Below, piece by piece: positions 1-40,794 of a stretch of DNA of 40,794 nucleotides. Source of the DNA: an uncultured Candidatus Saccharibacteria bacterium (GTDB taxonomy: Bacteria; Patescibacteriota; Minisyncoccia; Phycocordibacterales; CAIZLB01); contig CAYZIG010000001.1 of NCBI GenBank assembly GCA_964478465.1, forward strand, positions 1-40,794, written 5' to 3'. Both the position numbers and the translations under genes were made by a program. How positions within the stretch are numbered: the stretch's first letter is position 1; every line of letters starts with the position of its first letter. The notes beneath the pieces were generated by a model. That model did not search any database. It was not told the origin of the DNA and saw nothing but the letters and a program-made list of their open reading frames with translations.

Positions 1-265
1 ATTTTGTTATAGCTTTTCTGAGTTTGTCTGCTGCTATGATATGTTTTGATGTTTTGCTTCCTAGGCAATACTCTCTAATTTCAGCTGGACTAGGAATATT
101 TGTATAAACTCTTTCAGAAAGTAAATTTTTTAATCCTTTCAAAAAAACTTCTAAATCAATATCTTTGCATAGTTCATAATAGATTTTTATCTGTTCTTTT
201 ATCATTTTTTTCTGTATAACAAGCTCTATTATTTCCACGCCCTTACAAAACTCTAACTCTGTCAT
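1..265 (-). CDS. Helicase-loader-like protein (SPP1 G39P-like); 3' end cut by window edge
   Basis: ATG at 265-263 overlaps the stop of the upstream gene (TAATG). Manual translation stays open for 88 codons to position 2: MTELEFCKGVEII...IKIYYELCKDIDLEVFLKGLKNLLSERVYTNIPSPAEIREYC. This resembles the N-terminal domain of G39P-type loaders, and it sits directly after the replisome-organizer gene. It is absent from the ORF track because there is no stop in the window. Confidence 0.4.
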   Translation of the reverse strand, partial: MTELEFCKGVEIIELVIQKKMIKEQIKIYYELCKDIDLEVFLKGLKNLLSERVYTNIPSPAEIREYCLGSKTSKHIIAADKLRKAITK

Positions 266-1053
266 TAATTTACGCTCCTTGTATTTTTCTCTAACTCTTC
301 TATTAATTCTCTCGCACCACTTTTAAATTCTTGCTTTTTATGTTTATTATAACTTGATTTTTCAAAATCTCGTTTTAACCAATTTTCTATTAATCTTGAA
401 AAACTACTATACTTTTTTAAATAGTCTTTAGAGTAAGTTTTTATAGTTTCAATCATTTCATCGACTTTATTATTTCCAAATTTTTTAGATAAATTTTCGT
501 ATTCGGATTTTAATAAAATAAGTTGATAGTGTTCTGTGTGTTTTTCACAGACAATATTTTCTTTCTTCTTATTTACTATATTATCTTCTTCTTTCTTCTT
601 ATCTCTTCTTATCTCTTCTCTTTGTTCAACGTCGGTTCGTTTTTCGTTCAACGTCTGTTCAACGTCGGTTCGTTTTTCGTTATACTGTAAAGCCTTGATT
701 TTTCTGGCTTCTCCACTTTTTATACCTGCCAACCTAGCTAATTCTTTTTTATTTTCGTACTGTTCCATTCTTTGAATTAAACTTTCCGAAAAGAAAAATT
801 CGTCATTATGTATCTTAAAAAGTCCATAATGAGATATTACCGCTTTAAGTTTATCAGGTGTTGTGTTATATCTTCTAGCTAAAGCAGGAATTAATTTTAA
901 AGGGTATTTATAATTTGGTTGTTCTCTGAGTGTTTCTACTAACACCCAATAACTTCCATAACCTTCTAAACCTAAACTCTCAATCAATTCTACACATTTC
1001 GGGTCATCTTTTGCGTTGCTGTCATGTGGAAAGTAATACGCATCTTTTCTCAT
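265..1053 (-). CDS. Replisome organizer / replication initiator with DUF4373 (Lin1244/Lin1753-like) N-terminal domain
   Basis: The N-terminus YYFPHDSNAKDDPKCVELIESLGLEGYGSYWVLVETL fits the DUF4373 signature (recalled, not searched). The gene lies in the replication module and carries internal DNA direct repeats. Confidence 0.65.
   Translation of the reverse strand: MRKDAYYFPHDSNAKDDPKCVELIESLGLEGYGSYWVLVETLREQPNYKYPLKLIPALARRYNTTPDKLKAVISHYGLFKIHNDEFFFSESLIQRMEQYENKKELARLAGIKSGEARKIKALQYNEKRTDVEQTLNEKRTDVEQREEIRRDKKKEEDNIVNKKKENIVCEKHTEHYQLILLKSEYENLSKKFGNNKVDEMIETIKTYSKDYLKKYSSFSRLIENWLKRDFEKSSYNKHKKQEFKSGARELIEELEKNTRSVN
624..681. repeat. Direct repeats (candidate origin iterons) inside the organizer gene
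   Basis: GTTCAACGTCGGTTCGTTTTTCGTT occurs at 624-648 and 657-681. The core GTTCAACGTC is also at 646-655. Further short CT-rich direct repeats lie at about 558-620. The repeats encode a duplicated KRTDVEQ peptide. Confidence 0.7.
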
Positions 1054-1055
1054 AT

Positions 1056-1544
1056 TTACATATCGCCTTTTTTTATTATTTCAAAAACTTTATTAAGGTT
1101 AAACCCTTCTAATTTAAAAACGCTTCTAAAAAATTCGTCTATAATAATTTTTAACATCTTATTTTCAAAATCTTTTTCTTTTATTATTTTATCATAGTAT
1201 TCAGAATCGGTTCTAGAATTATTTCTTTTTGGAATTTTTATATTATAACCATTTCTTATAGAATCATAAATTCCAGTATAGTAAGATTCATAATTTTCTA
1301 ATTCCTCTAAATTCGAAACTTTTTCTAAAACTATAAAAATAAAATTATCTCCATTCTGCAAATCAGTTCTTAATTTTTTGTTTGTATGAAATTTTTTTAA
1401 AATATCTACCTTATGTGCTCCGATTCTTGTAGATATATTTTCAGAACTACCGATATAGTATATATTTTTATTTGTATTTTTTATAGCATAAATACCGGCA
1501 TAATCAAATACTTTTAATTCTTCTACTAAATTTATTATTTCCAT
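1056..1544 (-). CDS. GIY-YIG nuclease (free-standing homing-endonuclease-like)
   Basis: GIYAIKNTNKNIYYIGSSENISTRIGAHK matches the GIY...YIG...R...H pattern of the GIY-YIG catalytic domain. The protein is only 162 aa. Confidence 0.7.
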   Translation of the reverse strand: MEIINLVEELKVFDYAGIYAIKNTNKNIYYIGSSENISTRIGAHKVDILKKFHTNKKLRTDLQNGDNFIFIVLEKVSNLEELENYESYYTGIYDSIRNGYNIKIPKRNNSRTDSEYYDKIIKEKDFENKMLKIIIDEFFRSVFKLEGFNLNKVFEIIKKGDM

Positions 1545-1705
1545 TAAATCTCCTCCAATATATTTTTTATTCTATCTATCTCTTTTTTAATATTATCCGC
1601 AATAACTTGATATAAGTATGATGTTGAATATCCAAGTTGTTGTGCTAACCATGTAGCCGTCTTTTCTTTTTCTGCAAGTTTAATTCTCAATTCCTTTAAA
1701 GTCAT
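1544..1705 (-). CDS. Small helix-turn-helix regulator (53 aa; below ORF-track cutoff)
   Basis: Manual translation: MTLKELRIKLAEKEKTATWLAQQLGYSTSYLYQVIADNIKKEIDRIKNILEEI. The ATG follows GGGAGGTGATAAA, and its stop overlaps the next ATG (TAATG). The segment WLAQQLGYSTSYLYQV is HTH-like. Confidence 0.45.
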   Translation of the reverse strand: MTLKELRIKLAEKEKTATWLAQQLGYSTSYLYQVIADNIKKEIDRIKNILEEI

Positions 1706-1724
1706 TTTATCACCTCCCTAATTA

Positions 1725-1753
1725 ATTATACCTTAATACTTGTAAAGTGTCAA
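1725..1753 (-). promoter_or_regulatory. Consensus sigma70-type promoter
   Basis: On the minus strand: TTGACA (1753-1748), a 17-nt spacer, then TATAAT (1730-1725). It lies about 20 nt upstream of the small HTH gene and its RBS. Confidence 0.6.
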
Positions 1754-1761
1754 GTGTTATT

Positions 1762-1792
1762 TTTAAAATAAAAGGTCAACTTAATGACCTTT
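1762..1792 (-). terminator. Candidate intrinsic terminator
   Basis: The stem AAAGGTCA / TGACCTTT (1771-1778 / 1785-1792) has a 6-nt loop. On the minus strand it is followed by TATTTTAAAAA. The stem is weak and AT-rich. Confidence 0.4.
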
Positions 1793-1925
1793 AAAATTTT
1801 AGTTTTCTATAAGTTCTAAATAACAACTACCAAAATTACATTCTTTTTCTCCTGTCAATTAAAATTCTATACAATCACAATTAAAAAGTATTAAAAAATT
1901 ATCAGGAACATCTTTCTTTGTCATA

Positions 1926-2114
1926 TTATTCATCCTTTTTAGATTGCAAAGATTTAATTTTATCTACTAATTCTATATTGTATTTTACTTGTTCCAAATA
2001 TTTTTCTCTATAACTTTTGTTTTCTATTTCCATTTGTTTTAAAGTTATTTCAAGTTTTAAGTTTAAAAGAATATCTTCAATAAGTTTTATTATTTTATTA
2101 CGCAAAATTATCAC
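1926..2114 (-). CDS. Hypothetical coiled-coil protein
   Basis: 62-aa ORF in the operon orientation, rich in K/E/L heptad-like sequence. No recognisable domain. Confidence 0.4.
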   Translation of the reverse strand: MIILRNKIIKLIEDILLNLKLEITLKQMEIENKSYREKYLEQVKYNIELVDKIKSLQSKKDE

Positions 2115-2273
2115 TCCTGGTTTAGTTTTAAATTTATTATTCGTTTGTTAGTATTTTAAAAGTTTTATTTAGATTTTTGCAATTTAATAAAGTACAATCT
2201 AAAAGATGTATTTCACAATATTTACACTTATATTCATCTCCGACAAAAACATTATACTCTATTCCTTCAATTG

Positions 2274-2579
2274 CTATTTTATTTGTAATTTTTTAACATA
2301 ATCATATAATTTAATCTGTAATAAATCTACCTTATTACACTTTAAAACCTTGCATATTCGTTTTATAGTGTATGATATTTCGTTGCCTTTTTCGTCCAGT
2401 ATCATATCTTTAATAAATTTGTTTATACTTGAATAACCTGATCCTATTTCTTTTAGAAAAAGTCTGTTGTTGAAAACTCCGTTTACAGATGTTTCCGATA
2501 GTTTTTCACCTAATCGGACTATATTATATTTTATTACTTGCAATTTTAGTTCGTTTGCTTTTTTATTTTTATCCATCAT
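2274..2579 (-). CDS. Hypothetical early protein
   Basis: 101-aa ORF with a 4-nt overlap with the upstream gene. No recognisable motif. Confidence 0.45.
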   Translation of the reverse strand: MMDKNKKANELKLQVIKYNIVRLGEKLSETSVNGVFNNRLFLKEIGSGYSSINKFIKDMILDEKGNEISYTIKRICKVLKCNKVDLLQIKLYDYVKKLQIK

Positions 2580-3154
2580 ATCAAACCTTCTTTTTTAAGG
2601 AACTCGATACATTTTTCAGCTTTTTCCTGAGTTGAAAATTTAACATTATTTAAAAAAGTTATTGACAAGCTAAACGAAGTTTCATTTTTTCCATATTCAT
2701 CTTTTAAAATACTGTATTTGCAATTTTCAACATCATCATTCTGAAACTTCCACGCCATTTGTGTCCTTAGAAGTTTTTGTGCTTTTTCTACTTGTTCAGC
2801 TTGTTCTTTAGTTTTGAAACAATTAAAACTTTTTATAAATTTATCATCTAAACGGTTATCATATACACCTTTACAAATTCTTCCATCTTTTGAAATATAA
2901 AAAAATTCTTCATTAAATTCAGGTTTCCAAACTTCATTCTCTTTTATTTCTTCAAGTTCTGAAAAATTTTCTTTTAAAAAACAAAATCTATCGTTTACCA
3001 CAAATTTTTTATCACTATCATCGTTCAATCTTCTCACTTCTATAATTTTATCTTGATTATTTATTACAAACTTTAAAAAAGTTGTGTGAATATCCTGAAC
3101 ATTAAAACTATTCACTATTTCTTCCAAACTTTTCAACTTACCTTTATATTTCAT
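2576..3154 (-). CDS. Hypothetical early protein
   Basis: 192-aa ORF preceded by AAAGGAAGTGA. No recognisable motif. Confidence 0.5.
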   Translation of the reverse strand: MKYKGKLKSLEEIVNSFNVQDIHTTFLKFVINNQDKIIEVRRLNDDSDKKFVVNDRFCFLKENFSELEEIKENEVWKPEFNEEFFYISKDGRICKGVYDNRLDDKFIKSFNCFKTKEQAEQVEKAQKLLRTQMAWKFQNDDVENCKYSILKDEYGKNETSFSLSITFLNNVKFSTQEKAEKCIEFLKKEGLI

Positions 3155-3280
3155 AAAATCACTTCCTTTTATTTTTATTATTTGTCATAGTATTAACCAC
3201 AACATAATTTTTTAGCATTTTGTTGAGTGCATACAAGTGTTTTATAGTTTAATTTTTTAGCGTTGTTTTAAATTATGTTT

Positions 3281-3673
3281 TTAGAATGGAAATTCATCAT
3301 CTGAAACATTAGTTTTTTCTTCTTCAAAATCTTTTTCTTTTTCTTTGTATTTATTTTCTTCTTTTTTCTTACCTGAGTTTACAAAACTAATTTTATCTAC
3401 TATGAAATCTTGAGTATAAATCTTCTTGCCATCTTTTTCATAGCTTCCTGATTGAAAGTGTGACTGTATAGCAATCTGTGAACCTTTGCTATGATATTTT
3501 GCTATAAGTTCCGCCGTTTTATCAAAAGCCGTAAAATTTGGAAAGTCTGTATTTTCTTTATCTCTTTTTACTGCTAATGAAAATTTTAAAATTGCTTTTC
3601 CTGATTGTCCGTATTTTAGTTCTAAATCCTTTGTAATATTCCCTAAAAAATTGCAATTATTAATTTTATTCAC
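3281..3673 (-). CDS. ssb: Single-stranded DNA-binding protein
   Basis: OB-fold-like N-terminus (NFLGNITKDLELKYGQSGKAILKFSLAV) and an acidic C-terminal tip DDEFPF typical of SSB tails. It lies adjacent to RecT. Confidence 0.8.
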   Translation of the reverse strand: MNKINNCNFLGNITKDLELKYGQSGKAILKFSLAVKRDKENTDFPNFTAFDKTAELIAKYHSKGSQIAIQSHFQSGSYEKDGKKIYTQDFIVDKISFVNSGKKKEENKYKEKEKDFEEEKTNVSDDEFPF

Positions 3674-4469
3674 CTTCCTTTTTATTTTCTATGATTTCCC
3701 CTGTTTGTGTTTCGTAATTTGTAATTATAGTTGTCATATCCTCACTGATTGTTTGTACTGTTTCATCTGTTTGTATAACATGTGCCAATTCAGTGCTTTT
3801 AGGAGCGTATTTAAGAAGCTTTTTTATTACTGTTTTCAAAGCCATTTGAATATAATTTGTTTTCCAAGGTGAAGTCCATCCTTTTTGTACTGCCTGCGAA
3901 AACTTTTGAGCGTGCATGTCGATTTGTTCTTTGCTCATTACTTCAAATCCGTATCCGCCATTTTTTAATTTATAAATTGCGTAAAAGTATATCGGCTCTC
4001 CTTTCGAATCTTTTGCTGGCTTATGTATCAAGTTTGAATTAAGACCGTATTCAAAAGAAAACTCATCATTTTCATAAACTTCTTTTGCATATATTGTTGA
4101 ATATTTTTCACTTCTGTATGCAAGTTCTATTATTCCGAGGTATCCAATTTGATATTGAACCTTACCGCCGTATGGTATCAAATAAGCTTGACCTAAAGGT
4201 GTGTTTGGTTCAAGTCCAAGTTGTGCGGTCTGTACCAATGCCGCCATAAAACTATTAGGTTCGCAATCGTAAAGTTTCGGATTTGTGTTGAGTGCGGTTA
4301 ATGCAAGTCTCGCCATTCTATCCGCTGTTATTCCAATGTTTGGCATTGCTCTTTTTAATTCAGGAATCATCTTATTTATATTATCTCTTAGCGTTTGTTG
4401 AGGTGATTTTGATACCTCATTTTTAGTGTTTACCTTTTCCAATAATCCTTTGTTTTCTGCCACTGACAT
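3666..4469 (-). CDS. recT: RecT-family single-strand annealing protein
   Basis: CEPNSFMAALVQTAQLGLEPNTPLGQAYLIPYGGKVQYQIGYLGIIELAYRS follows the RecT family core pattern. It is paired with a YqaJ-like exonuclease. Confidence 0.85.
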   Translation of the reverse strand: MSVAENKGLLEKVNTKNEVSKSPQQTLRDNINKMIPELKRAMPNIGITADRMARLALTALNTNPKLYDCEPNSFMAALVQTAQLGLEPNTPLGQAYLIPYGGKVQYQIGYLGIIELAYRSEKYSTIYAKEVYENDEFSFEYGLNSNLIHKPAKDSKGEPIYFYAIYKLKNGGYGFEVMSKEQIDMHAQKFSQAVQKGWTSPWKTNYIQMALKTVIKKLLKYAPKSTELAHVIQTDETVQTISEDMTTIITNYETQTGEIIENKKEGE

Positions 4470-4484
4470 TTTAAAACCTCCCTA

Positions 4485-5372
4485 TTATTTTATTAAAAAC
4501 GTTCTTTTTCCTGCTTTGTTAGTTTTCCAAGTAACTTTATATTTTTCTACTTTTATTTCTCCGGTATCTTGCATTTCGTCTTTTATTATTTGTTCAAGTC
4601 TTTCCTGTTCCTGCTCTAAAGTTTTTACCTCTACTTTTATTTCTTTTATTTTATTAACTTCATCAAGTAAATAATTCATTTCTAAAACTGAATCATTACT
4701 TTGCGGAAATTCATTTTTCAATATTTCAGTATCACATTCCAAGCCTGACCACGGCGGCATAACTTTTTTTAACACGTTTTCTTCCCAAAATAACTTTTCT
4801 TTTTCAATTAATACTTTGATAATATCTTCATCTCTTGGTACTTCATATTGTTTGTACCGTTGACCACCAATTAACACAGCTAAATATCCAAATTTTACAT
4901 TCGTTACCGCTAAATAATGTTGAACTTGTAAGTAATAACTATCAGGAACACTATCACTTTCCCATTCTTGCTTTGCATATTCAGAAGCTGTTTTTATTTC
5001 TAGTATTCCTACTTCTCCATTTCTAAAAACCAATCTGTCAATATTTGCAAGCATAAAAGGATTTTCTTTGCTGACTAAAACAGCATTTCTTCTCTGAATT
5101 TTTAATTCGGGATTTCTTATTCCAAATTCGTCCGCAACTATATCCTCAAGTTTATTCCCCCAGTACATTTTCTCATTTTCTTTGTTTACAGGTTCTCTTA
5201 TTTTGTCAAAATAAACCGCTATTGGGCTTTTCCATTTATTCACTCCAAGTATTGCTCCTGCATCTGAACCCCCAACTCCTGATTGTCTTAATTTTAACCA
5301 ATTTTCTTTTAGGATTTCTTTTGTTTCCGCTAAAACTAAAGCATCTGTAAACCTGTCTTTTTTATATTCCAT
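4485..5372 (-). CDS. YqaJ-like (lambda Exo-type) recombination exonuclease
   Basis: GVGGSDAGAILGVNKWKSPIAVYF at the N-terminus, followed by PD-(D/E)xK-like LEIKT. It lies immediately upstream of recT. Confidence 0.85.
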   Translation of the reverse strand: MEYKKDRFTDALVLAETKEILKENWLKLRQSGVGGSDAGAILGVNKWKSPIAVYFDKIREPVNKENEKMYWGNKLEDIVADEFGIRNPELKIQRRNAVLVSKENPFMLANIDRLVFRNGEVGILEIKTASEYAKQEWESDSVPDSYYLQVQHYLAVTNVKFGYLAVLIGGQRYKQYEVPRDEDIIKVLIEKEKLFWEENVLKKVMPPWSGLECDTEILKNEFPQSNDSVLEMNYLLDEVNKIKEIKVEVKTLEQEQERLEQIIKDEMQDTGEIKVEKYKVTWKTNKAGKRTFLIK

Positions 5373-5657
5373 CTATTCCTCCTTTAAAAACAGTTTTTTT
5401 ATTTCTCCAACTTCCCAAACTTGAAAAAAATCTGCAATTTTCATCATTTCATAAAAACTTAGTTCACTCCTTCCTAACTCAAAATTTTGATAGTTAGCAG
5501 GTTTTATTTCGCATTTAATCGCAAGTTGTTCTTGCGTAAGTTCTGCATCAAGTCGCATTCGCATTAAATTTGTTCGCCTCTTAAACTTCGTTTCTTTTTC
5601 TTTTCTCATGCTCTTTTCCTCTCTATTTGTATGCCTTGTGTATCGCACATTTTCCAA
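5373..5657 (-). CDS. XRE-like HTH protein (probable true start ATG 5609)
   Basis: RMRLDAELTQEQLAIKCEIKPANYQNFELGRSELSF is an XRE-type HTH. The ATG at 5609 forms an ATGA overlap with the stop of the upstream 110-aa ORF, so the 78-aa form is more likely. Confidence 0.55.
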   Translation of the reverse strand: MENVRYTRHTNREEKSMRKEKETKFKRRTNLMRMRLDAELTQEQLAIKCEIKPANYQNFELGRSELSFYEMMKIADFFQVWEVGEIKKLFLKEE

Positions 5658-5938
5658 GTTCCTGACCAGTTATTTTTTAGTATCATTTCCCAAAATAATT
5701 TTACTGTTATTTCGTCTTTAAAAAATGCAAGTTCCCAGTTTTCGCCGTTTTTCTGCCAGATAGTCCACAAATATTCGTCTTCTTTTAATTTACTTTTTCT
5801 TTCTTCGTATTGTTCATATATTGTATTTTTAACTATCATAAAAACCACGCTGCCGCAAATCCAAAACCTATCCAGAATAAAATTATATATGTTATAAACG
5901 CTAGTAAATAAGCTTGAAATTTCAATTAACAACACCAC
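5606..5938 (-). CDS. Hypothetical protein with hydrophobic N-terminus
   Basis: 110-aa ORF in the operon orientation. The start is uncertain because it overlaps the previous ORF by 17 nt. Confidence 0.35.
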   Translation of the reverse strand: MVLLIEISSLFTSVYNIYNFILDRFWICGSVVFMIVKNTIYEQYEERKSKLKEDEYLWTIWQKNGENWELAFFKDEITVKLFWEMILKNNWSGTWKMCDTQGIQIERKRA

Positions 5939-6188
5939 CTTTTTTTATAAATTTTTCTTTTGTTTCTTCATTGCAATCCGAGCATGGATATTTTAAAGGA
6001 CTGTAATCTGCAAAAGTACAGATACAACAAAGTTTTTTTGATTTTCTATGACAAAACAGCATGTGTTCTATCTTTTCTTCTACTGTTCCATCAATTTCTA
6101 CTGCTTCAACAGCGTTGATTATCTCGTTTCTTAGATGTATAAATCTGCCTTTTTTTTCTTTTCCTAATCTTTTTAATTTCTCAATCAT
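5922..6188 (-). CDS. Hypothetical Cys-rich protein
   Basis: 88-aa ORF carrying the cysteine clusters CHRKSKKLCCIC and CSDC. Confidence 0.4.
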   Translation of the reverse strand: MIEKLKRLGKEKKGRFIHLRNEIINAVEAVEIDGTVEEKIEHMLFCHRKSKKLCCICTFADYSPLKYPCSDCNEETKEKFIKKGGVVN

Positions 6189-6441
6189 CGCTTAATACCT
6201 CCCTTTTTATCAACAGTTTTTTTATAAGCTCTTTTTTTGTTTCAATTCCAATATGAATAAAATGTAGTATCTTTCCTTCGTACTTATGTTGAAAATATTT
6301 GAAATTATCTTCCTCGAATCCTAGTTCTTTTGCTATTTGCAATTCTAGTTCTTGCAAATTTTTTAAATTTTCTGTGTCCATCATTTTTAAACTTAGTTCT
6401 TGATGCTGAACAATTATTTCTAACATTTGAAACACCTCCAA
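6181..6441 (-). CDS. Hypothetical early protein
   Basis: 86-aa ORF. I prefer it over the overlapping 69-aa ORF at 6305..6514, which has an implausible composition. Confidence 0.4.
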   Translation of the reverse strand: MEVFQMLEIIVQHQELSLKMMDTENLKNLQELELQIAKELGFEEDNFKYFQHKYEGKILHFIHIGIETKKELIKKLLIKREVLSDD

Positions 6442-6510
6442 AATACTCTCCGGTTCTGAGAGTGCAACACTGCAATATAAGCATGATGCTAAACCACAAT
6501 TTCAACAAAA

Positions 6511-6756
6511 TCATTCTATCACCTCCGATTTTTTATTGCATTTAAGTAGAATCATACTTCCGTGTGCTCTTCTCTCTTTGTTTCTTATTCTTGAAATGTA
6601 TGAAGCATGTACACCGAACATATCACATATTTCTTTTTTGGAAAGAACTGCGAGACTGTCAAGAAAAAGCATATCTTTTACTTCTTCGTCTGTTAATTTA
6701 TGTTTTGCGTTTTTTTCACCGAAAAACTTATTAACGTATTTATTCATTTCTAGCAT
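6511..6756 (-). CDS. Small HTH DNA-binding protein
   Basis: LSKKEICDMFGVHASYISRIRNKERR resembles sigma-70 region-4 / homeodomain-like phage HTH proteins. It is preceded by AAAGGAGAAAACG. Confidence 0.5.
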   Translation of the reverse strand: MLEMNKYVNKFFGEKNAKHKLTDEEVKDMLFLDSLAVLSKKEICDMFGVHASYISRIRNKERRAHGSMILLKCNKKSEVIE

Positions 6757-6770
6757 CGTTTTCTCCTTTC

Positions 6771-6968
6771 AACACTCTTCAAAACATTACAAAACGATGA
6801 GGGTTGATTTTGTGAAGTCCTTTTCTGAGCTTATGAAGAGTGTTATTTTTTTTATAATCGCATCGAGGTTTTATACTCCTAATCTGGCAGATTCCTTTGA
6901 TGTTACCAGTCACTTTAATTTTAATCTTCGAGGCTTTTCAGAACCAAGCCTCGACCAACAGTCACTTT
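6771..6968. promoter_or_regulatory. Structured, comparatively GC-rich non-coding element (nested inverted and direct repeats)
   Basis: 11-bp perfect inverted repeat AACACTCTTCA / TGAAGAGTGTT (6771-6781 / 6834-6844). Palindrome AATCTGGCAGATT (6881-6893). 8-bp-stem hairpin CGAGGCTT...AAGCCTCG (6929-6953), flanked by the direct repeat CAGTCACTTT (6907-6916 and 6959-6968). No credible minus-strand ORF. Confidence 0.35.
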
Positions 6969-6977
6969 TAGTTATTT

Positions 6978-7169
6978 CTATGCTATAAAAGTTAAATTTA
7001 CCATTTCGTCATCTGATATATCATAATTTTCTACATTTTCTATTTCATACGCTTTAAACTCTTCTTTTGTAATTTCTAAAGAGTAATATGATTTACAATC
7101 GTTCAACGCCTTAAATGCTCTTCTTTCTATTTCCTGTTTTATTTGATTTTCTGTTCTCATCTTAACCAT
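6978..7169 (-). CDS. Hypothetical first gene of the early operon
   Basis: 63-aa ORF behind AAAGGAGATGG, about 43 nt downstream of the predicted promoter. Confidence 0.4.
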   Translation of the reverse strand: MVKMRTENQIKQEIERRAFKALNDCKSYYSLEITKEEFKAYEIENVENYDISDDEMVNLTFIA

Positions 7170-7211
7170 CTCCTTTTATTTTTTTATTTGTGTTGCATCT
7201 CTCATATATAT

Positions 7212-7240
7212 ATTATACGCTTTTTTTACGTATAACGCAA
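7212..7240 (-). promoter_or_regulatory. Candidate early promoter
   Basis: On the minus strand: TTGCGT (7240-7235), a 17-nt spacer, then TATAAT (7217-7212). It lies just downstream of the late-operon terminator. Confidence 0.5.
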
Positions 7241-7267
7241 CAATTATTTTTATTTTTAAAACATTTG

Positions 7268-7281
7268 GTAACATTTGTTAC
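7268..7281. promoter_or_regulatory. Candidate operator palindrome
   Basis: GTAACA-TT-TGTTAC has perfect 6-bp arms. It lies about 28 bp upstream of the -35 element of the candidate early promoter. Confidence 0.35.
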
Positions 7282-7300
7282 GCACAAAATAAAAAAAGTC

Positions 7301-7327
7301 AATAAAAAAAGAGGCTTTTCAGCCTCT
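7301..7327 (-). terminator. Intrinsic terminator of the late (structural) operon
   Basis: On the minus strand the sequence reads AGAGGCT-GAAA-AGCCTCT followed by TTTTTTATT. The stem overlaps the TAG stop of the last tail gene. Confidence 0.75.
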
Positions 7328-8309
7328 ATGGGTAAGCAGTTTGTATTTTTGTAAGTGTTAAAGGTGACACATTTAAAGCAGTTATCACAGCATCATAAGT
7401 ATAAAAATCCGCTAAAGGAAAAGTCTTGTATTTCATTCTATATCTTACTTGCAAATCTGGATTACTAGCAAAATTAGAAGACTTTGTTACAGTTATAGAA
7501 GTATTAATATCATTAATATCGTACATGCTTTTTCCATCTGCTGTGGTTATAGTCCCTGAATTTGTTATTTTTGTTTCAATATAAGTATCATCAATTGTTT
7601 TTAAATCTATCAATTCCCCTGCTGTTATAAGACTTAGTTCTGAAATATTTGAATAAGTCATTGTAAAATTATTATACAATGAAATTTCTAAAACTGCATC
7701 AAATATCGCATCTGCGTTTATATTAATAGTATATACATTTGAGTAAACTGGGTCTATAGCAACACTATCAGTGTATATACTAGCTATCAGATTATAAGGA
7801 ATTTGAACTATCCCGGCATCAATTGGTATTCTAAGTTGGGTTTCTGCGAATGTTTTCATATCTATAAGAATATTTTCAATATTTTTCATTCGTCTATAGA
7901 AATCTACTTCGTTATAGGTCAATTTATCCAGTAATATTTGGTCTATGCTATCCCCTACATTAAAATTTCTGCTGTAGATGGTATTTAAATCTGAATATAC
8001 ATTCGGAAAAACACTTTGAAAAGAAGTTAAAGGAATCATTTCATTTAAAAAAGCGTATTCGAATATATCATGTTCATATGCTAATATTCGAGCGTGTAAG
8101 GCTTCCTGTTGCGTTCTTATAGTGTTGAAGGCTTGATATCCCAATTCCTCACCTGTATCAATATTAGATAGTGTACCATGGTCTGAATTATCAATCATAA
8201 GAGTTGTAAAGTTTTGTGTATCGCTTACCGCTTCCCTGAGTGTATATCTTAATCTATGTTTATCGGTATCAATTATTTTATTTGTTATCTGCATAATTTT
8301 ACCTTGCAT
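7326..8309 (-). CDS. Distal tail / tail-tip structural protein (unassigned family)
   Basis: 327-aa ORF, the second gene after the tape measure and the last gene before the terminator. No recognisable motif. Confidence 0.45.
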   Translation of the reverse strand: MQGKIMQITNKIIDTDKHRLRYTLREAVSDTQNFTTLMIDNSDHGTLSNIDTGEELGYQAFNTIRTQQEALHARILAYEHDIFEYAFLNEMIPLTSFQSVFPNVYSDLNTIYSRNFNVGDSIDQILLDKLTYNEVDFYRRMKNIENILIDMKTFAETQLRIPIDAGIVQIPYNLIASIYTDSVAIDPVYSNVYTININADAIFDAVLEISLYNNFTMTYSNISELSLITAGELIDLKTIDDTYIETKITNSGTITTADGKSMYDINDINTSITVTKSSNFASNPDLQVRYRMKYKTFPLADFYTYDAVITALNVSPLTLTKIQTAYP

Positions 8310-8310
8310 T

Positions 8311-9825
8311 TTATACCCCCTGATCTGTCAAAAAATTATCAATTAAAGTTTCATTGCTTGATACACTATAATTTACAGCTTTGAAAAAATCAGCTTTTAC
8401 AACTGCATCAACTTTTAATACTTTTGTTGCTTCAAAATATCCCGTCAAAGAATCTTCTAGTTCATGAGTATAATTACCCCATGTGCTCGTATCAAGTACA
8501 CAATTTGCAGACAAAACAGGATTTATATCATCCCTATACCCTGCTAATGAACCCTCCCAGTTTATTAATTTTGAAATATTAACATAAGCCCATCCCCCGA
8601 CTTGAAATAAATCGTTTGTAGAATAAAAAGCATCTATTTCAAGTGTAATTGAAGGATTTGCAAATTTAGCAAAATGAATATCTGACATTGTTTTTATGAA
8701 ACTTTCTCTAGCTGTTTGTCTGCTTCCTGAGTAATCATTCATGCCTTCAAAAGTTATTTCCTGAGCTTTAAGCGGTGACAATCCGTATTTTTTAATTGAA
8801 TCATCATTAGTATAGTAATATAACTCAGTTCCGTTCATAGCTTTGATTATAATATGATTTTGTATCTCTGTAAGTATGATTTTCTTAGAATTAACGCTTA
8901 TAACATTTGTATCATCAAGAGTTATGTCGGGATTTATAATACTTTTTTCCTCTATTTCATCAAAACTCATAGTTGAGGAATCAAAAGTTCCACCTACAAA
9001 ACTAGCCCATGTTTTAGCCGGTACTGTAATTAATAATTCGGTTGTCAGCGGATTTCTATTTAGTTTAGAATATAGTTTTCCATCTGTTTTTACATATGAA
9101 AAAATATTACATGGCATCAAAACATTTTTTTGTATCCAGTCACGCGGATTTTGCAAAGCCTCCGTAAATTCATAATAAAAAACCACTCCATCAAGATGAG
9201 GATAATTGGCAATATCCCAAGAAGTGTTGGAACCGTCCCAATCAAGATATTCTTTCCAGTCTTTACCTTCCAATAGTTGAAAAACTCCTTTTACAAAGTC
9301 AATTGGAGAACCTTGAAATATTATAGTGTCATAAGGGTCTGGTCTTGAAAACCCTGTTAATGTCGGAAAAGTTATTGAAGATTGTGCAACTCCGTTTATT
9401 TTGAAAAGATAGTTTTGAAAAACTGTTTGTTTTGCAAGCTCTTGAACGTCTCCTATGTCAAAATTATACCAAGTTTCATAAGCGTCATGGGTAACATTTC
9501 TCAAATATCCTGCATAAATTAAAGTTCCTACACCATCAATGTAGGCATATATATCAACTTTATTCTTATAAATATTTTTCGTAACACCTCCGACATTCAA
9601 AACTTGTAAACTTTCATATATCCAACTAGATACTGTTTCATTAAGATTTTGTACTTTCACTTGGATATTTGATACCGCTGTCGTACATCTTGTAGTATCT
9701 AACTGCATCGAATGATTTTGCGGAAGTTCCATAATATCCAGTGTAGAAAAATCCTTTATCGGGTCGGTATATATTCGCATCTTATAATAAATTTCTTTTT
9801 CTGAGGTTGTATTTTTAATCTTCAT
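8311..9825 (-). CDS. Distal tail protein candidate (Dit-position)
   Basis: 504-aa ORF overlapping the tape-measure stop by 11 nt. The call rests on position only. Confidence 0.5.
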   Translation of the reverse strand: MKIKNTTSEKEIYYKMRIYTDPIKDFSTLDIMELPQNHSMQLDTTRCTTAVSNIQVKVQNLNETVSSWIYESLQVLNVGGVTKNIYKNKVDIYAYIDGVGTLIYAGYLRNVTHDAYETWYNFDIGDVQELAKQTVFQNYLFKINGVAQSSITFPTLTGFSRPDPYDTIIFQGSPIDFVKGVFQLLEGKDWKEYLDWDGSNTSWDIANYPHLDGVVFYYEFTEALQNPRDWIQKNVLMPCNIFSYVKTDGKLYSKLNRNPLTTELLITVPAKTWASFVGGTFDSSTMSFDEIEEKSIINPDITLDDTNVISVNSKKIILTEIQNHIIIKAMNGTELYYYTNDDSIKKYGLSPLKAQEITFEGMNDYSGSRQTARESFIKTMSDIHFAKFANPSITLEIDAFYSTNDLFQVGGWAYVNISKLINWEGSLAGYRDDINPVLSANCVLDTSTWGNYTHELEDSLTGYFEATKVLKVDAVVKADFFKAVNYSVSSNETLIDNFLTDQGV

Positions 9826-12800
9826 AGACTATCTTCCTCGCTTCCACAGTATATCCGTCATCTGACAATTGCATCAACTCAGGCATTAATAATTTTGCTA
9901 CATCATTTGACTTAATATCAACTTTAACAACTTTTACATTTTCTTTCTTTTCAGTTTCTTTTGTATATTCGTCTTTTGGTGGCGTGTAAGGGGTCATGGT
10001 TGAGATTTTTTCATATCCTGCTGTCTTTGTTTCATCTATACTTATCGAACGTCCTACACCGCCCAGAGCAACCGCAACGGCGGTATTTTGTGCAACTGAT
10101 GCCAAGTCATTTGGAATTAACGCCCATGTTGCGGGATTAGTAGCATGAAACGCCGCGTCCCCTGCACTTATCAAAGCTTTCATTCCTGCTTTTTGTGCTT
10201 CTTGAAATGCAAATTCTTGTAACATCTTCTTTCCTGATTCAATTATCTGGTCATATCCTATTGCCTGACCTTTAATACTTTTGTTCATTAAGTCTTCTGC
10301 TGTTTTATCTACTTTTTCTTTTAAATTTAAATATGAATTTTCAAGATTAACTTTTGATAAATAAAACTTTTTATCATTTTCAAGCTGTTCAAGCTTAATT
10401 CTTTTCTCATTTTCAGTATAATCTTTTAGTTTTTTAAGTTTATCATCTTTTATGTCTGGTTTTTCTACTTTCTGTGTAACCATTTCTTCGTTATATTGTG
10501 CAATTTCTTCTTTTGTTTTTGGTTCTTCGTTTGTAGTTTCTTTCAATCCTATCAATGCAAGTGTTTTTCTGTTATAATCAGCTCTATGATAATCAATCCA
10601 ACTATCAAAATCATCATCAAACTTTTGCTTTAATGCTTTTCTTTCTTCGTCTGATTGAGTATTTAAAAGATTTTTCTTGTATTCCGTTAATAAATCTGAT
10701 TCTGCTAATAATAAAGCTGTTTCGTATTCAAATTTATATTCTAATTCTTGTCTTTTAAAATATTCTTTTTCTTTTGATAAATCAAAATTGTATTGTATCT
10801 CTTTATCTTTTAATTTTTTATCAATATCAAGTATTTCTTTTGAGGTTTTTTCAATGTCTAAAGCACGTTTTTTTAAGTTTTCTTCGTCATTTTTCTTTTT
10901 ATCTTCTAAAAGTTTTTTTTCTGCTTTTTCAGCCTCTTTTGCAATCTTTTCTTTTGCGTCCGTTTCTTCTTTAGCATTTTTTTTATCTGCTTCAATCTTT
11001 AATTTTGACATATTAGCATCTTGAATTATTCTTTTCTTTTCTGTTTCTAGTTTTTCCGATTCTATTTCAATATCTTTTATTAATTTATCAGCTCTTATTT
11101 TTTTACTAGCATCAGTTTCATTTTTTATTATAATCTCAGCATCTATTTTTTTTAATTGTTCTATTTTTTTTAAAGTCTTTTTTTCCTCTTCATATATCAA
11201 TACTTGTGTTTCATAATTTTTTTCTGCAACTTGCCACCCAAATTTATCAATTAATCCAAGTTTTGCTTTTTGTATTTCTAAAGCAAAATCATTTTCAGCC
11301 TCTTTTAAATCTGAATTTGATTTTTTAATCATCTCTATTTCTTGTTTATTATATGAAACATCAGGTTTTTTAGGTTCTATAGGAATTTCAACTTTTTTTT
11401 CTTCAAATACATCAGCATACATTCTGTTATATTTTTCTTTTATCTCATTTATTTCTGCTTTTATTTCAATTTCCTTACCACCAATTTTTTTTATTTCTGC
11501 CTCACCTGTACCAAGCATACCACGTTGTCTATCCCATTCCAACAATGTTTTATAGGTTTCTTCTGCATCACGTTTAATTATATCTGCTCTTGACCTCAAA
11601 TTTTTTGTTGTTATTTCAATTTGTTTTTCGCCTTTTTTTTCTAATAAGTTATTTTCTTCTATAATACTATCTTCTGCCATTTTCATTATTTTTTCATTAT
11701 ATCTAAATTGCAAAAGTTCGTTTATTTCTAAAAGTTTTTTATATGCATCATCAGGTGTTTCAAATTTTGTGACATCGACGCTTATTTTGCTTTCTTTTAA
11801 TTTTTCTGCATTTATTCTCATTCTAGCTTCTAGTTGTAAATTTTCTCTTTCTAATCTATCTTTTTTCTCAAGTTCGTCTTTTTCTCTTTTATAAACCTTG
11901 TTAATTTCTTCCTGTGCCATTTCCATTACTAATTTTTTCTTTAAAGCTTCTCTTGCTCCCTCAATTGCTGTTTTTACATCGTTCCATTTAGTTTTCTCGC
12001 TGTCTATATTTTTGAAGTGTTCTGGATATAATTCTTTCATAGTTTTTATAGCATCACCGTATAATTCTTGTTCTTTTTTAGTTTTATGAAGTTTTACTCC
12101 TAACTCTTCTATAGTTATAGCAACTGATTCAAAGCTAACCCGGCTTTCTTCTGCTTTATCAATTTGAGGGATAAAAGATTTTACAAAATCAGCAATAGCC
12201 ATTCTTCCAGCATCCAAAGCAGGTTGAAATTTAGAACCTAAAAACTCAGTATAATCAGTCCATGCATTTTTCATTAAATCTTCTGCATCTACTTGCAATT
12301 CTGCGTGTCCTTTGTATGCTAGTTCTATCTCGTCGAGTATGATAGACTGTGCTCCTAGTACATTATTCGTTTCCATCATTGTTTGAATAGTTTTTTTCTG
12401 CTGTTCTGAGAAATGGAACCCGCTTTTTGATAATGCCCCCATCCCGCTTATCGGATCTTGTAAGGCTTTTCCAATTTGCATTGCAGAACTTGAAAGGTCG
12501 GTTTTCATTACAGCAGACATATCAAGCATGGCTTGCGTTGCTCTTGGCATAACCTCTTCACTCATTCCGTTAAAAGTTAATAGCATTTTGTCCGCTTCTA
12601 TGATTGCTTGGTCTGTATAATTTGTATTTTGTGACAATGCTTTAGCGTTTAATTGGAGTTTTTCAGAGAAAGCATCGGTATAAATACCCATATTTTTCAT
12701 TTGTAAATTCATTCCATCGACTGCGTCCGCCTGTTCGTCCGAAGCGTCTCTCCATGATGTTATAATATCAATTCCCGACTTTATAACATCAAAAAATTTT

Positions 12801-13036
12801 GTCGCTGCTTCTGTAATCTGATTAAATCCGAACCCTGCTATTGATAAACTTGTGAACCCTTCTTTTATCTTATCGAAAAAGCCTTTTTGTTTCTCTGCGT
12901 GTTCTCCAATACTTTCATTCATTTCCTCAGTAGTATCAATAACACGCCTTGCCCCATCTTCAAAATCTTCAGTGTTAAAACTTATTCGGCTTTCTACGTC
13001 ATTGTCATTTTCTTCATCTCTTGCTATTGTTCTCAC
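9815..13036 (-). CDS. Tail tape measure protein
   Basis: 1073 aa with a GTG start. The N-terminal core SSAMQIGKALQDPISGMGALSKSGFHFSEQQKKTIQTMMETNNVLGAQSIILDEIE matches the TP901-type tape-measure core pattern. A very long K/E-rich coiled coil follows. Confidence 0.85.
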   Translation of the reverse strand: MRTIARDEENDNDVESRISFNTEDFEDGARRVIDTTEEMNESIGEHAEKQKGFFDKIKEGFTSLSIAGFGFNQITEAATKFFDVIKSGIDIITSWRDASDEQADAVDGMNLQMKNMGIYTDAFSEKLQLNAKALSQNTNYTDQAIIEADKMLLTFNGMSEEVMPRATQAMLDMSAVMKTDLSSSAMQIGKALQDPISGMGALSKSGFHFSEQQKKTIQTMMETNNVLGAQSIILDEIELAYKGHAELQVDAEDLMKNAWTDYTEFLGSKFQPALDAGRMAIADFVKSFIPQIDKAEESRVSFESVAITIEELGVKLHKTKKEQELYGDAIKTMKELYPEHFKNIDSEKTKWNDVKTAIEGAREALKKKLVMEMAQEEINKVYKREKDELEKKDRLERENLQLEARMRINAEKLKESKISVDVTKFETPDDAYKKLLEINELLQFRYNEKIMKMAEDSIIEENNLLEKKGEKQIEITTKNLRSRADIIKRDAEETYKTLLEWDRQRGMLGTGEAEIKKIGGKEIEIKAEINEIKEKYNRMYADVFEEKKVEIPIEPKKPDVSYNKQEIEMIKKSNSDLKEAENDFALEIQKAKLGLIDKFGWQVAEKNYETQVLIYEEEKKTLKKIEQLKKIDAEIIIKNETDASKKIRADKLIKDIEIESEKLETEKKRIIQDANMSKLKIEADKKNAKEETDAKEKIAKEAEKAEKKLLEDKKKNDEENLKKRALDIEKTSKEILDIDKKLKDKEIQYNFDLSKEKEYFKRQELEYKFEYETALLLAESDLLTEYKKNLLNTQSDEERKALKQKFDDDFDSWIDYHRADYNRKTLALIGLKETTNEEPKTKEEIAQYNEEMVTQKVEKPDIKDDKLKKLKDYTENEKRIKLEQLENDKKFYLSKVNLENSYLNLKEKVDKTAEDLMNKSIKGQAIGYDQIIESGKKMLQEFAFQEAQKAGMKALISAGDAAFHATNPATWALIPNDLASVAQNTAVAVALGGVGRSISIDETKTAGYEKISTMTPYTPPKDEYTKETEKKENVKVVKVDIKSNDVAKLLMPELMQLSDDGYTVEARKIVYED

Positions 13037-13057
13037 CTACCTTTTCAAACTTATAAT

Positions 13058-13091
13058 CCTTACAAAATAAAAATACTAATAATTTGTAAGG
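13058..13091 (-). promoter_or_regulatory. Stem-loop between the hydrolase gene and the tape measure
   Basis: The 9-bp stem CCTTACAAA / TTTGTAAGG has a 16-nt loop and no U-tract on either strand. Confidence 0.3.
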
Positions 13092-13169
13092 TATGCAATA
13101 TTGATTATGAATACATTTTGAACAGTCAGGAAGTATATCAATATTTATATACGTTTTCATATCCATTTT

Positions 13170-14297
13170 CTATACCTCCCTAGTTTTTAAAATAACCTCA
13201 ATATCAAATAATCCGTTTTGTAGTTTTTTTGGTCTTACTTCATTATATTCAAAATCACAATATACCTCATTACCTATACTTTCCCCACCTTCGTAATCAT
13301 AGAAAAATAGTTTTGAAATATTTATTTTAGTTCCTGAGTTAGTTTTAAAATAATTCATTACTGTTAATTTTTCCGCTATTGATAGAGCTTGTATTTTTAA
13401 GTTATAAATATATTTTTTATGAAGTTCTAAAGTTTCAATAGTATAATTTAATGATATATTTTTAAACTCTTCTGATTCTCTGCCGTTTGTTAATATTCCA
13501 AAAAATTTATATCTTGTGGCCGGTGAAAAAGAAATTCCGAATAACCCTATTTGATATAATCTTCTTTGAATTGATTGCATTATTCTAACTGTACCACTGC
13601 TTAAATCATCCCAAATATTCGGAGTATAATCATGTGTAATGTACACTAAACCCGTTGTGAATACAAAACTGTCTATATTTGCATCAGTAATACTATTAAA
13701 ATCAGCATTATAAAACAAAGCTCCTCTTGTTCCTTTTTCATAGTTTTGATAATGTGTATAGCCTGTTGCAATTCCTCCTAACTGTGATAAATTAATAGTA
13801 GAATAATCACCTTCTGCTACTATCAAAGTATCTGCGAACCCTTTCCAGAACATATAATCTGTACACGCTGTACCGGGATTACCTACAACATAATCAAAAC
13901 CGATTGATTTCGCATAAGCTGTGTATCCTGAGTATAAATCACCAAAATTACTTGTATCTAGTATTTCATTTTCTACCCACGATACCTCGTCCATGAAAAT
14001 TCCATCAACTTCAGAATAGTAATTTCTCCATGTGTCCATCTCGATTTCAACCGCTGAAGGAGAACGCACACCGTAATTTGTTGCAACGTAACCTAAGATA
14101 AAAGCTCCTGCCTCTTTTAAACTTGCTATTCCTGCTGTATAGTTTGCATCTATTGAACCCCCTACACCGCTATTAGGATTCACTATTATAAAAGTTGGTA
14201 CTTTATATGTCAATATATATTCTTCTAATATAGCCCATCCCGAACTTGTGGGATAACTATATAACGGTATTATGATCCCACTTTTTGGCAATTCCAT
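13170..14297 (-). CDS. Spherulin-4-like (GH135/Sph3-type) glycoside hydrolase with unknown C-terminal domain
   Basis: IIIPLYSYPTSSGWAILEEYILTYKVPTFIIVNPNSGVGGSIDANYTAGIASLKEAGAFILGYVATNYGVRSPSAVEIEMDTWRNYYSEVDGIFMDEVS follows the Spherulin-4 pattern (PLY.YP...W, vNPnnGpG, lGYV.T.Y, vDGiF.DE). The family is recalled, not searched. Confidence 0.65.
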   Translation of the reverse strand: MELPKSGIIIPLYSYPTSSGWAILEEYILTYKVPTFIIVNPNSGVGGSIDANYTAGIASLKEAGAFILGYVATNYGVRSPSAVEIEMDTWRNYYSEVDGIFMDEVSWVENEILDTSNFGDLYSGYTAYAKSIGFDYVVGNPGTACTDYMFWKGFADTLIVAEGDYSTINLSQLGGIATGYTHYQNYEKGTRGALFYNADFNSITDANIDSFVFTTGLVYITHDYTPNIWDDLSSGTVRIMQSIQRRLYQIGLFGISFSPATRYKFFGILTNGRESEEFKNISLNYTIETLELHKKYIYNLKIQALSIAEKLTVMNYFKTNSGTKINISKLFFYDYEGGESIGNEVYCDFEYNEVRPKKLQNGLFDIEVILKTREV

Positions 14298-14302
14298 TTA
14301 TA

Positions 14303-14620
14303 TCACGCTCCCATCATTCTCCTCAATTCGTTAATCTGATTAATCTGTCTTTTTTTCTTATCCTCGTCCGTTGATGTGTCAATCTCAGTTATAACTTTTT
14401 TTAATAATGCTTTCTTTTCTGTATATATTTCACTATAATTTTCTTTGCTTTCAGTTTCTAACCAGAGATGATTCTCTGCAATTTCTAACAGTCTTAAGTC
14501 TTCCTGAGCTTGGACTATTGAAATTTTAGAGTACATATCAAGGAAAATTATACTCTTCATCTTCATTACTTCGTCAAATTTATAATTATAATATTTACAG
14601 AATTGACTTATCATGTACAT
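14303..14620 (-). CDS. Tail assembly chaperone, T-like part (also expressed as a GT fusion)
   Basis: The frame stays open upstream of its ATG back to the A10 tract, in the -1 frame relative to the preceding ORF. It lies downstream of the tail-tube genes. Confidence 0.6.
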   Translation of the reverse strand: MYMISQFCKYYNYKFDEVMKMKSIIFLDMYSKISIVQAQEDLRLLEIAENHLWLETESKENYSEIYTEKKALLKKVITEIDTSTDEDKKKRQINQINELRRMMGA

Positions 14621-14658
14621 TACATCTATGTCATAATCTGTCTTATCGTCCGAGTTAT

Positions 14659-14946
14659 TTAGTTTTTTTTTTCGTTTTTACCTAGCATTATTTCGGTAAG
14701 TATTTTTATAAGTTCGTTTAATTGTGATAATGTTAGTTTGTCAGGATTTATTCTTTTATATATCTTTGATTTTACCGCACATTTTTTTAATAACCATTTT
14801 GCTAGTGTTAAACTGTCTCTAAATTGTCCTTTCTGTAATTTGTTCATATATTCGTAATAATCCGATACAGTAGGATTTTTTATTTTATACTTTTCACCGT
14901 TAAATTGTATTTGGTTTTCTTCCAATATGTCAAGATTGTATAACAT
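14659..14946 (-). CDS. Tail assembly chaperone, G-like
   Basis: 95-aa ORF directly after the tail-tube genes. It ends GAA AAA AAA AAC TAA, which contains a slippery run. Confidence 0.65.
   Translation of the reverse strand: MLYNLDILEENQIQFNGEKYKIKNPTVSDYYEYMNKLQKGQFRDSLTLAKWLLKKCAVKSKIYKRINPDKLTLSQLNELIKILTEIMLGKNEKKN
14663..14672 (-). promoter_or_regulatory. Programmed -1 ribosomal frameshift site (A10)
   Basis: The minus strand reads CG-AAAAAAAAAA-CT, three codons before the G stop. After a -1 shift the reading frame runs without stops (KLNNSDDKTDYDIDV) into the 105-aa ORF. This is the conserved G/GT arrangement. Confidence 0.6.
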
Positions 14947-14992
14947 TTTTAACCCTCCTTAGAAAAAAAACACCCTTTCGAGTGCTTTTAAT

Positions 14993-15967
14993 CTAGTATT
15001 TTTTTCTTAAACTTATATTATCTATAGTACCGGTCCAAGTCGTACTTGATAAAATCATAGTTATACCATCTGCGAACTCGTCCGCTGTGAAATAAATTAA
15101 ATGTGATGCTAAACCTAATTTATTTAAATTCAATTTGTAACTTGTTGCAGTATTTGCGTAAATACTTAACCATTCGGGAACACCACTACCCATTGTTGCG
15201 GTTGTATTTGTTTCAAAATATAAAGCATATACCTCCCCAGTTGTAATAGTTTCTAAATATGTCGGGCTTAGATATATTTGACTTCCTAAACCTTCACCAA
15301 TAGGGTCTACCTGTGATATTTTTTCAGAAACAAGTGTAAATCCACTTATACTCCAGTTTGGAGTCCCAGATAAATTTCTATCAACTAAGTTTGTGATCAT
15401 TTCATCGCCAAATAATCCAAATTTTATTTTATCGCCGTTATTGTCATATTCTGCATTTATTTCTAATATAACACTCGCATTTTCTCCGTTAGTTCCCTTT
15501 TTTTCAAACTTTTTATCTATACAACATCTTAGAATAACAATGTCGTAAGATGTGTTATTTGCAGGAAGTTCAGAAGGATGAAGTCTTAAAATAAATTCAT
15601 TTAAAATATTTCCTACGACATTTCTAGCTGTTGAAATATCCCCTATTCCTGTTTCGTCATTTTCTACTGTTATACCTTCAAAATTTTTTATACCTGTTAC
15701 CCATTCATCAAGTTTTGCTATGGTAAAATCACTTAATTCTAGTTTTAATTTAGTTTCATTTATATCATGCAAAAATTTTATTGGTTCATTTCCACTTTCA
15801 AGGATTGTAACGCCTTTTAATTTTTCCGACCAATTAAATTCTGGTACTGATTTCTGAGAACCTAACAATGTCCACGCCTCATGTGTAAGAGGCACAACAC
15901 TATTATTATAAGGTGCAATATAAGGTTTAAATGTTCCTACATATTTACTTTTCATTATCCACCCCAC
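14993..15967 (-). CDS. Tail-tube paralog 3 with ~140-aa C-terminal extension
   Basis: Shares PYIAPY, LGSQKSVPEFNWSEK, LSDFTIAKLDEWVTGIKNFEG, ILRLHPSE and DKKFEKKGTNGE with the two upstream ORFs. It lies immediately upstream of the chaperones. Confidence 0.55.
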   Translation of the reverse strand: MGWIMKSKYVGTFKPYIAPYNNSVVPLTHEAWTLLGSQKSVPEFNWSEKLKGVTILESGNEPIKFLHDINETKLKLELSDFTIAKLDEWVTGIKNFEGITVENDETGIGDISTARNVVGNILNEFILRLHPSELPANNTSYDIVILRCCIDKKFEKKGTNGENASVILEINAEYDNNGDKIKFGLFGDEMITNLVDRNLSGTPNWSISGFTLVSEKISQVDPIGEGLGSQIYLSPTYLETITTGEVYALYFETNTTATMGSGVPEWLSIYANTATSYKLNLNKLGLASHLIYFTADEFADGITMILSSTTWTGTIDNISLRKKY

Positions 15968-16545
15968 CCAATAATTAATTTTTGGTCTAAACTGTCAGAC
16001 ATTCCTAAAACTTCAAATTCTAAAACCGCTTGTTCTCCTATAATGCCTTTTTTATCAAATTTTTTATTTATTACTGCGTGAGTAATTATAATATCTTGGT
16101 CGTATAATGCCCCACGTTCGACAGGGTGCAATCTTATTATACACTCCGCTATATTTATCCCGATTTTATTTGTAATCGTTCCTATGGTATTTTCATCAAC
16201 ATTATAGCCCTGTAAGTTGCATATTTCAGCCAGTTCATCGAATGTAGGAGCATTTTGAAACTGACCCATCGCGTCAAAGCTTACAGCGAGCCTAAATCCT
16301 TGTAATTTTGTTAAATCTAAGTCTACAAGAAATAATTTTGCCATGAGAGGATGTTCCGAACATACAGCCCCATCAATTCCATCTTCTATCGTTTTAACTT
16401 CTGCGTTTTTTTCTGAATAATTAAATTCAACGCCTGTTTTCTGATTTCCTAAAGCTACCCATAGGTCATGGTCTGTAGGTATAAATCCATCGTCGTATAA
16501 AGCTATGTAAAGTTGAAAAATACTTGGATATAATGGTGTTCCCAT
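15955..16545 (-). CDS. Tail-tube paralog 2
   Basis: LGNQKTGVEFNYSEK, IIRLHPVE and NKKFDKKGIIGEQA align with paralogs 1 and 3. Confidence 0.55.
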   Translation of the reverse strand: MGTPLYPSIFQLYIALYDDGFIPTDHDLWVALGNQKTGVEFNYSEKNAEVKTIEDGIDGAVCSEHPLMAKLFLVDLDLTKLQGFRLAVSFDAMGQFQNAPTFDELAEICNLQGYNVDENTIGTITNKIGINIAECIIRLHPVERGALYDQDIIITHAVINKKFDKKGIIGEQAVLEFEVLGMSDSLDQKLIIGWGG

Positions 16546-16557
16546 TTGTTACCTCCC

Positions 16558-17100
16558 TTAAGCGGTAACCGCTCCAAATACGACTTTTCTCGGAGTTGCT
16601 GAATCATTCCACATTGCCATACAATCCCAAACAACAGCGGCTTGGTCTCCGTATGTTCCTTTCTTTTCAAAAGACTTATTCGCTACTATTCTACATAAGA
16701 TTATATCGTTTGAATAGTCTGTTCCCATTTCTGCCGGGTGAAGTCTCAATATGTACTCGCTTGCAATCTGTCCAACTTTATTTGTAACTGTCAAAACACT
16801 TGCAGCGTATGCAGCTCCATCAAAATTTGATATTCCTGCCGACCATTCATCCAACTTTGCTACTGTTATATCCGATAATGTTAATTTGCAAGTTGCGGAT
16901 TGACTTTCCATTATTGCTTTCACTGCTTCATTACCACTTTCCACCGTTTTTACACCTGCATACTTTTCAGAATAGTTAAACTCTGCAACCGCTTTTTGTG
17001 AACCTAAAGCCGTCCATCCGCTTAGATTTGCACATGTAGGTATCACTCCATCAGTTGTGTAAGGTGCAATGTACGGTATAAAATTACCTAACATTAACAT
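16558..17100 (-). CDS. Tail-tube paralog 1 (major tail protein candidate)
   Basis: PYIAPY, LGSQKAVAEFNYSEK, LSDITVAKLDEWSAGISNFDG, ILRLHPAE and NKSFEKKGTYGDQA. It is the first of three tandem homologs. Confidence 0.55.
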   Translation of the reverse strand: MLMLGNFIPYIAPYTTDGVIPTCANLSGWTALGSQKAVAEFNYSEKYAGVKTVESGNEAVKAIMESQSATCKLTLSDITVAKLDEWSAGISNFDGAAYAASVLTVTNKVGQIASEYILRLHPAEMGTDYSNDIILCRIVANKSFEKKGTYGDQAAVVWDCMAMWNDSATPRKVVFGAVTA

Positions 17101-17121
17101 ATGTATTTCCTCCTTTATTTC

Positions 17122-17565
17122 TTATATTTTTAAATCAATTGAAGAGCTTACTGATAAACTACCTCTTATTGTTATTTCTGCAATCCACACATCATGTTCT
17201 TTTTCTTCGCTTATATATACTACATCAATATCATCTATATCTCCAAAAGCTGATTGTACAGAAACATTTCCAAGCATTTCATTAATCACTACACTTTCAA
17301 CCGTTTCTATCCAGTTTAAATATCCTGAACTATCATCATCTAATATTTTGGGACTTGTATAAGTTACTAATATTTCAAAATCTCTTCTTCTAGGAATCCC
17401 TTGATTAGATGCCATTAAAAGCCGTCTATGCCGTATAGGTGAAATAGTTACGAAAGTTGTAGTAAAAGCATTAGTATAAGTTTCTTCGCTTCCTATAATG
17501 TCACACAGCCAAGATTTAGATATATAAAAACTTCTCATAGCATTACAAAGCGTTTTCATTGCCAT
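17122..17565 (-). CDS. Head-tail joining / tail completion protein candidate
   Basis: 147-aa ORF between the capsid and tail-tube genes. The call rests on position only. Confidence 0.4.
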   Translation of the reverse strand: MAMKTLCNAMRSFYISKSWLCDIIGSEETYTNAFTTTFVTISPIRHRRLLMASNQGIPRRRDFEILVTYTSPKILDDDSSGYLNWIETVESVVINEMLGNVSVQSAFGDIDDIDVVYISEEKEHDVWIAEITIRGSLSVSSSIDLKI

Positions 17566-17978
17566 ATACCCCTATCAAGTGTATTTTCATATATTCTCAT
17601 TCCTCTTGTTATAATATTACCTGTAGGTGTTGCGTTTGTACCACCCGAACCTTCTATTCTTTCTTTTAATCCTTTTAAAGCCCTATCATACAAAATGAAT
17701 TGTTCTGCCGCTATCGCCTCGGCTTTCATTCTTGCGTAAATCATATAATTGATATAGTAACCTTTTATAGTCGTCCAGTCTGCGTCACTTATTTGTGTCC
17801 AGTTCTCACGTTTAATTTGAAAAGATACGTCGCCTTCGCAATCTGCATTATATTTTGTAACTAACGAAGCTAAATCAACCTCAGCGGAAACAAGTCCGTA
17901 TATCCCAAGTCCTTTATAAATTTTGTGTATCTCAGCATCAAGAAATAAATCTGACACTGCTAAATTTGGTATTGCCAT
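17556..17978 (-). CDS. Head-tail connector candidate
   Basis: 140-aa ORF, the first gene after the major capsid protein. The call rests on position only. Confidence 0.4.
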   Translation of the reverse strand: MAIPNLAVSDLFLDAEIHKIYKGLGIYGLVSAEVDLASLVTKYNADCEGDVSFQIKRENWTQISDADWTTIKGYYINYMIYARMKAEAIAAEQFILYDRALKGLKERIEGSGGTNATPTGNIITRGMRIYENTLDRGIWQ

Positions 17979-17997
17979 TTTATCACCTTCTTAAGTA

Positions 17998-18019
17998 GAG
18001 GGCGTTTTTATCCGCCCTC
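17998..18019 (-). terminator. GC-rich stem-loop right after the capsid gene (attenuator or mRNA-stabilising hairpin)
   Basis: The stem GAGGCG-type GAGGGCG...CGCCCTC (7 bp) lies immediately after the capsid TAA. On the minus strand it is followed by an RBS and the next ATG rather than a U-tract, so it is at most a partial terminator. Confidence 0.35.
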
Positions 18020-18025
18020 AGTTTT

Positions 18026-19054
18026 TTAAGCCATTGTTATTTCGTAAGTTTGGATAGAAACAGGGTCAACCACTATTGCAAAAGCTCCTGTTTTTACGAA
18101 GAGTAAAGCATCAGGATTTAAGTCTGTACCCTCTTGTATTCCTGTGTAATAATCCCCTAAATATGTATCGGGATATTTTGTAGTAGGATTTTTTACATCT
18201 ATCGCTCCATATCCTATTTTTAATTGTGCCGTGTCTATACATTTTATTACGTTACCAGGTATGATTGTTACTCCGTTCTGGTCAAATGTGTATGGCATCT
18301 GTTCAAGATTTTTTCCCATGAACGTCCCTATTACCATTGCCTTGTCATTTGCTGACATTGCCGCAATGTTATTCATACCTAATGACAACATAGTCGCCTG
18401 TAATGATGTATCTTGCAACATTTTGTCAACTATTGTTTCACCTATTAGGAAGTTAGTCATTTTCTTTCTGTTTTTCTTCGTATAGTCAAAATCTATATCT
18501 TTTACGAGTTTTAAAAATCCCGTTGTAGCATTGTAAGTTTTTGCCACTGGTGCAGGCAATCCGAAATCCCATTGCGAAGTACCGTCTGCAAAAGGAACTA
18601 TTCCGTTATTTATCAATTTTTCACACATTATTTCTAATGCTGAATCTATTGCATCTTTGATATACCCGTATTTTTCCTCTGCTATTACCTGAGCGGTTGG
18701 GATTGCTTGACCATTTATAAAGAATACGTTATTACTGTCCGCTTGCATCTGTGTTATCTCGTCTGCTGTTAAGCTTTCAGAAGCGAAAATTATTCCCGGT
18801 TCTATTTCAACCTTTCTGAAATGTGTACCATTAAGAGTTTTTTCTATTCTTTCCCCTCTTTTTATCAAGTCAGCCGCTTTTGCTTTATCTACTCTATATC
18901 TCCATTCTATTTTTCTTGCTCTCGTTGACATTAACGGAGCCGTTTTCTTGAAAAGGTCGAGAAAAGGCGTTAATGTTACAGGTTTTGAAGCTACCAATAT
19001 TCCATAGTTTACTTTTACCTGTTCAGGTAGTTGATTCAGTGTTATTACTGCCAT
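18026..19054 (-). CDS. Major capsid protein (lambda E-like)
   Basis: 342 aa. It is preceded by a decoration-type gene and a protease/scaffold gene, as in lambda C/Nu3-D-E. Its length and termini resemble the lambda E family (recalled). Confidence 0.75.
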   Translation of the reverse strand: MAVITLNQLPEQVKVNYGILVASKPVTLTPFLDLFKKTAPLMSTRARKIEWRYRVDKAKAADLIKRGERIEKTLNGTHFRKVEIEPGIIFASESLTADEITQMQADSNNVFFINGQAIPTAQVIAEEKYGYIKDAIDSALEIMCEKLINNGIVPFADGTSQWDFGLPAPVAKTYNATTGFLKLVKDIDFDYTKKNRKKMTNFLIGETIVDKMLQDTSLQATMLSLGMNNIAAMSANDKAMVIGTFMGKNLEQMPYTFDQNGVTIIPGNVIKCIDTAQLKIGYGAIDVKNPTTKYPDTYLGDYYTGIQEGTDLNPDALLFVKTGAFAIVVDPVSIQTYEITMA

Positions 19055-19057
19055 TTA

Positions 19058-20125
19058 TTAATACCCTCCTCTAAAATTATATCCTTCTTCAAGGTCTACA
19101 ATTATTATTTTATTATCAAACAAGTTGATTATTGCTGTGTAGTCGGATGCCGTAACTGGGTCTGCTACTGTCCATGTTAATGAACCTGTATCAGTCATAT
19201 ATCCCGCTAATAGTTCTGCTGATGTGAAATCTCTATACGCAACCACCCCTCCAACTGTTCTGTATGCTCTAAGTCCTGTCGCTCCTGATGGTAATACCCC
19301 CGCAACTTTGATTGTTCTACTTACCGCAACCCCTGCAACTGTTGTTGGTGTTGCGAATAATCCTGTTGTATCTGATAATATCGTCACTGATGAACTTGCT
19401 CCTGTTGTATCTGATGCAATTTTTATCTTTGCTCCGTCTGAACTTGTAGGAGTATATCCTGCCCCATCCAAAGCTGTTACCAATGCCGCATGATTTGCTA
19501 ATGCCCCTGCTCCTGAATAATCAAGATTGAAAGTAGCAGAATGTGTCACTCCGTCAACTGTGAATATAACTGTTTTTGGAGTTACTGAACAATCCCCGAG
19601 TACTGCATTAACTGCCGCAATATTTGCAACCTGCAACCCTTGAACATATCCGGCCGCAACCGCTAAAGTTGTCGCTGAAGTTGAACCTGATGTTGTTGTT
19701 TTTCCGCCTGTATCATTTGTTCCTACTAAAACATAATCGTGTTGAGTAGTCGCCGCAAGCGTTCCACCTGCCTGTACTGTTAAGGTTGGAGCGGATGGCG
19801 TTGCAATTTCGTCTGTAGATGCAATATAGTTTATTCCGATTATTCCGGTACTCTTAACCTCACCCTCGTATATTGCAGATACTTTAACATCTGCCGTAGC
19901 ATCCGCTGTTACTGTGTCAACAATCGCTCTTGCCACCCCTGTTCCATTTGCTCCTCCTGACACATACTTTTTCCATTTTCCTACTGTTGTATCATACGCT
20001 ATAACCTGTCCTCTTAATATCGTTCCTTCGCCTGCCGCAATCACAACCTGTATGACTTCTTTCTCTCCTGCGACGAGTGCATCGCCTTGATTATACTCTG
20101 TTATTGTAACCAAATTTGTTGCCAT
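19058..20125 (-). CDS. Head decoration protein candidate with long Ala/Gly/Thr-rich extension
   Basis: The N-terminus ITEYNQGDALVAGEKEVIQVVIAAGEGTILRGQVIAYD resembles DUF2190 / lambda-D-like decoration proteins. The gene lies directly upstream of the capsid gene. Confidence 0.45.
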   Translation of the reverse strand: MATNLVTITEYNQGDALVAGEKEVIQVVIAAGEGTILRGQVIAYDTTVGKWKKYVSGGANGTGVARAIVDTVTADATADVKVSAIYEGEVKSTGIIGINYIASTDEIATPSAPTLTVQAGGTLAATTQHDYVLVGTNDTGGKTTTSGSTSATTLAVAAGYVQGLQVANIAAVNAVLGDCSVTPKTVIFTVDGVTHSATFNLDYSGAGALANHAALVTALDGAGYTPTSSDGAKIKIASDTTGASSSVTILSDTTGLFATPTTVAGVAVSRTIKVAGVLPSGATGLRAYRTVGGVVAYRDFTSAELLAGYMTDTGSLTWTVADPVTASDYTAIINLFDNKIIIVDLEEGYNFRGGY

Positions 20126-20128
20126 GTG

Positions 20129-21085
20129 TTATTTTACCCCCTGTCTTTTTTTTATAGAATCCATAGTGTTTTTTATAATTTCCTCTGTTTTTTGGATTTC
20201 TGTTTTTTCTTTATTATCTTTTTTACCTTCGAACTCTTCAGTAAGATATTTAAAGTCTTTCATCTTCTCAATCTTTGAAACAATTCTTTCAAATCTTGTT
20301 TGTTTTACTCCTGCTTCAAATTCTTGTATTTCCGTTTCTTCAACTGCTTTTGTAAGAGCATACTCTAAAATCTCAGGTAGTTCACCGACCAATTTTGTCT
20401 TCTGCTCTTTCATAACTGCATCAACTTTTGATTTCTTTGCATCCGCTTCATACTGTTGTATAACTTTATCCTTTGCTGCTAAGTCGTCAATAACTTTCTG
20501 CTGTTCTGGTGTAATTTTTTCTTCGAACTCTCCATAAACTACATTTCTCATCTGTTTCTTTTGATCCGCTGTTACGCTTTGTGCTATTGCTTGCATTAAC
20601 TCAAGTTTATTTTCAAGCGTTAATCCTAGCATAGCTTGTTTTATTTCTTCAATTGTCACTATGTTCCCTCCCTCTTTTATTATTTCATATTCCAGTATTG
20701 TATTATATGCGTTCTTTTCTTCAAACTCGGTCCCTACACATGCAGAGGCAACACCAAGTGGCAAAACACATATATTTATCAAACTATTATTTAACCCATC
20801 TATTTCTGCCGATATTCCTTTAAAAACTCCATCCGATTCATACATTAAACCCTTTTCATTCAATGAAAGCTCTGCAAACACTTCACCGTTTTTTATTTCA
20901 AAGTTTTCCCATTTCCCGATATGGATAGGTTCTTTATTTTCTTTGTCCCAGTGTGAAGTATGAATATATTGTGCATCCGCCTCAGTAACATTTCCAAAGA
21001 TGGTATTTACTTGTGAATCTGTCATATCTTTTCTTGAATCGTTTTTAGACATTTTCTTTGAAAAAACTTTTAATTTTTTACCCAT
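20129..21085 (-). CDS. Head maturation protease / scaffold (Mu gpI-like)
   Basis: It is the first gene behind its own promoter. A globular N-terminal part is followed by a long K/E coiled-coil C-terminus typical of scaffolds. It lies just upstream of the decoration and capsid genes. Confidence 0.5.
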   Translation of the reverse strand: MGKKLKVFSKKMSKNDSRKDMTDSQVNTIFGNVTEADAQYIHTSHWDKENKEPIHIGKWENFEIKNGEVFAELSLNEKGLMYESDGVFKGISAEIDGLNNSLINICVLPLGVASACVGTEFEEKNAYNTILEYEIIKEGGNIVTIEEIKQAMLGLTLENKLELMQAIAQSVTADQKKQMRNVVYGEFEEKITPEQQKVIDDLAAKDKVIQQYEADAKKSKVDAVMKEQKTKLVGELPEILEYALTKAVEETEIQEFEAGVKQTRFERIVSKIEKMKDFKYLTEEFEGKKDNKEKTEIQKTEEIIKNTMDSIKKRQGVK

Positions 21086-21122
21086 TAATCCCCCCTCCTA
21101 AAATTTAAGTATCAATACTTTT

Positions 21123-21151
21123 ATTATACTATATTTTGAATATAAAAACAA
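21123..21151 (-). promoter_or_regulatory. Candidate promoter for the capsid/tail operon
   Basis: On the minus strand: TTGTTT (21151-21146), a 17-nt spacer, then TATAAT (21128-21123). The terS promoter has the same architecture. Confidence 0.5.
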
Positions 21152-21200
21152 TAATATTTAAAATATTTAGTATATAAAATAGTTTGATAATAAAAATATT

Positions 21201-21683
21201 TTATTTAGGATTATATTCTACATCTTTTATTATAACTTTTTCATTATAAAAACCCTCGTGTCTTGCCATCGCTTTACACAATTTTAAGTAATCAACCTCA
21301 AATTTTGGTACAAATTTACGCCCTAAACCTGAGTATTCCTCGATAGCTTTAATATAATCCTCTACATTATTTTCAATTGATGGAGCGTATTTGTTTACTA
21401 TTTCTTCTATTGTTTTGTCTTTATAATGTTTTGAGTTACAAAGTAATTTTTTCATGCAGTTGAAGCCTTCTTCTTCGGTTGCAAAGACTGCGAAACGATT
21501 ATCTTTACCCGCTCTTCCGATTGCTCCAAAAGTTTTTGTGAAATTTCCGTATTCGATATTACCCGGATTATTATTCCTTTTTGCACAAATTCCCTTAACC
21601 GTTATAGCCTTCTTTTCTTCATCATCAAAAAAAATAGTTGTCATACTGCCTTTTTCTCCAAAATGTTCTGCTCTATTCCACAT
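21201..21683 (-). CDS. Candidate endolysin / muralytic protein (NNPGNI-motif family)
   Basis: Carries RNNNPGNIEYG...FAVFATEEEGF...TIEEIVNKYAP. I only vaguely recall this motif family from phage lytic/structural annotations. It lies directly downstream of an XhlA-like membrane protein. Confidence 0.4.
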   Translation of the reverse strand: MWNRAEHFGEKGSMTTIFFDDEEKKAITVKGICAKRNNNPGNIEYGNFTKTFGAIGRAGKDNRFAVFATEEEGFNCMKKLLCNSKHYKDKTIEEIVNKYAPSIENNVEDYIKAIEEYSGLGRKFVPKFEVDYLKLCKAMARHEGFYNEKVIIKDVEYNPK

Positions 21684-21687
21684 TTTA

Positions 21688-21987
21688 TCACTTCCCTTCT
21701 AAAACAGTTTTGATTGCTAATGTTGTTAATGCTCCTACAATCAACAATATTACTGTTTTTGTTATTTCTTTATTGAGCTTTGCAGGTTCTTTGTTCTTTT
21801 CATCAATCTCTTTTTCAATCTTTTTCAATATCTCGAACATGTCATTCATTTTTTGAGAACTTAAGAGAAATTGTTCTCTTAAGTCCCCAAATTTTTCTTT
21901 GAAGTTCTTGAACTCTGTTTCGAGTTCTGAAATTTTATTTTTCAGAAATTCAATTGTTTCTATTTTTTTACATTCGTGTTCTTCCAT
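21688..21987 (-). CDS. XhlA-like lysis-associated membrane protein
   Basis: 99 aa with an N-terminal coiled coil and a single C-terminal TM helix (TVILLIVGALTTLAIKTVL). This is the architecture of PBSX XhlA-type proteins. Confidence 0.5.
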   Translation of the reverse strand: MEEHECKKIETIEFLKNKISELETEFKNFKEKFGDLREQFLLSSQKMNDMFEILKKIEKEIDEKNKEPAKLNKEITKTVILLIVGALTTLAIKTVLEGK

Positions 21988-22607
21988 TATCTATATGTTA
22001 TCTCTACATGATATACGTGGTTATCTATTGCGTTTGTTCCGTCATAATTTCCAACATAGATTTTATTTTCACCTTGATACATAAAACAAGTTAATATTTT
22101 AGAGTTATTTTCATTAAGCCCTATTCCCGCAGAACTTCGAACAGGATTAATTGGAGGTGTTATAGTTAAACTACCCGTTGCGGTTCCTTTATCTGTTATG
22201 GTTATAACTATAGAAAGGTTAATAATATTTCCTACTTTTGTATAATATCCTGTCGCAGAATAAGAAGTTATAGTCCCTGTTCCTGCTGTAACTATAGGAT
22301 TATATGATGTTTCCTCATAATCGTCAAATACATTTATTCCTACATCATCAGATTGACTTGCAGGAAAAGATATTCCCGAACACGTTAAAATACTTGTTGT
22401 TCCTAGTTTTGGAACTTTTAAAGCTTCTCCACTTGTTGTTACTCCGCTTGTCGTTGTTCCAAAACCTAACGCCTCAAAATTTCCTTGTAGGTACGGTCTT
22501 GCCCCTGATACCGTATCTGTTCCGCTGTCAAATCCTGCCGTTCCTACCACTGCAAAACTCATTGTTGATATTAACACTAATATCAATCCTAACATTAATT
22601 TTTTCAT
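21987..22607 (-). CDS. Secreted protein of unknown function
   Basis: The N-terminal signal-peptide-like MKKLMLGLILVLISTMSFAVVG is followed by Gly/Thr/Ser-rich beta-type sequence. Confidence 0.5.
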   Translation of the reverse strand: MKKLMLGLILVLISTMSFAVVGTAGFDSGTDTVSGARPYLQGNFEALGFGTTTSGVTTSGEALKVPKLGTTSILTCSGISFPASQSDDVGINVFDDYEETSYNPIVTAGTGTITSYSATGYYTKVGNIINLSIVITITDKGTATGSLTITPPINPVRSSAGIGLNENNSKILTCFMYQGENKIYVGNYDGTNAIDNHVYHVEITYR

Positions 22608-22620
22608 TTCTGCACTCTCC

Positions 22621-23109
22621 CTATTTTAATTTTATTGAAATAATTGTGCTCAAGTTTGTTGGTGTGAACACAAAGTTTAAATCTATATCACTGCAAATAT
22701 TTTTATTGTAAAACAGTAAAGGCATTACCAAAATATTGTTATTAATTAGAATATTTTTTGTATAATATTCATTAGTTCCAAAGTATATATAATTATCATA
22801 TCCCGAAAACGCCCCTATTCCATAACTTAAATTATCACTTATTTTATTTGTATAAACTATTCCTAAACTGTCTTTTGAATTACTATTATTCATTGTCATT
22901 ATAGTTATATTTTCAAACTTTAATCCTAAAATATAATTGTTGTTATTAACTAATGTATTATTTCCATAGTGTCTTGTGTCGATACCTATAAGCAATTCCG
23001 TTGCATTGCTTTCAATTGCAAAGACGGTGCTTAATATAACTATTATAATCCATGTCATTAACCTCATAATACACCGCCTTTTATTTTTATATGTCGTCCA
23101 TTGATCCAA
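22621..23109 (-). CDS. Small signal-peptide protein with beta-barrel-like alternating pattern (probable start ATG 23067)
   Basis: MRLMTWIIIVILSTVFAIESNA is followed by amphipathic strands (YILGLKFENITIMTM, SLGIVYTNKIS, LSYGIGAFSGY, DIDLNFVFTP). The ATG at 23067 follows AAAGGCGGTG and removes the overlap with the previous ORF. Confidence 0.35.
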   Translation of the reverse strand: MDQWTTYKNKRRCIMRLMTWIIIVILSTVFAIESNATELLIGIDTRHYGNNTLVNNNNYILGLKFENITIMTMNNSNSKDSLGIVYTNKISDNLSYGIGAFSGYDNYIYFGTNEYYTKNILINNNILVMPLLFYNKNICSDIDLNFVFTPTNLSTIISIKLK

Positions 23110-23425
23110 TATATTTTTCTTGTGCTTTCAAAAGTTTATATACTTCATCCATAAAAACTGATTCCACAAAAACTTTTTTATTTTCATTAGTTTTTATTTC
23201 AAAAGTTTTATCATTTAAATAAAATATATTTTCAAAACATTCAGTATTAAAGTCTTTTCTTTCAAGTTCGATTGTCTGAATGTCTAACGGATATTCGCCA
23301 TTTAATCTACTTTCTTTGTTTGCATAACTTTCTACTGTCATTCTAAGATTATTTTCATTTTCTGAAACATAAAAGAATGAAATTTTGTGATAGTTCGTAT
23401 TTTCTAGTTGTTTTATTATTGCCAT
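23087..23425 (-). CDS. Hypothetical protein downstream of the fibre genes
   Basis: 112-aa ORF with no recognisable motif. Its position is compatible with a fibre chaperone. Confidence 0.4.
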   Translation of the reverse strand: MAIIKQLENTNYHKISFFYVSENENNLRMTVESYANKESRLNGEYPLDIQTIELERKDFNTECFENIFYLNDKTFEIKTNENKKVFVESVFMDEVYKLLKAQEKYIGSMDDI

Positions 23426-23434
23426 TTTTACTCC

Positions 23435-24814
23435 TTATTTATAATAAAAAATATATATTCTATTTGCGGTATATCCGCTTCTATCTGCAACAGTTACGGC
23501 TGTTAAATTTGTACTGTCAATTTGCCATGTAACTTGGTTTGCGGCGGTTGTACTATCAAGCCCGAACGGTACAAATTTAGTCCCGTCGTAAGCTGAACCG
23601 TTCATTCTTACAATTTTTGTTCTGTCAAAATTACTTATACCGTGTGCAACATTTTTTGTCGTGTTGTTTGGTATTGCCCCAAAGTTTATAACTTTACAAA
23701 ACACTCTATTACCATCAATATACTCATTCGTTGCAATTTCTGAACCTATTATGTAATTTACTCCATTAACTTCTGAATCCCAGTCTATAGCCCCTGTTGA
23801 AGTTACTCCGATACAAGTAAATTTACCTTTCATTGAAGGGGTAACTGTTTGAACCAACTCCCCTCCTGAACTATTAACAGTTATAACCGCATTAGTAGTA
23901 TTATTTTTTATTTCCCACATTTGACCTGTTGAAAGTGTTGAAGTTACTGGCAAAAGTATAGTTTGAGTTGTTGTTCCTGTAAAAAATTGGTATCTGTTTG
24001 ATATACTTGTAAGTGTAGTTATAGTCGCTGAACATGTTGTAGTCGTATATCCGTTTGTATTTCTTGAAAATATAGTTCCTCCAACTCTCAAGTCTTTTGC
24101 TATTCCTGCTCCTCCACTTGCAATTATAGAACCATCCGAAATTGTCAAACTCTGTGTTGTGGATGTAGCGGTCAAACTTGGTGAACTTATACCGCCATTC
24201 GCTTTTATTCTTAATTGTTCCGTTATCGTTAAACCATTTACATTTTTAAAAACTAAGTCACTTTTATAGTCGTTAGCTCCTGCACTTATTACGTTTGTAC
24301 CTATTGAGTTAGCAAGTAAATGTGTTCCTGCGTTATCTCTAACATTAAATTCTATTGTATGTTCATCTCCACCGCCCGAAGCATAAAAATTATCAAGTGA
24401 TAAAGCTGTATAAGTTCCAGAAGAGGCAGTATTTATTATAGTTTGTTTACCGCCTAAATATAAATCTTTCTTTATGCCTACTCCACCATCAACTATTAAT
24501 GCCCCTGTAGCAATGCTTATAGACTGTGTAGTAGATAATGTCGATATATCCCCTAAACTTGTTATAACTCCTGTAACTCCTACGCCTGCATTGAGTATTA
24601 ATGCCGAACCCGTCAGACTTAACGCCCCCAAGTATCCTTGCCCTATATAACTTGTATTAGTCGCTATCTGTTGAAGCACATCAGCGGCGTTTACCGCTGA
24701 ACCTGTCGAACTAGTCCATTGATAAAACGCCCCTTTTGTCGTTGTAGTGTTTACCGTTCCCGAAAAACTAAGTATTGAAAGTAACGTAAAAATTAATAAT
24801 AGTGTTTTTTTCAT
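23435..24814 (-). CDS. Fibre-like protein, short paralog, with signal-peptide-like N-terminus
   Basis: MKKTLLLIFTLLSILSFSG, then SAVNAADVLQQIATNTSYI and repeated GALIVDGGVGIKKDLYLGG / ASGGAGIAKDLRVGG motifs. These are shared with the 875-aa protein. Confidence 0.55.
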   Translation of the reverse strand: MKKTLLLIFTLLSILSFSGTVNTTTTKGAFYQWTSSTGSAVNAADVLQQIATNTSYIGQGYLGALSLTGSALILNAGVGVTGVITSLGDISTLSTTQSISIATGALIVDGGVGIKKDLYLGGKQTIINTASSGTYTALSLDNFYASGGGDEHTIEFNVRDNAGTHLLANSIGTNVISAGANDYKSDLVFKNVNGLTITEQLRIKANGGISSPSLTATSTTQSLTISDGSIIASGGAGIAKDLRVGGTIFSRNTNGYTTTTCSATITTLTSISNRYQFFTGTTTQTILLPVTSTLSTGQMWEIKNNTTNAVITVNSSGGELVQTVTPSMKGKFTCIGVTSTGAIDWDSEVNGVNYIIGSEIATNEYIDGNRVFCKVINFGAIPNNTTKNVAHGISNFDRTKIVRMNGSAYDGTKFVPFGLDSTTAANQVTWQIDSTNLTAVTVADRSGYTANRIYIFYYK

Positions 24815-24823
24815 TTGTCCCCC

Positions 24824-27451
24824 TTATATTCGATTAACACTTAAATTAAAATGTCTGATAGTGACATCTGTCGTATCTGTTTGATTAATTATACCTAGCC
24901 ATAATCTATCACCTACAGTTAAGGATAATATACCCCCAAAAACCAAACTATCATATTGATTTGCTGTTGTAAAATATTTAGATGCAACTATATTTGTCTG
25001 TTCTGTAGTATTTTTAAAAACTCCTACTTTGAATTGTGTTGTATTAGTATCGCAATAAAGCGTCAAAGTTCCATTAACTTTATAAGTTCCTGCTCCACTT
25101 GAACCTACCTCAAGATACGCCCCTCGATAATAACTTCCTGTTCTTGTCGCAACAAAAGTCTTTGATATATAAAATGCTGTTGGACTTACTACTGTAACTG
25201 TATAAGTTCCATCATAATTTGTCGTAGAATGAATTGTTATTGCATCCCCAGTTGTCAAATTATGCCCTGCCGTGACAGTAAACAATGATGTACCTGCAAC
25301 CACAGCCCCATAGGTCGAAACGCTCGCTATAGAGCCTGTTACGCCTTGTTTGAATGTAAAATCTATACAACTACCCGTAGTTATTCCTGAACCCGTTACC
25401 GCCTGATACTCATTAACTACTTTTATATCAATTATATTTGCATTTTCAAAAGCATACATTTCACCATAATGTGTATTATATAATCCTACTTCTTTTCTTC
25501 CTTCTGACACGTTAGTGAAATACAGTGAATCCCCAGAAAATTCTATTGCCCCTACCTCTGAATCAGTGTTAAGTGTACCATCTATAAGTTTGAGTGGTGC
25601 GGTATCGGCGGTTGAAGTTCCCGCAGGCGGTCTTAATTTTGATATTGTACTAACTGCAGTTAAAGTCCCTGCCGTATTAATATTCTTTGCTATACCCACT
25701 CCACCGCTCACTATAAGCGAACCGTTTGTATGTGCTGTAGATTGTAATGAACTTAGAACCGTTATTCCTCCGCTAGTAGTATCCGCACTATTACCTCTTA
25801 ATATTAATCTTTCTGTTGTTGCAGTGCCTCCGATTATTGTCTGTCCTCCTGCAACTCCTGAGTTATCTATTTTTTCACTTGAAAGCTCTTCGATTGCAGA
25901 TTGTAAGTTTGTGCTTGATATAGTCCCGAACGTAGTAGACGAAACATTTGTGGCAGTTATTGAAAAGTTATTATTTGTTACTGAAAAATTACTTCTTCTT
26001 AAATCTACTGTTTCTCTTAACGCAGTATATTTAACATTGCTTGAATAAGTTGATTTATATTGAAAAATAAGTTTATAAAGTGGTCTTATTTCTTCATCTT
26101 TCAACGTTGGATATACATTTTGTAAATCAATCCAATCCGAAGCCTGTGCATCTAGTAAAGTTGAAAAAGTTTCTATTGCGGAACAGGTTTTTAATGCTTC
26201 TCCTGCTCTTTGGTCCTGTAAAGAATATATATAATACACAAAATAATTATTGTCAGGTACATCAACCGCCATTCCAGTAGTTAAAATATATTGTGGAATA
26301 TTTGTTCCACTGTCAAATAAAAATGGAAATCTAGTAGCGGGATACATTTCTAAAATACCATTTACATCATTACCGCGTATCTTCATAACAGCCGAATTTG
26401 TGACGGTTATACCTGATGCGGTTATGTATCCTAAATCTTGTGTAAATAATGCACCTGACGTACTATTGGTCACAGTATAACTTAAATTATCGTCCATATT
26501 TTTACCAGTTTTTAATGATATTGCTGTATTCAATCCGCTTGTGTCAGGTGTTCCATTAGTAACATTAGAAATTAAGTCAAACCCACTCAACCATATTGTA
26601 CCGTATTTGTGCTTCCAAGCATGGTCTGATGAACTCATTGTATTCATGTGCGTTTCTAAACTTTCAACAACTACCATTGCCGAACCTGTTAAGTTAGCAT
26701 TTACATATATACGATAAATAGGAGCTAATAAAGAAAAATCACTCCATGCCGTCTGAGTAGTTACAGGTGTTCCAGTATTATCTATATAAAAATACCATAC
26801 TCCGCTTGATGAAGTATACGCGGGAAAATTACATGGACTTGTTATAGTATGCCGTTCTACTACTCCACTACCATCAGTGAATATATCAAACGAACTTCCC
26901 GTAACTGCTGTAACTGTCAAAACTTTAGTATCGTAATCAATCGAAACGTTTACAGGACACTTTTCACACAATCCCACAAAAGCGGTTTGTTTTAAATTCA
27001 ATAAATTTTGTAAATCTTCGCCATTTAAATTTATTGTATCACTATGAATAGATGTTGAAGTTATTGCTGAGGCTGTAAGATTTACTGTTTGACTGTTGAT
27101 TGATGTGAAGCTCGTTACGACTTGTTCATTAATTATTTGCGTTACCGTCAAGGTGTCGGCTGTTAAGTTACCTTGAACTTCAAAATCACCCGCTATTATC
27201 CCCGAACCTGTAACGCCTACATCACCATTAACGATTAAAGCCCCGTTCGTTGCACTTATGTTACCTACCGAACTTATGTACTGTGTATTATTCTGTATTG
27301 CTGTCAAAACATCAGCAGAATTTACTAAATTACCGCTAGAACCAATCCATGTTGACATTGAATCTCTGCTTAATACCTGATTAGTTGTTCCGCCTGCAAA
27401 TATTACTATTACACTTAGTATTAATATAATGCTTAATGCTAGTTTTTTCAT
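24824..27451 (-). CDS. Fibre-like protein, long paralog, with signal-peptide-like N-terminus and C1q/TNF-like C-terminal head
   Basis: MKKLALSIILILSVIVIFAGG, NLVNSADVLTAIQNNTQYI, GALIVNGDVGVTG and SGGVGIAKNINTAGT. The C-terminus KVGVFKNTTEQ...LSLTVGDRLWLGIINQTD...IRHFNLSV resembles a C1q-type jelly roll. Confidence 0.6.
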   Translation of the reverse strand: MKKLALSIILILSVIVIFAGGTTNQVLSRDSMSTWIGSSGNLVNSADVLTAIQNNTQYISSVGNISATNGALIVNGDVGVTGSGIIAGDFEVQGNLTADTLTVTQIINEQVVTSFTSINSQTVNLTASAITSTSIHSDTINLNGEDLQNLLNLKQTAFVGLCEKCPVNVSIDYDTKVLTVTAVTGSSFDIFTDGSGVVERHTITSPCNFPAYTSSSGVWYFYIDNTGTPVTTQTAWSDFSLLAPIYRIYVNANLTGSAMVVVESLETHMNTMSSSDHAWKHKYGTIWLSGFDLISNVTNGTPDTSGLNTAISLKTGKNMDDNLSYTVTNSTSGALFTQDLGYITASGITVTNSAVMKIRGNDVNGILEMYPATRFPFLFDSGTNIPQYILTTGMAVDVPDNNYFVYYIYSLQDQRAGEALKTCSAIETFSTLLDAQASDWIDLQNVYPTLKDEEIRPLYKLIFQYKSTYSSNVKYTALRETVDLRRSNFSVTNNNFSITATNVSSTTFGTISSTNLQSAIEELSSEKIDNSGVAGGQTIIGGTATTERLILRGNSADTTSGGITVLSSLQSTAHTNGSLIVSGGVGIAKNINTAGTLTAVSTISKLRPPAGTSTADTAPLKLIDGTLNTDSEVGAIEFSGDSLYFTNVSEGRKEVGLYNTHYGEMYAFENANIIDIKVVNEYQAVTGSGITTGSCIDFTFKQGVTGSIASVSTYGAVVAGTSLFTVTAGHNLTTGDAITIHSTTNYDGTYTVTVVSPTAFYISKTFVATRTGSYYRGAYLEVGSSGAGTYKVNGTLTLYCDTNTTQFKVGVFKNTTEQTNIVASKYFTTANQYDSLVFGGILSLTVGDRLWLGIINQTDTTDVTIRHFNLSVNRI

Positions 27452-28317
27452 TATTCCTCCTTTTTAATATTTAACATAAAATCTATTGTTTCTTTTCTTA
27501 TGTCGTCAAGCTCGATATTATTTTTTAAATTTACGTTTATTTCTTCGAATATATCCCCATCCTGCAATACTTTTTTCAGAATGTACGGCGGACTTGTAGA
27601 ATTACTCATCATGAACAATGAAATTAAATCTTTTAGCCAGTCTGAAATACCGCCTTTTTTAACTGAGTATTTATATTTATAATTCCCTGTACCTACTGAA
27701 ATTATTCTTATTTTTTCGTCAGGGAAAAGTTTTTTTGCTTCGATATATGCAGACAAACATAAATCGTTCTGGTCTACTCCTCCATCTACATATCTATTGA
27801 AAAAAATTTCTTTTGGTTCAAAGAAAGTTGGAGCTGAACAACTTGCCTCTACCGCATCCGATAAAGCGGCGTAATTTGTAATCTCTGATTTATAACTTTT
27901 CCAGTATTGTGGAATATCTTCTGTGATATTATACGCTGTTATCATCAACTTTTTTTCGATACAACTTATAGGGATATTCCCGAGTATTTTTCTAAGACTT
28001 TCTCTTAATTGTTCACTTTGATATTTCGGGTTTATCAACCCATTTAGGCTTCTGATATTATACCAAAAATCTTTCTTGAATATTTTCCATATCTCTTCAA
28101 GATAAACTTTCAATATATCCTCTGTCTTCATACTAATTGAATATGCTCCCGCTATAATTGCCCCTGTAGAAACGCCACAAAGCAAGTCAGGAACGATTTT
28201 TTCTTTCTTCTCTAACTCTTTCATCAAGACAAGGCTTATAATCCCTCTAACGCCACCACCCGAAAAACACAGAACTGTTTTCAAATACTCCACCGCCTTT
28301 ATCAAATGATTTTTCAA
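27451..28317 (-). CDS. Patatin-like phospholipase (probable start TTG 28284)
   Basis: FSGGGVRG (oxyanion loop), GVSTGAI (GxSxG nucleophile) and YVDGGV (catalytic Asp) appear in canonical order. No ATG precedes the Gly loop, and the TTG at 28284 follows AAGGCGGTGGAGTAT. The stop overlaps the ATG of the fibre gene. Confidence 0.85.
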   Translation of the reverse strand: MKNHLIKAVEYLKTVLCFSGGGVRGIISLVLMKELEKKEKIVPDLLCGVSTGAIIAGAYSISMKTEDILKVYLEEIWKIFKKDFWYNIRSLNGLINPKYQSEQLRESLRKILGNIPISCIEKKLMITAYNITEDIPQYWKSYKSEITNYAALSDAVEASCSAPTFFEPKEIFFNRYVDGGVDQNDLCLSAYIEAKKLFPDEKIRIISVGTGNYKYKYSVKKGGISDWLKDLISLFMMSNSTSPPYILKKVLQDGDIFEEINVNLKNNIELDDIRKETIDFMLNIKKEE

Positions 28318-28522
28318 ATGAAAGAGTTATGAAAACCCCTTTCGTAGTATTGACATAATCTTTTTTAATAAGTTTATAACCTTCTTTTTCATATTTTTTC
28401 TCATATTCTGAAATATCCATTAATGTTTGAAAGTTATTCCGTTCTCTGAATAGTTCAACTTTTTTTATATCAGAAAATGAAAAAGTAAAAATTAATAGAT
28501 ATATTAATAATATTAATTTCAT
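28247..28522 (-). CDS. Small signal-peptide protein
   Basis: MKLILLIYLLIFTFSFSD leader. The 3' end overlaps the patatin frame by 38-71 nt. Confidence 0.45.
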   Translation of the reverse strand: MKLILLIYLLIFTFSFSDIKKVELFRERNNFQTLMDISEYEKKYEKEGYKLIKKDYVNTTKGVFITLSFEKSFDKGGGVFENSSVFFGWWR

Positions 28523-28758
28523 TATACTAATCCTACTACTATATGATGCTTTGAGCTATTCGGGACTATTATTTTGAAAGCCGAAAAAGTTGTTTGAGTT
28601 GTTATATCTCCAGATAGTCCTGCTTCAATGACTTTATCTATTCCGTTTACTGAAATAGTTATATCTTCGTTGCCTGTGTTTGTCACTTCAATATAATTTC
28701 CTGTATCTTCGTATAACGCCGTGACTAGCTTATTATTATATACTTTCTTCGTTAGCAT
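28522..28758 (-). CDS. Hypothetical small beta-rich protein
   Basis: 78-aa ORF tightly coupled to its neighbours (a 1-nt gap on one side, a 1-nt overlap on the other). Confidence 0.4.
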   Translation of the reverse strand: MLTKKVYNNKLVTALYEDTGNYIEVTNTGNEDITISVNGIDKVIEAGLSGDITTQTTFSAFKIIVPNSSKHHIVVGLV

Positions 28759-28759
28759 T

Positions 28760-29320
28760 CTATTCTCCTTTTACAATATATTTTTGTACCATCTTCGTGT
28801 ATTTCTTGACCTCATAAGATGAAAATCCTAAGAAACGCCTCTCAGGTATTGAGACTTTATAAGATTTTACTTTATGTTCGGTTTGAAAATTAGCTTTGTT
28901 TTGTTTTACAATTTTCATAGTTCCGTTTTTTGAAATCTTCCAATTAATTTTAGTTTTTCTAGCCGGATGTAATATTTCAGCTCCAAAATTATGGACAGCC
29001 GCAATCTTTACATCTTCCGAATCATACACCCCGACCGCAACCGAGTTTTTGTAACTTTTAGCGGTTATTTTCTGTAAAATGTGTGTCGTTGTATCGTTAA
29101 GAGGCTTAGAACTTCCACGCCTTCGCCTCTTAATTGTACTTTCCGCTAATCTTTCCCATTGTCCTCCGTCTGGTGCTTCTGTATTTCTAAATCTAAGTTG
29201 TGTTTGACTGAGTGCTTTTGGTTTTATTTCTTCAAGAATAGGTTTTAAGGTTCTACTCCTTTTTATCACTTCTTTCATGTGAAGTGTCAATCCTGCTGTG
29301 TCAAGTGATATTGTAATCAT
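28760..29320 (-). CDS. Mu G-like virion morphogenesis protein
   Basis: PDGGQWERLAESTIKRRRRGSSKPLNDTTTHILQKI...VAVGVYDSEDVKIAAVHNFGA parallels the Mu gpG pattern (W..LAEST.K.R ... AA.H.FG). Confidence 0.75.
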   Translation of the reverse strand: MITISLDTAGLTLHMKEVIKRSRTLKPILEEIKPKALSQTQLRFRNTEAPDGGQWERLAESTIKRRRRGSSKPLNDTTTHILQKITAKSYKNSVAVGVYDSEDVKIAAVHNFGAEILHPARKTKINWKISKNGTMKIVKQNKANFQTEHKVKSYKVSIPERRFLGFSSYEVKKYTKMVQKYIVKGE

Positions 29321-31491
29321 TAACTCACCAACTTTCTAAGTTCTTTTACCTCTTCATCTTTCTTATTAACCAGTTTTTCCATGCTCTTACTCATTCCAAT
29401 AGCGGGATTATAACCAAAACCACTGTCTTTCAACACTTTCAAGTCCTCTTCTGGTATTCTGTCAGAGTTAGCAACCTTCAACCCTTCCTCTTCTAAATCT
29501 TCTTTGTCGAGTGCAATTACTATTGACCTTTCATTATAATGATTTGGCGGATATATCTTCGACCATATCGGGTCATCTTGTTTATAGACTTTACCGTTTA
29601 AGAAAAAGCATATTTCTGTAGTACGTCCATCTAAAATTGCACTATAAAGCCAGTAAGGCTCATTCTTGCTCTTCATCTGTTCGTTATATCTACCTGCCGA
29701 ATACGCAGATACAAGATTAGTTCTGAATACTGTTTCAAGATATGCTTTGCTTGCAATTTTTTCAGGTTCCATAACATTTAACCATTCTTTAAATGTCGAA
29801 CCGTTATCAATTGCATCTTTCAAGTTTTTATATATCCTCTTTGTCATCTCTAAGTCAGTTGCTTTTTTAACCCAAAAATATTGTGACCTTATTTCATCCT
29901 CTACATCTTCAATATCTGCAAACAAAACAGGGTCTTTATCAACGAAAAACTTTATAGCTTCCTCAAACTTCATTTTGAAAGGGTCTATTTTCTCCGCAAA
30001 AGCCTCTATAACTATTTTGGATACACTGTCCATACCTTTTAACCTTGCAATCGTAAAAGCTTCGTCAAAGGTCGTTTCTGTCCATTCCATGCCAATTTTT
30101 TCTATATCTTCTATAGACTTAATTTTAGAAATTTGCTTGATATAGTTTTTCGATACTTCGTCCGCTATGTTCGGGAGTACCTCAAGCATACTGTCAGTAA
30201 ATTCTTTCTCCTGTTTTCTTGCTTTTTCAAGTTTTAATTGTATTCTACTCTTTTTTTTTTCTGCAAATTCAATTCTTTCAAAGTTTTGAATAGCGGGTTG
30301 TGATACTTCATAGCTTAATTGTTCGATAGGTATTCCAGTATCCTGCGATATATACTCCAAACCTACTTTTATTCCAGCTGTTTTCAATTTAACATATTTG
30401 TCAACTATAGCAGATTTTGTCTGTTCTTCTTTTTGTCTGTCTACTTCGCTATCTAACGACAAGTAATACTTTTTACCATCGAACCCTTTTAACTCACCTT
30501 GCCAATTAATAACATTCTGAAAACTGTCTCTAATATATTTTGCGTACCCTTCAATCATGTTTGTTGATACTTCGTTAAGAGTAACCGCTTGAGCATTTGA
30601 ACCGTTCGCCTGTCCTACTGCGTTTGATACATTAGAACCTAGCAAATATACGTTGATCGCATCCACTGCCTGATTAATAATTGAAGCGTGTACTTCTGTT
30701 TTGAATTGGTCCAGCGTAATAAATTGAACTTGGCTGTTAAATTCGTTTACAGGCATCCCTACGACGTTTCCGCCTCTCATCATATCTTTTACATCAGATG
30801 CCAAAGCCGCCGCCTCTGTTCCTGTCAAAGTTGGGTCATAAGCAAAGTAGGTTATTATGTCACCGTAATTTTGTACAATGTATCCTTCTTTGTTTAATGC
30901 AAGTTCTTTTAATTTCCAGCATTTGTAAAGCGGTTCTAATATACTTCGTCCCATCTGCATATCTTCCGACCAATCGTTTATTGTTACTAAGAACTTATAA
31001 GGTGTTTCTGAAAAATATAAATATTCGCCATTATCGGCTATAAAGTACCAATCTTTTTTATTTCCATCATAGTTGAACCAATAATTAGGCTTTGATTTTA
31101 TTTTTTCAACCCATAGTTCATTATCGTATAATATTTCTTGTGCTTGATACCCTGTGAATTTTGACCATGCCATTTTCTCGATAATACTCGACATGTTCAA
31201 TAAAGCATATTTCCCCTCTAACTCTTTCGCCCCTTCTTTATCTTCATCTCTAACTGCTTTAATATGCCATTCTCTACCTGATAACTGTAGAAAAATTTTA
31301 TTGAATGCAGATAAAATAGTATCATCCCTTAACATTTTTTCTAGCTCGGTTGGTGTCATGTAAGAGAATGAAAAGTTTGTCATTATTCTGTTAGCTGTTC
31401 TGATTGCTAACTCTTGTGTTAATAATTGTCTTTGCGGTTGTATTGGCTTCGGCGGTGGTATCGCTTTCTTGAAAAAGTCTAAAATTGCCAT
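29320..31491 (-). CDS. Portal protein fused to Mu F-like / SPP1 gp7-like minor head domain
   Basis: 723 aa, directly after the large terminase. The C-terminal GRTTEICFFLNGKVYKQDDPIWSKIYPPNHYNERSIV matches the Mu F family signature (C..lnG ... PP.H.nCR). A coiled linker with an A10 tract lies at codon ~411. Confidence 0.7.
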   Translation of the reverse strand: MAILDFFKKAIPPPKPIQPQRQLLTQELAIRTANRIMTNFSFSYMTPTELEKMLRDDTILSAFNKIFLQLSGREWHIKAVRDEDKEGAKELEGKYALLNMSSIIEKMAWSKFTGYQAQEILYDNELWVEKIKSKPNYWFNYDGNKKDWYFIADNGEYLYFSETPYKFLVTINDWSEDMQMGRSILEPLYKCWKLKELALNKEGYIVQNYGDIITYFAYDPTLTGTEAAALASDVKDMMRGGNVVGMPVNEFNSQVQFITLDQFKTEVHASIINQAVDAINVYLLGSNVSNAVGQANGSNAQAVTLNEVSTNMIEGYAKYIRDSFQNVINWQGELKGFDGKKYYLSLDSEVDRQKEEQTKSAIVDKYVKLKTAGIKVGLEYISQDTGIPIEQLSYEVSQPAIQNFERIEFAEKKKSRIQLKLEKARKQEKEFTDSMLEVLPNIADEVSKNYIKQISKIKSIEDIEKIGMEWTETTFDEAFTIARLKGMDSVSKIVIEAFAEKIDPFKMKFEEAIKFFVDKDPVLFADIEDVEDEIRSQYFWVKKATDLEMTKRIYKNLKDAIDNGSTFKEWLNVMEPEKIASKAYLETVFRTNLVSAYSAGRYNEQMKSKNEPYWLYSAILDGRTTEICFFLNGKVYKQDDPIWSKIYPPNHYNERSIVIALDKEDLEEEGLKVANSDRIPEEDLKVLKDSGFGYNPAIGMSKSMEKLVNKKDEEVKELRKLVS

Positions 31492-31500
31492 TTAATCCTC

Positions 31501-32964
31501 CTATCTTTTATAATTTGTTGTGTCTATGCCTGAATGTTGATTTCCATTTAAAATTGTTTCTGCAACCCCTGTTAGTGCATCTTCTGCATCATCATAATCA
31601 TTTTTACTTTCTTTCATAAACCTATGTAAGTGGTCGTATAAATCACTCCATATTATATGCCAATTCTCAGGAAAATAAACATTATCTTGAATCCATACCG
31701 CATATGAGTTTATTCTTGCCTCTTTATTTTCAGATTGATGAAATCCTTTTATCACGCATTTATAATAATTATGTATTTTTTTTAATTTTTCCTCAGAAAA
31801 CAACTTGAATGGATGCCCACCATTATTATATTCTATTCTAGCATAATTAACTTTATTTTCACTATGTTTTTTAGCCCATAACGAGGCAGTTATGCTCATA
31901 TCGTCCTTTGTGTATATAACATCTTTTATATAAGCCTTTTTATTCTCTTCAAAGAAAATATAAGTGCATAAAAAATCTTTTCCAGTATCAGCGGTATCAG
32001 TATAAGATTTTATTATTGCACCACTTTCAATTAATGATTTTAATTTTTCATTATCATAAGTTTTAAACCCTTGTGAATACATTAAACCTTTAGCAGGTTT
32101 TGGATTTTGTTGGTATAAACTTTCAAAAGTAATAATATCTTTTGCCTTAACTTTTAATAATCTTTCTTTTGAATGTCTTTTCTCCCATAATGCCTCACCT
32201 AATTGTCGAGGGTCATTTATATTGTTTTCATTTTCTTTTATAGCGGGAAAAGATACTATTTCCCAATCATCAGGTTCATTCTTTAGTATATAACCCCCTA
32301 AATCATTTTCATGCCATCTAGTGAATACTATTAGAACTTGGCTATTATTATGTAATCTAGTTTCGGCAGTTGTATTATACCACTCCTGTACATTTTTACG
32401 CTGTACTGGTGACCATGCTTCTTTAGCATCTTTATAAATATCATCTATTATCAATATATCTATCTTTCTTGATGTTAATGCTCCACCAACTCCGACACTT
32501 ACCAGTGAACCAGTATTATTTACTATTTCAAATTCATCAGAGTTTCTAAGCCATGATTGTGCTGTTCTAACATTGCTACCATTTAACAAAGTTTTAGGAA
32601 AAATAGCCCTATAAACACTATCGTCGATTATTCTTTGAATATCTCTATTGAAGCTTGATGCAACAGTGTGATTATAAGCTGCAACCGCTAATTTTTTATT
32701 GGGATATTTACCAAGTAAAAATGCACTTAAACGCCTTGTAGCAATCTCTGTTTTTCCATGCTGTGGAGGTACAAATATCATAAGCCTTTTTATTTCTCCG
32801 TTTGCAAATTTGGTAAGTTTATCACACATATATTTATGATGCCAATTAACCTCGTAATTATCTTTAGTCTGTAAGGTAAATTCTAAAAGGCTTCTTCTTG
32901 CAAGTTCCCTTTTTGCTTCTCGTCTTATTAACTCTTTTTCAGCTTCTTTTTTAAGGTTCTGCAA
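31501..32964 (-). CDS. terL: Terminase large subunit
   Basis: Walker A-like VPPQHGKTE, Walker B-like ILIIDDIYKD, and a C-terminal nuclease-type acidic motif (DDAEDALTG). It follows the small subunit with a 14-nt overlap. Confidence 0.85.
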   Translation of the reverse strand: MQNLKKEAEKELIRREAKRELARRSLLEFTLQTKDNYEVNWHHKYMCDKLTKFANGEIKRLMIFVPPQHGKTEIATRRLSAFLLGKYPNKKLAVAAYNHTVASSFNRDIQRIIDDSVYRAIFPKTLLNGSNVRTAQSWLRNSDEFEIVNNTGSLVSVGVGGALTSRKIDILIIDDIYKDAKEAWSPVQRKNVQEWYNTTAETRLHNNSQVLIVFTRWHENDLGGYILKNEPDDWEIVSFPAIKENENNINDPRQLGEALWEKRHSKERLLKVKAKDIITFESLYQQNPKPAKGLMYSQGFKTYDNEKLKSLIESGAIIKSYTDTADTGKDFLCTYIFFEENKKAYIKDVIYTKDDMSITASLWAKKHSENKVNYARIEYNNGGHPFKLFSEEKLKKIHNYYKCVIKGFHQSENKEARINSYAVWIQDNVYFPENWHIIWSDLYDHLHRFMKESKNDYDDAEDALTGVAETILNGNQHSGIDTTNYKR

Positions 32965-33544
32965 GTTTCCTCAACTCCTCATCAGAAAGCTTTGTTATAT
33001 TTTCTAAATTTATTTCCATTTTTCCAGTAAGTTCAACTTTATCTTTAAATATTCCTAGATGTTTCCCAAGTAATTCCAAAGCTTTCATCTTGTCACATAA
33101 TTCAACTTCTATTCCGTTCTTTCCTTCTTTAATTCCGCTTATAACCTTTCTTTCGTTTTCTTTTAAATCTTCTGTTTTGGTTATTTCAGTTGTATTATAT
33201 TTAATTTCTTCATAACCTATCTCATCATTTCCTACTATTTTTATTTTTTCAATTACTTTAAAAAATTTTGTACGGTCAGTAAAAGCTATCAAGGCTAACT
33301 CTCTTATTATCATATCTTCTGTTATTTCTGTTCTTTCTTGTATTTTTAACTGTTCTTGTCTAATATACTCTTTTACCTTTGTATTACTTAGCAATTTTAC
33401 AGCATTTGTATCAGCGGTATTATCTTTTACTTTATCGCCGTAAGCCACTTTGTATGACTTCCTACCATTCAGAGTTTTTATGTACTCGTCAGCAAACTTC
33501 TTTTGTTTTCCAGTTATTTTTGGGTCACCTCTTATTTTATCCAT
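32951..33544 (-). CDS. terS: Terminase small subunit (P27/Terminase_2-like)
   Basis: TGKQKKFADEYIKTLNGRKSYKVAYGDKVKDNTADTNAVKLLSNTKVKEYI follows the Terminase_2 N-terminal HTH pattern. Confidence 0.75.
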   Translation of the reverse strand: MDKIRGDPKITGKQKKFADEYIKTLNGRKSYKVAYGDKVKDNTADTNAVKLLSNTKVKEYIRQEQLKIQERTEITEDMIIRELALIAFTDRTKFFKVIEKIKIVGNDEIGYEEIKYNTTEITKTEDLKENERKVISGIKEGKNGIEVELCDKMKALELLGKHLGIFKDKVELTGKMEINLENITKLSDEELRKLAEP

Positions 33545-33580
33545 AAAAATTCACCTCATTTTTTTAATTATATATCTAAT

Positions 33581-33609
33581 ATTATACTTCATTTTTACTT
33601 TGAAAACAA
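33581..33609 (-). promoter_or_regulatory. Candidate late promoter upstream of terS
   Basis: On the minus strand: TTGTTT (33609-33604), a 17-nt spacer, then TATAAT (33586-33581). Confidence 0.5.
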
Positions 33610-33672
33610 TATATTTTTATTATCAAAGTAAATAAATAAAAAAGGTACATCAAATTGACATACATTTTTTAT

Positions 33673-33855
33673 TTATATCATATTCAAATAACATTTCACG
33701 CAAACTTCACCCTTACTCGTCGTATACACTCTTGATTTTTCTTTTTCAATTATGCCACATCTGCATTTAAATACAAACTCTTCTATTTTCTTAACTTTTT
33801 CTTGTTTGAGTTCTTTTGAAGTTTTATACATCATTTTTTTCAGCAACCTTTTCAT
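33673..33855 (-). CDS. Small Cys4 (zinc-ribbon-like) protein
   Basis: 60 aa carrying CRCG...CVKC. Confidence 0.35.
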   Translation of the reverse strand: MKRLLKKMMYKTSKELKQEKVKKIEEFVFKCRCGIIEKEKSRVYTTSKGEVCVKCYLNMI

Positions 33856-34249
33856 TATTTTTCTTATAAGTTCTTAACAGTTTTGAAACGCTACTTTTAC
33901 ATATTTTTATACTAATAGAAATCTTTGATAAGCTCATTCCGGAATTGTGCATATCTAAAATTTTTATAAATGTTTCTTCTGGATACTTACTTCTTATATT
34001 CATGTAAGAAAAAAATCTTGGTTTTTTATCTATTACGAAATCTTTATATTTTTTTACTTCTTTTTTTATTTTTTTTACTTGTATTATTTTCTTAATTTTT
34101 ATTTTAACATAATTATTATTAAGCAACTCATATTCTATTTTTTTATGTAACTCTAATTTTGTAAGTTCTTGCAAAATTTCAAGGTTATATTTAATTTTGA
34201 ACTCATCAACTCCAAAACTTTTAATTTTTTCGTATAAGTTCATTTTCAC
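33824..34249 (-). CDS. HTH protein adjacent to the recombinase (possible directionality factor or regulator)
   Basis: The C-terminal MHNSGMSLSKISISIKICKSSVSKLLRTYKK is HTH-like. It starts 4 nt after the integrase stop. Confidence 0.4.
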   Translation of the reverse strand: MKMNLYEKIKSFGVDEFKIKYNLEILQELTKLELHKKIEYELLNNNYVKIKIKKIIQVKKIKKEVKKYKDFVIDKKPRFFSYMNIRSKYPEETFIKILDMHNSGMSLSKISISIKICKSSVSKLLRTYKKNNEKVAEKNDV

Positions 34250-34252
34250 ACC

Positions 34253-35080
34253 TCACTTTTTATTTATTCTATCAAGTATCTCTCTTTGTTCTTCGATGCT
34301 TCCTTTCGTGTATATTCTCGTTGTTTCCAAGTTAGAGTGCCCTAATATATCCGCTAAAGCTAAAACATTATTACTTTCTTTTAAAAAATCTTTTGCGAAT
34401 AAATGCCGGAAGCTATGAGCGTGTACTTTTATTTTGCTTACTCTAGCTTGTCCCGCTATGTTTTTCATTTCTTTCCAAATGTATGACTTATCAAGAATAT
34501 TTCCAAATTTACTTCTGAAAATAATTCCCGATGTTATGCCCTGCTCTTTGCAATAAACCTTCAATTCTTTTGACAGCCCTTTTGAAAGTATTATATCCCT
34601 CTCTTTATTTTTATTAAAGACTTTAGCAGAACCTTTTTTCACTGCCTCAACTGTGATATATTTTAATTCGTCAATTCTTATTCCTGTACCTCTAAGGGTT
34701 TTCATAAGATACATTATATTCTTTTTTTCTAACTTCTCAGCCATTCTGATTAACCTGTCATAATCCGATACCGAAATTATCTTATCGGTGGTATTTTTTT
34801 TCTGGATTTTTACCATTTTAGTTTTTAAGGTTTCGTTCCCGATTAGCCAAGTCACAAATTGATTAATTATAGTGGTTTTATTGTTCACGGATGCAGATTG
34901 ACACGTTTTAATCAAATAATCTTTGTATTCTATAACTTTTTCTTTTGTTATGTCCTTCACTTTTTCGATTTTTAGGTATTTTATCATCTGCATGATGTCG
35001 CTTTTATACTTTTTCAGTGTTCGCTTTGAAAGTTCCCGAAGTTCAAGTTCTTTTAAAAACTCGTCTAGTTTTTTCTCCAT
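34253..35080 (-). CDS. int: Tyrosine recombinase / integrase (XerC/D-like, 275 aa)
   Basis: Catalytic signature TGIRIDEL (Arg I), HAHSFRHLFA (H-x-x-R) and LGHSNLETTRIYT (His...Tyr), with an N-terminal SAM-like core-binding domain. Confidence 0.85.
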   Translation of the reverse strand: MEKKLDEFLKELELRELSKRTLKKYKSDIMQMIKYLKIEKVKDITKEKVIEYKDYLIKTCQSASVNNKTTIINQFVTWLIGNETLKTKMVKIQKKNTTDKIISVSDYDRLIRMAEKLEKKNIMYLMKTLRGTGIRIDELKYITVEAVKKGSAKVFNKNKERDIILSKGLSKELKVYCKEQGITSGIIFRSKFGNILDKSYIWKEMKNIAGQARVSKIKVHAHSFRHLFAKDFLKESNNVLALADILGHSNLETTRIYTKGSIEEQREILDRINKK

Positions 35081-35101
35081 TTTTCACCCACTTTATATTT
35101 T

Positions 35102-35947
35102 TTAAAACATTTTAAGCTGTTGAACTTCGTTTTTTTCTTCATTTTTTACCGTTTTATTAACATTTAACATTTCATTAACTGCTCTATTATAAAAATCTTT
35201 GTGCAATTCAAATCCATAAGCATTTCTTTTTAATTCCTGACAAGCTCTTAAAGTAGTTCCGCTTCCTGCGCATGGGTCAATAACTGTATCGCCTTCATCC
35301 GTAAATATTTCTATTAATTCTTTTAATAAAACAACTGGTTTTTGTGTCGGATGTATTTTAGGAATTTCTTTTCCATCTCTATTCCAATTAAACCAATTAA
35401 AAATCATTTTTCCAGTTCCTCTTATATTTTTACCTTCTTCATCAATTTTTCTTCCATTGTTGAATTTAGGTAGTTTATCACGATATAAAACTACTGCGTG
35501 TTCTGTGGCTCCAACTATTTTCATATTAGCTTTTAAAACTTGTGCGGAATAATTTTTTATAAAAAACAAAGGATAATTATTATTAAATCCATGTTTTTCT
35601 CCGTATTTTATTATAATAGGAATCTGTTCAAAACTACAAAATACTATCATAGCAGGACTTTTTCCTTTTTCTTTAGGTTCTTTTATTAATAATTTACTGC
35701 AAAAATGCATATACTCAGCTATGTTGAAATTATGGTCGGTATTAAAAAATGATTTTCCTGCTTTTTTGCTTTCCCATTGTTTATTATCTCCGTTTATATA
35801 CCATTCTGTACTACTTGCATAAGCGTTTATACCTAAATTATATGGAATATCCGCTATTACTAATTGAGCTTTTGGAATACCATACCTTTTATAATTTTGA
35901 AAATTATCATTGAACATTTTTATTTTATTTTGTCTTATTTTTTCCAT
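35102..35947 (-). CDS. Orphan DNA methyltransferase (N6A/N4C family, beta-class order)
   Basis: Motif IV-like IADIPYN lies near the N-terminus. The AdoMet motif GDTVIDPCAGSGTT lies near the C-terminus. There is no adjacent restriction gene. Confidence 0.85.
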   Translation of the reverse strand: MEKIRQNKIKMFNDNFQNYKRYGIPKAQLVIADIPYNLGINAYASSTEWYINGDNKQWESKKAGKSFFNTDHNFNIAEYMHFCSKLLIKEPKEKGKSPAMIVFCSFEQIPIIIKYGEKHGFNNNYPLFFIKNYSAQVLKANMKIVGATEHAVVLYRDKLPKFNNGRKIDEEGKNIRGTGKMIFNWFNWNRDGKEIPKIHPTQKPVVLLKELIEIFTDEGDTVIDPCAGSGTTLRACQELKRNAYGFELHKDFYNRAVNEMLNVNKTVKNEEKNEVQQLKMF

Positions 35948-35966
35948 TTATTAACCTCCAAATTTA

Positions 35967-36370
35967 ATTATATTGACAAAATCACAAAAAAAGTATTTTG
36001 TCTTTTTTTTAGTGCTCTAAGCATTGATTTCATTAAACATTTTAACTGTTTTCTTTTGGCTGATATAATTACTTATTATATTGACAAAACTTAGTGATTT
36101 TTTAGAGGCTAAAAACCATTTTTATTATAATTTCTAACCTCTAAACTCACTTTTAATCTTATTCTATTTTATCAATTTTTTCAACTTTTTTCAAAAACTA
36201 TTTTTAAAAACCGCTAAGTTTTGATTTTTCTATCAATTTTTAAGTTCAAAATTAATTATATTGATAGAATATTGAAAAAAGTATTTTTTAGGTGTTTTTA
36301 CGTTGATTTTATTGATGTTTTTTAGTGTTTATTTCCCTATTTATTCAAAAAGTATTTTTTAGGTGTTTTT
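35967..36370. repeat. Array of direct repeats in a 426-bp non-coding region
   Basis: ATTATATTGACAAAA is perfect at 35967-35981 and 36075-36089, with a variant ATTATATTGATAGA at 36255-36268. AAAAAGTATTTTTTAGGTGTTTTT is perfect at 36276-36299 and 36347-36370, with a degenerate copy near 35985-36013. TATCAATTTTT words lie near 36169 and 36229. Confidence 0.7.
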
Positions 36371-36373
36371 TAG

Positions 36374-36784
36374 CTATCTTCTTTGTTCTATTTCTTCAGT
36401 TGTTTCTTTTTTTCTTCCATTTCTTATATAATGCGGTAAATCGTCGTTTTCTAGCTCTCCTAACTCTTCATGGTGTATTATTGCCATTAAATTCCACACG
36501 GCCGCCGCCAAATTATCCTCTGTTTCATCACCTTGAACATATTTGTTAATGTGTCGTTTTGCACTGTCAAGGTATCTTGAGAACTTCATACCTTTTTCCC
36601 AGTTACGGTCAGCATATTTTTTTGCTCCCAATTCAAACCATTTTGCCAATCTTTCTTCTGCAAAAGGGCTTATTAAATCAAATCTGCCTTTCCCTGTTGT
36701 AACCTCTCTAATTGCTTTTCCTTCGCCTTGTGAAATTATTTCATTTGTACTATTTATATTATTTTCAAATCCCAAAATTATCAC
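36374..36784 (-). CDS. DUF5664 / dATP-dGTP diphosphohydrolase-like all-alpha NTP pyrophosphatase
   Basis: GKGRFDLISPFAEERLAKWFELGAKKYADRNWEKGMKFSRYLDSAKRHINKYVQGDETEDNLAAAVWNLMAII follows the family pattern (K.rydL.p ... GakKY..rNW.kG ... RH ... D ... a.Nl). The family is recalled, not searched. Confidence 0.65.
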   Translation of the reverse strand: MIILGFENNINSTNEIISQGEGKAIREVTTGKGRFDLISPFAEERLAKWFELGAKKYADRNWEKGMKFSRYLDSAKRHINKYVQGDETEDNLAAAVWNLMAIIHHEELGELENDDLPHYIRNGRKKETTEEIEQRR

Positions 36785-36805
36785 TCCTCATAAATTATTT
36801 TTATC

Positions 36806-37006
36806 TTAATATGACTTTTTGTTTTTTTCATATTCTTTCACAAATTCAAGTTCTCCAACCACTAATCTACTATAACAGCACTTTTTAAATTTTTTACCGC
36901 TTCCGCATTTACATTTATCATTTCTTTTTATCTTAATACCTTTTATAGGTTCTCCATTGTTACTTATGCTCCAAACTTTAATATTCATTATTTCACTACT
37001 CCTCAT
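36806..37006 (-). CDS. SEC-C motif mini-protein (probable start ATG 36988)
   Basis: CKCGSGKKFKKCC is the SEC-C metal-binding motif. The second ATG is preceded by GAGGAG at a suitable distance. Confidence 0.6.
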   Translation of the reverse strand: MRSSEIMNIKVWSISNNGEPIKGIKIKRNDKCKCGSGKKFKKCCYSRLVVGELEFVKEYEKNKKSY

Positions 37007-37289
37007 AAATTATTTTCATTCCTATTTCCACAGCCTTTTCATGCTCCAACTGTGCCCCTTTGCTATCTTTCCAATTATTCATCATAAATATAGTGTCACA
37101 TAATTCAAGTATCATCAAATCCGCCGCCATGTACTGCTCCCAAGTTGCATTAGGGAAGATTAAACTTAGTTTTATAGGATTAAATATTTTACAATCCCAT
37201 CTACCTTGTATATATTTTTCAGCTTCTAAAAACTCTTGAATATAATTTTCGTTTCCTGTTATTTTTCCCGATATATAGATATTTTTCAC
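36996..37289 (-). CDS. DUF4406 (nucleoside 2-deoxyribosyltransferase-like) protein
   Basis: IYISGKITGN...IFNP...WEQYMAADLMILELCDTIFMMNNWKDSKGAQLEHEKAVEIG follows the DUF4406 pattern. Confidence 0.6.
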   Translation of the reverse strand: MKNIYISGKITGNENYIQEFLEAEKYIQGRWDCKIFNPIKLSLIFPNATWEQYMAADLMILELCDTIFMMNNWKDSKGAQLEHEKAVEIGMKIIYEE

Positions 37290-38731
37290 TGTAAATTTAC
37301 CTCAAAACTCATATATTTACTTTTATCAAACAAAATAATCATTGTCTGCCCTGCATCACTTATTAATTCTTTTCCTGCCGCATACTCCAAAACTCCCGCC
37401 AAACTTCCTGTTTGTATTATCTCGCATTTTTTATAAGTTCTTTTTTTAAAACTGTGCCAATGTCCCACCAAACATAAATCAGCATTAAATCCAGACTTGT
37501 CAAAGGAATTATCAATTAATTTTTCTGGTGTCGATTTATCCCCATGCAGTGCCAAAATATTAGCGTGTTTCGTTATTTTCCTGATTACATTTCCTCTTAC
37601 ATTTTCATTAATTTTTATATCTTCGTTTTGTAGGTATCTTTTTAGAAAAATTGGGATTAAATCTTCAAAGTTTTCCTCATCTGTATTATCTTCTTTCCCC
37701 TGCTGTACTCTTCCATGATTTCCATGAATCATATCAACTTCAACGTCAGTATACAAGTATAGTTTCGATATTAATTTTGTAAGTTGTTCCGTAACAAATA
37801 TAATGCTTTCGATTATTTTTAAATCTGACTGCATTCTACTGGAATTGTGTATTATTCCCTCTATCATATCCCCTGTTATTATTATATGCAGTTTTTCAAT
37901 ATCAAACATTTCTATCTCGTTAATGCTCTCTTCTATAAATTTATCAACCCTTTTTTCTGCAACATTTCTATTAAAAATATTGTATGGATTATTTGTCTTA
38001 GCTCCGAAATGCCAATCCGTTAGATGCACAATTCCTTCATTTCCAAGATAAACCGTTTTTTTAGGTTTTTCAATTCTTTCCGGTATTTCAATTTTTATAT
38101 CTTTCATTCCTTCAATTATTTTTTCTACCAAATATTCTTTTTGATGCAGTTTTTTTAATTCTGTTTCCATATCTTTGTATTTTTTGTTGTGTAAAGACTG
38201 TTTATACTGTCGTTTCTTTTCAATTCTGGTAAGTTCTGCAAGGTCTTCAACATCGTTATTATCAATATCCTCATTGATATAAGGTACCGAGTTTTTCTTC
38301 ATTCCATACGCCGTTTTAACTGCGTAGAACTCTTCATCAGTCCATTTCATTTCAAGAGCGGTATCTTGCATCGTCATCGAACCCTTACCACCACAAAACA
38401 ACTTCATTGCTTTTCTAACTTCGTCTTTTGTAGTTTCTATTTTCAATCCGTCGCCATAGTAAACTATTACACTATCACCATTTTCAATAAGTTTCGGTTT
38501 ATACTGTACTTTTCCGCTTTTTTCGTCAATTTCTGCATCAATTTCTTTTTCTTCGGTGATTTTTAGAAGTTTAAATCCTTTATGATGGTTATATCCTGTG
38601 TTTTCTCCTCTGGTTCTGTAAAAATTCGCCGTGTGTTCTATTCCTACTTCTGAAAACCAAATTTTAAGTTCTTTTTCCGTCTTCGTAAACTCTTCTGAGG
38701 TGTTAATATTTTTTATCAAATATTTTTTCAT
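37286..38731 (-). CDS. Calcineurin-like metallophosphoesterase with ~235-aa unknown N-terminal region
   Basis: The ordered motifs DWH (LTDWHFG), GDMIEG, GNHGR, LHGD and GHWH lie in the C-terminal half. Confidence 0.75.
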   Translation of the reverse strand: MKKYLIKNINTSEEFTKTEKELKIWFSEVGIEHTANFYRTRGENTGYNHHKGFKLLKITEEKEIDAEIDEKSGKVQYKPKLIENGDSVIVYYGDGLKIETTKDEVRKAMKLFCGGKGSMTMQDTALEMKWTDEEFYAVKTAYGMKKNSVPYINEDIDNNDVEDLAELTRIEKKRQYKQSLHNKKYKDMETELKKLHQKEYLVEKIIEGMKDIKIEIPERIEKPKKTVYLGNEGIVHLTDWHFGAKTNNPYNIFNRNVAEKRVDKFIEESINEIEMFDIEKLHIIITGDMIEGIIHNSSRMQSDLKIIESIIFVTEQLTKLISKLYLYTDVEVDMIHGNHGRVQQGKEDNTDEENFEDLIPIFLKRYLQNEDIKINENVRGNVIRKITKHANILALHGDKSTPEKLIDNSFDKSGFNADLCLVGHWHSFKKRTYKKCEIIQTGSLAGVLEYAAGKELISDAGQTMIILFDKSKYMSFEVNLQ

Positions 38732-38747
38732 TTAAACCTCCTTAGTT

Positions 38748-38906
38748 TTATCTATTCTTTTCTTTTCTTTTATTTTCTTGAATGATGCAAATATGAATTA
38801 ATAAATATAACCCGAAAATCCACCACGCTAAATTATTATATCTTACATCTTTGTTAAATGAACATAGAAGTATGAAAATGGTAATAATATTGTCGCCTCT
38901 AGCCAT
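38748..38906 (-). CDS. Small two-TM membrane protein (52 aa; manual ORF)
   Basis: MARGDNIITIFILLCSFNKDVRYNNLAWWIFGLYLLIHICIIQENKRKEKNR. Its ATG abuts the stop of the preceding micro-ORF (TGAATG). Confidence 0.35.
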   Translation of the reverse strand: MARGDNIITIFILLCSFNKDVRYNNLAWWIFGLYLLIHICIIQENKRKEKNR

Positions 38907-39023
38907 TCATTTACCCCTTTTCTCATCGTTTTTTCTATCTGCTTCCTCAAGTTCTAAGTTTTCAAAATATTCTTCATCTTCTTCACACTTTCTACATATA
39001 TAACATTCACCATCACAAGACAT
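38907..39023 (-). CDS. Acidic Cys4 micro-protein (38 aa; manual ORF)
   Basis: MSCDGECYICRKCEEDEEYFENLELEEADRKNDEKRGK, behind GGGAGGTGTAAAA. Confidence 0.35.
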   Translation of the reverse strand: MSCDGECYICRKCEEDEEYFENLELEEADRKNDEKRGK

Positions 39024-39025
39024 TT

Positions 39026-39271
39026 TTACACCTCCCAAGATATTATATACATTCTATTCATTTTAGAAACATCTTTTACTTTTCTTTCAAAACTTTCTCC
39101 TGTTTCTCTATTTATTATTTTTATAGACAAATCTTTCACTTTTCCAGATTCGAAATCATCTAAAAGTAAAAATCTATAATCCGTGTCTGAATATCTTACT
39201 GTACAGTTTTTTATTCCAGATTTTTCCTTTTCATAAAAATTTGTTTTGCTTTTAAAGTCTATATCAGCTAT
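39026..39271 (-). CDS. Start-less ORF, ASCH/DUF3850-like (tentative); non-canonical start or frameshift product
   Basis: 86 sense codons are open from 39286 to the TAA at 39028-39026, with no ATG/GTG/TTG in the first 49 codons. AAAGGGGGG, an SD-like G6 run, lies 7 nt before the ATA at 39271. The sequence DFKSKTNFYEKEKSGIKNCTVRYSD resembles DUF3850. Confidence 0.35.
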   Translation of the reverse strand: MADIDFKSKTNFYEKEKSGIKNCTVRYSDTDYRFLLLDDFESGKVKDLSIKIINRETGESFERKVKDVSKMNRMYIISWEV

Positions 39272-39636
39272 TTTATATCCCCCCTTTCAATTCTTTTTTT
39301 ATCTAAAATATTTTGGATTGTTTTCAATTCTATCTCTGCGACTATGCTTAATCCGATTGCAGCTTGAATAAGGTCTCCAATTTCTTCGGCAAGGTTTTCT
39401 TTGTCTGTATGGTTTACTATTTCATTAAATTCCTCTTCTATCTTTAACAACTGCTCTAAATAGTCCGTTTTATTATACATTTTAAGGTCATACACCCTCA
39501 GTTTTTTACCCTTAAATTCTAGTTCTGTCATATTTTCCGAGTAGTTGCTTTTATTTATTTTAGTTTCTGTCCCTGCCCTTGTTATGCAGTCTGAGCTATC
39601 GCATATATCACAAAGTCCTTTACAAGCATTTTCCAT
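39268..39636 (-). CDS. MazG-like nucleotide pyrophosphohydrolase with Cys-rich N-terminus
   Basis: LLKIEEEFNEIVNHTDKENLAEEIGDLIQAAIGL fits the EExxE...ExxD metal-binding pattern of MazG-type all-alpha NTP-PPases. The N-terminus carries CKGLCDICDSSDC. Confidence 0.5.
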   Translation of the reverse strand: MENACKGLCDICDSSDCITRAGTETKINKSNYSENMTELEFKGKKLRVYDLKMYNKTDYLEQLLKIEEEFNEIVNHTDKENLAEEIGDLIQAAIGLSIVAEIELKTIQNILDKKRIERGDIK

Positions 39637-39960
39637 TTATTTATCCTCCAGTATTTTTATAAGATCTTCCAAACTTCTAACCACAAAATATTCCGCTCCG
39701 TTCTTTATAAATCTTTCCTGTTGGTCTTTCTGATGTTCTGATTGTCTGCCTTTTTCTGTTTTAACTTCAATTCCGATACATTTACAGTTTTTTATAATCA
39801 ATATATCAGGGAATCCTTTTTTAGTTCCTTTTGGTAGTGCTCTGAATCTGTTTTTATCCCATATAGGCGTGTTATTAATTCTCTGAAAAAACAATCTTCC
39901 TATTGCTTCTTGAATTTCTAAATAATCTATTATGCTTCGCTGTATATCGCTTTCTTTCAT
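39637..39960 (-). CDS. VRR-NUC domain nuclease
   Basis: ESDIQRSIIDYL...KGFPDILIIKNCKCIGIEVKTEKGRQSEHQKDQQERFIKNGAEYFVVRSLED matches the VRR-NUC PD-(D/E)xK layout (G.PD ... E.K ... Q). Confidence 0.75.
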   Translation of the reverse strand: MKESDIQRSIIDYLEIQEAIGRLFFQRINNTPIWDKNRFRALPKGTKKGFPDILIIKNCKCIGIEVKTEKGRQSEHQKDQQERFIKNGAEYFVVRSLEDLIKILEDK

Positions 39961-40181
39961 CTTAAATTTTTCAACTCCTTTTCAAGTTTTATAATTTCTA
40001 TTGTTGTTTTTTCAAAATTTTTAACGTCAAAATTTTCTGCAAATATTTCTTTTCTAATTATTAATATTTTTAATTCATCGTTTATTTTTTTAGCTTTAAT
40101 ATTTTTTTTATTTTCTTTTGTTTCTCTCTGTCTTGCTCTTTTCTCATCATTTTTTATCTGTTTTTTAGTTTTAAATTCCAT
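39957..40181 (-). CDS. Hypothetical Lys-rich coiled-coil protein
   Basis: 74-aa ORF with an ATGA overlap with the VRR-NUC gene. Confidence 0.4.
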   Translation of the reverse strand: MEFKTKKQIKNDEKRARQRETKENKKNIKAKKINDELKILIIRKEIFAENFDVKNFEKTTIEIIKLEKELKNLR

Positions 40182-40320
40182 TTATAACCTCCAACTTTTC
40201 AATATTTTTTAACCTATTTTTTAAATATAAAATTTCATTTTTTAAAATATAATATCTTTTTCTACTTTCAAGATGTTGAAATATTAATGCAATCCATAAA
40301 CATATAGTAAAATTATTCAC
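40171..40320 (-). CDS. Possible small ORF (49 aa, GTG start; manual)
   Basis: The GTG lies 7 nt after GGAGG. The sequence NNFTICLWIALIFQHLESRKRYYILKNEILYLKNRLKNIEKLEVINGI fills an otherwise empty gap and overlaps the next ATG. Confidence 0.25.
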   Translation of the reverse strand: MNNFTICLWIALIFQHLESRKRYYILKNEILYLKNRLKNIEKLEVINGI

Positions 40321-40321
40321 T

Positions 40322-40603
40322 CTATAACCTCCAGTACTTATGATTTTCTTTCGTACATTCCTCAGTGTTCACGATTTTAAATTTATCTTTATTAGGGTCC
40401 ATCAAGATTATTCGCAAACATTCTTGATTATTACAGTTACTACAGTTTTTTAGCTTTTCAATTTGTTCTTTTAGTTTTGCGTTTTCTTCAATTAAATCAA
40501 AAGTTATTTTATGTTCTAGCCAAATCGAAGAACTTATTTTATTTGTTTTCATTTTATGTATACAATGTTCTTTTAATTTTTCTAAACTATCCATTTTCAT
40601 CAC
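40322..40603 (-). CDS. Hypothetical protein with CxxC cluster
   Basis: 93-aa ORF behind AAGAAGGTGATG, carrying CSNCNNQEC. Confidence 0.4.
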   Translation of the reverse strand: MMKMDSLEKLKEHCIHKMKTNKISSSIWLEHKITFDLIEENAKLKEQIEKLKNCSNCNNQECLRIILMDPNKDKFKIVNTEECTKENHKYWRL

Positions 40604-40794
40604 CTTCTTATTTTATTTTAAATCATTTATAACGATTTTTATTCTTTGTTCGAGTATTTTATCAATCTTTGTTTTTAAATTGTTTTAAATTATGTTGCAG
40701 TAGTCTATTTTTTTATTTTAAATACTATTCAGCACTAACTTTGTTTTTTATTTTGCATTATTTTTACTATTTTTATTCTATATTAAAATATTCT

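Follow-up and report, generated by a model that had tools for sequence, protein, structure and literature searches.

A Spherulin-4/GH135-type barrel fused to a conserved tail-operon module between the tail chaperone and tape measure genes of a phage

The window, by which we mean the whole 40,794-nt stretch of DNA analyzed here, encodes a 375-aa protein that joins two parts, from a gene placed between those for the tail assembly chaperones and the tape measure. Sequence comparison and structure prediction show that residues 1–249 form a Spherulin-4/GH135-type (β/α)8 barrel with putative catalytic acids, and homologue searches and gene order show that the remainder, termed module X, belongs to a small, conserved and previously undescribed tail-operon family that is resident in this slot in the lineage. 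We favor, with slightly more confidence than doubt, the reading that the fusion gene encodes a tail-mounted polysaccharide hydrolase made by domain fusion. Since X is encoded as a stand-alone protein in the same slot of other phages, the novelty lies in the N-terminal domain that has been fused onto a resident tail gene, and the fusion gene is an unusual variant of the known depolymerase strategy rather than a system of a new kind.

According to the mechanism that we propose, X would be one of the tail's structural subunits, tube-like in fold; once assembled there, it would display any element fused to it or docked on it. The displayed element here, and in the phage behind contig L002, would be a GH135-like enzyme. 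The fusion protein, which lacks a secretion signal and whose start lies just after the chaperone T open reading frame (ORF), would be made alongside the tail proteins, and would ride on the virion and cut the surface or matrix polysaccharide of the host, allowing the tail tip to reach its receptor.

The fusion gene in its tail operon

The fusion gene lies on the minus strand at positions 13170–14297 (ORF call), with an ATG start codon at 14295–14297 and the sequence GGGAG ~10 nt 5′ of it. The TGA stop codon of the T-like ORF occupies 14303–14305, leaving a gap of 5 nt between the two, and the coordinates, the gene length and the gap reported in the first-pass annotation of this DNA all check out. 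The tail assembly chaperone G (95 aa; 14659–14946, minus strand) was assigned from its position, an A-run and an open −1 frame; its gene is directly 3′ of tail-tube-like genes, and its match to phrog_893 is weak. The slippery A10 tract at the 3′ end of G (14663–14672, minus strand), read directly from the sequence, gives GAA AAA AAA AAC TAA in the zero frame and AAA AAA AAA CTA AAT in the −1 frame, which stays free of stop codons on into the T ORF. As judged from these sequence features, the tract is likely to be a −1 frameshift site yielding a G–T fusion with a predicted length of ~212 aa, in which frame arithmetic places the T part at 14303–14662 on the minus strand (annotated T ORF, 14303–14620). 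The T ORF is 38–44% identical to the C-terminal halves of the G–T-like proteins (221–223 aa) on contigs L003 and L008 and, within the same range, to the gene upstream of X on L005. The arrangement of two ORFs between tube and tape measure, a −1 frame and a slippery tract is that of the lambda-type G/G–T pair, and because neither partner matches a Pfam or PHROG chaperone family, the chaperone assignment rests on this architecture.

The tail tape measure protein (1073 aa; 9815–13036, minus strand, with an uncertain GTG start) matches the tail length tape measure family phrog_27166 (E = 2.7e-27) and also phrog_26084 (E = 2.5e-10), scores 27.7 bits against Pfam TMP_2, slightly under the cut-off of 30.2, and is homologous to long proteins of L004 and L006. 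The A10 tract with its −1 frame and the PHROG tape measure families bear out the G/T and tape measure flanks that had been claimed for the fusion gene. The accompanying statement that the chaperone genes of long-tailed phages are almost invariably followed directly by the tape measure gene named the right flanks but overlooked that an interruption is not unprecedented, since Cluster O mycobacteriophages carry an HNH gene between those for the tail assembly chaperone and the tape measure (PMC4351075). Those phages illustrate that the junction can be interrupted, but what interrupts it there is a mobile endonuclease with no part in tail function, whereas the slot in the window holds a conserved tail-operon family with exchangeable glycan-targeting partners.

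The spacer between the fusion gene and the tape measure gene (13037–13169) had been described as a 133-bp gap containing a hairpin with a 9-bp stem. The length and the stem are real, but the supposed gap holds a candidate gene, a 50-codon ORF (13014–13166, minus strand; ORF call) that nearly fills the spacer and extends across the GTG annotated as the tape measure start. This ORF has a GGGAGG Shine-Dalgarno sequence 8 nt upstream and contains four cysteines, and a search for family relationships gave no convincing match. The hairpin is located inside it (13058–13091, minus strand) and consists of the 9-bp stem, in which CCTTACAAA (13091–13083) pairs with TTTGTAAGG (13066–13058), and a 16-nt loop. 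It was not picked up by the terminator scan, and perfect 9-bp hairpins are not rare in this DNA, with 18 in the window versus 8.1 ± 3.8 in Markov-1 simulations. With three G–C pairs, no T-run and a frequency near chance, it was rejected as a terminator or regulatory element.

The phage encodes an integrase. Megablast of the tail region against deposited phages returned nothing, and tblastn of the fusion protein against the same phages returned Virus Rctr41k only. All window proteins, the fusion protein included, are singletons at 90% identity clustering. The nearest TerL proteins are found in Bacteroidota phages (38–45% identity), the nearest portal protein in Fusobacterium phage phiFN37 (30%), and the nearest named RecT proteins in Bacillales (55–60%); the contig carrying the best RecT relative represents an unrelated myovirus-type phage.

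The Spherulin-4/GH135-type barrel

The N-terminal glycoside hydrolase domain (residues 7–249; 13551–14279, minus strand) was delimited by Pfam, the match to the Aspergillus enzyme Sph3, AlphaFold and Foldseek. The Pfam Spherulin4 family (PF12138) matches residues 8–235 over model positions 2–231 of 239 at 118.5 bits (cut-off, 30.2; E = 4.3e-34), and the Sph3 structures 5c5g and 5d6t are matched in sequence at E ~3e-14. These scores, which are far beyond chance, uphold the earlier assignment of the first ~250 residues to Spherulin-4/GH135. The first-pass annotation had named the barrel fold and the catalytic acids as checks on that assignment, and the predicted fold and the alignment bear out both. 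The AlphaFold model places eight alternating strand–helix units in residues 7–249 (mean pLDDT 80, core mostly 80–97), giving an eight-stranded (β/α)8 barrel whose top Foldseek matches are TIM-barrel glycosidases. With Sph3 residues numbered as the 5c5g chain residue number plus 50, D103 and E104 (GAC GAG codons at 13986–13991, minus strand) align to Asp-166 and Glu-167, the putative catalytic residues named for Sph3 (PMC10485009), and E162 (GAA codon at 13812–13814, minus strand), positioned at the end of predicted strand β6, aligns to Glu-222, the acid/base residue (PMC10485009, PMC12054363). All three acids are invariant in the homologue alignments, as is an NPG motif.

The likeness to Aspergillus Sph3 (GH135) comprises homology over ~165–230 residues, the predicted barrel, and the Asp-Glu pair, second Glu and NPG motif that the two proteins have in common. 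Sph3 is a retaining endo-α-1,4-N-acetylgalactosaminidase, and the characterized GH135-type members are fungal Sph3-type enzymes only (PMC12054363). By analogy, the phage protein would be expected to act likewise as a retaining endo-glycosidase on a hexosamine-rich polymer, and its substrate would be rich in α-1,4-linked GalNAc or GalN and resemble Pel or galactosaminogalactan (GAG). Identity to Sph3 is only ~25–35%, so the substrate may differ and specificity is not readable from the alignment. The two proteins also differ in their setting, Sph3 being a membrane-anchored fungal enzyme of galactosaminogalactan biosynthesis, whereas the phage protein has neither a signal nor an anchor and carries a C-terminal tail module. 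The cellular homologues P0003, P0012 and P0014 have a signal peptide, which the fusion protein lacks.

This difference bears on the idea that the gene is a lysogenic-conversion or auxiliary metabolic gene whose product, in infection or in lysogeny, remodels an exopolysaccharide that the host itself makes. Such a role would be in keeping with the integrase, with the requirement for Sph3 in polysaccharide biosynthesis in Aspergillus (PMC12054363), and with the earlier reading of viral Spherulin-4 genes, in Atacama viruses, as extremotolerance or sporulation genes (PMC8269230). We nevertheless hold it to be very improbable, since the gene belongs to the late tail operon, has neither promoter nor terminator to itself and is fused to a tail-operon module, and since its product, lacking both a signal peptide and a membrane anchor, cannot get out of a living cell to a polymer outside.

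Several other phages also encode Spherulin-4-like domains, elsewhere than in this slot. They are found in Virus Rctr41k gp46, Rothia phage Spartoi gp21, Streptococcus phage vB_SthS_VA460 and 35 IMG/VR contigs, with the window protein 26–34% identical to the IMG/VR set and 33% identical to the Rctr41k protein; Spartoi and VA460 were reached only via IMG/VR relatives. All these proteins are listed as hypothetical and are unstudied. All belong to the same catalytic family as the window protein, but in none of these does the gene occupy the slot between chaperones and tape measure. In Rctr41k the domain forms the C-terminus of a 659-aa tail protein encoded after the tape measure, in Spartoi the gene follows the minor tail genes and precedes lysin A, in VA460 a 429-aa protein is encoded within the lysis cassette, flanked by the holin and amidase lysin genes, and in IMG/VR the domain is part of ORFs of 215–2120 aa. 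Module X is absent from the proteins of Rctr41k, Spartoi, VA460 and IMG/VR, where matches end by residue ~243. A JGI scan returned 36 loci with Spherulin-4 only, none matching past residue 244 and none sharing other window genes. The only full-length relative found for the fusion protein is P0004, which is 49% identical and encoded on a 1-kb metagenome contig.

The lysis-adjacent location of the Spherulin-4-like proteins in two cultured phages, between holin and lysin in VA460 and before lysin A in Spartoi, makes a free lysis-time role plausible for the domain generally. In the window, the protein could by extension be a free, non-virion enzyme, made late, that is released at lysis or acts from inside at that time on capsule, biofilm matrix or wall polysaccharide and so aids the escape or spread of progeny, with X binding substrate or wall instead of belonging to the tail; the recurrence of the C-terminal part of the Streptococcus-type protein in S. 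salivarius prophages, as would be expected of a wall-binding module, fits such a picture. We think this unlikely for the window protein. Its gene starts 5 nt from the T ORF and is far from the candidate lysin gene (21201–21683), and the properties of X described below also weigh against it.

Module X, a conserved tail-operon family

Module X (residues ~250–375; 13173–13550, minus strand) was defined by homologue search, synteny and predicted fold. An exhaustive HMMER search with X gave five matches, P0004, P0005, P0006, P0008 and P0007, the last of which was rejected as a spurious match to a eukaryotic repeat protein, and a profile search added P0009, P0010 and P0011. P0004 is a second fusion of the Spherulin-4 domain to X. 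Eighteen alignment columns are invariant across the eight X members. No relatives were confirmed in IMG/VR, GTDB genomes or JGI metagenome scans, and tblastn with the member P0008 found no match in deposited phages; its known members come from just a few contigs in Logan, ENA and JGI. The C-terminal domain had initially been listed as unknown, which holds insofar as X matches no Pfam, PHROG or NCBIfam family, but it can now be placed in a small family with a tube-like predicted fold.

In related metagenomic phages, which are Mu-like-headed siphophages, X is encoded as a stand-alone protein of 120–250 aa in the same slot, with an N-terminal extension that is absent or variable. The gene lies 3′ of the G/T chaperones wherever the upstream gene is visible and 5′ of the tape measure wherever that is visible. 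X comes after a T-like chaperone gene in the window, L003, L005 and L008; on L004 the tape measure gene comes directly after X, and on L006 the order is X, a fibre-like gene, a gene for a 115-aa protein and the tape measure gene. The gene before X on L004, L006 and L007 encodes a Kelch plus Fn3_assoc/CHB_HEX_C (chitobiase-C) protein. The gene after X has a common N-terminal fibre motif on L003, L005, L006 and L008, and the three of these genes that were scanned (L003, L006 and L008) match PHROG families of tail fibres or tail proteins, the best match being that of L003 (E = 7e-48), which also contains Peptidase_S74, the endosialidase-chaperone domain. X thus usually has a glycan-recognition gene as its neighbor, either a tail fibre/spike gene or the Kelch/chitobiase-C one. 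The window has no fibre gene with the N-terminal motif of these relatives. Synteny, a further check put forward with the original observation, is thereby established for X, and the description of the gene as inserted has to be given up, as the last ~125 residues form a conserved module that related phages encode on its own in this slot.

The same gene order raises the question of whether X might be an assembly factor for its tail or fibre neighbors, with the hydrolase a non-virion accessory, or, in a variant of this idea, with the barrel a non-catalytic glycan-binding receptor. The slot between chaperone and tape measure genes and the position of X directly before a fibre gene in four relatives would suit an assembly factor, but X is retained with no following fibre gene in the window and L004, and N-terminal extensions that vary between repeats and an enzyme are hard to explain on a chaperone. 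Fibre chaperones are usually encoded after their fibre, as are lambda tfa, T4 gp38 and Mu U′, and X precedes it. A barrel that served for binding alone would not be expected to keep all three Sph3 catalytic acids. We therefore give this explanation little credence. The tight packing of stand-alone X against chaperone, fibre or tape measure genes in several phages also speaks against a free enzyme, for which a lone binding domain would be an odd thing to keep as a conserved tail-operon gene.

The predicted structure of X (pLDDT 79, pTM 0.70), built on an 8-sequence alignment, contains a long hairpin (strands 24–40 and 46–64), a helix (66–78) and then four strands. About 44 of the 50 best Foldseek matches in the PDB are phage or tailocin tail-tube-fold proteins, including the monocin tube, T5 pb9, the GTA tube and neck proteins, SPP1 Dit and the NF5 neck protein, with probability up to 1.0 but weak E-values (4e-3 to 0.1) and TM-scores (0.3–0.5). 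Against BFVD, 13 matches fall below 1e-3, reaching 1e-4, and include entries named major tail protein TP901-1. Comparison of X with the tube paralogues of the same phage by hhalign gave a probability of 0.15%, and the X profile retrieved nothing below E = 1 among PDB sequences; a link at the sequence level between X and tube proteins or X and PDB entries was rejected. The model thus suggests, weakly, that X has a fold resembling that of tail-tube, Dit and neck proteins. The weakness of the tube-fold match leaves some room for a free enzyme, but the predicted structural matches of X are overwhelmingly to the tail-tube fold, not to carbohydrate-binding modules. We also considered X as a missing tail terminator. 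Mu-like phages have three neck-type genes, and so does this phage, in the form of a Phage_tail_S family gene and two small ORFs after the capsid gene, so that no ring is obviously missing among them.

Relation to known depolymerases and implications

Of the two placements raised at the outset, a tail-associated and a free enzyme, the former is the best fit to the conservation of X and the gene position, as read from sequence and models. The logic proposed for such a protein, an enzyme module joined to a particle anchor and carried on the virion to clear surface polysaccharide in front of the tail, is like that of the tailspike and tail fibre depolymerases, such as the Klebsiella capsule depolymerases and the endosialidases. 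These classical enzymes are trimeric β-helix proteins anchored at the N-terminus, and their genes come after the tape measure, in the company of baseplate and fibre genes, whereas the fusion protein has a predicted TIM barrel, a presumed C-terminal anchor with a tube-like predicted fold, and a gene before the tape measure. In fold, anchor end and gene position it is thus not a classical tailspike depolymerase.

A second comparison is with tube-fold proteins that carry decorations, among them the "evolved" Dit proteins with carbohydrate-binding insertions, lambda gpV and SPP1 gp17.1* with their Ig-like C-terminal domains, and the T5 collar with its L-shaped fibres. The role proposed for X would be similar, in that a ring subunit displays a glycan-interacting domain or docks fibres. 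The decorated proteins display binding domains and not an enzyme barrel, and are encoded by the tube gene itself or by genes after the tape measure; no sequence similarity between them and X is detectable, and ring formation by X is only proposed. A stronger version of the tail-mounted reading, in which X is a new kind of accessory tail ring or adaptor, of tail-tube fold, that serves as a platform for exchangeable glycan-targeting gear, and the fusion protein is the first virion-borne GH135 depolymerase of endo-galactosaminidase type, directed here against a Pel-like or GalNAc-rich polymer, strikes us as possible but doubtful. The gear in that version would be no extension at all, β-strand repeats, a docked fibre or spike, or the fused GH135 barrel.

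Virion-borne depolymerases set host range and are under development as anti-biofilm and anti-capsule agents. To our knowledge, nearly all those characterized are β-helix tailspikes, and we know of very few hydrolases characterized against Pel and galactosaminogalactan. If the fusion protein is a tail-mounted hydrolase, a TIM-barrel GH135-type enzyme on another kind of anchor would broaden the known range of depolymerases and would direct attention to phage enzymes that act on matrices rich in GalNAc/GalN, Pel and galactosaminogalactan among them. The X slot would be a new place, 5′ of the tape measure, in which to annotate receptor-binding and depolymerase genes in siphophages, and the ~120-aa X anchor might be reusable in engineered tail display. 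The "spherulation-specific" genes reported from viromes, earlier taken for sporulation or stress genes, more probably encode polysaccharide hydrolases that work in the tail or in lysis.

Setting of the gene and its predicted enzyme domain

The window, 40,794 bp long, is a complete NCBI contig representing a novel siphophage-like genome of about 31% GC, with every gene on the minus strand and every protein that was checked a singleton at 90% identity clustering. The called G chaperone ORF (95 aa, 14659..14946 (−)) terminates in a slippery A10 tract (14663–14672 (−)), from which the −1 frame is open through the T ORF (105 aa, 14303..14620 (−), by frame analysis), and from these features G and T appear to form the classical G/G-T arrangement. 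The gene of interest (375 aa, 13170..14297 (−), ORF call) starts with an ATG 5 nt after the T stop and is separated by a 133-bp spacer from the gene for the tape measure protein (1073 aa, 9815..13036 (−), PHROG E 2.7e-27). The first-pass annotation had described this layout, including the 5-nt gap to T and a hairpin with a 9-bp stem in the 133-bp spacer, and its coordinates are borne out with two caveats, which concern the hairpin and a 50-codon ORF. The hairpin (13091–13083 paired with 13066–13058) has three G-C pairs and lacks a T-run, it was not called in the terminator scan, and perfect 9-bp hairpins number 18 in the window compared with 8.1 ± 3.8 expected from Markov-1 simulations. The 50-codon ORF (13014..13166 (−)) takes up nearly the whole spacer, begins MDMKTYINIDILPDCSKCIHNQYC and encodes four cysteines. 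Its Shine-Dalgarno, GGGAGG, lies 8 nt upstream, and there is a 23-nt overlap between the ORF and the tape measure gene at its annotated GTG start. It is a candidate gene, and because its reality is in doubt the tape measure start is uncertain; a predicted stem could sequester its Shine-Dalgarno.

Pfam Spherulin4 (PF12138) covers residues 8–235 of the protein (E 4.3e-34, four times the gathering threshold in score), and the only solved relatives are two Sph3 (GH135) entries, 5c5g and 5d6t (E ~3e-14). The putative catalytic residues of Sph3 have been named (PMC10485009; Glu-222 also in PMC12054363), and Asp-166 and Glu-167, together with Glu-222, align with D103, E104 and E162, Sph3 numbering being the 5c5g chain residue number plus 50. 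These acids and the NPG motif (140–142) are invariant in all aligned homologues. An AlphaFold model from a 14-sequence alignment (mean pLDDT 80) places eight alternating strands and helices in residues 7–249, and a Foldseek search with this barrel returned TIM-barrel glycosidases. Three of the four features that define Spherulin-4/GH135 were found (family HMM, predicted (β/α)8 fold and catalytic acids), and the sequence places the domain in this family with predicted activity. The earlier family assignment was right: the family is matched, the fold is predicted, and the acidic residues, whose absence would have told against it, are present. The window protein begins right at strand β1 and has no signal peptide; signal peptides are present in the cellular homologues P0003, P0012 and P0014.

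The C-terminal module X

No Pfam, PHROG or NCBIfam family matched residues ~250–375, here called X. Searched exhaustively with HMMER using this domain, 1.84 billion representative proteins yielded five matches. P0004, on a 1-kb contig, is a second Spherulin4 fusion with the same C-terminal domain (49% identity overall), and P0005, P0006 and P0008 are small stand-alone X proteins; the fifth, P0007, is a eukaryotic repeat protein and was rejected as spurious. P0009, P0010 and P0011 came from a further profile search, and 18 columns are invariant among the eight members. The X core spans ~120 residues, and its attachments vary: on the N-terminal side there is nothing in P0006, P0008 and P0009, a short tail in P0011, 'SQETxLxF'-type repeats with a period of about 13–15 aa in P0005 (L004 617–1207) and P0010 (L006 226–972), and the GH135 barrel in the window protein and P0004. 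A triple C-terminal 'TWxxxK' repeat occurs in several stand-alone members and is absent from the window protein.

Modeled alone, X (pLDDT 79, pTM 0.70) consists of a long β-hairpin, a helix and four further strands. About 44 of its 50 best Foldseek matches in the PDB have the tail-tube fold and come from phages, tailocins, GTAs or contractile injection systems, including the monocin tube, T5 pb9 (Dit), the GTA tube and neck, the T1 tip, the Sf11 tail, SPP1 Dit and the NF5 neck, with probabilities up to 1.0 but E-values of only 4e-3 to 0.1 and TM-scores of 0.3–0.5. In BFVD, 13 matches fell below 1e-3, most of them small phage proteins with no name and some carrying a major or minor tail protein annotation. 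Profile comparison with the phage's own tube proteins and PDB sequences gave no sequence-level support for a tube fold. The models make a tail-tube-like fold for X likely.

The window has three tandem paralogous tail-tube-like genes (14993–17100 (−); ORFs 16558..17100, 15955..16545 and 14993..15967) with YIAPY and LRLHP motifs in common and 42–48% identity to the first copy, the third carrying a C-terminal extension of ~140 aa; the X-carrying metagenomic contigs L003 and L008 have one copy only.

X in the tail operons of related phages

The X-carrying contigs share with the window a fused Mu-type portal/MuF gene, a scaffold-like gene and a tube gene at roughly 30–38% identity. In the window the order is G, T, the barrel-X gene, the candidate 50-codon ORF and tape measure. 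L003 and L008 have tube, a 221–223 aa G-T-like protein (its T half 39–44% identical to window T), X and a fibre/spike-like gene, and L005 has a T-like gene, X and a fibre-like gene. A Kelch/CHB_HEX_C protein precedes X in L004, where tape measure follows, and in L006, where X is followed by a fibre-like gene, a 115-aa gene, tape measure and a gene homologous to the one for the 504-aa post-tape-measure protein of the window; the short contig L007 carries an X gene identical to that of L006. The genes after X have in common the N-terminal motif M-STxNLELxIPDxxDxADIxxxNxNFxKID, and those scanned against PHROGs (L003, L006 and L008, and not L005) match tail fibre or tail protein families, best in L003 (E 7e-48), whose gene also has a Peptidase_S74 endosialidase-chaperone domain. 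No window gene carries this motif. In phiFN37, the nearest described phage by portal, two small genes lie between tube and tape measure, and X is absent.

From these gene orders, the resident gene of the chaperone–tape measure slot in this lineage is X, and the glycan-recognition genes that surround it are exchangeable; in the window, the part open to exchange has become fused to the N-terminus of X. A role of X or the barrel as a chaperone or as an adhesin only is less likely.

Several further features of these genomes were observed. The gene right upstream of X in some relatives (L004 1–603, L006 1–213, L007 3–227) combines Kelch repeats with Fn3_assoc/chitobiase-C, another glycan-related module in the X cassette. 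The G-T-like ORFs (L003 9316–9987, L008 9367–10032), each single where the window has two frameshifted ORFs, contain several A-runs mid-gene and could reflect another expression strategy or homopolymer assembly errors. The portal (Portal_Mu) and MuF-like minor head protein form one 723-aa ORF (29320–31491 (−)), a fusion also found in L003, L008 and the Fusobacterium phage phiFN37. An accessory block (21201–29320 (−)) splits the head module between a Phage_tail_S-family gene (28760–29320) and the scaffold-like gene (20129–21085); it encodes a patatin-like phospholipase (27451–28317), 875-aa and 459-aa proteins without assigned family, a PagP-like PHROG match (22621–23109) and a transglycosylase/endolysin-like protein (21201–21683), and phiFN37 has a comparable block in the same place. 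Between tape measure and the recombination module (YqaJ, RecT, SSB) lie just two genes of appreciable size, for proteins of 504 aa and 327 aa (7326–9825 (−)), neither with a family match, and no cluster of long fibre or receptor-binding genes was recognised there.

Known phage Spherulin-4 proteins and the predicted role

Spherulin-4-like domains are already present in phage genomes, including Atacama viruses (PMC8269230) and 35 IMG/VR contigs (ORFs of 215–2120 aa). Virus Rctr41k gp46, a 659-aa tail protein whose gene follows tape measure, carries the domain C-terminally. Near lysis genes of cultured phages, and annotated as hypothetical, are gp21 of Rothia phage Spartoi (L083 11001–12089), between minor tail genes and lysin A, and a protein of Streptococcus phage vB_SthS_VA460 (L084 12001–13290), between holin and amidase lysin; the C-terminal ~90 aa of the Streptococcus type recur in S. 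salivarius prophages (Javan534–539). The positions in VA460, between holin and lysin, and in Spartoi, preceding lysin A, favour the main rival reading, a free enzyme acting at lysis, whereas X genes standing alone within tail operons, the matches of X to tube folds and the distance of the window gene from the candidate lysin argue against it. Viral Spherulin-4 genes have also been read as sporulation/AMG genes (PMC8269230), and such a role, or lysogenic conversion generally, is the least likely.

The window gene is of a known kind, a virion-associated depolymerase, if the virion role that we infer is correct. None of the other phage Spherulin-4-like proteins, all of them unstudied, carries X or lies where the window gene does. 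Cluster O mycobacteriophages, with an HNH insert between the chaperone and tape measure genes, already show an interruption of this junction (PMC4351075). The novelty lies in the architecture, in which a TIM-barrel hydrolase is joined to a new, probably tube-fold, tail module that occupies a lineage-specific accessory slot upstream of tape measure.

Strong GGAGG ribosome-binding sites, together with a GC content of 31%, suggest that the host is a bacterium of low GC using Shine-Dalgarno sites; the TerL, portal and RecT relatives indicate different phyla. By family analogy the substrate would be a polymer of the α-1,4-GalNAc/GalN type, for example Pel or galactosaminogalactan, the specificity of Sph3 itself not being transferable because identity to it is too low. 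The protein combines an intact predicted GH135-type catalytic domain with a C-terminal module conserved in tail operons; X would be a structural tail subunit displaying the enzyme, and the virion would carry several copies of the hydrolase, which would remove polysaccharide of the surface or matrix as the phage adsorbs. That X serves as a new adaptor ring into which glycan-targeting modules plug is a tentative suggestion, and on balance a doubtful one.

Follow-up and report, generated by a model that had tools for sequence, protein, structure and literature searches.

Why would a long-tailed phage keep three diverged tail-tube genes side by side? The locus that raises this question belongs to an uncultured phage and lies in a stretch of 40,794 nucleotides (hereafter, the window). 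Why some phages keep several major tail protein (MTP) genes has been explicitly asked for actinobacteriophages of cluster DJ (PMC12859696). The question is a minor one, and the host of the window phage is uncertain. The three-copy layout itself, however, is real and unusual.

Gene layout and tube identity

Genes A, B and C are three adjacent open reading frames on the minus strand, encoding 180, 196 and 324 aa (17100–16558, 16545–15955 and 15967–14993), just as the initial annotation had described them. The 324-aa frame is the longest one for gene C; its start is more likely the ATG at 15955, which overlaps the stop codon of gene B as TAATG and sits after a GGTGG-rich stretch, and this would give a product of 320 aa. 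Similarity among the three proteins is far above chance level, with about 36–47% identity. In BLASTP, A and C share 44% (E 3e-48), A and B 38% (E 7e-34), and B and C 36% (E 6e-24), bearing out their mutual paralogy. The sequence blocks said to be common to all copies hold in part: LG(S/N)QK..EFN(Y/W)SEK, I(L/I)RLHP.E and (D/N)K.F(E/D)KKG..G(E/D) occur in all three proteins, whereas PYIAPY and LSD.T.AKLDEW..GI.NF.G are confined to A and C, with gene B reading LYIALY and LVDLDLTKLQGFRLAVSFDA in their place. Likewise, the claim that the middle copy diverges most holds for its lowest identities and its indels, but not for branch length, where B and C are equal (0.91 and 0.92, as compared to 0.23 for A). 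Segment by segment, B resembles A in a hairpin strand (83% identity), the RLHP strand and the KKG loop (66% each) and has diverged in the peripheral helix (16%), with ~22 extra residues in the next loop; in B and C alike, conservation of the second hairpin strand is poor (20–26%). All three frames are intact, and their products are acidic (pI 4.97 for A, 4.45 for B). Third-position GC (GC3) amounts to 0.148 in the tube-domain codons of C vs 0.282 in A. We dropped GC3 as a proxy for expression, because the values of chaperone and connector genes do not follow their expected abundance. The genome in the window is AT-rich.

Judged from the modelled fold of C, the three genes are tandem paralogues of the phage major tail (tube) protein. 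The AlphaFold model of C reaches a pLDDT of ~80 over residues 10–180, with the element order strand, hairpin, helix, strands. When compared to the PDB with Foldseek, this model returned 24 matches at E<1e-3, tube proteins only (best E 1.7e-6), including those of Douge (gp13), Sf11, Bxb1, Chi, lambda (gpV) and JBD30. The domain that C shares with A and B (residues 1–182 of the 320-aa product; 15410–15955, minus strand) is thus predicted to adopt the tube fold, a β-sandwich plus long β-hairpin and a single flanking α-helix, as the initial annotation had supposed. Target-normalised TM-scores were 0.56–0.64 against the ~154-aa cores of lambda gpV, Sf11 and YDC107. The search of BFVD gave 150 matches with annotated major tail proteins on top (best E 5.3e-9). 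The fold matches in the PDB also comprised baseplate or cap tube-fold proteins of injection systems as well as DSR2–SPR tube complexes. An earlier model of C, derived from a three-sequence alignment, had a pLDDT of 51, and its fold matches were mostly tube proteins, none of them significant. A and B are assigned the same fold because they are homologous to the modelled tube domain of C. At the level of sequence profiles, gene A matches phrog_2175 (‘protein with Ig domain’; E 3.4e-6), a family also matched by the relatives P0012, P0015 and P0017–P0020 and by neither B nor C. Three of these relatives (P0012, P0017 and P0018) match phrog_885, ‘major tail protein’, whose link to A–C is transitive only. 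Pfam and PDB sequence searches with A–C, as single proteins and as profiles, gave no match.

Gene order fits this assignment. Connector genes are followed by A-B-C, then by the G/GT chaperone genes, which involve a −1 frameshift, and finally by the tape measure gene, and so the three copies do occupy the slot in which a single MTP gene would be expected. A tube-profile search of the window matched A, B and C and found no other tube candidate. The chaperone genes (14303–14946, minus strand) encode G (95 aa) and a G–T fusion (214 aa); a simulated −1 slip on GAA AAA AAA AAC, which spans the A10 run at 14663–14672, runs on through a 105-aa frame. The 95-aa G protein is 47% identical to the product of the gene following the two tube copies in the relative L006. 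The tape measure protein (1073 aa; 9815–13036, minus strand) matches phrog_27166 (E 2.7e-27) and Pfam TMP_2 (E 2.7e-6), the latter at 27.7 bits and thus slightly under the curated cut-off of 30.2. On the other side, between the capsid gene and gene A, lie two small genes of 140 and 147 aa (17122–17978, minus strand) without family matches, which by their position we presume to encode a neck adaptor and a stopper; the contig carrying P0008 has the same two-gene layout. With these two neck genes only, a tail terminator is not recognisable in this lineage. The phage further encodes a Mu-type portal and a Mu F domain.

Copy number among relatives and the extension of gene C

The tube family is very rare, with 14 matches among 1.84 billion representative proteins. 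Distant relatives take up the corresponding slot on five further phage contigs (L014, L019, L020, L021 and the one carrying P0008). A survey of related phages, which the initial annotation had suggested, showed copy number to vary: the window has three tube genes, L006 as the only close relative has two, and the eight other loci, all more distant, have one each. Since distant relatives carry one copy and the nearest relative two, the duplications arose inside this small lineage. The five close copies, from the window and L006, form one clade in the tree (support 95/97), and C clusters with A (88/94). Gene A (16558–17100) is the shortest and slowest-evolving paralogue and is 55% identical to the first tube copy of L006; judged from branch lengths, B (15955–16545) and C evolved ~4 times faster. 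The second copy of L006 carries ~65 extra residues at the loop after the helix and is under purifying selection, with 9 nonsynonymous vs 41 synonymous codon differences. Between population variants, it has four times more synonymous differences than the first copy, which hints at recombination or diversification. A tblastn search of 50,697 phage genomes, with C and with the capsid protein as queries, gave no match. Pattern-based locus searches of viral, genome and metagenome collections were equally empty, as was a search among 60 genomes related to that of the host bin; a word-based protein search with A alone retrieved A itself only.

The additional C-terminal domain ascribed to the third protein is indeed present. 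It spans ~138 aa (14993–15409, minus strand; TPNWSISGFTL ... WTGTIDNISLRKKY) and consists, in the model, of a low-confidence linker (residues 183–224, pLDDT<50) and a β-rich domain with seven to eight strands (residues 225–320, pLDDT 50–70). Presumably, this extension is displayed outside the tube. It had no Pfam match at E≤10, no homologue among 5.8 billion proteins and no paralogue in the window. A LamG-like identity was considered, given that relatives carry such domains (LamG/concanavalin-like, at the N-terminus of P0006 and P0011) and that there is a PNWSIS motif match. We dropped this candidate as neither Pfam Laminin_G_3 nor hhalign was supportive (probability of 0.6% against the LamG domains of the relatives), the sole LamG-type signal being a 25-residue BLASTP match with an E-value of 0.12. 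The extension is encoded in frame within gene C itself; no frameshift-made extension was found, and neither A nor B is followed by an extension frame. Right after the gene C stop codon, a terminator-like hairpin with a U-run (14958–14995, minus strand; −15.9 kcal/mol, z −4.3, more stable than all 200 shuffles) separates A-B-C upstream from the chaperone genes downstream. A consensus terminator scan did not list this hairpin.

A proposed division of labour in the tube and its alternatives

What, then, might the three proteins do? Most likely, A builds the bulk of the tube, with B and C as subunits of the same tail that have a modified surface and may be either mixed in or placed in special rings. 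To the overall explanation, with A as bulk subunit and B and C as outer-decorated members of one tube, we assign a probability of roughly one half. We infer this division of labour from the start signals of the genes, from the rates at which they evolve and from homology to other tubes. A would polymerise as hexameric rings around the tape measure protein. B and C would enter the same tube, since both retain the core-sheet blocks as well as strand one of the long hairpin between rings, and would differ from A on the outward face, that is, in the peripheral helix, the next loop and the C-terminal domain of C. The insertion in B would fall at the site matching the decoration domain of the JBD30 tube protein. 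Gene C is probably expressed in smaller amounts, because it has no strong ribosome-binding site of its own (the GGAGG site is absent upstream of its ATG) and is translationally coupled to gene B. The outcome would be a tail whose outer decoration is sub-stoichiometric or confined to certain places and would probably confer weak adhesion to host surface polymers. Gene duplication would thereby serve the purpose for which SPP1 and 936-type lactococcal phages use frameshifting; the initial annotation had raised this as a possibility, next to a heteromeric tube. The assignment of A as the bulk subunit is not secure, however, since the ribosome-binding site of gene B (GGGAGG, 6 nt before an ATG that lies 12 nt past the gene A stop codon) is as strong as that of gene A (AAAGGAGG, 8 nt before the ATG).

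Changes in the hairpins of B and C could reflect altered ring-to-ring contacts and would fit a specialised position rather than free mixing. It is possible, if rather doubtful, that A alone forms the tube and that B and/or C make up one or a few hexameric rings at a defined place, either docking on the distal tail protein or lying head-proximally under the stopper, with the six additional domains of C as a collar. Such position-specific rings are formed by gp48, gp54 and gp3 alongside the tube protein gp19 of T4, and the two tube proteins of extracellular contractile injection systems follow the same scheme; injection-system baseplate and cap proteins are among the fold matches of C. The faster evolution of B and C is in line with specialised rings, as is the hairpin tip of B, which has a two-residue deletion and is 42% identical to A, where A and its orthologue are 88% identical; in JBD30, it is through this hinge loop that a disc touches its neighbour or the distal tail protein (PMC11445458). 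Given two neck genes and no recognisable terminator, a tube paralogue could also fill the terminator role. On the other hand, L014, L019 and L020 have one tube gene each and do without paralogues, the ribosome-binding site of gene B is of full strength like that of the capsid gene, and those specialised tube-fold proteins that are known have usually diverged too far from the tube protein for an alignment at 36–47% identity. The JBD30 neck functions without any terminator (PMC11445458), which is why we keep a paralogue in place of the missing terminator only as a rival to the decorated tube.

An obligately heteropolymeric tube of fixed pattern, with A/B mixed hexamers or C-containing rings at regular intervals, strikes us as improbable. 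The tubes of T5 and P74-26 are pseudo-hexameric, and A/B mixed hexamers would be the two-gene counterpart; to our knowledge, mixed rings have so far been shown in no siphophage tail. They do exist in the type VI secretion system of Bacteroidota, where the tube-fold paralogues Hcp2 and Hcp3 form heterohexamers (PMC13035841). Both Hcp2–Hcp3 and T4 gp19/gp48/gp54/gp3 are co-encoded tube-fold paralogues contributing to one conduit, but, unlike the window phage, in contractile or secretion systems. Very improbable, in turn, is an interchangeable use of the three proteins, each building a whole tail and together providing robustness or variation, for instance against tube-sensing host defences or in different hosts. 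The core blocks are kept in all three copies, tube-recognising defence systems exist (DSR2–SPR tube complexes are among the fold matches), and the synonymous excess in the second L006 copy would suit diversification. Yet, the genes form one operon without sign of a switch and would be co-expressed, so that the sensed copy would remain, and both the degree of divergence and the differing outer features point to long-standing separate roles. We see least room for B and/or C being decaying duplicates, or non-virion assembly factors, devoid of a structural role. Their longer branches and the low GC3 of the C tube domain could be read this way, but the frames are intact (196 and 320 codons) despite an AT-rich genome in which stops arise easily, and core motifs are kept. 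Moreover, gene B has a strong ribosome-binding site and gene C is coupled to it, the nonsynonymous-to-synonymous ratio of the second L006 copy is low, and the tube domain of C, less so its added domain, yields a folded model.

Comparison with known tubes

The present locus is less novel in view of cultured phages in which several MTP genes have been annotated: actinobacteriophages of clusters DJ, EL and others carry two or three paralogous MTP genes of similar divergence in their tail module. Gordonia phages of cluster DJ have two copies; in Gordonia phage FortCran, gp22 and gp24 are 43% identical, one of them being longer by 51 residues at the C-terminus (PMC12859696). For Microbacterium phage Damascus, three MTP genes are annotated (gp17, gp19 and gp20; 286, 609 and 255 aa), whose products are 42–51% identical over ~215 aa, one of them with a long C-terminal extension. 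BLASTP of A, B and C against these three proteins gave no meaningful match (the only one, 80 residues at E 0.01, in the C extension); with no detectable sequence similarity, the origin is independent. The likeness is one of gene layout rather than descent, and the window phage has a different MTP family and belongs to a different, Mu-type-head lineage. Besides, the actinophage copies are split by another gene, whereas the three genes in the window are contiguous with B and C coupled, and cluster DJ phages have no recognisable chaperone gene, in contrast to the canonical G/GT pair found here.

For gene C, the proposed outcome is a subunit of the SPP1 gp17.1* or TpeX type. In SPP1 (gp17.1/gp17.1*) and the 936 group (TpeX), some tube subunits bear an outward C-terminal adhesin or carbohydrate-binding module (PMC6669499). 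There, programmed frameshifting yields two products from one gene, while in the window the long form is encoded by a distinct, diverged gene that has a start codon of its own. The model of C also matches chain 8rk3_f of the JBD30 baseplate model (E 8.2e-4), which we take to be the JBD30 tube protein. JBD30 is a siphophage with a Mu-type genome, whose neck consists of adaptor and stopper, and in its tube protein the helix is peripheral and followed by the decoration domain (PMC11445458). JBD30 gp44 (Casadabanvirus) and the window proteins share sandwich, long hinge loop, peripheral helix and decoration site in the same order, the two presumed neck genes of the window parallel the JBD30 adaptor and stopper, and Mu-type features are common to both, with no significant sequence similarity between the JBD30 MTP and the window proteins. 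JBD30, however, has one MTP gene with a full Ig-like domain after the helix, the very place that holds the extra residues of B and of the second L006 copy.

The locus adds an independent and compact example to this collection, comprising a plain copy, a copy with an altered decoration loop and a copy with a whole extra domain, for which single-copy and two-copy relatives offer a comparison. Should the copies co-assemble, the density at which adhesion domains stud a tail could be set by gene duplication instead of programmed frameshifting, and the proteins could serve as building blocks for engineered decorated polytubes. If the tube were a heteropolymer, this small family would be a natural test set for the evolution of tube decoration. 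Within the family, extra domains are found at the C-terminus of a paralogue (window), as an insertion within a loop of a paralogue (L006) and at the N-terminus (L014, L016 and L018); in the latter three, the frames with the N-terminal domain also have an in-frame internal start.

Three tandem genes in the place of one

The minus strand of this 40.8-kb contig (~31% G+C), which holds almost all of its long ORFs, carries three consecutive genes with acidic products (pI 4.5–5.2): A (17100–16558, 180 aa), B (16545–15955, 196 aa) and C (15967–14993; 324 aa if started at a GTG, 320 aa at the ATG of position 15955). This ATG is the likelier start of C, because it overlaps the B stop codon (TAATG) and follows a GGTGG-rich stretch; the public gene call (protein P0004) likewise begins there. 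That these ORFs, spanning 17100–14993, are paralogous, as the initial annotation had it, is borne out by pairwise BLASTP: A and C are 44% identical (E 3e-48), A and B 38% (E 7e-34), B and C 36% (E 6e-24). The sequence blocks it listed as shared stand in part, with EFN(Y/W)SEK, RLHP.E and K.F(E/D)KKG common to all three and PYIAPY and AKLDEW confined to A and C.

What are these proteins? None of the three matches Pfam, a PDB sequence search was empty, profiles included, and a single weak PHROG match links A to phrog_2175 (E 3.4e-6). The family is very rare: in a full HMMER pass, a three-sequence profile applied to 1.84 billion representative proteins picked out 14, with A, B and C among them. 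Judged by sequence, its relatives appear to bridge A, B and C to annotated families, with P0012, P0015 and P0017–P0020 matching phrog_2175 (E 1.3e-18 to 3e-46) and P0012, P0017 and P0018 additionally phrog_885, 'major tail protein'. A first model, of A from a three-sequence alignment, was poor (pLDDT 51); a second, of C from a 13-sequence alignment of relatives, reached pLDDT ~80 over residues 10–180. Searched against PDB with Foldseek, a form of the comparison with known tube folds that the initial annotation had proposed, this model returned 24 matches at E<1e-3, every one a tail-tube protein or a tube-containing tail assembly, led by mycobacteriophage Douge gp13 (1.7e-6) and including Sf11, Bxb1, Chi, SPR, YSD1, YDC107, JBD30 and lambda gpV (TM-score normalised to target 0.56). 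Another 150 such matches came from BFVD, with annotated major tail proteins of Corynebacterium, Mycobacterium and Gordonia phages at the top. The predicted fold thus settles the identity of A, B and C as tail-tube proteins.

In transcription order, the terminase gene (31501–32964) comes first, followed by a Mu-type portal fused to a Mu F domain, a decoration-like protein, the presumed major capsid protein (18026–19054), two small, presumed neck genes (140 and 147 aa) and A, B and C. Directly after C lie genes of 95 and 105 aa, then a Spherulin4-domain gene and the tape measure (1073 aa). The 95-aa gene ends in GAA AAA AAA AAC TAA, and a simulated –1 slip on its A10 run (14663–14672, minus) carries translation through the 105-aa ORF, yielding a fusion of 214 aa; the pair is the canonical G/GT arrangement of tail assembly chaperones. 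Since exactly three tube-domain genes turned up when all open frames of the window with 60 aa or more were searched with a profile, A, B and C, standing ahead of the G/GT pair and the tape measure, together occupy the position of a single major tail protein (MTP) gene, as had been claimed. The neck of only two genes resembles that of JBD30, a siphophage with a Mu-type genome that has an adaptor and a stopper and lacks a terminator (PMC11445458). Relatives sit in the classic tube slot wherever enough DNA is present: before two small genes and a 1814-aa gene of tape-measure size in contig L019; between a capsid gene with four small genes and two small genes with a 656-aa gene in L020; in similar layouts in L021 and L014; and after a capsid gene and two small genes on the contig of P0008. 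Neither C nor the presumed capsid protein (cut-off E<=1e-5) had a tblastn match in 50,697 deposited phage genomes; the lineage stands far from cultured phages. The contig was binned with a 0.69-Mb, 105-contig genome whose relatives all measure 0.5–1.1 Mb; as the tube family occurs in none of the 60 of these relatives searched, the host assignment of the phage is uncertain.

Divergence and copy number

Measured along the secondary-structure elements of the model, B retains 83% and C 66% identity to A in the first strand of the long hairpin, 66% and 77% in the RLHP strand, 66% each in the KKG loop, 16% and 64% in the alpha-helix, 42% (with a two-residue deletion) and 55% at the hairpin tip, and 26% each in the second hairpin strand. 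Directly after the helix, B has 22 added residues. C keeps the helix and has gained ~138 residues at its C-terminus, in agreement with the extra domain initially annotated; in the model, residues 183–224 form a low-confidence linker leading to a beta-rich domain of 7–8 strands (pLDDT 50–70). Pfam gave no match to this domain, a search of 5.8 billion proteins no homologue, and the window contains no paralogue of it. A LamG-like identity was rejected on a negative hhalign test.

The sole close relative is represented by several short metagenome contigs (L005–L009). On L006, an upstream gene, a 182-aa copy, a 244-aa copy and a 92-aa gene (47% identical to the 95-aa chaperone of the window) follow one another, from which it follows that this phage carries two tube copies. 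A copy-number survey, also suggested at the outset, thus gives three in the window, two on L006 and one in each more distant relative. The second copy on L006 bears a 65-residue insertion where B has its ~22 extra residues. In the JBD30 tube protein, the helix is peripheral and an Ig-like decoration domain is inserted immediately after it (PMC11445458), so that the changes in B and in the relative's second copy would both fall at the usual decoration site on the outer face.

A maximum-likelihood tree unites the five close copies in a single clade (support 95/97), within which A groups with C (88/94). On this tree, with branch lengths of 0.23 for A, 0.91 for B and 0.92 for C, the duplications are lineage-specific and A is the conservative copy, B and C having diverged about four times faster. 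The extra copies do not seem to be decaying, since their frames are intact and the relative's second copy shows few nonsynonymous changes (9, vs 41 synonymous codon differences, between L005 and L006). Synonymous differences between these contigs number 41 in 245 codons in the second gene (L006:861–1595) vs 10 in 183 in the first (L006:313–861), about a fourfold excess in which the first-gene count is biased because the contigs were retrieved through an identical first protein. The second copy may have undergone mosaic recombination or diversification.

Composition of the tail

Our best reading, to which we assign a probability of about 0.5, is that one tail is built of three tube-fold subunits: A would be the bulk subunit, B and C would join the same polymer while showing different outer surfaces, and C would be the less abundant, domain-bearing form, so that the tail becomes decorated in part. 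SPP1 and 936-type phages reach a like result by a different route, frameshifting (PMC6669499); the A/B/C locus contains no frameshift extension. Mixed rings of tube-fold paralogues are proven for Hcp2–Hcp3 (PMC13035841). The main rival, which we consider possible but rather unlikely, casts B and/or C as position-specific rings, proximal to Dit or the stopper or in a collar; the altered hairpin tip of B is consistent with such a role, which has precedent in T4 and injection systems.

A GGAGG-type Shine-Dalgarno stands at canonical distance before both A and B, and likewise before the capsid gene and the first chaperone gene. C has no such signal at its start and appears to be translationally coupled to B; it is probably the least abundant of the three products. 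Directly 3′ of the C stop, a hairpin with a U-run (14958–14995, minus; –15.9 kcal/mol, z –4.3, 0 of 200 shuffles as stable) is a likely attenuator separating the tube genes from those of the chaperones and the tape measure, and was not picked up by a consensus terminator scan. All three genes accordingly lie upstream of a probable attenuation point ahead of the chaperone genes, which fits abundant structural products. A second, G+C-rich hairpin of 7 bp (GAGGGCG...CGCCCTC; 17998–18019) occupies part of the 47 nt that separate the capsid gene from the first neck gene. Terminator-like on the plus strand according to the scan, it lacks a U-run on the coding (minus) strand and so may serve to stabilise or process the mRNA.

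Phages with several MTP genes have been recorded before, and the window adds an example of a functionally uncharacterised kind. Each of the 56 sequenced Gordonia phages of cluster DJ carries a pair of related MTP genes, 43% identical and one with 51 extra C-terminal residues, whose role is called unknown (PMC12859696). A very close parallel in layout is Microbacterium phage Damascus (OQ995438, 10784–14873), whose record annotates three MTP genes (286, 609 and 255 aa), paralogues that share 42–51% identity across some 215 aa; gp19 is extended by ~400 aa at its C-terminus, and gp20, the third paralogue, is 42–45% identical to the other two over ~220 aa. The Damascus genome paper names two major tail proteins (gp17, gp19), vs the three in the record. 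The Damascus proteins show no sequence similarity to A, B or C, so that the tandem genes of the window are of independent origin.

Possible nested starts in single-copy relatives

In single-copy relatives, a longer ORF encodes the tube domain at its C-terminus, behind an N-terminal domain that differs between them: LamG (LamG_3) in P0006 and P0011, and of unassigned type in P0007, P0010 and P0013. At the domain boundary, each of the three readable loci has an in-frame Shine-Dalgarno (GGAGGG, AGGGAGGA or AAGGAGGA), then 9 nt, then an ATG: at 8703 in the L014 ORF (8001–9197), 1321 in L016 (868–1809) and 1333 in L018 (769–1818). L014 has two in-frame internal sites of this kind in all, the other lying in its Mu-type protease/scaffold ORF (ATG at 1456); I/Z of phage Mu is a well-known case of nested in-frame starts. 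The boundary signals suggest that, by nested initiation, a single ORF in such phages yields two tube subunits, one naked and one decorated at its N-terminus. If true, this would be a third genetic route to tail decoration within one protein family.

With upstream domains fused in frame to the tube domain in these relatives, it is of interest that the 147-aa neck gene and A lie in the same frame, with only one TAA and seven codons (17100–17124, minus) between them, the codons containing the Shine-Dalgarno of A; this is probably a coincidence.

Follow-up and report, generated by a model that had tools for sequence, protein, structure and literature searches.

Mu-type head modules, as found in phage Mu and in Fusobacterium and Clostridia prophages (our loci L002-L032), contain portal_Mu and Mu F genes followed by G/Phage_tail_S and then by scaffold-position, lambda-D-like decoration and capsid genes. 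The gap between G and I is 197 bp in Mu, and in 25 loci that carry a related portal-MuF fusion, which represent about seven sequence types, the scaffold gene lies 10-390 bp after G. The usual place of fibre and lysis genes is after the tail genes, in a tail fibre - holin - endolysin cassette; this is the case in phiFN37 (OR492271), where a leaderless tail fibre and then an endolysin follow the TMP; of deposited phages, this Fusobacterium phage is the nearest to the one examined here, itself of Fusobacterium type. In PBSX-type lysis sets (XhlA/XhlB/XlyA), XhlA begins with a coiled coil and ends in a transmembrane segment. The late-region morons lom and bor of lambda encode small signal-peptide envelope proteins and lie among phage tail-fibre and lysis genes, and Llp of T5 is a receptor-blocking lipoprotein.

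The window, by which we mean the whole 40,794-nt stretch analysed, has all of its genes on the minus strand, as are all features described below. It likewise encodes a portal(Mu) protein and MuF, here fused (29320-31491; PF06074, 1.1e-34 and PF04233, 4.3e-20), then a Mu G-like / Phage_tail_S protein of 186 aa (28760-29320; Neck1 / tail-completion; PF05069, 2.1e-15 and phrog_26, 3.4e-23), and subsequently scaffold-position, lambda-D-like decoration and capsid genes in the same order. It differs in the distance from G to the scaffold gene, which is 7.7 kb, with ten genes in between, rather than 10-390 bp. The ten genes (21201-28758) are tightly packed, with spacers of 0-20 nt or overlaps, and every ORF is complete; they have Shine-Dalgarno sites and their starts are coupled. 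The stop codon of G is 1 nt from the start of the first of them. The sole sizeable intergenic gap, seen by direct reading of the sequence, is an AT-rich stretch of 115 bp (21086-21200) that separates the block from the gene in scaffold position and provides that gene with a strong Shine-Dalgarno site; no terminator was predicted in it. The initial annotation had reported a block of about 7 kb here containing a patatin, two paralogous fibres, a 112-aa ORF, a candidate barrel, a secreted protein and a candidate lysin, and all of these are present.

The right-hand flanking gene (20129-21085) encodes a protein of 318 aa that is 33% identical over 317 aa to the product of the gene just upstream of the phiFN37 capsid gene, and its homologues directly follow G in the 25 related loci. 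It has no Pfam or PHROG family match. It had been labelled 'protease/scaffold (I)', and it is position that supports the label; an identity with Mu gpI was rejected, as an hhalign comparison of Mu gpI with a profile of 8 sequences yielded a probability of 0.4%, and no gpI homology is otherwise detectable.

We found kilobases of DNA at the G-scaffold junction only in the window and in the phiFN37/L028 type (>8 kb), and the contents of the two are unrelated. In phiFN37, whose portal-MuF protein is 30% identical to that of the window, the insert lies at exactly this junction and comprises 8.2 kb with ToxN, HicB, Rha, a repressor and hypothetical genes; unlike the insert in the window, it has no fibre or lysis genes. 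In some other relatives the gap is occupied by SpoVG or by a small transmembrane ORF. As G normally has the scaffold gene next to it, and only in these two types do kilobases lie between them, the block is, judging from gene order, an insertion at a recurrent, variable cargo slot rather than a one-off junction, and the earlier view that a normally contiguous head module is interrupted here agrees with the synteny of the 25 loci. The block had also been described as a relocated or acquired cassette. The insertion itself is evident from the relatives that lack it; composition shows no boundary at the block edges and is continuous with the neighbouring head genes, and thus recent foreign acquisition is not indicated. 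Our searches found no close relative on a long contig.

What the insertion might have brought to this slot is suggested by what the tail module lacks. This module runs from the TMP (phrog_27166, 2.7e-27) through proteins of 504 and 327 aa, neither of which matched any library searched, to a terminator-like hairpin and T-run (AGAGGCTGAAAAGCCTCT then TTTTTTATTG; 7327-7310) which directly follows the last tail gene and ends the late operon, as the initial annotation had indicated; beyond it lie genes for regulators, RecE/RecT, SSB and replication. Fibre and lysis genes are indeed absent from their usual post-tail place: we recognised no receptor-binding protein in the tail module and no other fibre candidate in the genome, although the unclassified 504-aa and 327-aa proteins could themselves be receptor-binding. 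Because the tail module ends in this way, the block is most likely the phage's displaced fibre/lysis cassette. We therefore lean, on balance, towards reading it as a displaced host-recognition (fibre) and lysis cassette, accompanied by a few envelope-acting accessory genes, at the G-scaffold junction. The suggestion that it forms an undescribed envelope-targeting module is not supported, since it is put together from components that can be recognised, namely tail fibres, a patatin, a small barrel, and a lysin together with its membrane partner.

Two adjacent genes encode proteins of the tail-fibre family. The larger, of 875 aa (24824-27451), has a Sec-type leader (residues 1 to ~19), an N-terminal domain common to its neighbour, a conserved central domain (~155-487) and a jelly-roll-like C-terminal tip. 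Its central domain has more than 30 homologues at 40-51% identity, some of which carry Collar, Mtd_N, Sipho_Gp37 or Laminin_G_3 domains; K1-lyase_C is also among the Pfam domains that co-occur in the fibre homologues. The canonical post-TMP position is taken by a homologue (P0008), and in locus L007 the TMP precedes a homologue of 882 aa, which small proteins and a muramidase follow. In the AF2 model the central domain has a pLDDT of 85-97, and fold matches in BFVD reach 1.7e-23, the targets being Caudovirales proteins that are uncharacterised, some of them Peptidase_S74 or tail-fibre proteins; against the PDB nothing was better than 3e-3, large parts of the model being of low confidence. The second protein, of 459 aa (23435-24814), also has a Sec-type leader and is paralogous to the first over residues 1-82 (BLASTP, 43% identity over 84 aa, 8e-12), with a later motif also in common. 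It yielded 4446 HMMER matches to modular fibre proteins, and in P0039, a homologue over the full length at 67% identity, the leader is the same. Its best PDB fold match is a phage tailspike depolymerase (3.2e-5, with a low TM-score), and large parts of this model too are of low confidence.

A third leader-bearing protein, of 206 aa (21987-22607), resembles C-terminal tail-fibre tips over residues ~61-206, with tblastn matches to tail fibre genes of cyanophages S-SBP1 (4e-6) and S-CBP3 (7e-5) and weak matches to phrog_29288 (5.7e-6) and phrog_1836 (tail fibre). Block proteins thus have homologues that are encoded in the distal tail region and that carry fibre domains, as expected of the tail-fibre family. 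Directly after the fibre pair lies a gene for an acidic protein of 112 aa without a leader (23087-23425), for which the lone PHROG match is weak (3e-4) and is to a family of unknown function; its position makes it a candidate fibre-assembly partner. The order 875-like, 452 aa, 112-like is kept on a related phage contig (L008) at about 80% DNA identity. Under the displaced-cassette reading, the 875-aa, 459-aa and 206-aa proteins would be receptor-binding fibres, the first two docking through a common N-terminal domain and presenting different distal domains, and the 112-aa protein would assist in their assembly.

Export leaders on fibre-type proteins are the unexpected and unexplained part of the block, and as sequence features they are unusual. 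In a hydropathy scan, five of about 55 proteins have hydrophobic N-terminal leaders, and all five are in the block, exactly the number reported earlier: the 875-aa, 459-aa and 206-aa fibre-type proteins, the 91-aa protein and the 148-aa barrel candidate. The means of their N-terminal 15-residue windows are 2.25-3.27, as against 1.71 or less in the rest of the genome, and a Shine-Dalgarno site precedes the leader ATG in each. On hydropathy and the -3/-1 rule alone, each has the features of a Sec (SPase I) substrate, namely a positive n-region, a hydrophobic h-region of 12-16 residues and small residues at -3/-1, in c-regions reading IFA/GG, SFS/GT, SFA/VV, SFS/DI and VFA/IE. A lipobox cysteine is present in none of the exported block proteins. 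Tailed phages assemble in the cytoplasm, from which a cleavable Sec signal peptide would withdraw a protein, and this counts against a displaced cassette; we found no described precedent for exported virion fibres in the literature. If the displaced-cassette reading holds, the fibre proteins would be exported through the inner membrane to fold in the periplasm, and would encounter the tails only upon a holin opening the membrane, the last being the least certain step.

The leaders suggest a different reading, in which the block is an island of exported-protein cargo (a moron set) and its products are not virion parts; we consider this possible but rather unlikely. The fibre-type proteins, the barrel and the 91-aa protein would be sent to the envelope of the host cell, infected or lysogenic, where they would act on the phage's own receptor by binding, masking or modifying it, much as T5 Llp does, so that superinfection is excluded and progeny are spared debris; in a variant of this proposal they would be adhesins. 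True receptor-binding function would reside in the unclassified 504-aa and 327-aa tail proteins. That all five Sec-type leaders of the genome are in the block speaks for it, as does the use of the same slot for non-structural cargo in phiFN37 and for SpoVG in other relatives. By analogy, an Llp-type function would fit exported receptor-binding-like proteins; those of the window, however, are unrelated in sequence to lom, bor or Llp and are themselves built from tail-fibre domains. The phage also encodes a tyrosine recombinase and so may be temperate.

Leader-bearing homologues of the fibre family recur beside other exported proteins in unrelated phage contigs, and bear on both readings. In one contig (L036) a protein of 1317 aa is followed by proteins of 140, 204 and 136 aa, all leader-bearing; in another (L037) a leader-bearing protein of 669 aa and then an LRR_5 protein with a leader lie between baseplate genes W and J. 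This company of exported proteins is consistent with cargo, but the leader-bearing proteins also look like the sole fibres of these contigs. Several features of the window likewise weigh against cargo: it contains no further candidate for a fibre or receptor-binding protein, the N-terminal domain common to the paralogous pair and the 112-aa gene behind them suggest a set of fibres that dock at one site, and there is no evident route for the exported proteins across the outer membrane.

The transcriptional setting is also more consistent with a displaced cassette than with cargo, as the genes are embedded in the late operon, coupled to G, and no promoter or terminator of their own was detected. 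A separate promoter had been proposed at 21123-21151. The site, which reads TTGTTT-N17-TATAAT at 21151-21123, matches the -35 hexamer at 3/6 positions and fell below the threshold of our promoter scan, which left it unreported; moreover, 85 promoter-like sites were found in all as against 70 +/- 9 expected from shuffles, so promoter-like sites are not enriched and the proposed promoter does not rise above chance. Apart from weak intragenic matches, no terminators were found inside the block. Being coupled to G and packed without terminators, the block genes should be made with the late operon.

At its upstream end the block encodes three proteins outside the fibre set. The first, of 78 aa (28522-28758), is translationally coupled to G, has no Pfam, PHROG, NCBIfam or PADLOC match and shows no similarity to the SpoVG found at the same position in relatives. 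The second, of 91 aa (28247-28522), has an N-terminal hydrophobic leader or transmembrane segment by hydropathy (MKLILLIYLLIFTFSFS, followed by D), a Shine-Dalgarno site before its ATG and a highly charged C-terminal part; its gene is immediately upstream of and overlaps that of the third, a leaderless patatin-like phospholipase of CapV/WO type (27451-28317). The patatin ORF opens at TTG 28317, and its start is more probably TTG 28284, giving 277 aa, as in the gene call on a further contig (L042). It matches PF01734 at 2e-29 (103.6 bits against a gathering cut-off of 27.7), and its translation contains GGGVRG, GVSTG and DGG, corresponding to the oxyanion GGxR, the GxSxG serine and the DG[AG] aspartate motifs.

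The best-scoring profile family for this patatin is that of CapV, the cGAMP-activated patatin phospholipase, so that it matches CBASS-type defence effectors better than lysis enzymes, which is a point against a displaced lysis cassette. An anti-phage defence or abortive-infection island, carried as prophage cargo and centred on a CapV-like patatin, would account for matches to the PADLOC phospholipase effector PDLC00758 (1e-53), NCBIfam CBASS_lipase (NF041079, 2.4e-44) and NCBIfam 'anti-phage phospholipase' (3e-21), and the equivalent slot of phiFN37 holds ToxN and HicB. We nonetheless regard it as improbable. The CBASS_lipase score of 151.9 bits is below the curated equivalog cut-off of 200, so that membership of CBASS CapV was rejected; no CD-NTase cyclase, other sensor or further PADLOC component was found in the block, nor any in Pfam and PHROG scans of the rest of the window; and nine of the ten block genes have no defence match. 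In addition, the nearest phage homologues are the patatins of Wolbachia phage WO (28-32% identity over more than 90% of the length), which belong to a lytic cassette proposed as a hypothesis (PMC9203015).

The WO cassette resembles the arrangement here in that the patatin is encoded beside a small protein, described as holin-like in WO, that has a single transmembrane segment at its N-terminal end and is charged in its C-terminal part, although the small partners of WO and of the window have no sequence similarity. The window phage differs in also having a muramidase-like lysin. In a displaced lysis cassette, the patatin and the 91-aa protein could attack membrane phospholipid after a breach of the inner membrane and in this way take the place of the spanins that are lacking, a role suggested for the WO cassette.

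The remaining leader-bearing protein, of 148 aa (22621-23067), is a putative outer-membrane beta-barrel and may be a lom-like outer-membrane accessory. Its ORF can be extended to TTG 23109, and the start is probably M15, which has a Shine-Dalgarno site and agrees with an independent gene call of 148 aa. It matches phrog_3600, labelled 'PagP' (9.6e-11); PagP identity was rejected, there being no Pfam or NCBIfam match at E up to 0.1, and BLASTP found no similarity to E. coli PagP.

The last two genes of the block are candidates for lysis. A protein of 160 aa without a leader (21201-21683) matches phrog_873 'endolysin' (3.5e-22), phrog_7182 'tail injection transglycosylase' (1.4e-8) and, among PDB sequences, the N-terminus of Gp29 (9vvp, 2.2e-6) and an endolysin (7q47, 4.3e-4), with an RNNNPGNI motif in common, and is in keeping with the candidate endolysin annotated earlier. 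Virion-associated lysins and tape-measure proteins (phrog_2276, phrog_7182) have the same domain as well, so that its role in lysis from within is a putative one. Its upstream neighbour, of 99 aa (21688-21987), is by hydropathy a coiled-coil protein with a C-terminal transmembrane segment (78-94). This is the build of XhlA, and to that extent the label 'XhlA-like' stands; family membership does not, with no Pfam XhlA match at E up to 0.1 and weak PHROG matches to phrog_1193 'hemolysin' (5.9e-4) and phrog_739 'Rz-like spanin' (3e-3). The absence of a significant match to any holin or XhlA model is a further point against a displaced cassette, and, unlike in PBSX-type sets, neither a second holin nor spanins could be recognised in the window. 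In L036, the cluster of leader-bearing fibres is followed by a 99-aa protein built in the same way, and from its features the 99-aa protein of the window is a candidate holin-like or XhlA-like lysis partner. Lysis by the displaced cassette would thus be carried out by a muramidase-like enzyme with a tail-anchored coiled-coil membrane protein, encoded after the fibres as in canonical cassettes, but inside the head module and with fibres that have signal peptides.

We also considered whether the block might be a product of chimeric assembly, or else be decaying and no longer expressed. Every tested protein of the contig, a singleton, forms its own cluster, and the 3' junction, between the 160-aa and scaffold genes, was not recovered on an independent contig. 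Either explanation is very improbable, given ten intact ORFs with ribosome-binding sites and coupled starts, composition that continues into the adjoining head genes, and a related phage that retains the order of the fibre pair and 112-aa gene. Furthermore, two other sequencing runs reproduce at 100% identity both the 5' junction, from the portal through G and the 78-aa and 91-aa genes to the start of the patatin, which is found on Logan contigs from independent assemblies, and an inner segment of the block.

Every gene of the window (40.8 kb, ~30% GC) lies on the minus strand. The gene order starts with early and DNA-metabolism genes, among them those for a DNA methylase, a tyrosine recombinase and MazG-like enzymes, and continues with terS, terL, a portal(Mu)+MuF fusion and a G-like Phage_tail_S gene (28760-29320). 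Ten ORFs then occupy 28758-21201, confirming the kilobase-scale block that the initial annotation had placed inside the head module; in order of transcription they encode proteins of 78 and 91 aa, a patatin, and proteins of 875, 459, 112, 148, 206, 99 and 160 aa. Downstream of the block are a 318-aa gene in the scaffold position (20129-21085), a gene for a 355-aa protein whose N-terminus is lambda-D-like and one for the presumed capsid protein (342 aa), followed by head-tail and tail genes that include three paralogous tube-like proteins. The tape-measure protein (TMP; minus strand; phrog_27166, 2.7e-27) is succeeded by two distal tail proteins (504 and 327 aa) that defy classification; neither gave a significant match in PDB sequence searches. 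After these two, a terminator-like hairpin (7327-7310, minus strand) closes the tail module, as had been proposed, and beyond it lie regulators, RecE/RecT, SSB and replication genes. Neither tRNA genes nor terminal repeats were found in the window.

In protein collections each tested window protein formed its own cluster (a singleton), and a few short Logan contigs were found besides the NCBI contig. Megablast of the phage collection with 17 kb of the window gave no match, the portal, looked up exactly and used to search for homologues, led back to the window contig alone, and a metagenome scan with an alignment of the 459-aa protein was likewise without match. Relatives were present in genome and viral collections only at ~30% identity, the nearest deposited phage being Fusobacterium necrophorum phage phiFN37 (portal 30% identical) and the others including a Fusobacterium perfoetens prophage. 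Given these nearest relatives, the host is likely to be a Fusobacterium-like diderm. Phages of Fusobacterium attract interest in connection with oral and colorectal disease.

The order of genes in the structural modules of tailed phages is usually regarded as fixed, and annotation pipelines rely on it. We used an alignment of four portal sequences to add 25 viral loci to those found before, and located the homologues of G, scaffold, decoration and capsid genes in each. The scaffold gene begins 10-390 bp after G in 25 loci, which represent about seven sequence types; the block order is thus not the layout of the lineage. Four related loci (L002, L003, L004 and L031) carry in this gap an 85-aa SpoVG homologue (PF04026, 2.5e-24; for example, 12561-12818 in L004), relatives of the L009 type carry a small transmembrane ORF, and the gaps of other loci are empty. 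The corresponding gap between G and I in Mu measures 197 bp and contains the gyrase site. Among the loci compared, kilobases of sequence occur at this junction only in the window (7.7 kb) and in phiFN37 together with its near-identical prophage L028 (at least 8.2 kb). The phiFN37 insert, which comprises ToxN, HicB, Rha, a repressor and hypothetical genes, is unrelated to the window block, and in phiFN37 a leaderless tail fibre and the endolysin remain behind the tail genes, whereas in the window the fibre and lysis genes lie in the head module. The short gaps in 25 loci and the unrelated kilobase insert in phiFN37 and L028 show that a recurrent cargo slot lies between G and the scaffold gene; judged by gene order, the window block has been inserted there relative to the layout of the lineage. 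The G-scaffold junction of Mu-type head modules can thus accept cargo ranging from an 85-aa SpoVG gene up to a whole fibre-and-lysis cassette. The 78-aa protein at the start of the block has no similarity to the SpoVG homologues of the relatives, and identification of the 318-aa scaffold-position protein as Mu gpI was unsupported.

The suggestion that the block is a relocated or acquired cassette stands as far as relocation relative to the lineage is concerned. Recent foreign acquisition finds no such backing: GC content and trinucleotide distance reveal no boundary and run on continuously from the head genes, and a search for att-like or recombination repeats flanking the block returned only chance-level repeats and the paralogy of its two fibre genes. 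Because composition is continuous and flanking repeats are absent, nothing points to a recent foreign origin. The block ORFs are separated by spacers of 0-20 nt or overlap, each start is preceded by a Shine-Dalgarno (SD) sequence, and the first ORF is coupled to the stop of G; the sole real gap, of 115 bp, lies ahead of the scaffold gene. The stretch from the portal through G and the 78- and 91-aa genes to the start of the patatin gene is 100% identical in contigs from two other sequencing runs, so that an assembly artefact is ruled out for the 5' junction; 21555-23560 is also identical on two further contigs. A promoter had been proposed at the end of the block. Its -10 hexamer is perfect, but only three of six positions match in the -35 hexamer and promoter-like matches are not enriched in this AT-rich DNA (85 found against 70 +/- 9 expected in shuffles), so that we treat it as a possibility only.

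The block is best read as the fibre and lysis cassette of the phage, which would be expressed late, along with the genes for head and tail. The initial annotation had seen in it an undescribed envelope-targeting module, an idea that did not hold up, as its parts (tail fibres, a lysin with a membrane partner, a patatin and a barrel) are of known kinds; the earlier reading is supported in part, in that the block is displaced, yet it is a composite of such kinds and not a new module. For this phage, host-range and lysis genes are accordingly to be sought in the head region.

Receptor binding, for which the tail module has no recognisable gene, would fall to the two fibre proteins of the block, which share a docking domain and differ in their distal parts, and to the tip-like 206-aa protein, whose sequence resembles the C-terminal tips of cyanophage tail fibres. 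The 875-aa protein has a conserved central domain of ~330-400 aa with 40-51% identity to more than 30 proteins of widely differing lengths, some of which bear Collar, Mtd_N, Sipho_Gp37 or Laminin_G_3 domains. In L007 its homologue P0008 occupies the canonical fibre/lysis position: the TMP and then four small tail proteins precede it, and proteins of 323 and 95 aa and a Muramidase follow. The AlphaFold model of the 875-aa protein is confident over residues 155-487 and had no significant match in the PDB; in BFVD it matched large uncultured-Caudovirales proteins (down to 1.7e-23), some of them annotated as Peptidase_S74 or tail fibre. Across 31 members of the central-domain family, H268, N270, H277, H281, D320, E454 and R456 (875-aa numbering) are invariant and E266 nearly so, with a motif E.H.N..S..DHAWKH; these residues span positions ~266-456 (24824-27451, minus strand), and the conserved His, Asp, Glu and Arg may form a metal or catalytic site.

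The first 82 residues of the 459- and 875-aa proteins are 43% identical, and a later GGVGI-type motif is also common to both. A homologue search with the 82-aa alignment gave no matches, and it also failed to recover the query proteins themselves. The 459-aa protein had 4446 HMMER matches, to modular and often repetitive fibre proteins, and its model is confident in two C-terminal domains; the best PDB fold match of the model is a phage tailspike depolymerase (3.2e-5). PDB sequence searches with the 875-, 459- and 206-aa proteins and with the 162-aa long form of the 148-aa protein yielded nothing significant. A homologue of the 459-aa protein, P0039 (67% identical), keeps the N-terminal leader on a 1.5 kb contig with the order 875-like, 452 aa, 112-like.

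We found, in agreement with the initial annotation, that five block proteins (91, 875, 459, 148 and 206 aa) bear N-terminal hydrophobic leaders, and that all such leaders of the genome lie in the block. Their c-regions (IFA|GG, SFS|GT, SFA|VV, SFS|DI and VFA|IE) are compatible with sites of signal peptidase I. A wrongly chosen start codon does not explain those on the fibre-type proteins: a Shine-Dalgarno sequence stands before each leader, and P0039 conserves the leader. Leaders of Sec type are genuinely odd on proteins of the fibre family and conflict with cytoplasmic assembly. Among 31 proteins of the central-domain family four carry them, and predicted cleavable leaders on proteins with tail-fibre or tailspike domains were found in the window and on at least four unrelated phage contigs (L036, L037, L040 and P0012, the last with scant context); a leader-bearing K1-lyase_C tailspike-like protein is encoded on a phage-like contig. 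Such proteins cluster with other exported small proteins and with lysis-type membrane proteins. In L036 (2634-8550) a leader-bearing 1317-aa fibre precedes three leader-bearing proteins, two of which (140 and 136 aa) are paralogous, each with a coiled coil at the C-terminus, and then a 99-aa protein of coiled coil and C-terminal transmembrane segment, built like that of the window at 21688-21987. L037 contains a 5.7 kb island (2340-8039) between gp25/W and Baseplate_J of a myovirus-type baseplate cluster. Two leader-bearing proteins, a 669-aa fibre-family member and an LRR_5 protein, lie in this island together with several small membrane proteins, which makes it a second case of exported fibre-type proteins splitting a structural module.

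We found no description of exported tail fibres in the literature and suggest, tentatively, that Sec-exported tail-fibre-family proteins are a recurrent, undescribed phage feature. It is possible that the fibres mature or fold in the periplasm and join particles only at lysis; if so, a tailed phage would have an assembly step outside the cytoplasm. The main rival, which we consider rather unlikely, holds that the fibre-type proteins are exported copies of receptor-binding modules that mask or destroy the phage's own receptor from within; the cargo nature of the slot and a possibly temperate lifestyle agree with this, but the genome is without any other fibre gene. If the leaders work, the phage either moves some of its adsorption apparatus out of the cytoplasm ahead of assembly or exports receptor-binding decoys, and either would be new phage-envelope biology.

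Within the fibre and lysis cassette, lysis would be effected by the 160-aa protein, which has a muramidase/transglycosylase-type domain (phrog_873, 3.5e-22; PDB endolysin 7q47, 4e-4), and the tail-anchored 99-aa membrane protein, a coiled coil with a C-terminal transmembrane segment. Spanins were not found in the window; the leaderless patatin and its 91-aa membrane partner plausibly help to break membranes in their place. The patatin passed Pfam PF01734 with all three catalytic motifs present. Among profile families the CBASS CapV-type effector scores best (PADLOC, 1e-53); the protein does not reach the equivalog cut-off that NCBIfam sets for CapV, the window has no cyclase, and no defence system other than the patatin was detected in the block. 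Its only phage homologues in the phage collection are the patatins of Wolbachia phage WO, for which a lytic cassette of patatin and a small holin-like protein has been proposed (PMC9203015). The 91-aa protein upstream of the window patatin has the same build as the holin-like partner of WO, but homology was rejected for want of sequence similarity. Patatin with a small membrane partner would provide a second, culturable-host context for the lysis hypothesis of phage WO.

The 91-aa and patatin ORFs overlap by 38-70 nt in different frames (28247-28317, minus strand), the patatin having only TTG or GTG as candidate starts, which raised the possibility of a frameshift fusion and hence a secreted patatin. 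Two points led us to discard this: the start of CapV-type patatins lies ~10 residues ahead of the GGG motif, and an independent gene call placed the start here at an SD-preceded TTG (28284). The 148-aa leader-bearing protein would be a lom-like accessory barrel; its sole match is a PHROG labelled PagP, and membership of the PagP family was rejected, as neither Pfam nor NCBIfam gave a PagP match and BLASTP showed no similarity to E. coli PagP.

Several features lie outside the block. The 355-aa decoration-position protein (19058-20125, minus strand) resembles lambda gpD in its first ~95 residues (PF02924, 2.4e-5) and continues in a long Ala/Thr/Gly-rich extension, its counterparts in relatives being ~117 aa. 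Three consecutive paralogues of 180, 196 and 324 aa (14993-17100, minus strand; 36-44% identity over ~180 aa), one of which matches the PHROG 'protein with Ig domain', look like a triplicated major-tail or tube-like gene. Between the tail-chaperone-position genes and the tape-measure gene is a 375-aa Spherulin4-family protein (13170-14297, minus strand; PF12138, 4.3e-34), which may be a virion-associated or accessory polysaccharide hydrolase; a putative glycan-active enzyme is unexpected at this position. Three nucleotide-pool enzymes are encoded in the early region, all on the minus strand: a protein with the N-terminal domain of dATP/dGTP diphosphohydrolase (36374-36784; PF18909, 1e-21), a MazG-like PRA-PH protein (39268-39636) and a DUF4406 protein (36996-37289). 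Enzymes of this type are met in phages whose DNA is modified; a PurZ-like gene was not seen in the window. Among the replication genes is a GIY-YIG-type homing endonuclease (1056-1544, minus strand; phrog_7168, 3.8e-13).

Follow-up and report, generated by a model that had tools for sequence, protein, structure and literature searches.

Mycobacteriophages encode LysB, a third, lipid-ester-cleaving lysis enzyme that adds to holin and endolysin and breaches the lipid outer layer; it is a cutinase-like alpha/beta hydrolase whose substrate is the mycolyl-arabinogalactan ester and whose gene adjoins LysA in the lysis cassette. It resembles the phage patatin described here in concept only, the folds being unrelated and the substrates different. 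Patatins themselves are also encoded by phages. A putative 'patatin-based lytic cassette' was described for Wolbachia phage WO (Bordenstein & Bordenstein 2022, PMC9203015), for whose patatin a role at entry had also been raised (Kent et al. 2011, PMC3173496), and Burkholderia prophage patatins were listed as virulence-type morons (PMC2920897). The phage patatin is already a known kind, to which the present protein (P0001) adds a new member; these precedents and PHROG 25573, which matches it (phrog_25573, E=5e-31), correct the original prediction in that patatins in phages have been seen before.

The gene lies in a window of 40,794 nucleotides (the whole stretch of DNA analyzed) from an uncultured Candidatus Saccharibacteria bacterium. 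The contig carries an integrase, which identifies the phage as temperate, and whose head genes are Mu-like while its tail is of the siphovirus type. The gene and its motifs occupy the following positions:

27451..28284, minus strand: patatin-like phospholipase CDS (P0001), 277 aa, TTG start at 28284-28282 and TAA stop at 27453-27451
28243..28260, minus strand: GGGVRG oxyanion/phosphate-binding loop, residues 9-14
28162..28176, minus strand: GVSTG nucleophile elbow, residues 37-41, with the Ser39 codon at 28170-28168
27778..27786, minus strand: DGG motif, residues 167-169, with the predicted catalytic Asp167

The segment 27451-28284 encodes a complete patatin-like phospholipase, with the motifs GGGx[KR]G, GxSxG and DG[AG] in canonical order, as originally claimed, and with matches far beyond chance. 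The match to Pfam PF01734 scored 103.6 bits (E=2e-29), where the cutoff is 27.7, and it extended over positions 1-184 of the 191 in the profile. In an alignment of 42 homologs, G9-G11, G14, G37, S39, G41 and D167 were invariant. The AF2 model reached a pLDDT of 94.6 and a pTM of 0.92, and Foldseek gave TM scores of 0.85-0.86 to the CBASS effector CapV and 0.79-0.80 to potato patatin/PNPLA (PDB 1oxw, 4pk9), the range of 0.79-0.86 across CapV, CapE and potato patatin denoting the patatin alpha/beta fold. Judged from motifs and fold, the protein would be a catalytically intact patatin-type acyl hydrolase with a Ser39/Asp167 dyad and GGGVRG as its anion hole. Potato patatin has the fold and the catalytic Ser-Asp dyad in common with it but is farther away in sequence than CapV (59 bits against 97-114 bits with a subfamily profile) and, unlike the phage protein, is a eukaryotic storage and defense protein without phage context.

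The reading frame is open on the minus strand from 28317 to the TAA stop, without an ATG anywhere from the upstream stop as far as the glycine loop, leaving TTG 28317, TTG 28305, GTG 28293 and TTG 28284 as start candidates. The last of these, preferred from the outset, is preceded by GGTGGAG, and translation from it yields MKTVLCFSGGGVRG. It is supported by the 56% identical protein P0002 of the related locus L001, which has an ATG at exactly the same residue, its gene there overlapping, through an ATGA, the signal-peptide ORF that precedes it; the public gene call of the contig (P0001, 277 aa) starts likewise at TTG 28284. Coupling on both sides was confirmed: the stop codon and the ATG of an 875-aa ORF have one base in common (TAATG, 27453-27449), and at its start the patatin gene shares 38 nt with a 91-aa ORF (28522-28247). 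No terminator-like site was found on either flank of the gene.

The late-operon location also proved correct, since the patatin gene lies downstream of those for terminase, portal and gpG, near the head of an accessory block with this content:

21201..28758, minus strand: accessory block of 7.6 kb, flanked by gpG and the scaffold gene and running from the 78-aa ORF to the endolysin-like gene
28760..29320, minus strand: Mu gpG-like virion morphogenesis/Neck1 protein (Phage_tail_S), upstream boundary of the block
28522..28758, minus strand: 78-aa ORF, first gene of the block, 59% identical in L001
28247..28522, minus strand: 91-aa ORF with an N-terminal Sec-type signal peptide (MKLILLIYLLIFTFSFS, followed by D), 77-aa counterpart in L001
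24824..27451, minus strand: 875-aa fiber/RBP-like protein with a Sec-type signal peptide
23435..24814, minus strand: 459-aa protein with a signal peptide, its N-terminal part paralogous to the 875-aa protein
22621..23109, minus strand: 162-aa signal-peptide protein matching the PagP-annotated PHROG 3600
21987..22607, minus strand: 206-aa signal-peptide protein
21688..21987, minus strand: 99-aa coiled-coil protein with a single C-terminal TM segment and weak XhlA/hemolysin (phrog_1193) and DUF2951 matches
21201..21683, minus strand: 160-aa endolysin-like protein without signal peptide, last gene of the block (phrog_873, E=3.5e-22)

Besides the patatin, two fiber-like genes and three other secreted proteins are found in the block, which holds all six signal-peptide/TM proteins of the phage together with the XhlA-like and endolysin-like genes. 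The endolysin-like protein also matched PDB 7q47 'Endolysin' (E=4e-4) and the Gp29 N-terminus (E=2e-6); its gene is 5.75 kb from the patatin gene, with the two fiber-like genes between them. The 91-aa protein is charged in its C-terminal part and begins with a hydrophobic segment that resembles a cleavable signal peptide (between SFS and D). As originally noted, spanins could not be recognized: neither these nor a lipobox lipoprotein nor a multi-TM holin was found on the coding strand of the phage, where the 99-aa XhlA-like protein is the only holin-like candidate. The patatin itself has neither a lipobox Cys nor a type II membrane/periplasmic coiled-coil feature and is therefore not a spanin, though it might act in the manner of one.

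The start of the block is common to L001, whereas in the relative L249 the block is absent and gpG abuts the scaffold gene. In L251, a homolog of the 875-aa protein (P0118) follows TMP/Dit and precedes a muramidase, and the block in the window therefore corresponds to the usual fiber-plus-lysis module. Homology and the gene order in other phages mark the 875-aa protein as fiber/RBP-like, but its Sec-type signal peptide is odd for a virion fiber.

The original link to CBASS-type patatins was borne out, CapV being both the closest curated and the closest solved family. The best curated matches were to anti-phage models, namely the PADLOC CBASS phospholipase effector (181 bits, E=1e-53), CBASS_lipase (NCBIfam NF041079, 152.1 bits, under the equivalog cutoff of 200) and the DS2_1 phospholipase (76 bits), and CapV (AbCapV, PDB 8zr9/9jeh; VcCapV) also provided the best sequence matches among solved structures. 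Both proteins show a single-domain patatin fold and the identical motif set GGGxRG, GxSxG and DGG, and a Trp and a Pro of the dimer interface are kept (patatin W216 and P152 for W255 and P175 of CapV). As in CapV, no signal peptide was present, so that the enzyme presumably attacks the inner membrane from its cytoplasmic side. However, identity to AbCapV was only 24%, and the phage protein has 277 aa against 333-364 aa in CapV. Its motif-to-end length is 269 aa, while 32 cyclase-adjacent CapVs range from 287 to 323 aa; all the cyclase-linked CapVs that were compared exceed it by about 30 residues.

When the cGAMP-contact and autoinhibitory-latch residues of AbCapV (PMC12480259) were mapped by sequence alignment only, the site itself being formed between protomers, four contacts were kept or conservatively replaced (F147 by Y127, K149 by K129, F275 by Y234 and R279 by K238), while E207 and L272 corresponded to S178 and S231. 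D159 and the N299/E300 latch fell in insertions missing from the patatin, which thus lacks the loops bearing two cGAMP contacts and the latch, and contacts 328-332 fell past its C terminus. No CD-NTase, Cap2 or Cap3 was found anywhere on the 40.8-kb contig: the other ORFs of the window included no SMODS or DncV-like family, and a local CD-NTase HMM, built from 35 neighbors of homologs, gave zero matches there. Nor was a CD-NTase present in any of the 19 loci nearest to P0001. The protein thus reads as a compact orphan relative of CapV that lost, or never possessed, a partner cyclase, regulatory loops of about 30 residues and the C terminus, and for this reason it is probably not switched on by cGAMP; nucleotide control is still formally possible because Y127, K129, Y234 and K238 align with contacts of AbCapV.

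These similarities bear on the proposal that the patatin is a prophage-borne orphan CapV-type effector, whose triggered killing of the cell protects lysogen populations from other phages and whose trigger could be the cyclic nucleotides of a host CBASS or another infection cue. The anti-phage models, the four conserved contact positions and the temperate nature of the phage agree with it, as does the presence of a CD-NTase in 40 of 231 related loci and the placement of about 13 in type I R-M operons. Yet we consider it unlikely. The window lacks the cyclase that a PADLOC system call requires alongside the effector, as well as any other CBASS gene; the CBASS_lipase score stays below its cutoff; and none of the 32 cyclase-linked CapVs is as short as this protein, which also lacks the latch and two contact loops. 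Moreover, CapV sits in defense islands, whereas this gene is embedded in a phage late operon, overlapped by both neighbors and without a promoter or terminator of its own, which makes expression from a repressed prophage unlikely. Defense morons are usually placed at prophage ends or between modules, under their own regulation.

Phage WO offers a different counterpart. Like its patatin, the present one is a phage-encoded orphan of similar size with intact motifs, and it occupies a comparable place: WO patatin adjoins late/tail genes directly after a small membrane-targeted protein, and here the N-terminally hydrophobic 91-aa ORF overlaps the patatin start within the late operon. Nevertheless, identity between the two is only 28-32%. 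WO, a P2-like myovirus, infects an endosymbiont poor in peptidoglycan and has no endolysin, in contrast to the endolysin-like gene of this phage; beside its patatin stands a protein that combines an N-terminal TM with a coiled coil, of a type also present beside patatin in L165 and L007, whereas the partner here is a probably cleaved secreted protein; and fiber-like genes come after patatin here. Phage patatins as distant as this (28-34% identity) occurred inside lysis cassettes of at least four other lineages, as proposed for WO, and those at 28-32% have intact motifs. The gene orders around related patatins were these:

L031: lipoprotein, TM/coiled-coil protein, multi-TM protein, patatin, GH19 endolysin (phrog_181, 4.5e-50)
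L068/69: SLT endolysin overlapping the patatin start
L007: CHAP endolysin, TM/coiled-coil protein, patatin
L030 and L210: GH19 gene at most 0.65 kb from patatin
L165 (38% identity): Sipho_Gp37 tail protein, TM/coiled-coil protein, patatin
L080/L081: small lipoprotein, patatin, then fiber-like genes
Phage WO (L003, L009, L012): holin-like protein, then patatin

A small TM or signal-peptide ORF ending at the patatin start was observed in 10 of 61 viral orphan loci against 1 of 33 CBASS loci (1 of 55 genome loci and 2 of 56 metagenome loci), and endolysin-seed matches lay within 2.5 kb of patatin in 8 viral loci (368 kb searched) and farther away in 2 (828 kb searched), these counts being small, inclusive of related loci and based on crude gene calling and hydrophobicity windows. 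The neighbors in the 22 nearest phage-like loci were of mixed function (methyltransferase, terminase, helicase loader and others), so the lysis context is a subset and not the rule.

The reading that we favor, at a probability of roughly 0.45, is that the patatin is a late-expressed lysis accessory acting on membrane lipid. Among the three hypotheses first put forward it gathered the most support, from a block that combines membrane-targeted proteins with an endolysin-like gene and from relatives beside endolysins or holin-like genes. Replacement of a missing endolysin, a trait of the WO type, was ruled out by the gene at 21201-21683, and the patatin would therefore supplement, not replace, peptidoglycan lysis. 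The enzyme would be cytoplasmic, made only late in infection from the late polycistronic message, and would attack the inner membrane from its cytoplasmic side, cleaving acyl esters of the phospholipids. The membrane thus permeabilized, the signal-less endolysin-like protein would get to the wall; after its breach, the patatin may also attack the phospholipid leaflet of the outer membrane, the host envelope being presumably diderm. It would in this way cover functions for which the phage has no recognizable multi-TM holin or spanins, and the product of the overlapping 91-aa ORF, a small secreted or membrane protein, may be its functional partner. Against a lysis role, the immediate partners are the probably cleaved 91-aa protein and the fiber gene, neither a holin nor an endolysin, and a phospholipase constantly active in the cytoplasm could damage the membrane too early; no timing mechanism for the patatin was identified.

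The fiber-like neighbors raise the question of a virion or entry function, in which the patatin would be assembled or delivered with the downstream proteins and degrade envelope lipid locally at adsorption or DNA delivery. The TAATG overlap with the 875-aa gene, the patatin-then-fiber order repeated in L001, the orders in L080/L081 and, after a Sipho_Gp37 tail protein, in L165, and the entry option raised for WO (PMC3173496) all point in this direction. The recombination breakpoint between L001 and L002 coincides exactly with the patatin/fiber junction, which suggests separate but adjacent modules. Stop/start overlaps, however, are the norm across the operon, whatever the function, no fusion to a structural domain was seen in this patatin family, and the protein carries neither a signal peptide nor an obvious virion-incorporation signal. 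CapV-type enzymes act at the cytoplasmic face, and the Sec signal peptides on the adjoining fiber-like proteins mean that these may not be virion parts at all. To our knowledge, a virion phospholipase is not known from any tailed phage. Positive evidence was found for neither the virion nor the exclusion hypothesis, and the former, too, appears improbable.

It is very unlikely that the patatin and five secreted proteins of the block alter membrane or surface lipids, late in infection or in lysogens, so as to display surface features, mask receptors or promote virulence: Sec-signal proteins abound in the block, the 162-aa protein matches phrog_3600, annotated as PagP, and the Burkholderia prophage patatins were listed as virulence-type morons (PMC2920897), but an export signal is missing from the patatin itself, neither Pfam nor PDB supported the PagP-like match, the late-operon position speaks against lysogenic conversion, and no lipid product is directly evidenced.

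Returning to the lysis accessory, a wider and rather doubtful extension is that compact, cyclase-less CapV-like patatins are a recurrent class of phage lysis proteins that attack membrane lipid, not peptidoglycan, and that here replace the missing canonical holin and/or spanins. The class could comprise the patatins found beside endolysins or holin-like proteins in the unrelated lineages L007, L030/L031, L068/69, L210, L165, WO and this phage. If this were true, a hitherto unrecognized class of patatin lysis proteins would exist, and phages and CBASS would use the same membrane-destroying enzyme for opposite ends.

The patatin ORF opens at TTG 28284 (MKTVLCFSGGGVRG...GVSTG...DGG...) and closes with the TAA at 27453-27451, the final A of which also begins the ATG of the following gene, as originally predicted. 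No in-frame ATG was found upstream of the glycine loop, and the proposed TTG start was matched from two sides: P0002, a 56%-identical relative encoded on the JGI contig L001, has an ATG at the exact residue of TTG 28284, placed in an ATGA overlap with the upstream signal-peptide ORF of that contig, and the public gene call for the window contig gives a protein of 277 aa (P0001) with the same TTG 28284 start. The 91-aa signal-peptide ORF (28522-28247) and the patatin start do overlap, with 38 nt in common. Fusion of the two genes by a frameshift was rejected, because the corresponding position in L001 has a clean ATGA stop/start. Promoter and terminator scans gave counts not above those of shuffled sequence and were uninformative.

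The signature from which the patatin was recognized is complete (GGGVRG, GVSTG and DGG), and P0001 matched the Pfam Patatin family (E=2e-29) and PHROG 25573, of unknown function (E=5e-31). The glycine loop, the nucleophile Ser39 and Asp167 were invariant in 42 homologs, the alignment of which yielded an AlphaFold model with a pLDDT of 94.6 and a pTM of 0.92. Foldseek comparison of this model rendered TM values of 0.85-0.86 for AbCapV, the solved cGAMP-activated reference of the CBASS effector CapV, 0.85 for a second cGAMP-activated lipase, 0.79 for CapE and 0.79-0.80 for potato patatin. The closest curated family of P0001 is the CBASS phospholipase effector, with 181 bits for PADLOC PDLC00758 and 152 bits for NCBIfam CBASS_lipase, the latter under the equivalog cutoff of 200. 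A profile of the four closest sequences scored 97-114 bits against solved CapV-type proteins, 81 against CapE, 59 against potato patatin and 44 against PlpD. A role as an anti-CBASS sponge was rejected, given that the catalytic residues are intact and invariant.

Despite this family relationship, the window patatin is not part of a CBASS system. A family search of the window ORFs revealed no SMODS/DncV-like cyclase or other Cap gene. For comparison, 231 loci encoding patatin relatives were collected from viral, genome and metagenome contigs, with genes called computationally. Their commonest neighbour cluster was a Pfam-confirmed CD-NTase directly downstream (35 loci), and an HMM built from it detected a cyclase in 40 of the 231, and none in the window or the 19 loci that resemble P0001 most. 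The distance from GGGxRG to the C terminus was 263-269 residues in P0001 and its two closest relatives, versus 287-323 in all 32 cyclase-adjacent homologs. In the subfamily alignment, the cGAMP contacts of AbCapV and its N299/E300 latch, as reported in PMC12480259, were only partly matched. Thus, F147, K149, F275 and R279 of AbCapV correspond to Y127, K129, Y234 and K238 of P0001, whereas the phage subfamily has no counterpart of the four-residue insertions that hold D159 and the latch, E207 is aligned to Ser178, and contacts 328-332 fall past the P0001 C terminus. From the compact length and the missing latch and contact loops, we infer that the enzyme would probably not be cGAMP-gated. A prophage defence or exclusion toxin, for which the relationship to CapV speaks, is an unlikely reading of a compact patatin embedded in a late operon, with the cyclase missing from the window. 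Some 13 further loci (including L145, L054 and L157) carried patatin homologs in type I R-M operons with HsdR/HsdM/HsdS neighbours, a second defence-island setting distinct from CBASS.

The window contig is a temperate tailed phage, with essentially all genes of the 40,794-bp public contig on the minus strand. The gene set comprises an integrase, RecT/YqaJ, SSB, a methylase and the small and large terminase subunits, as well as scaffold, HDPD-type decoration and capsid genes, a tape measure, two distal tail proteins, tail chaperone-like ORFs and three tube-like paralogs. No sheath gene was recognised, so that the label "siphovirus" used originally is reasonable. The tyrosine integrase lies mid-contig (34253-35080, minus strand), just upstream of the small ORFs preceding the terminase, and no direct repeat was found at the contig ends. 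The contig is probably not an excised prophage with a terminal integrase but a phage genome that is permuted or has incomplete bounds. The major capsid protein gave no tblastn match, and the best matches of TerL were Bacteroidota phages (38-45%). Shine-Dalgarno motifs, present at 30 of 51 genes, argue against a Bacteroidota host; a Fusobacteriota-like diderm is only a guess.

Two further observations concern the tail module. The tube-like ORFs (16558-17100, 15955-16545 and 14993-15967, minus strand; 180, 196 and 324 aa) are a triplicated gene, consecutive paralogs at the tail tube gene position with an N-terminal motif in common (..YIAPY...W..LG.QK...EFN.SEK..), the third copy being extended at its C terminus. 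A 375-aa ORF (13170-14297, minus strand), flanked by the tail chaperone-like ORFs and the tape measure, is by sequence inspection the one to which a Spherulin4 match (PF12138, E=4e-34) likely belongs; it may be a glycoside-hydrolase-like enzyme.

The genes around the patatin, all on the minus strand, are as follows, in order of transcription:

29320-31491, Mu-type portal and Mu-F protein fused in one ORF, 723 aa
28760-29320, Mu gpG-like morphogenesis protein (gpG)
After gpG, 78-aa protein
Next, the 91-aa signal-peptide protein
Next, the patatin
24824-27451, fibre/RBP-like protein, 875 aa, Sec-type signal peptide MKKLALSIILILSVIVIFAGG
23435-24814, fibre/RBP-like protein, 459 aa, Sec-type signal peptide MKKTLLLIFTLLSILSFSG, N-terminal region paralogous to that of the 875-aa protein
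Next, 112-aa protein
22621-23109, 162-aa signal-peptide protein, match to PHROG 3600 (lipid A palmitoyltransferase PagP annotation), E=1e-10
Next, 206-aa protein with a signal peptide
Next, 99-aa coiled coil with one C-terminal TM segment, weak XhlA-like matches
Last, 160-aa endolysin-like protein (phrog_873, E=3.5e-22; PDB 7q47 "Endolysin", E=4e-4)

The scaffold, decoration and capsid genes follow. Phage L249, whose TerL is 77% identical, has the same order of portal-MuF, gpG, scaffold, HDPD and capsid, and there gpG directly overlaps the scaffold gene with no intervening block. Because of this overlap, the 7.6 kb from 28758 to 21201 are regarded as an accessory block. Its base composition does not deviate from that of the rest of the window. 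The portal/Mu-F fusion is also found in L249 (1526-3652, 708 aa), while L250 has two separate genes. The start of the block is common to L001 (gpG 53%, 78-aa protein 59%, patatin 56%, N-terminal half of the fibre 65%). A central domain of ∼380 aa in the 875-aa protein recurs in modular proteins with Mtd_N, Collar, Sipho_Gp37 or Laminin_G_3, and in phage L251 a homolog of this protein follows the tape measure and Dit and precedes a muramidase. Thus, the block is the counterpart of the usual fibre-plus-lysis module, relocated to the head gene cluster and headed by the 78-aa, 91-aa and patatin genes.

A scan of all coding-strand ORFs of the window placed every membrane-targeted protein of the phage inside the block, and revealed no lipobox lipoprotein and no multi-TM holin. 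The PagP match of the 162-aa protein had no Pfam or PDB sequence support; if real, it would give the block a second lipid-active or outer-membrane protein and hint at a diderm host. L001 and L002 encode an identical patatin (P0002) and differ immediately downstream when compared with window 27200-27451, the fibre N terminus being 96% identical to that of the window in L002 and 65% in L001, which marks a recombination junction at the patatin/fibre gene boundary. The Sec-type signal peptides of the 875- and 459-aa proteins are kept in L001/L002, whereas ordinary N termini are found in other phages on proteins homologous to the central domain of the 875-aa protein; both proteins may be surface displayed instead of being virion parts. 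A fibre- or virion-associated lipase used at entry, whose sole support is that the patatin adjoins fibre-like genes, seems doubtful.

Window 27000-29400 gave no match in a DNA similarity search of GenBank phages, subfamily profiles run against viral, genome and metagenome contigs yielded no relative closer than ∼36%, and close relatives (P0002-P0004) came only from the protein database, on contigs of ≤3 kb. Among GenBank phages, patatin matches to P0001 occurred only in Wolbachia phage WO, where the gene follows that of a small N-terminal-TM/coiled-coil protein and adjoins tail genes; published proposals for this patatin are a "patatin-based lytic cassette" (PMC9203015) or an entry/exit factor (PMC3173496).

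In the uncultivated phages L031, L068 and L007, the patatin sits inside an otherwise canonical lysis cassette, beside holin-/spanin-like and endolysin genes. L031 presents a lipoprotein, a TM/coiled-coil protein, a multi-TM protein, the patatin and a GH19 endolysin (8794-11526); in L068/69 an SLT endolysin with a hydrophobic N terminus overlaps the patatin start (L068 7997-10837); and in L007 a CHAP endolysin is followed by a TM/coiled-coil protein and the patatin (8990-10900). A GH19 gene lies ≤0.65 kb from the patatin in L030 and L210, and in L165 (38% identity) a Sipho_Gp37 tail protein and a TM/coiled-coil protein precede it. The catalytic motifs are kept in all of these. A small TM/SP ORF ended at the patatin start in 10 of 61 viral orphan loci versus 4 of 144 other loci, and in viral loci the density of endolysin-seed matches was some five- to nine-fold higher at up to 2.5 kb from the patatin than farther away, both counts being small, with related loci included and crude gene calls. 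The lysis signal was visible only in these two measures; in the 22 nearest phage-like loci, the ±3 neighbours surveyed with PHROG had mixed functions and showed no clear enrichment. A second recurring pattern, resembling the window, was observed in L080/81/83, with a small lipoprotein, the patatin and then fibre-like genes. The P0001 subfamily shows about the same distance (28-34%) to patatins of lysis cassettes, to those of phage WO and to genuine CapVs.

Of the readings considered for the window patatin, we tentatively favour a putative late-expressed, cytoplasmic, lipid-directed lysis accessory, with a probability of roughly 45%. The enzyme would compromise the inner membrane and possibly, once the wall is broken down, the outer membrane as well, in a phage without recognisable holin and spanin genes. 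Its distance from the endolysin-like gene (5.75 kb) counts against such a role, and so does its 91-aa partner, which is probably secreted and not holin-like. That the genes form an envelope-remodelling module is quite improbable.

Holin, endolysin and spanin account for phage lysis in diderm hosts, and to our knowledge a lipid-hydrolysing lysis component is established only for mycobacteriophage LysB and proposed for Wolbachia phage WO. Full-text literature combining patatin, endolysin and holin used the terms in the phage-lysis sense only in the WO papers, and we found no description of a patatin within a canonical lysis cassette outside phage WO. Phage-borne patatins are already catalogued, in Burkholderia prophage morons (PMC2920897), in PHROG 25573 and in phage WO, and the window patatin is a divergent, compact addition to them, likewise of putative function. 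The more interesting lead is the wider pattern, seen in several phage lineages, of a patatin gene next to an endolysin gene.

The window locus is of value as a testable lead, not as a demonstrated new mechanism. Together with its relatives it offers a number of tractable cases among ordinary tailed phages, where the patatin is intact and is located in the lysis/fibre module or moves with it, and where no canonical holin or spanin genes can be recognised. Such patatins could serve as membrane-active lysis tools. The locus also shows that the commonest fold of CBASS effectors is in circulation among phages with no cyclase alongside, which bears on the origin of defence effectors and on the question of constitutive activity in a stripped-down CapV.
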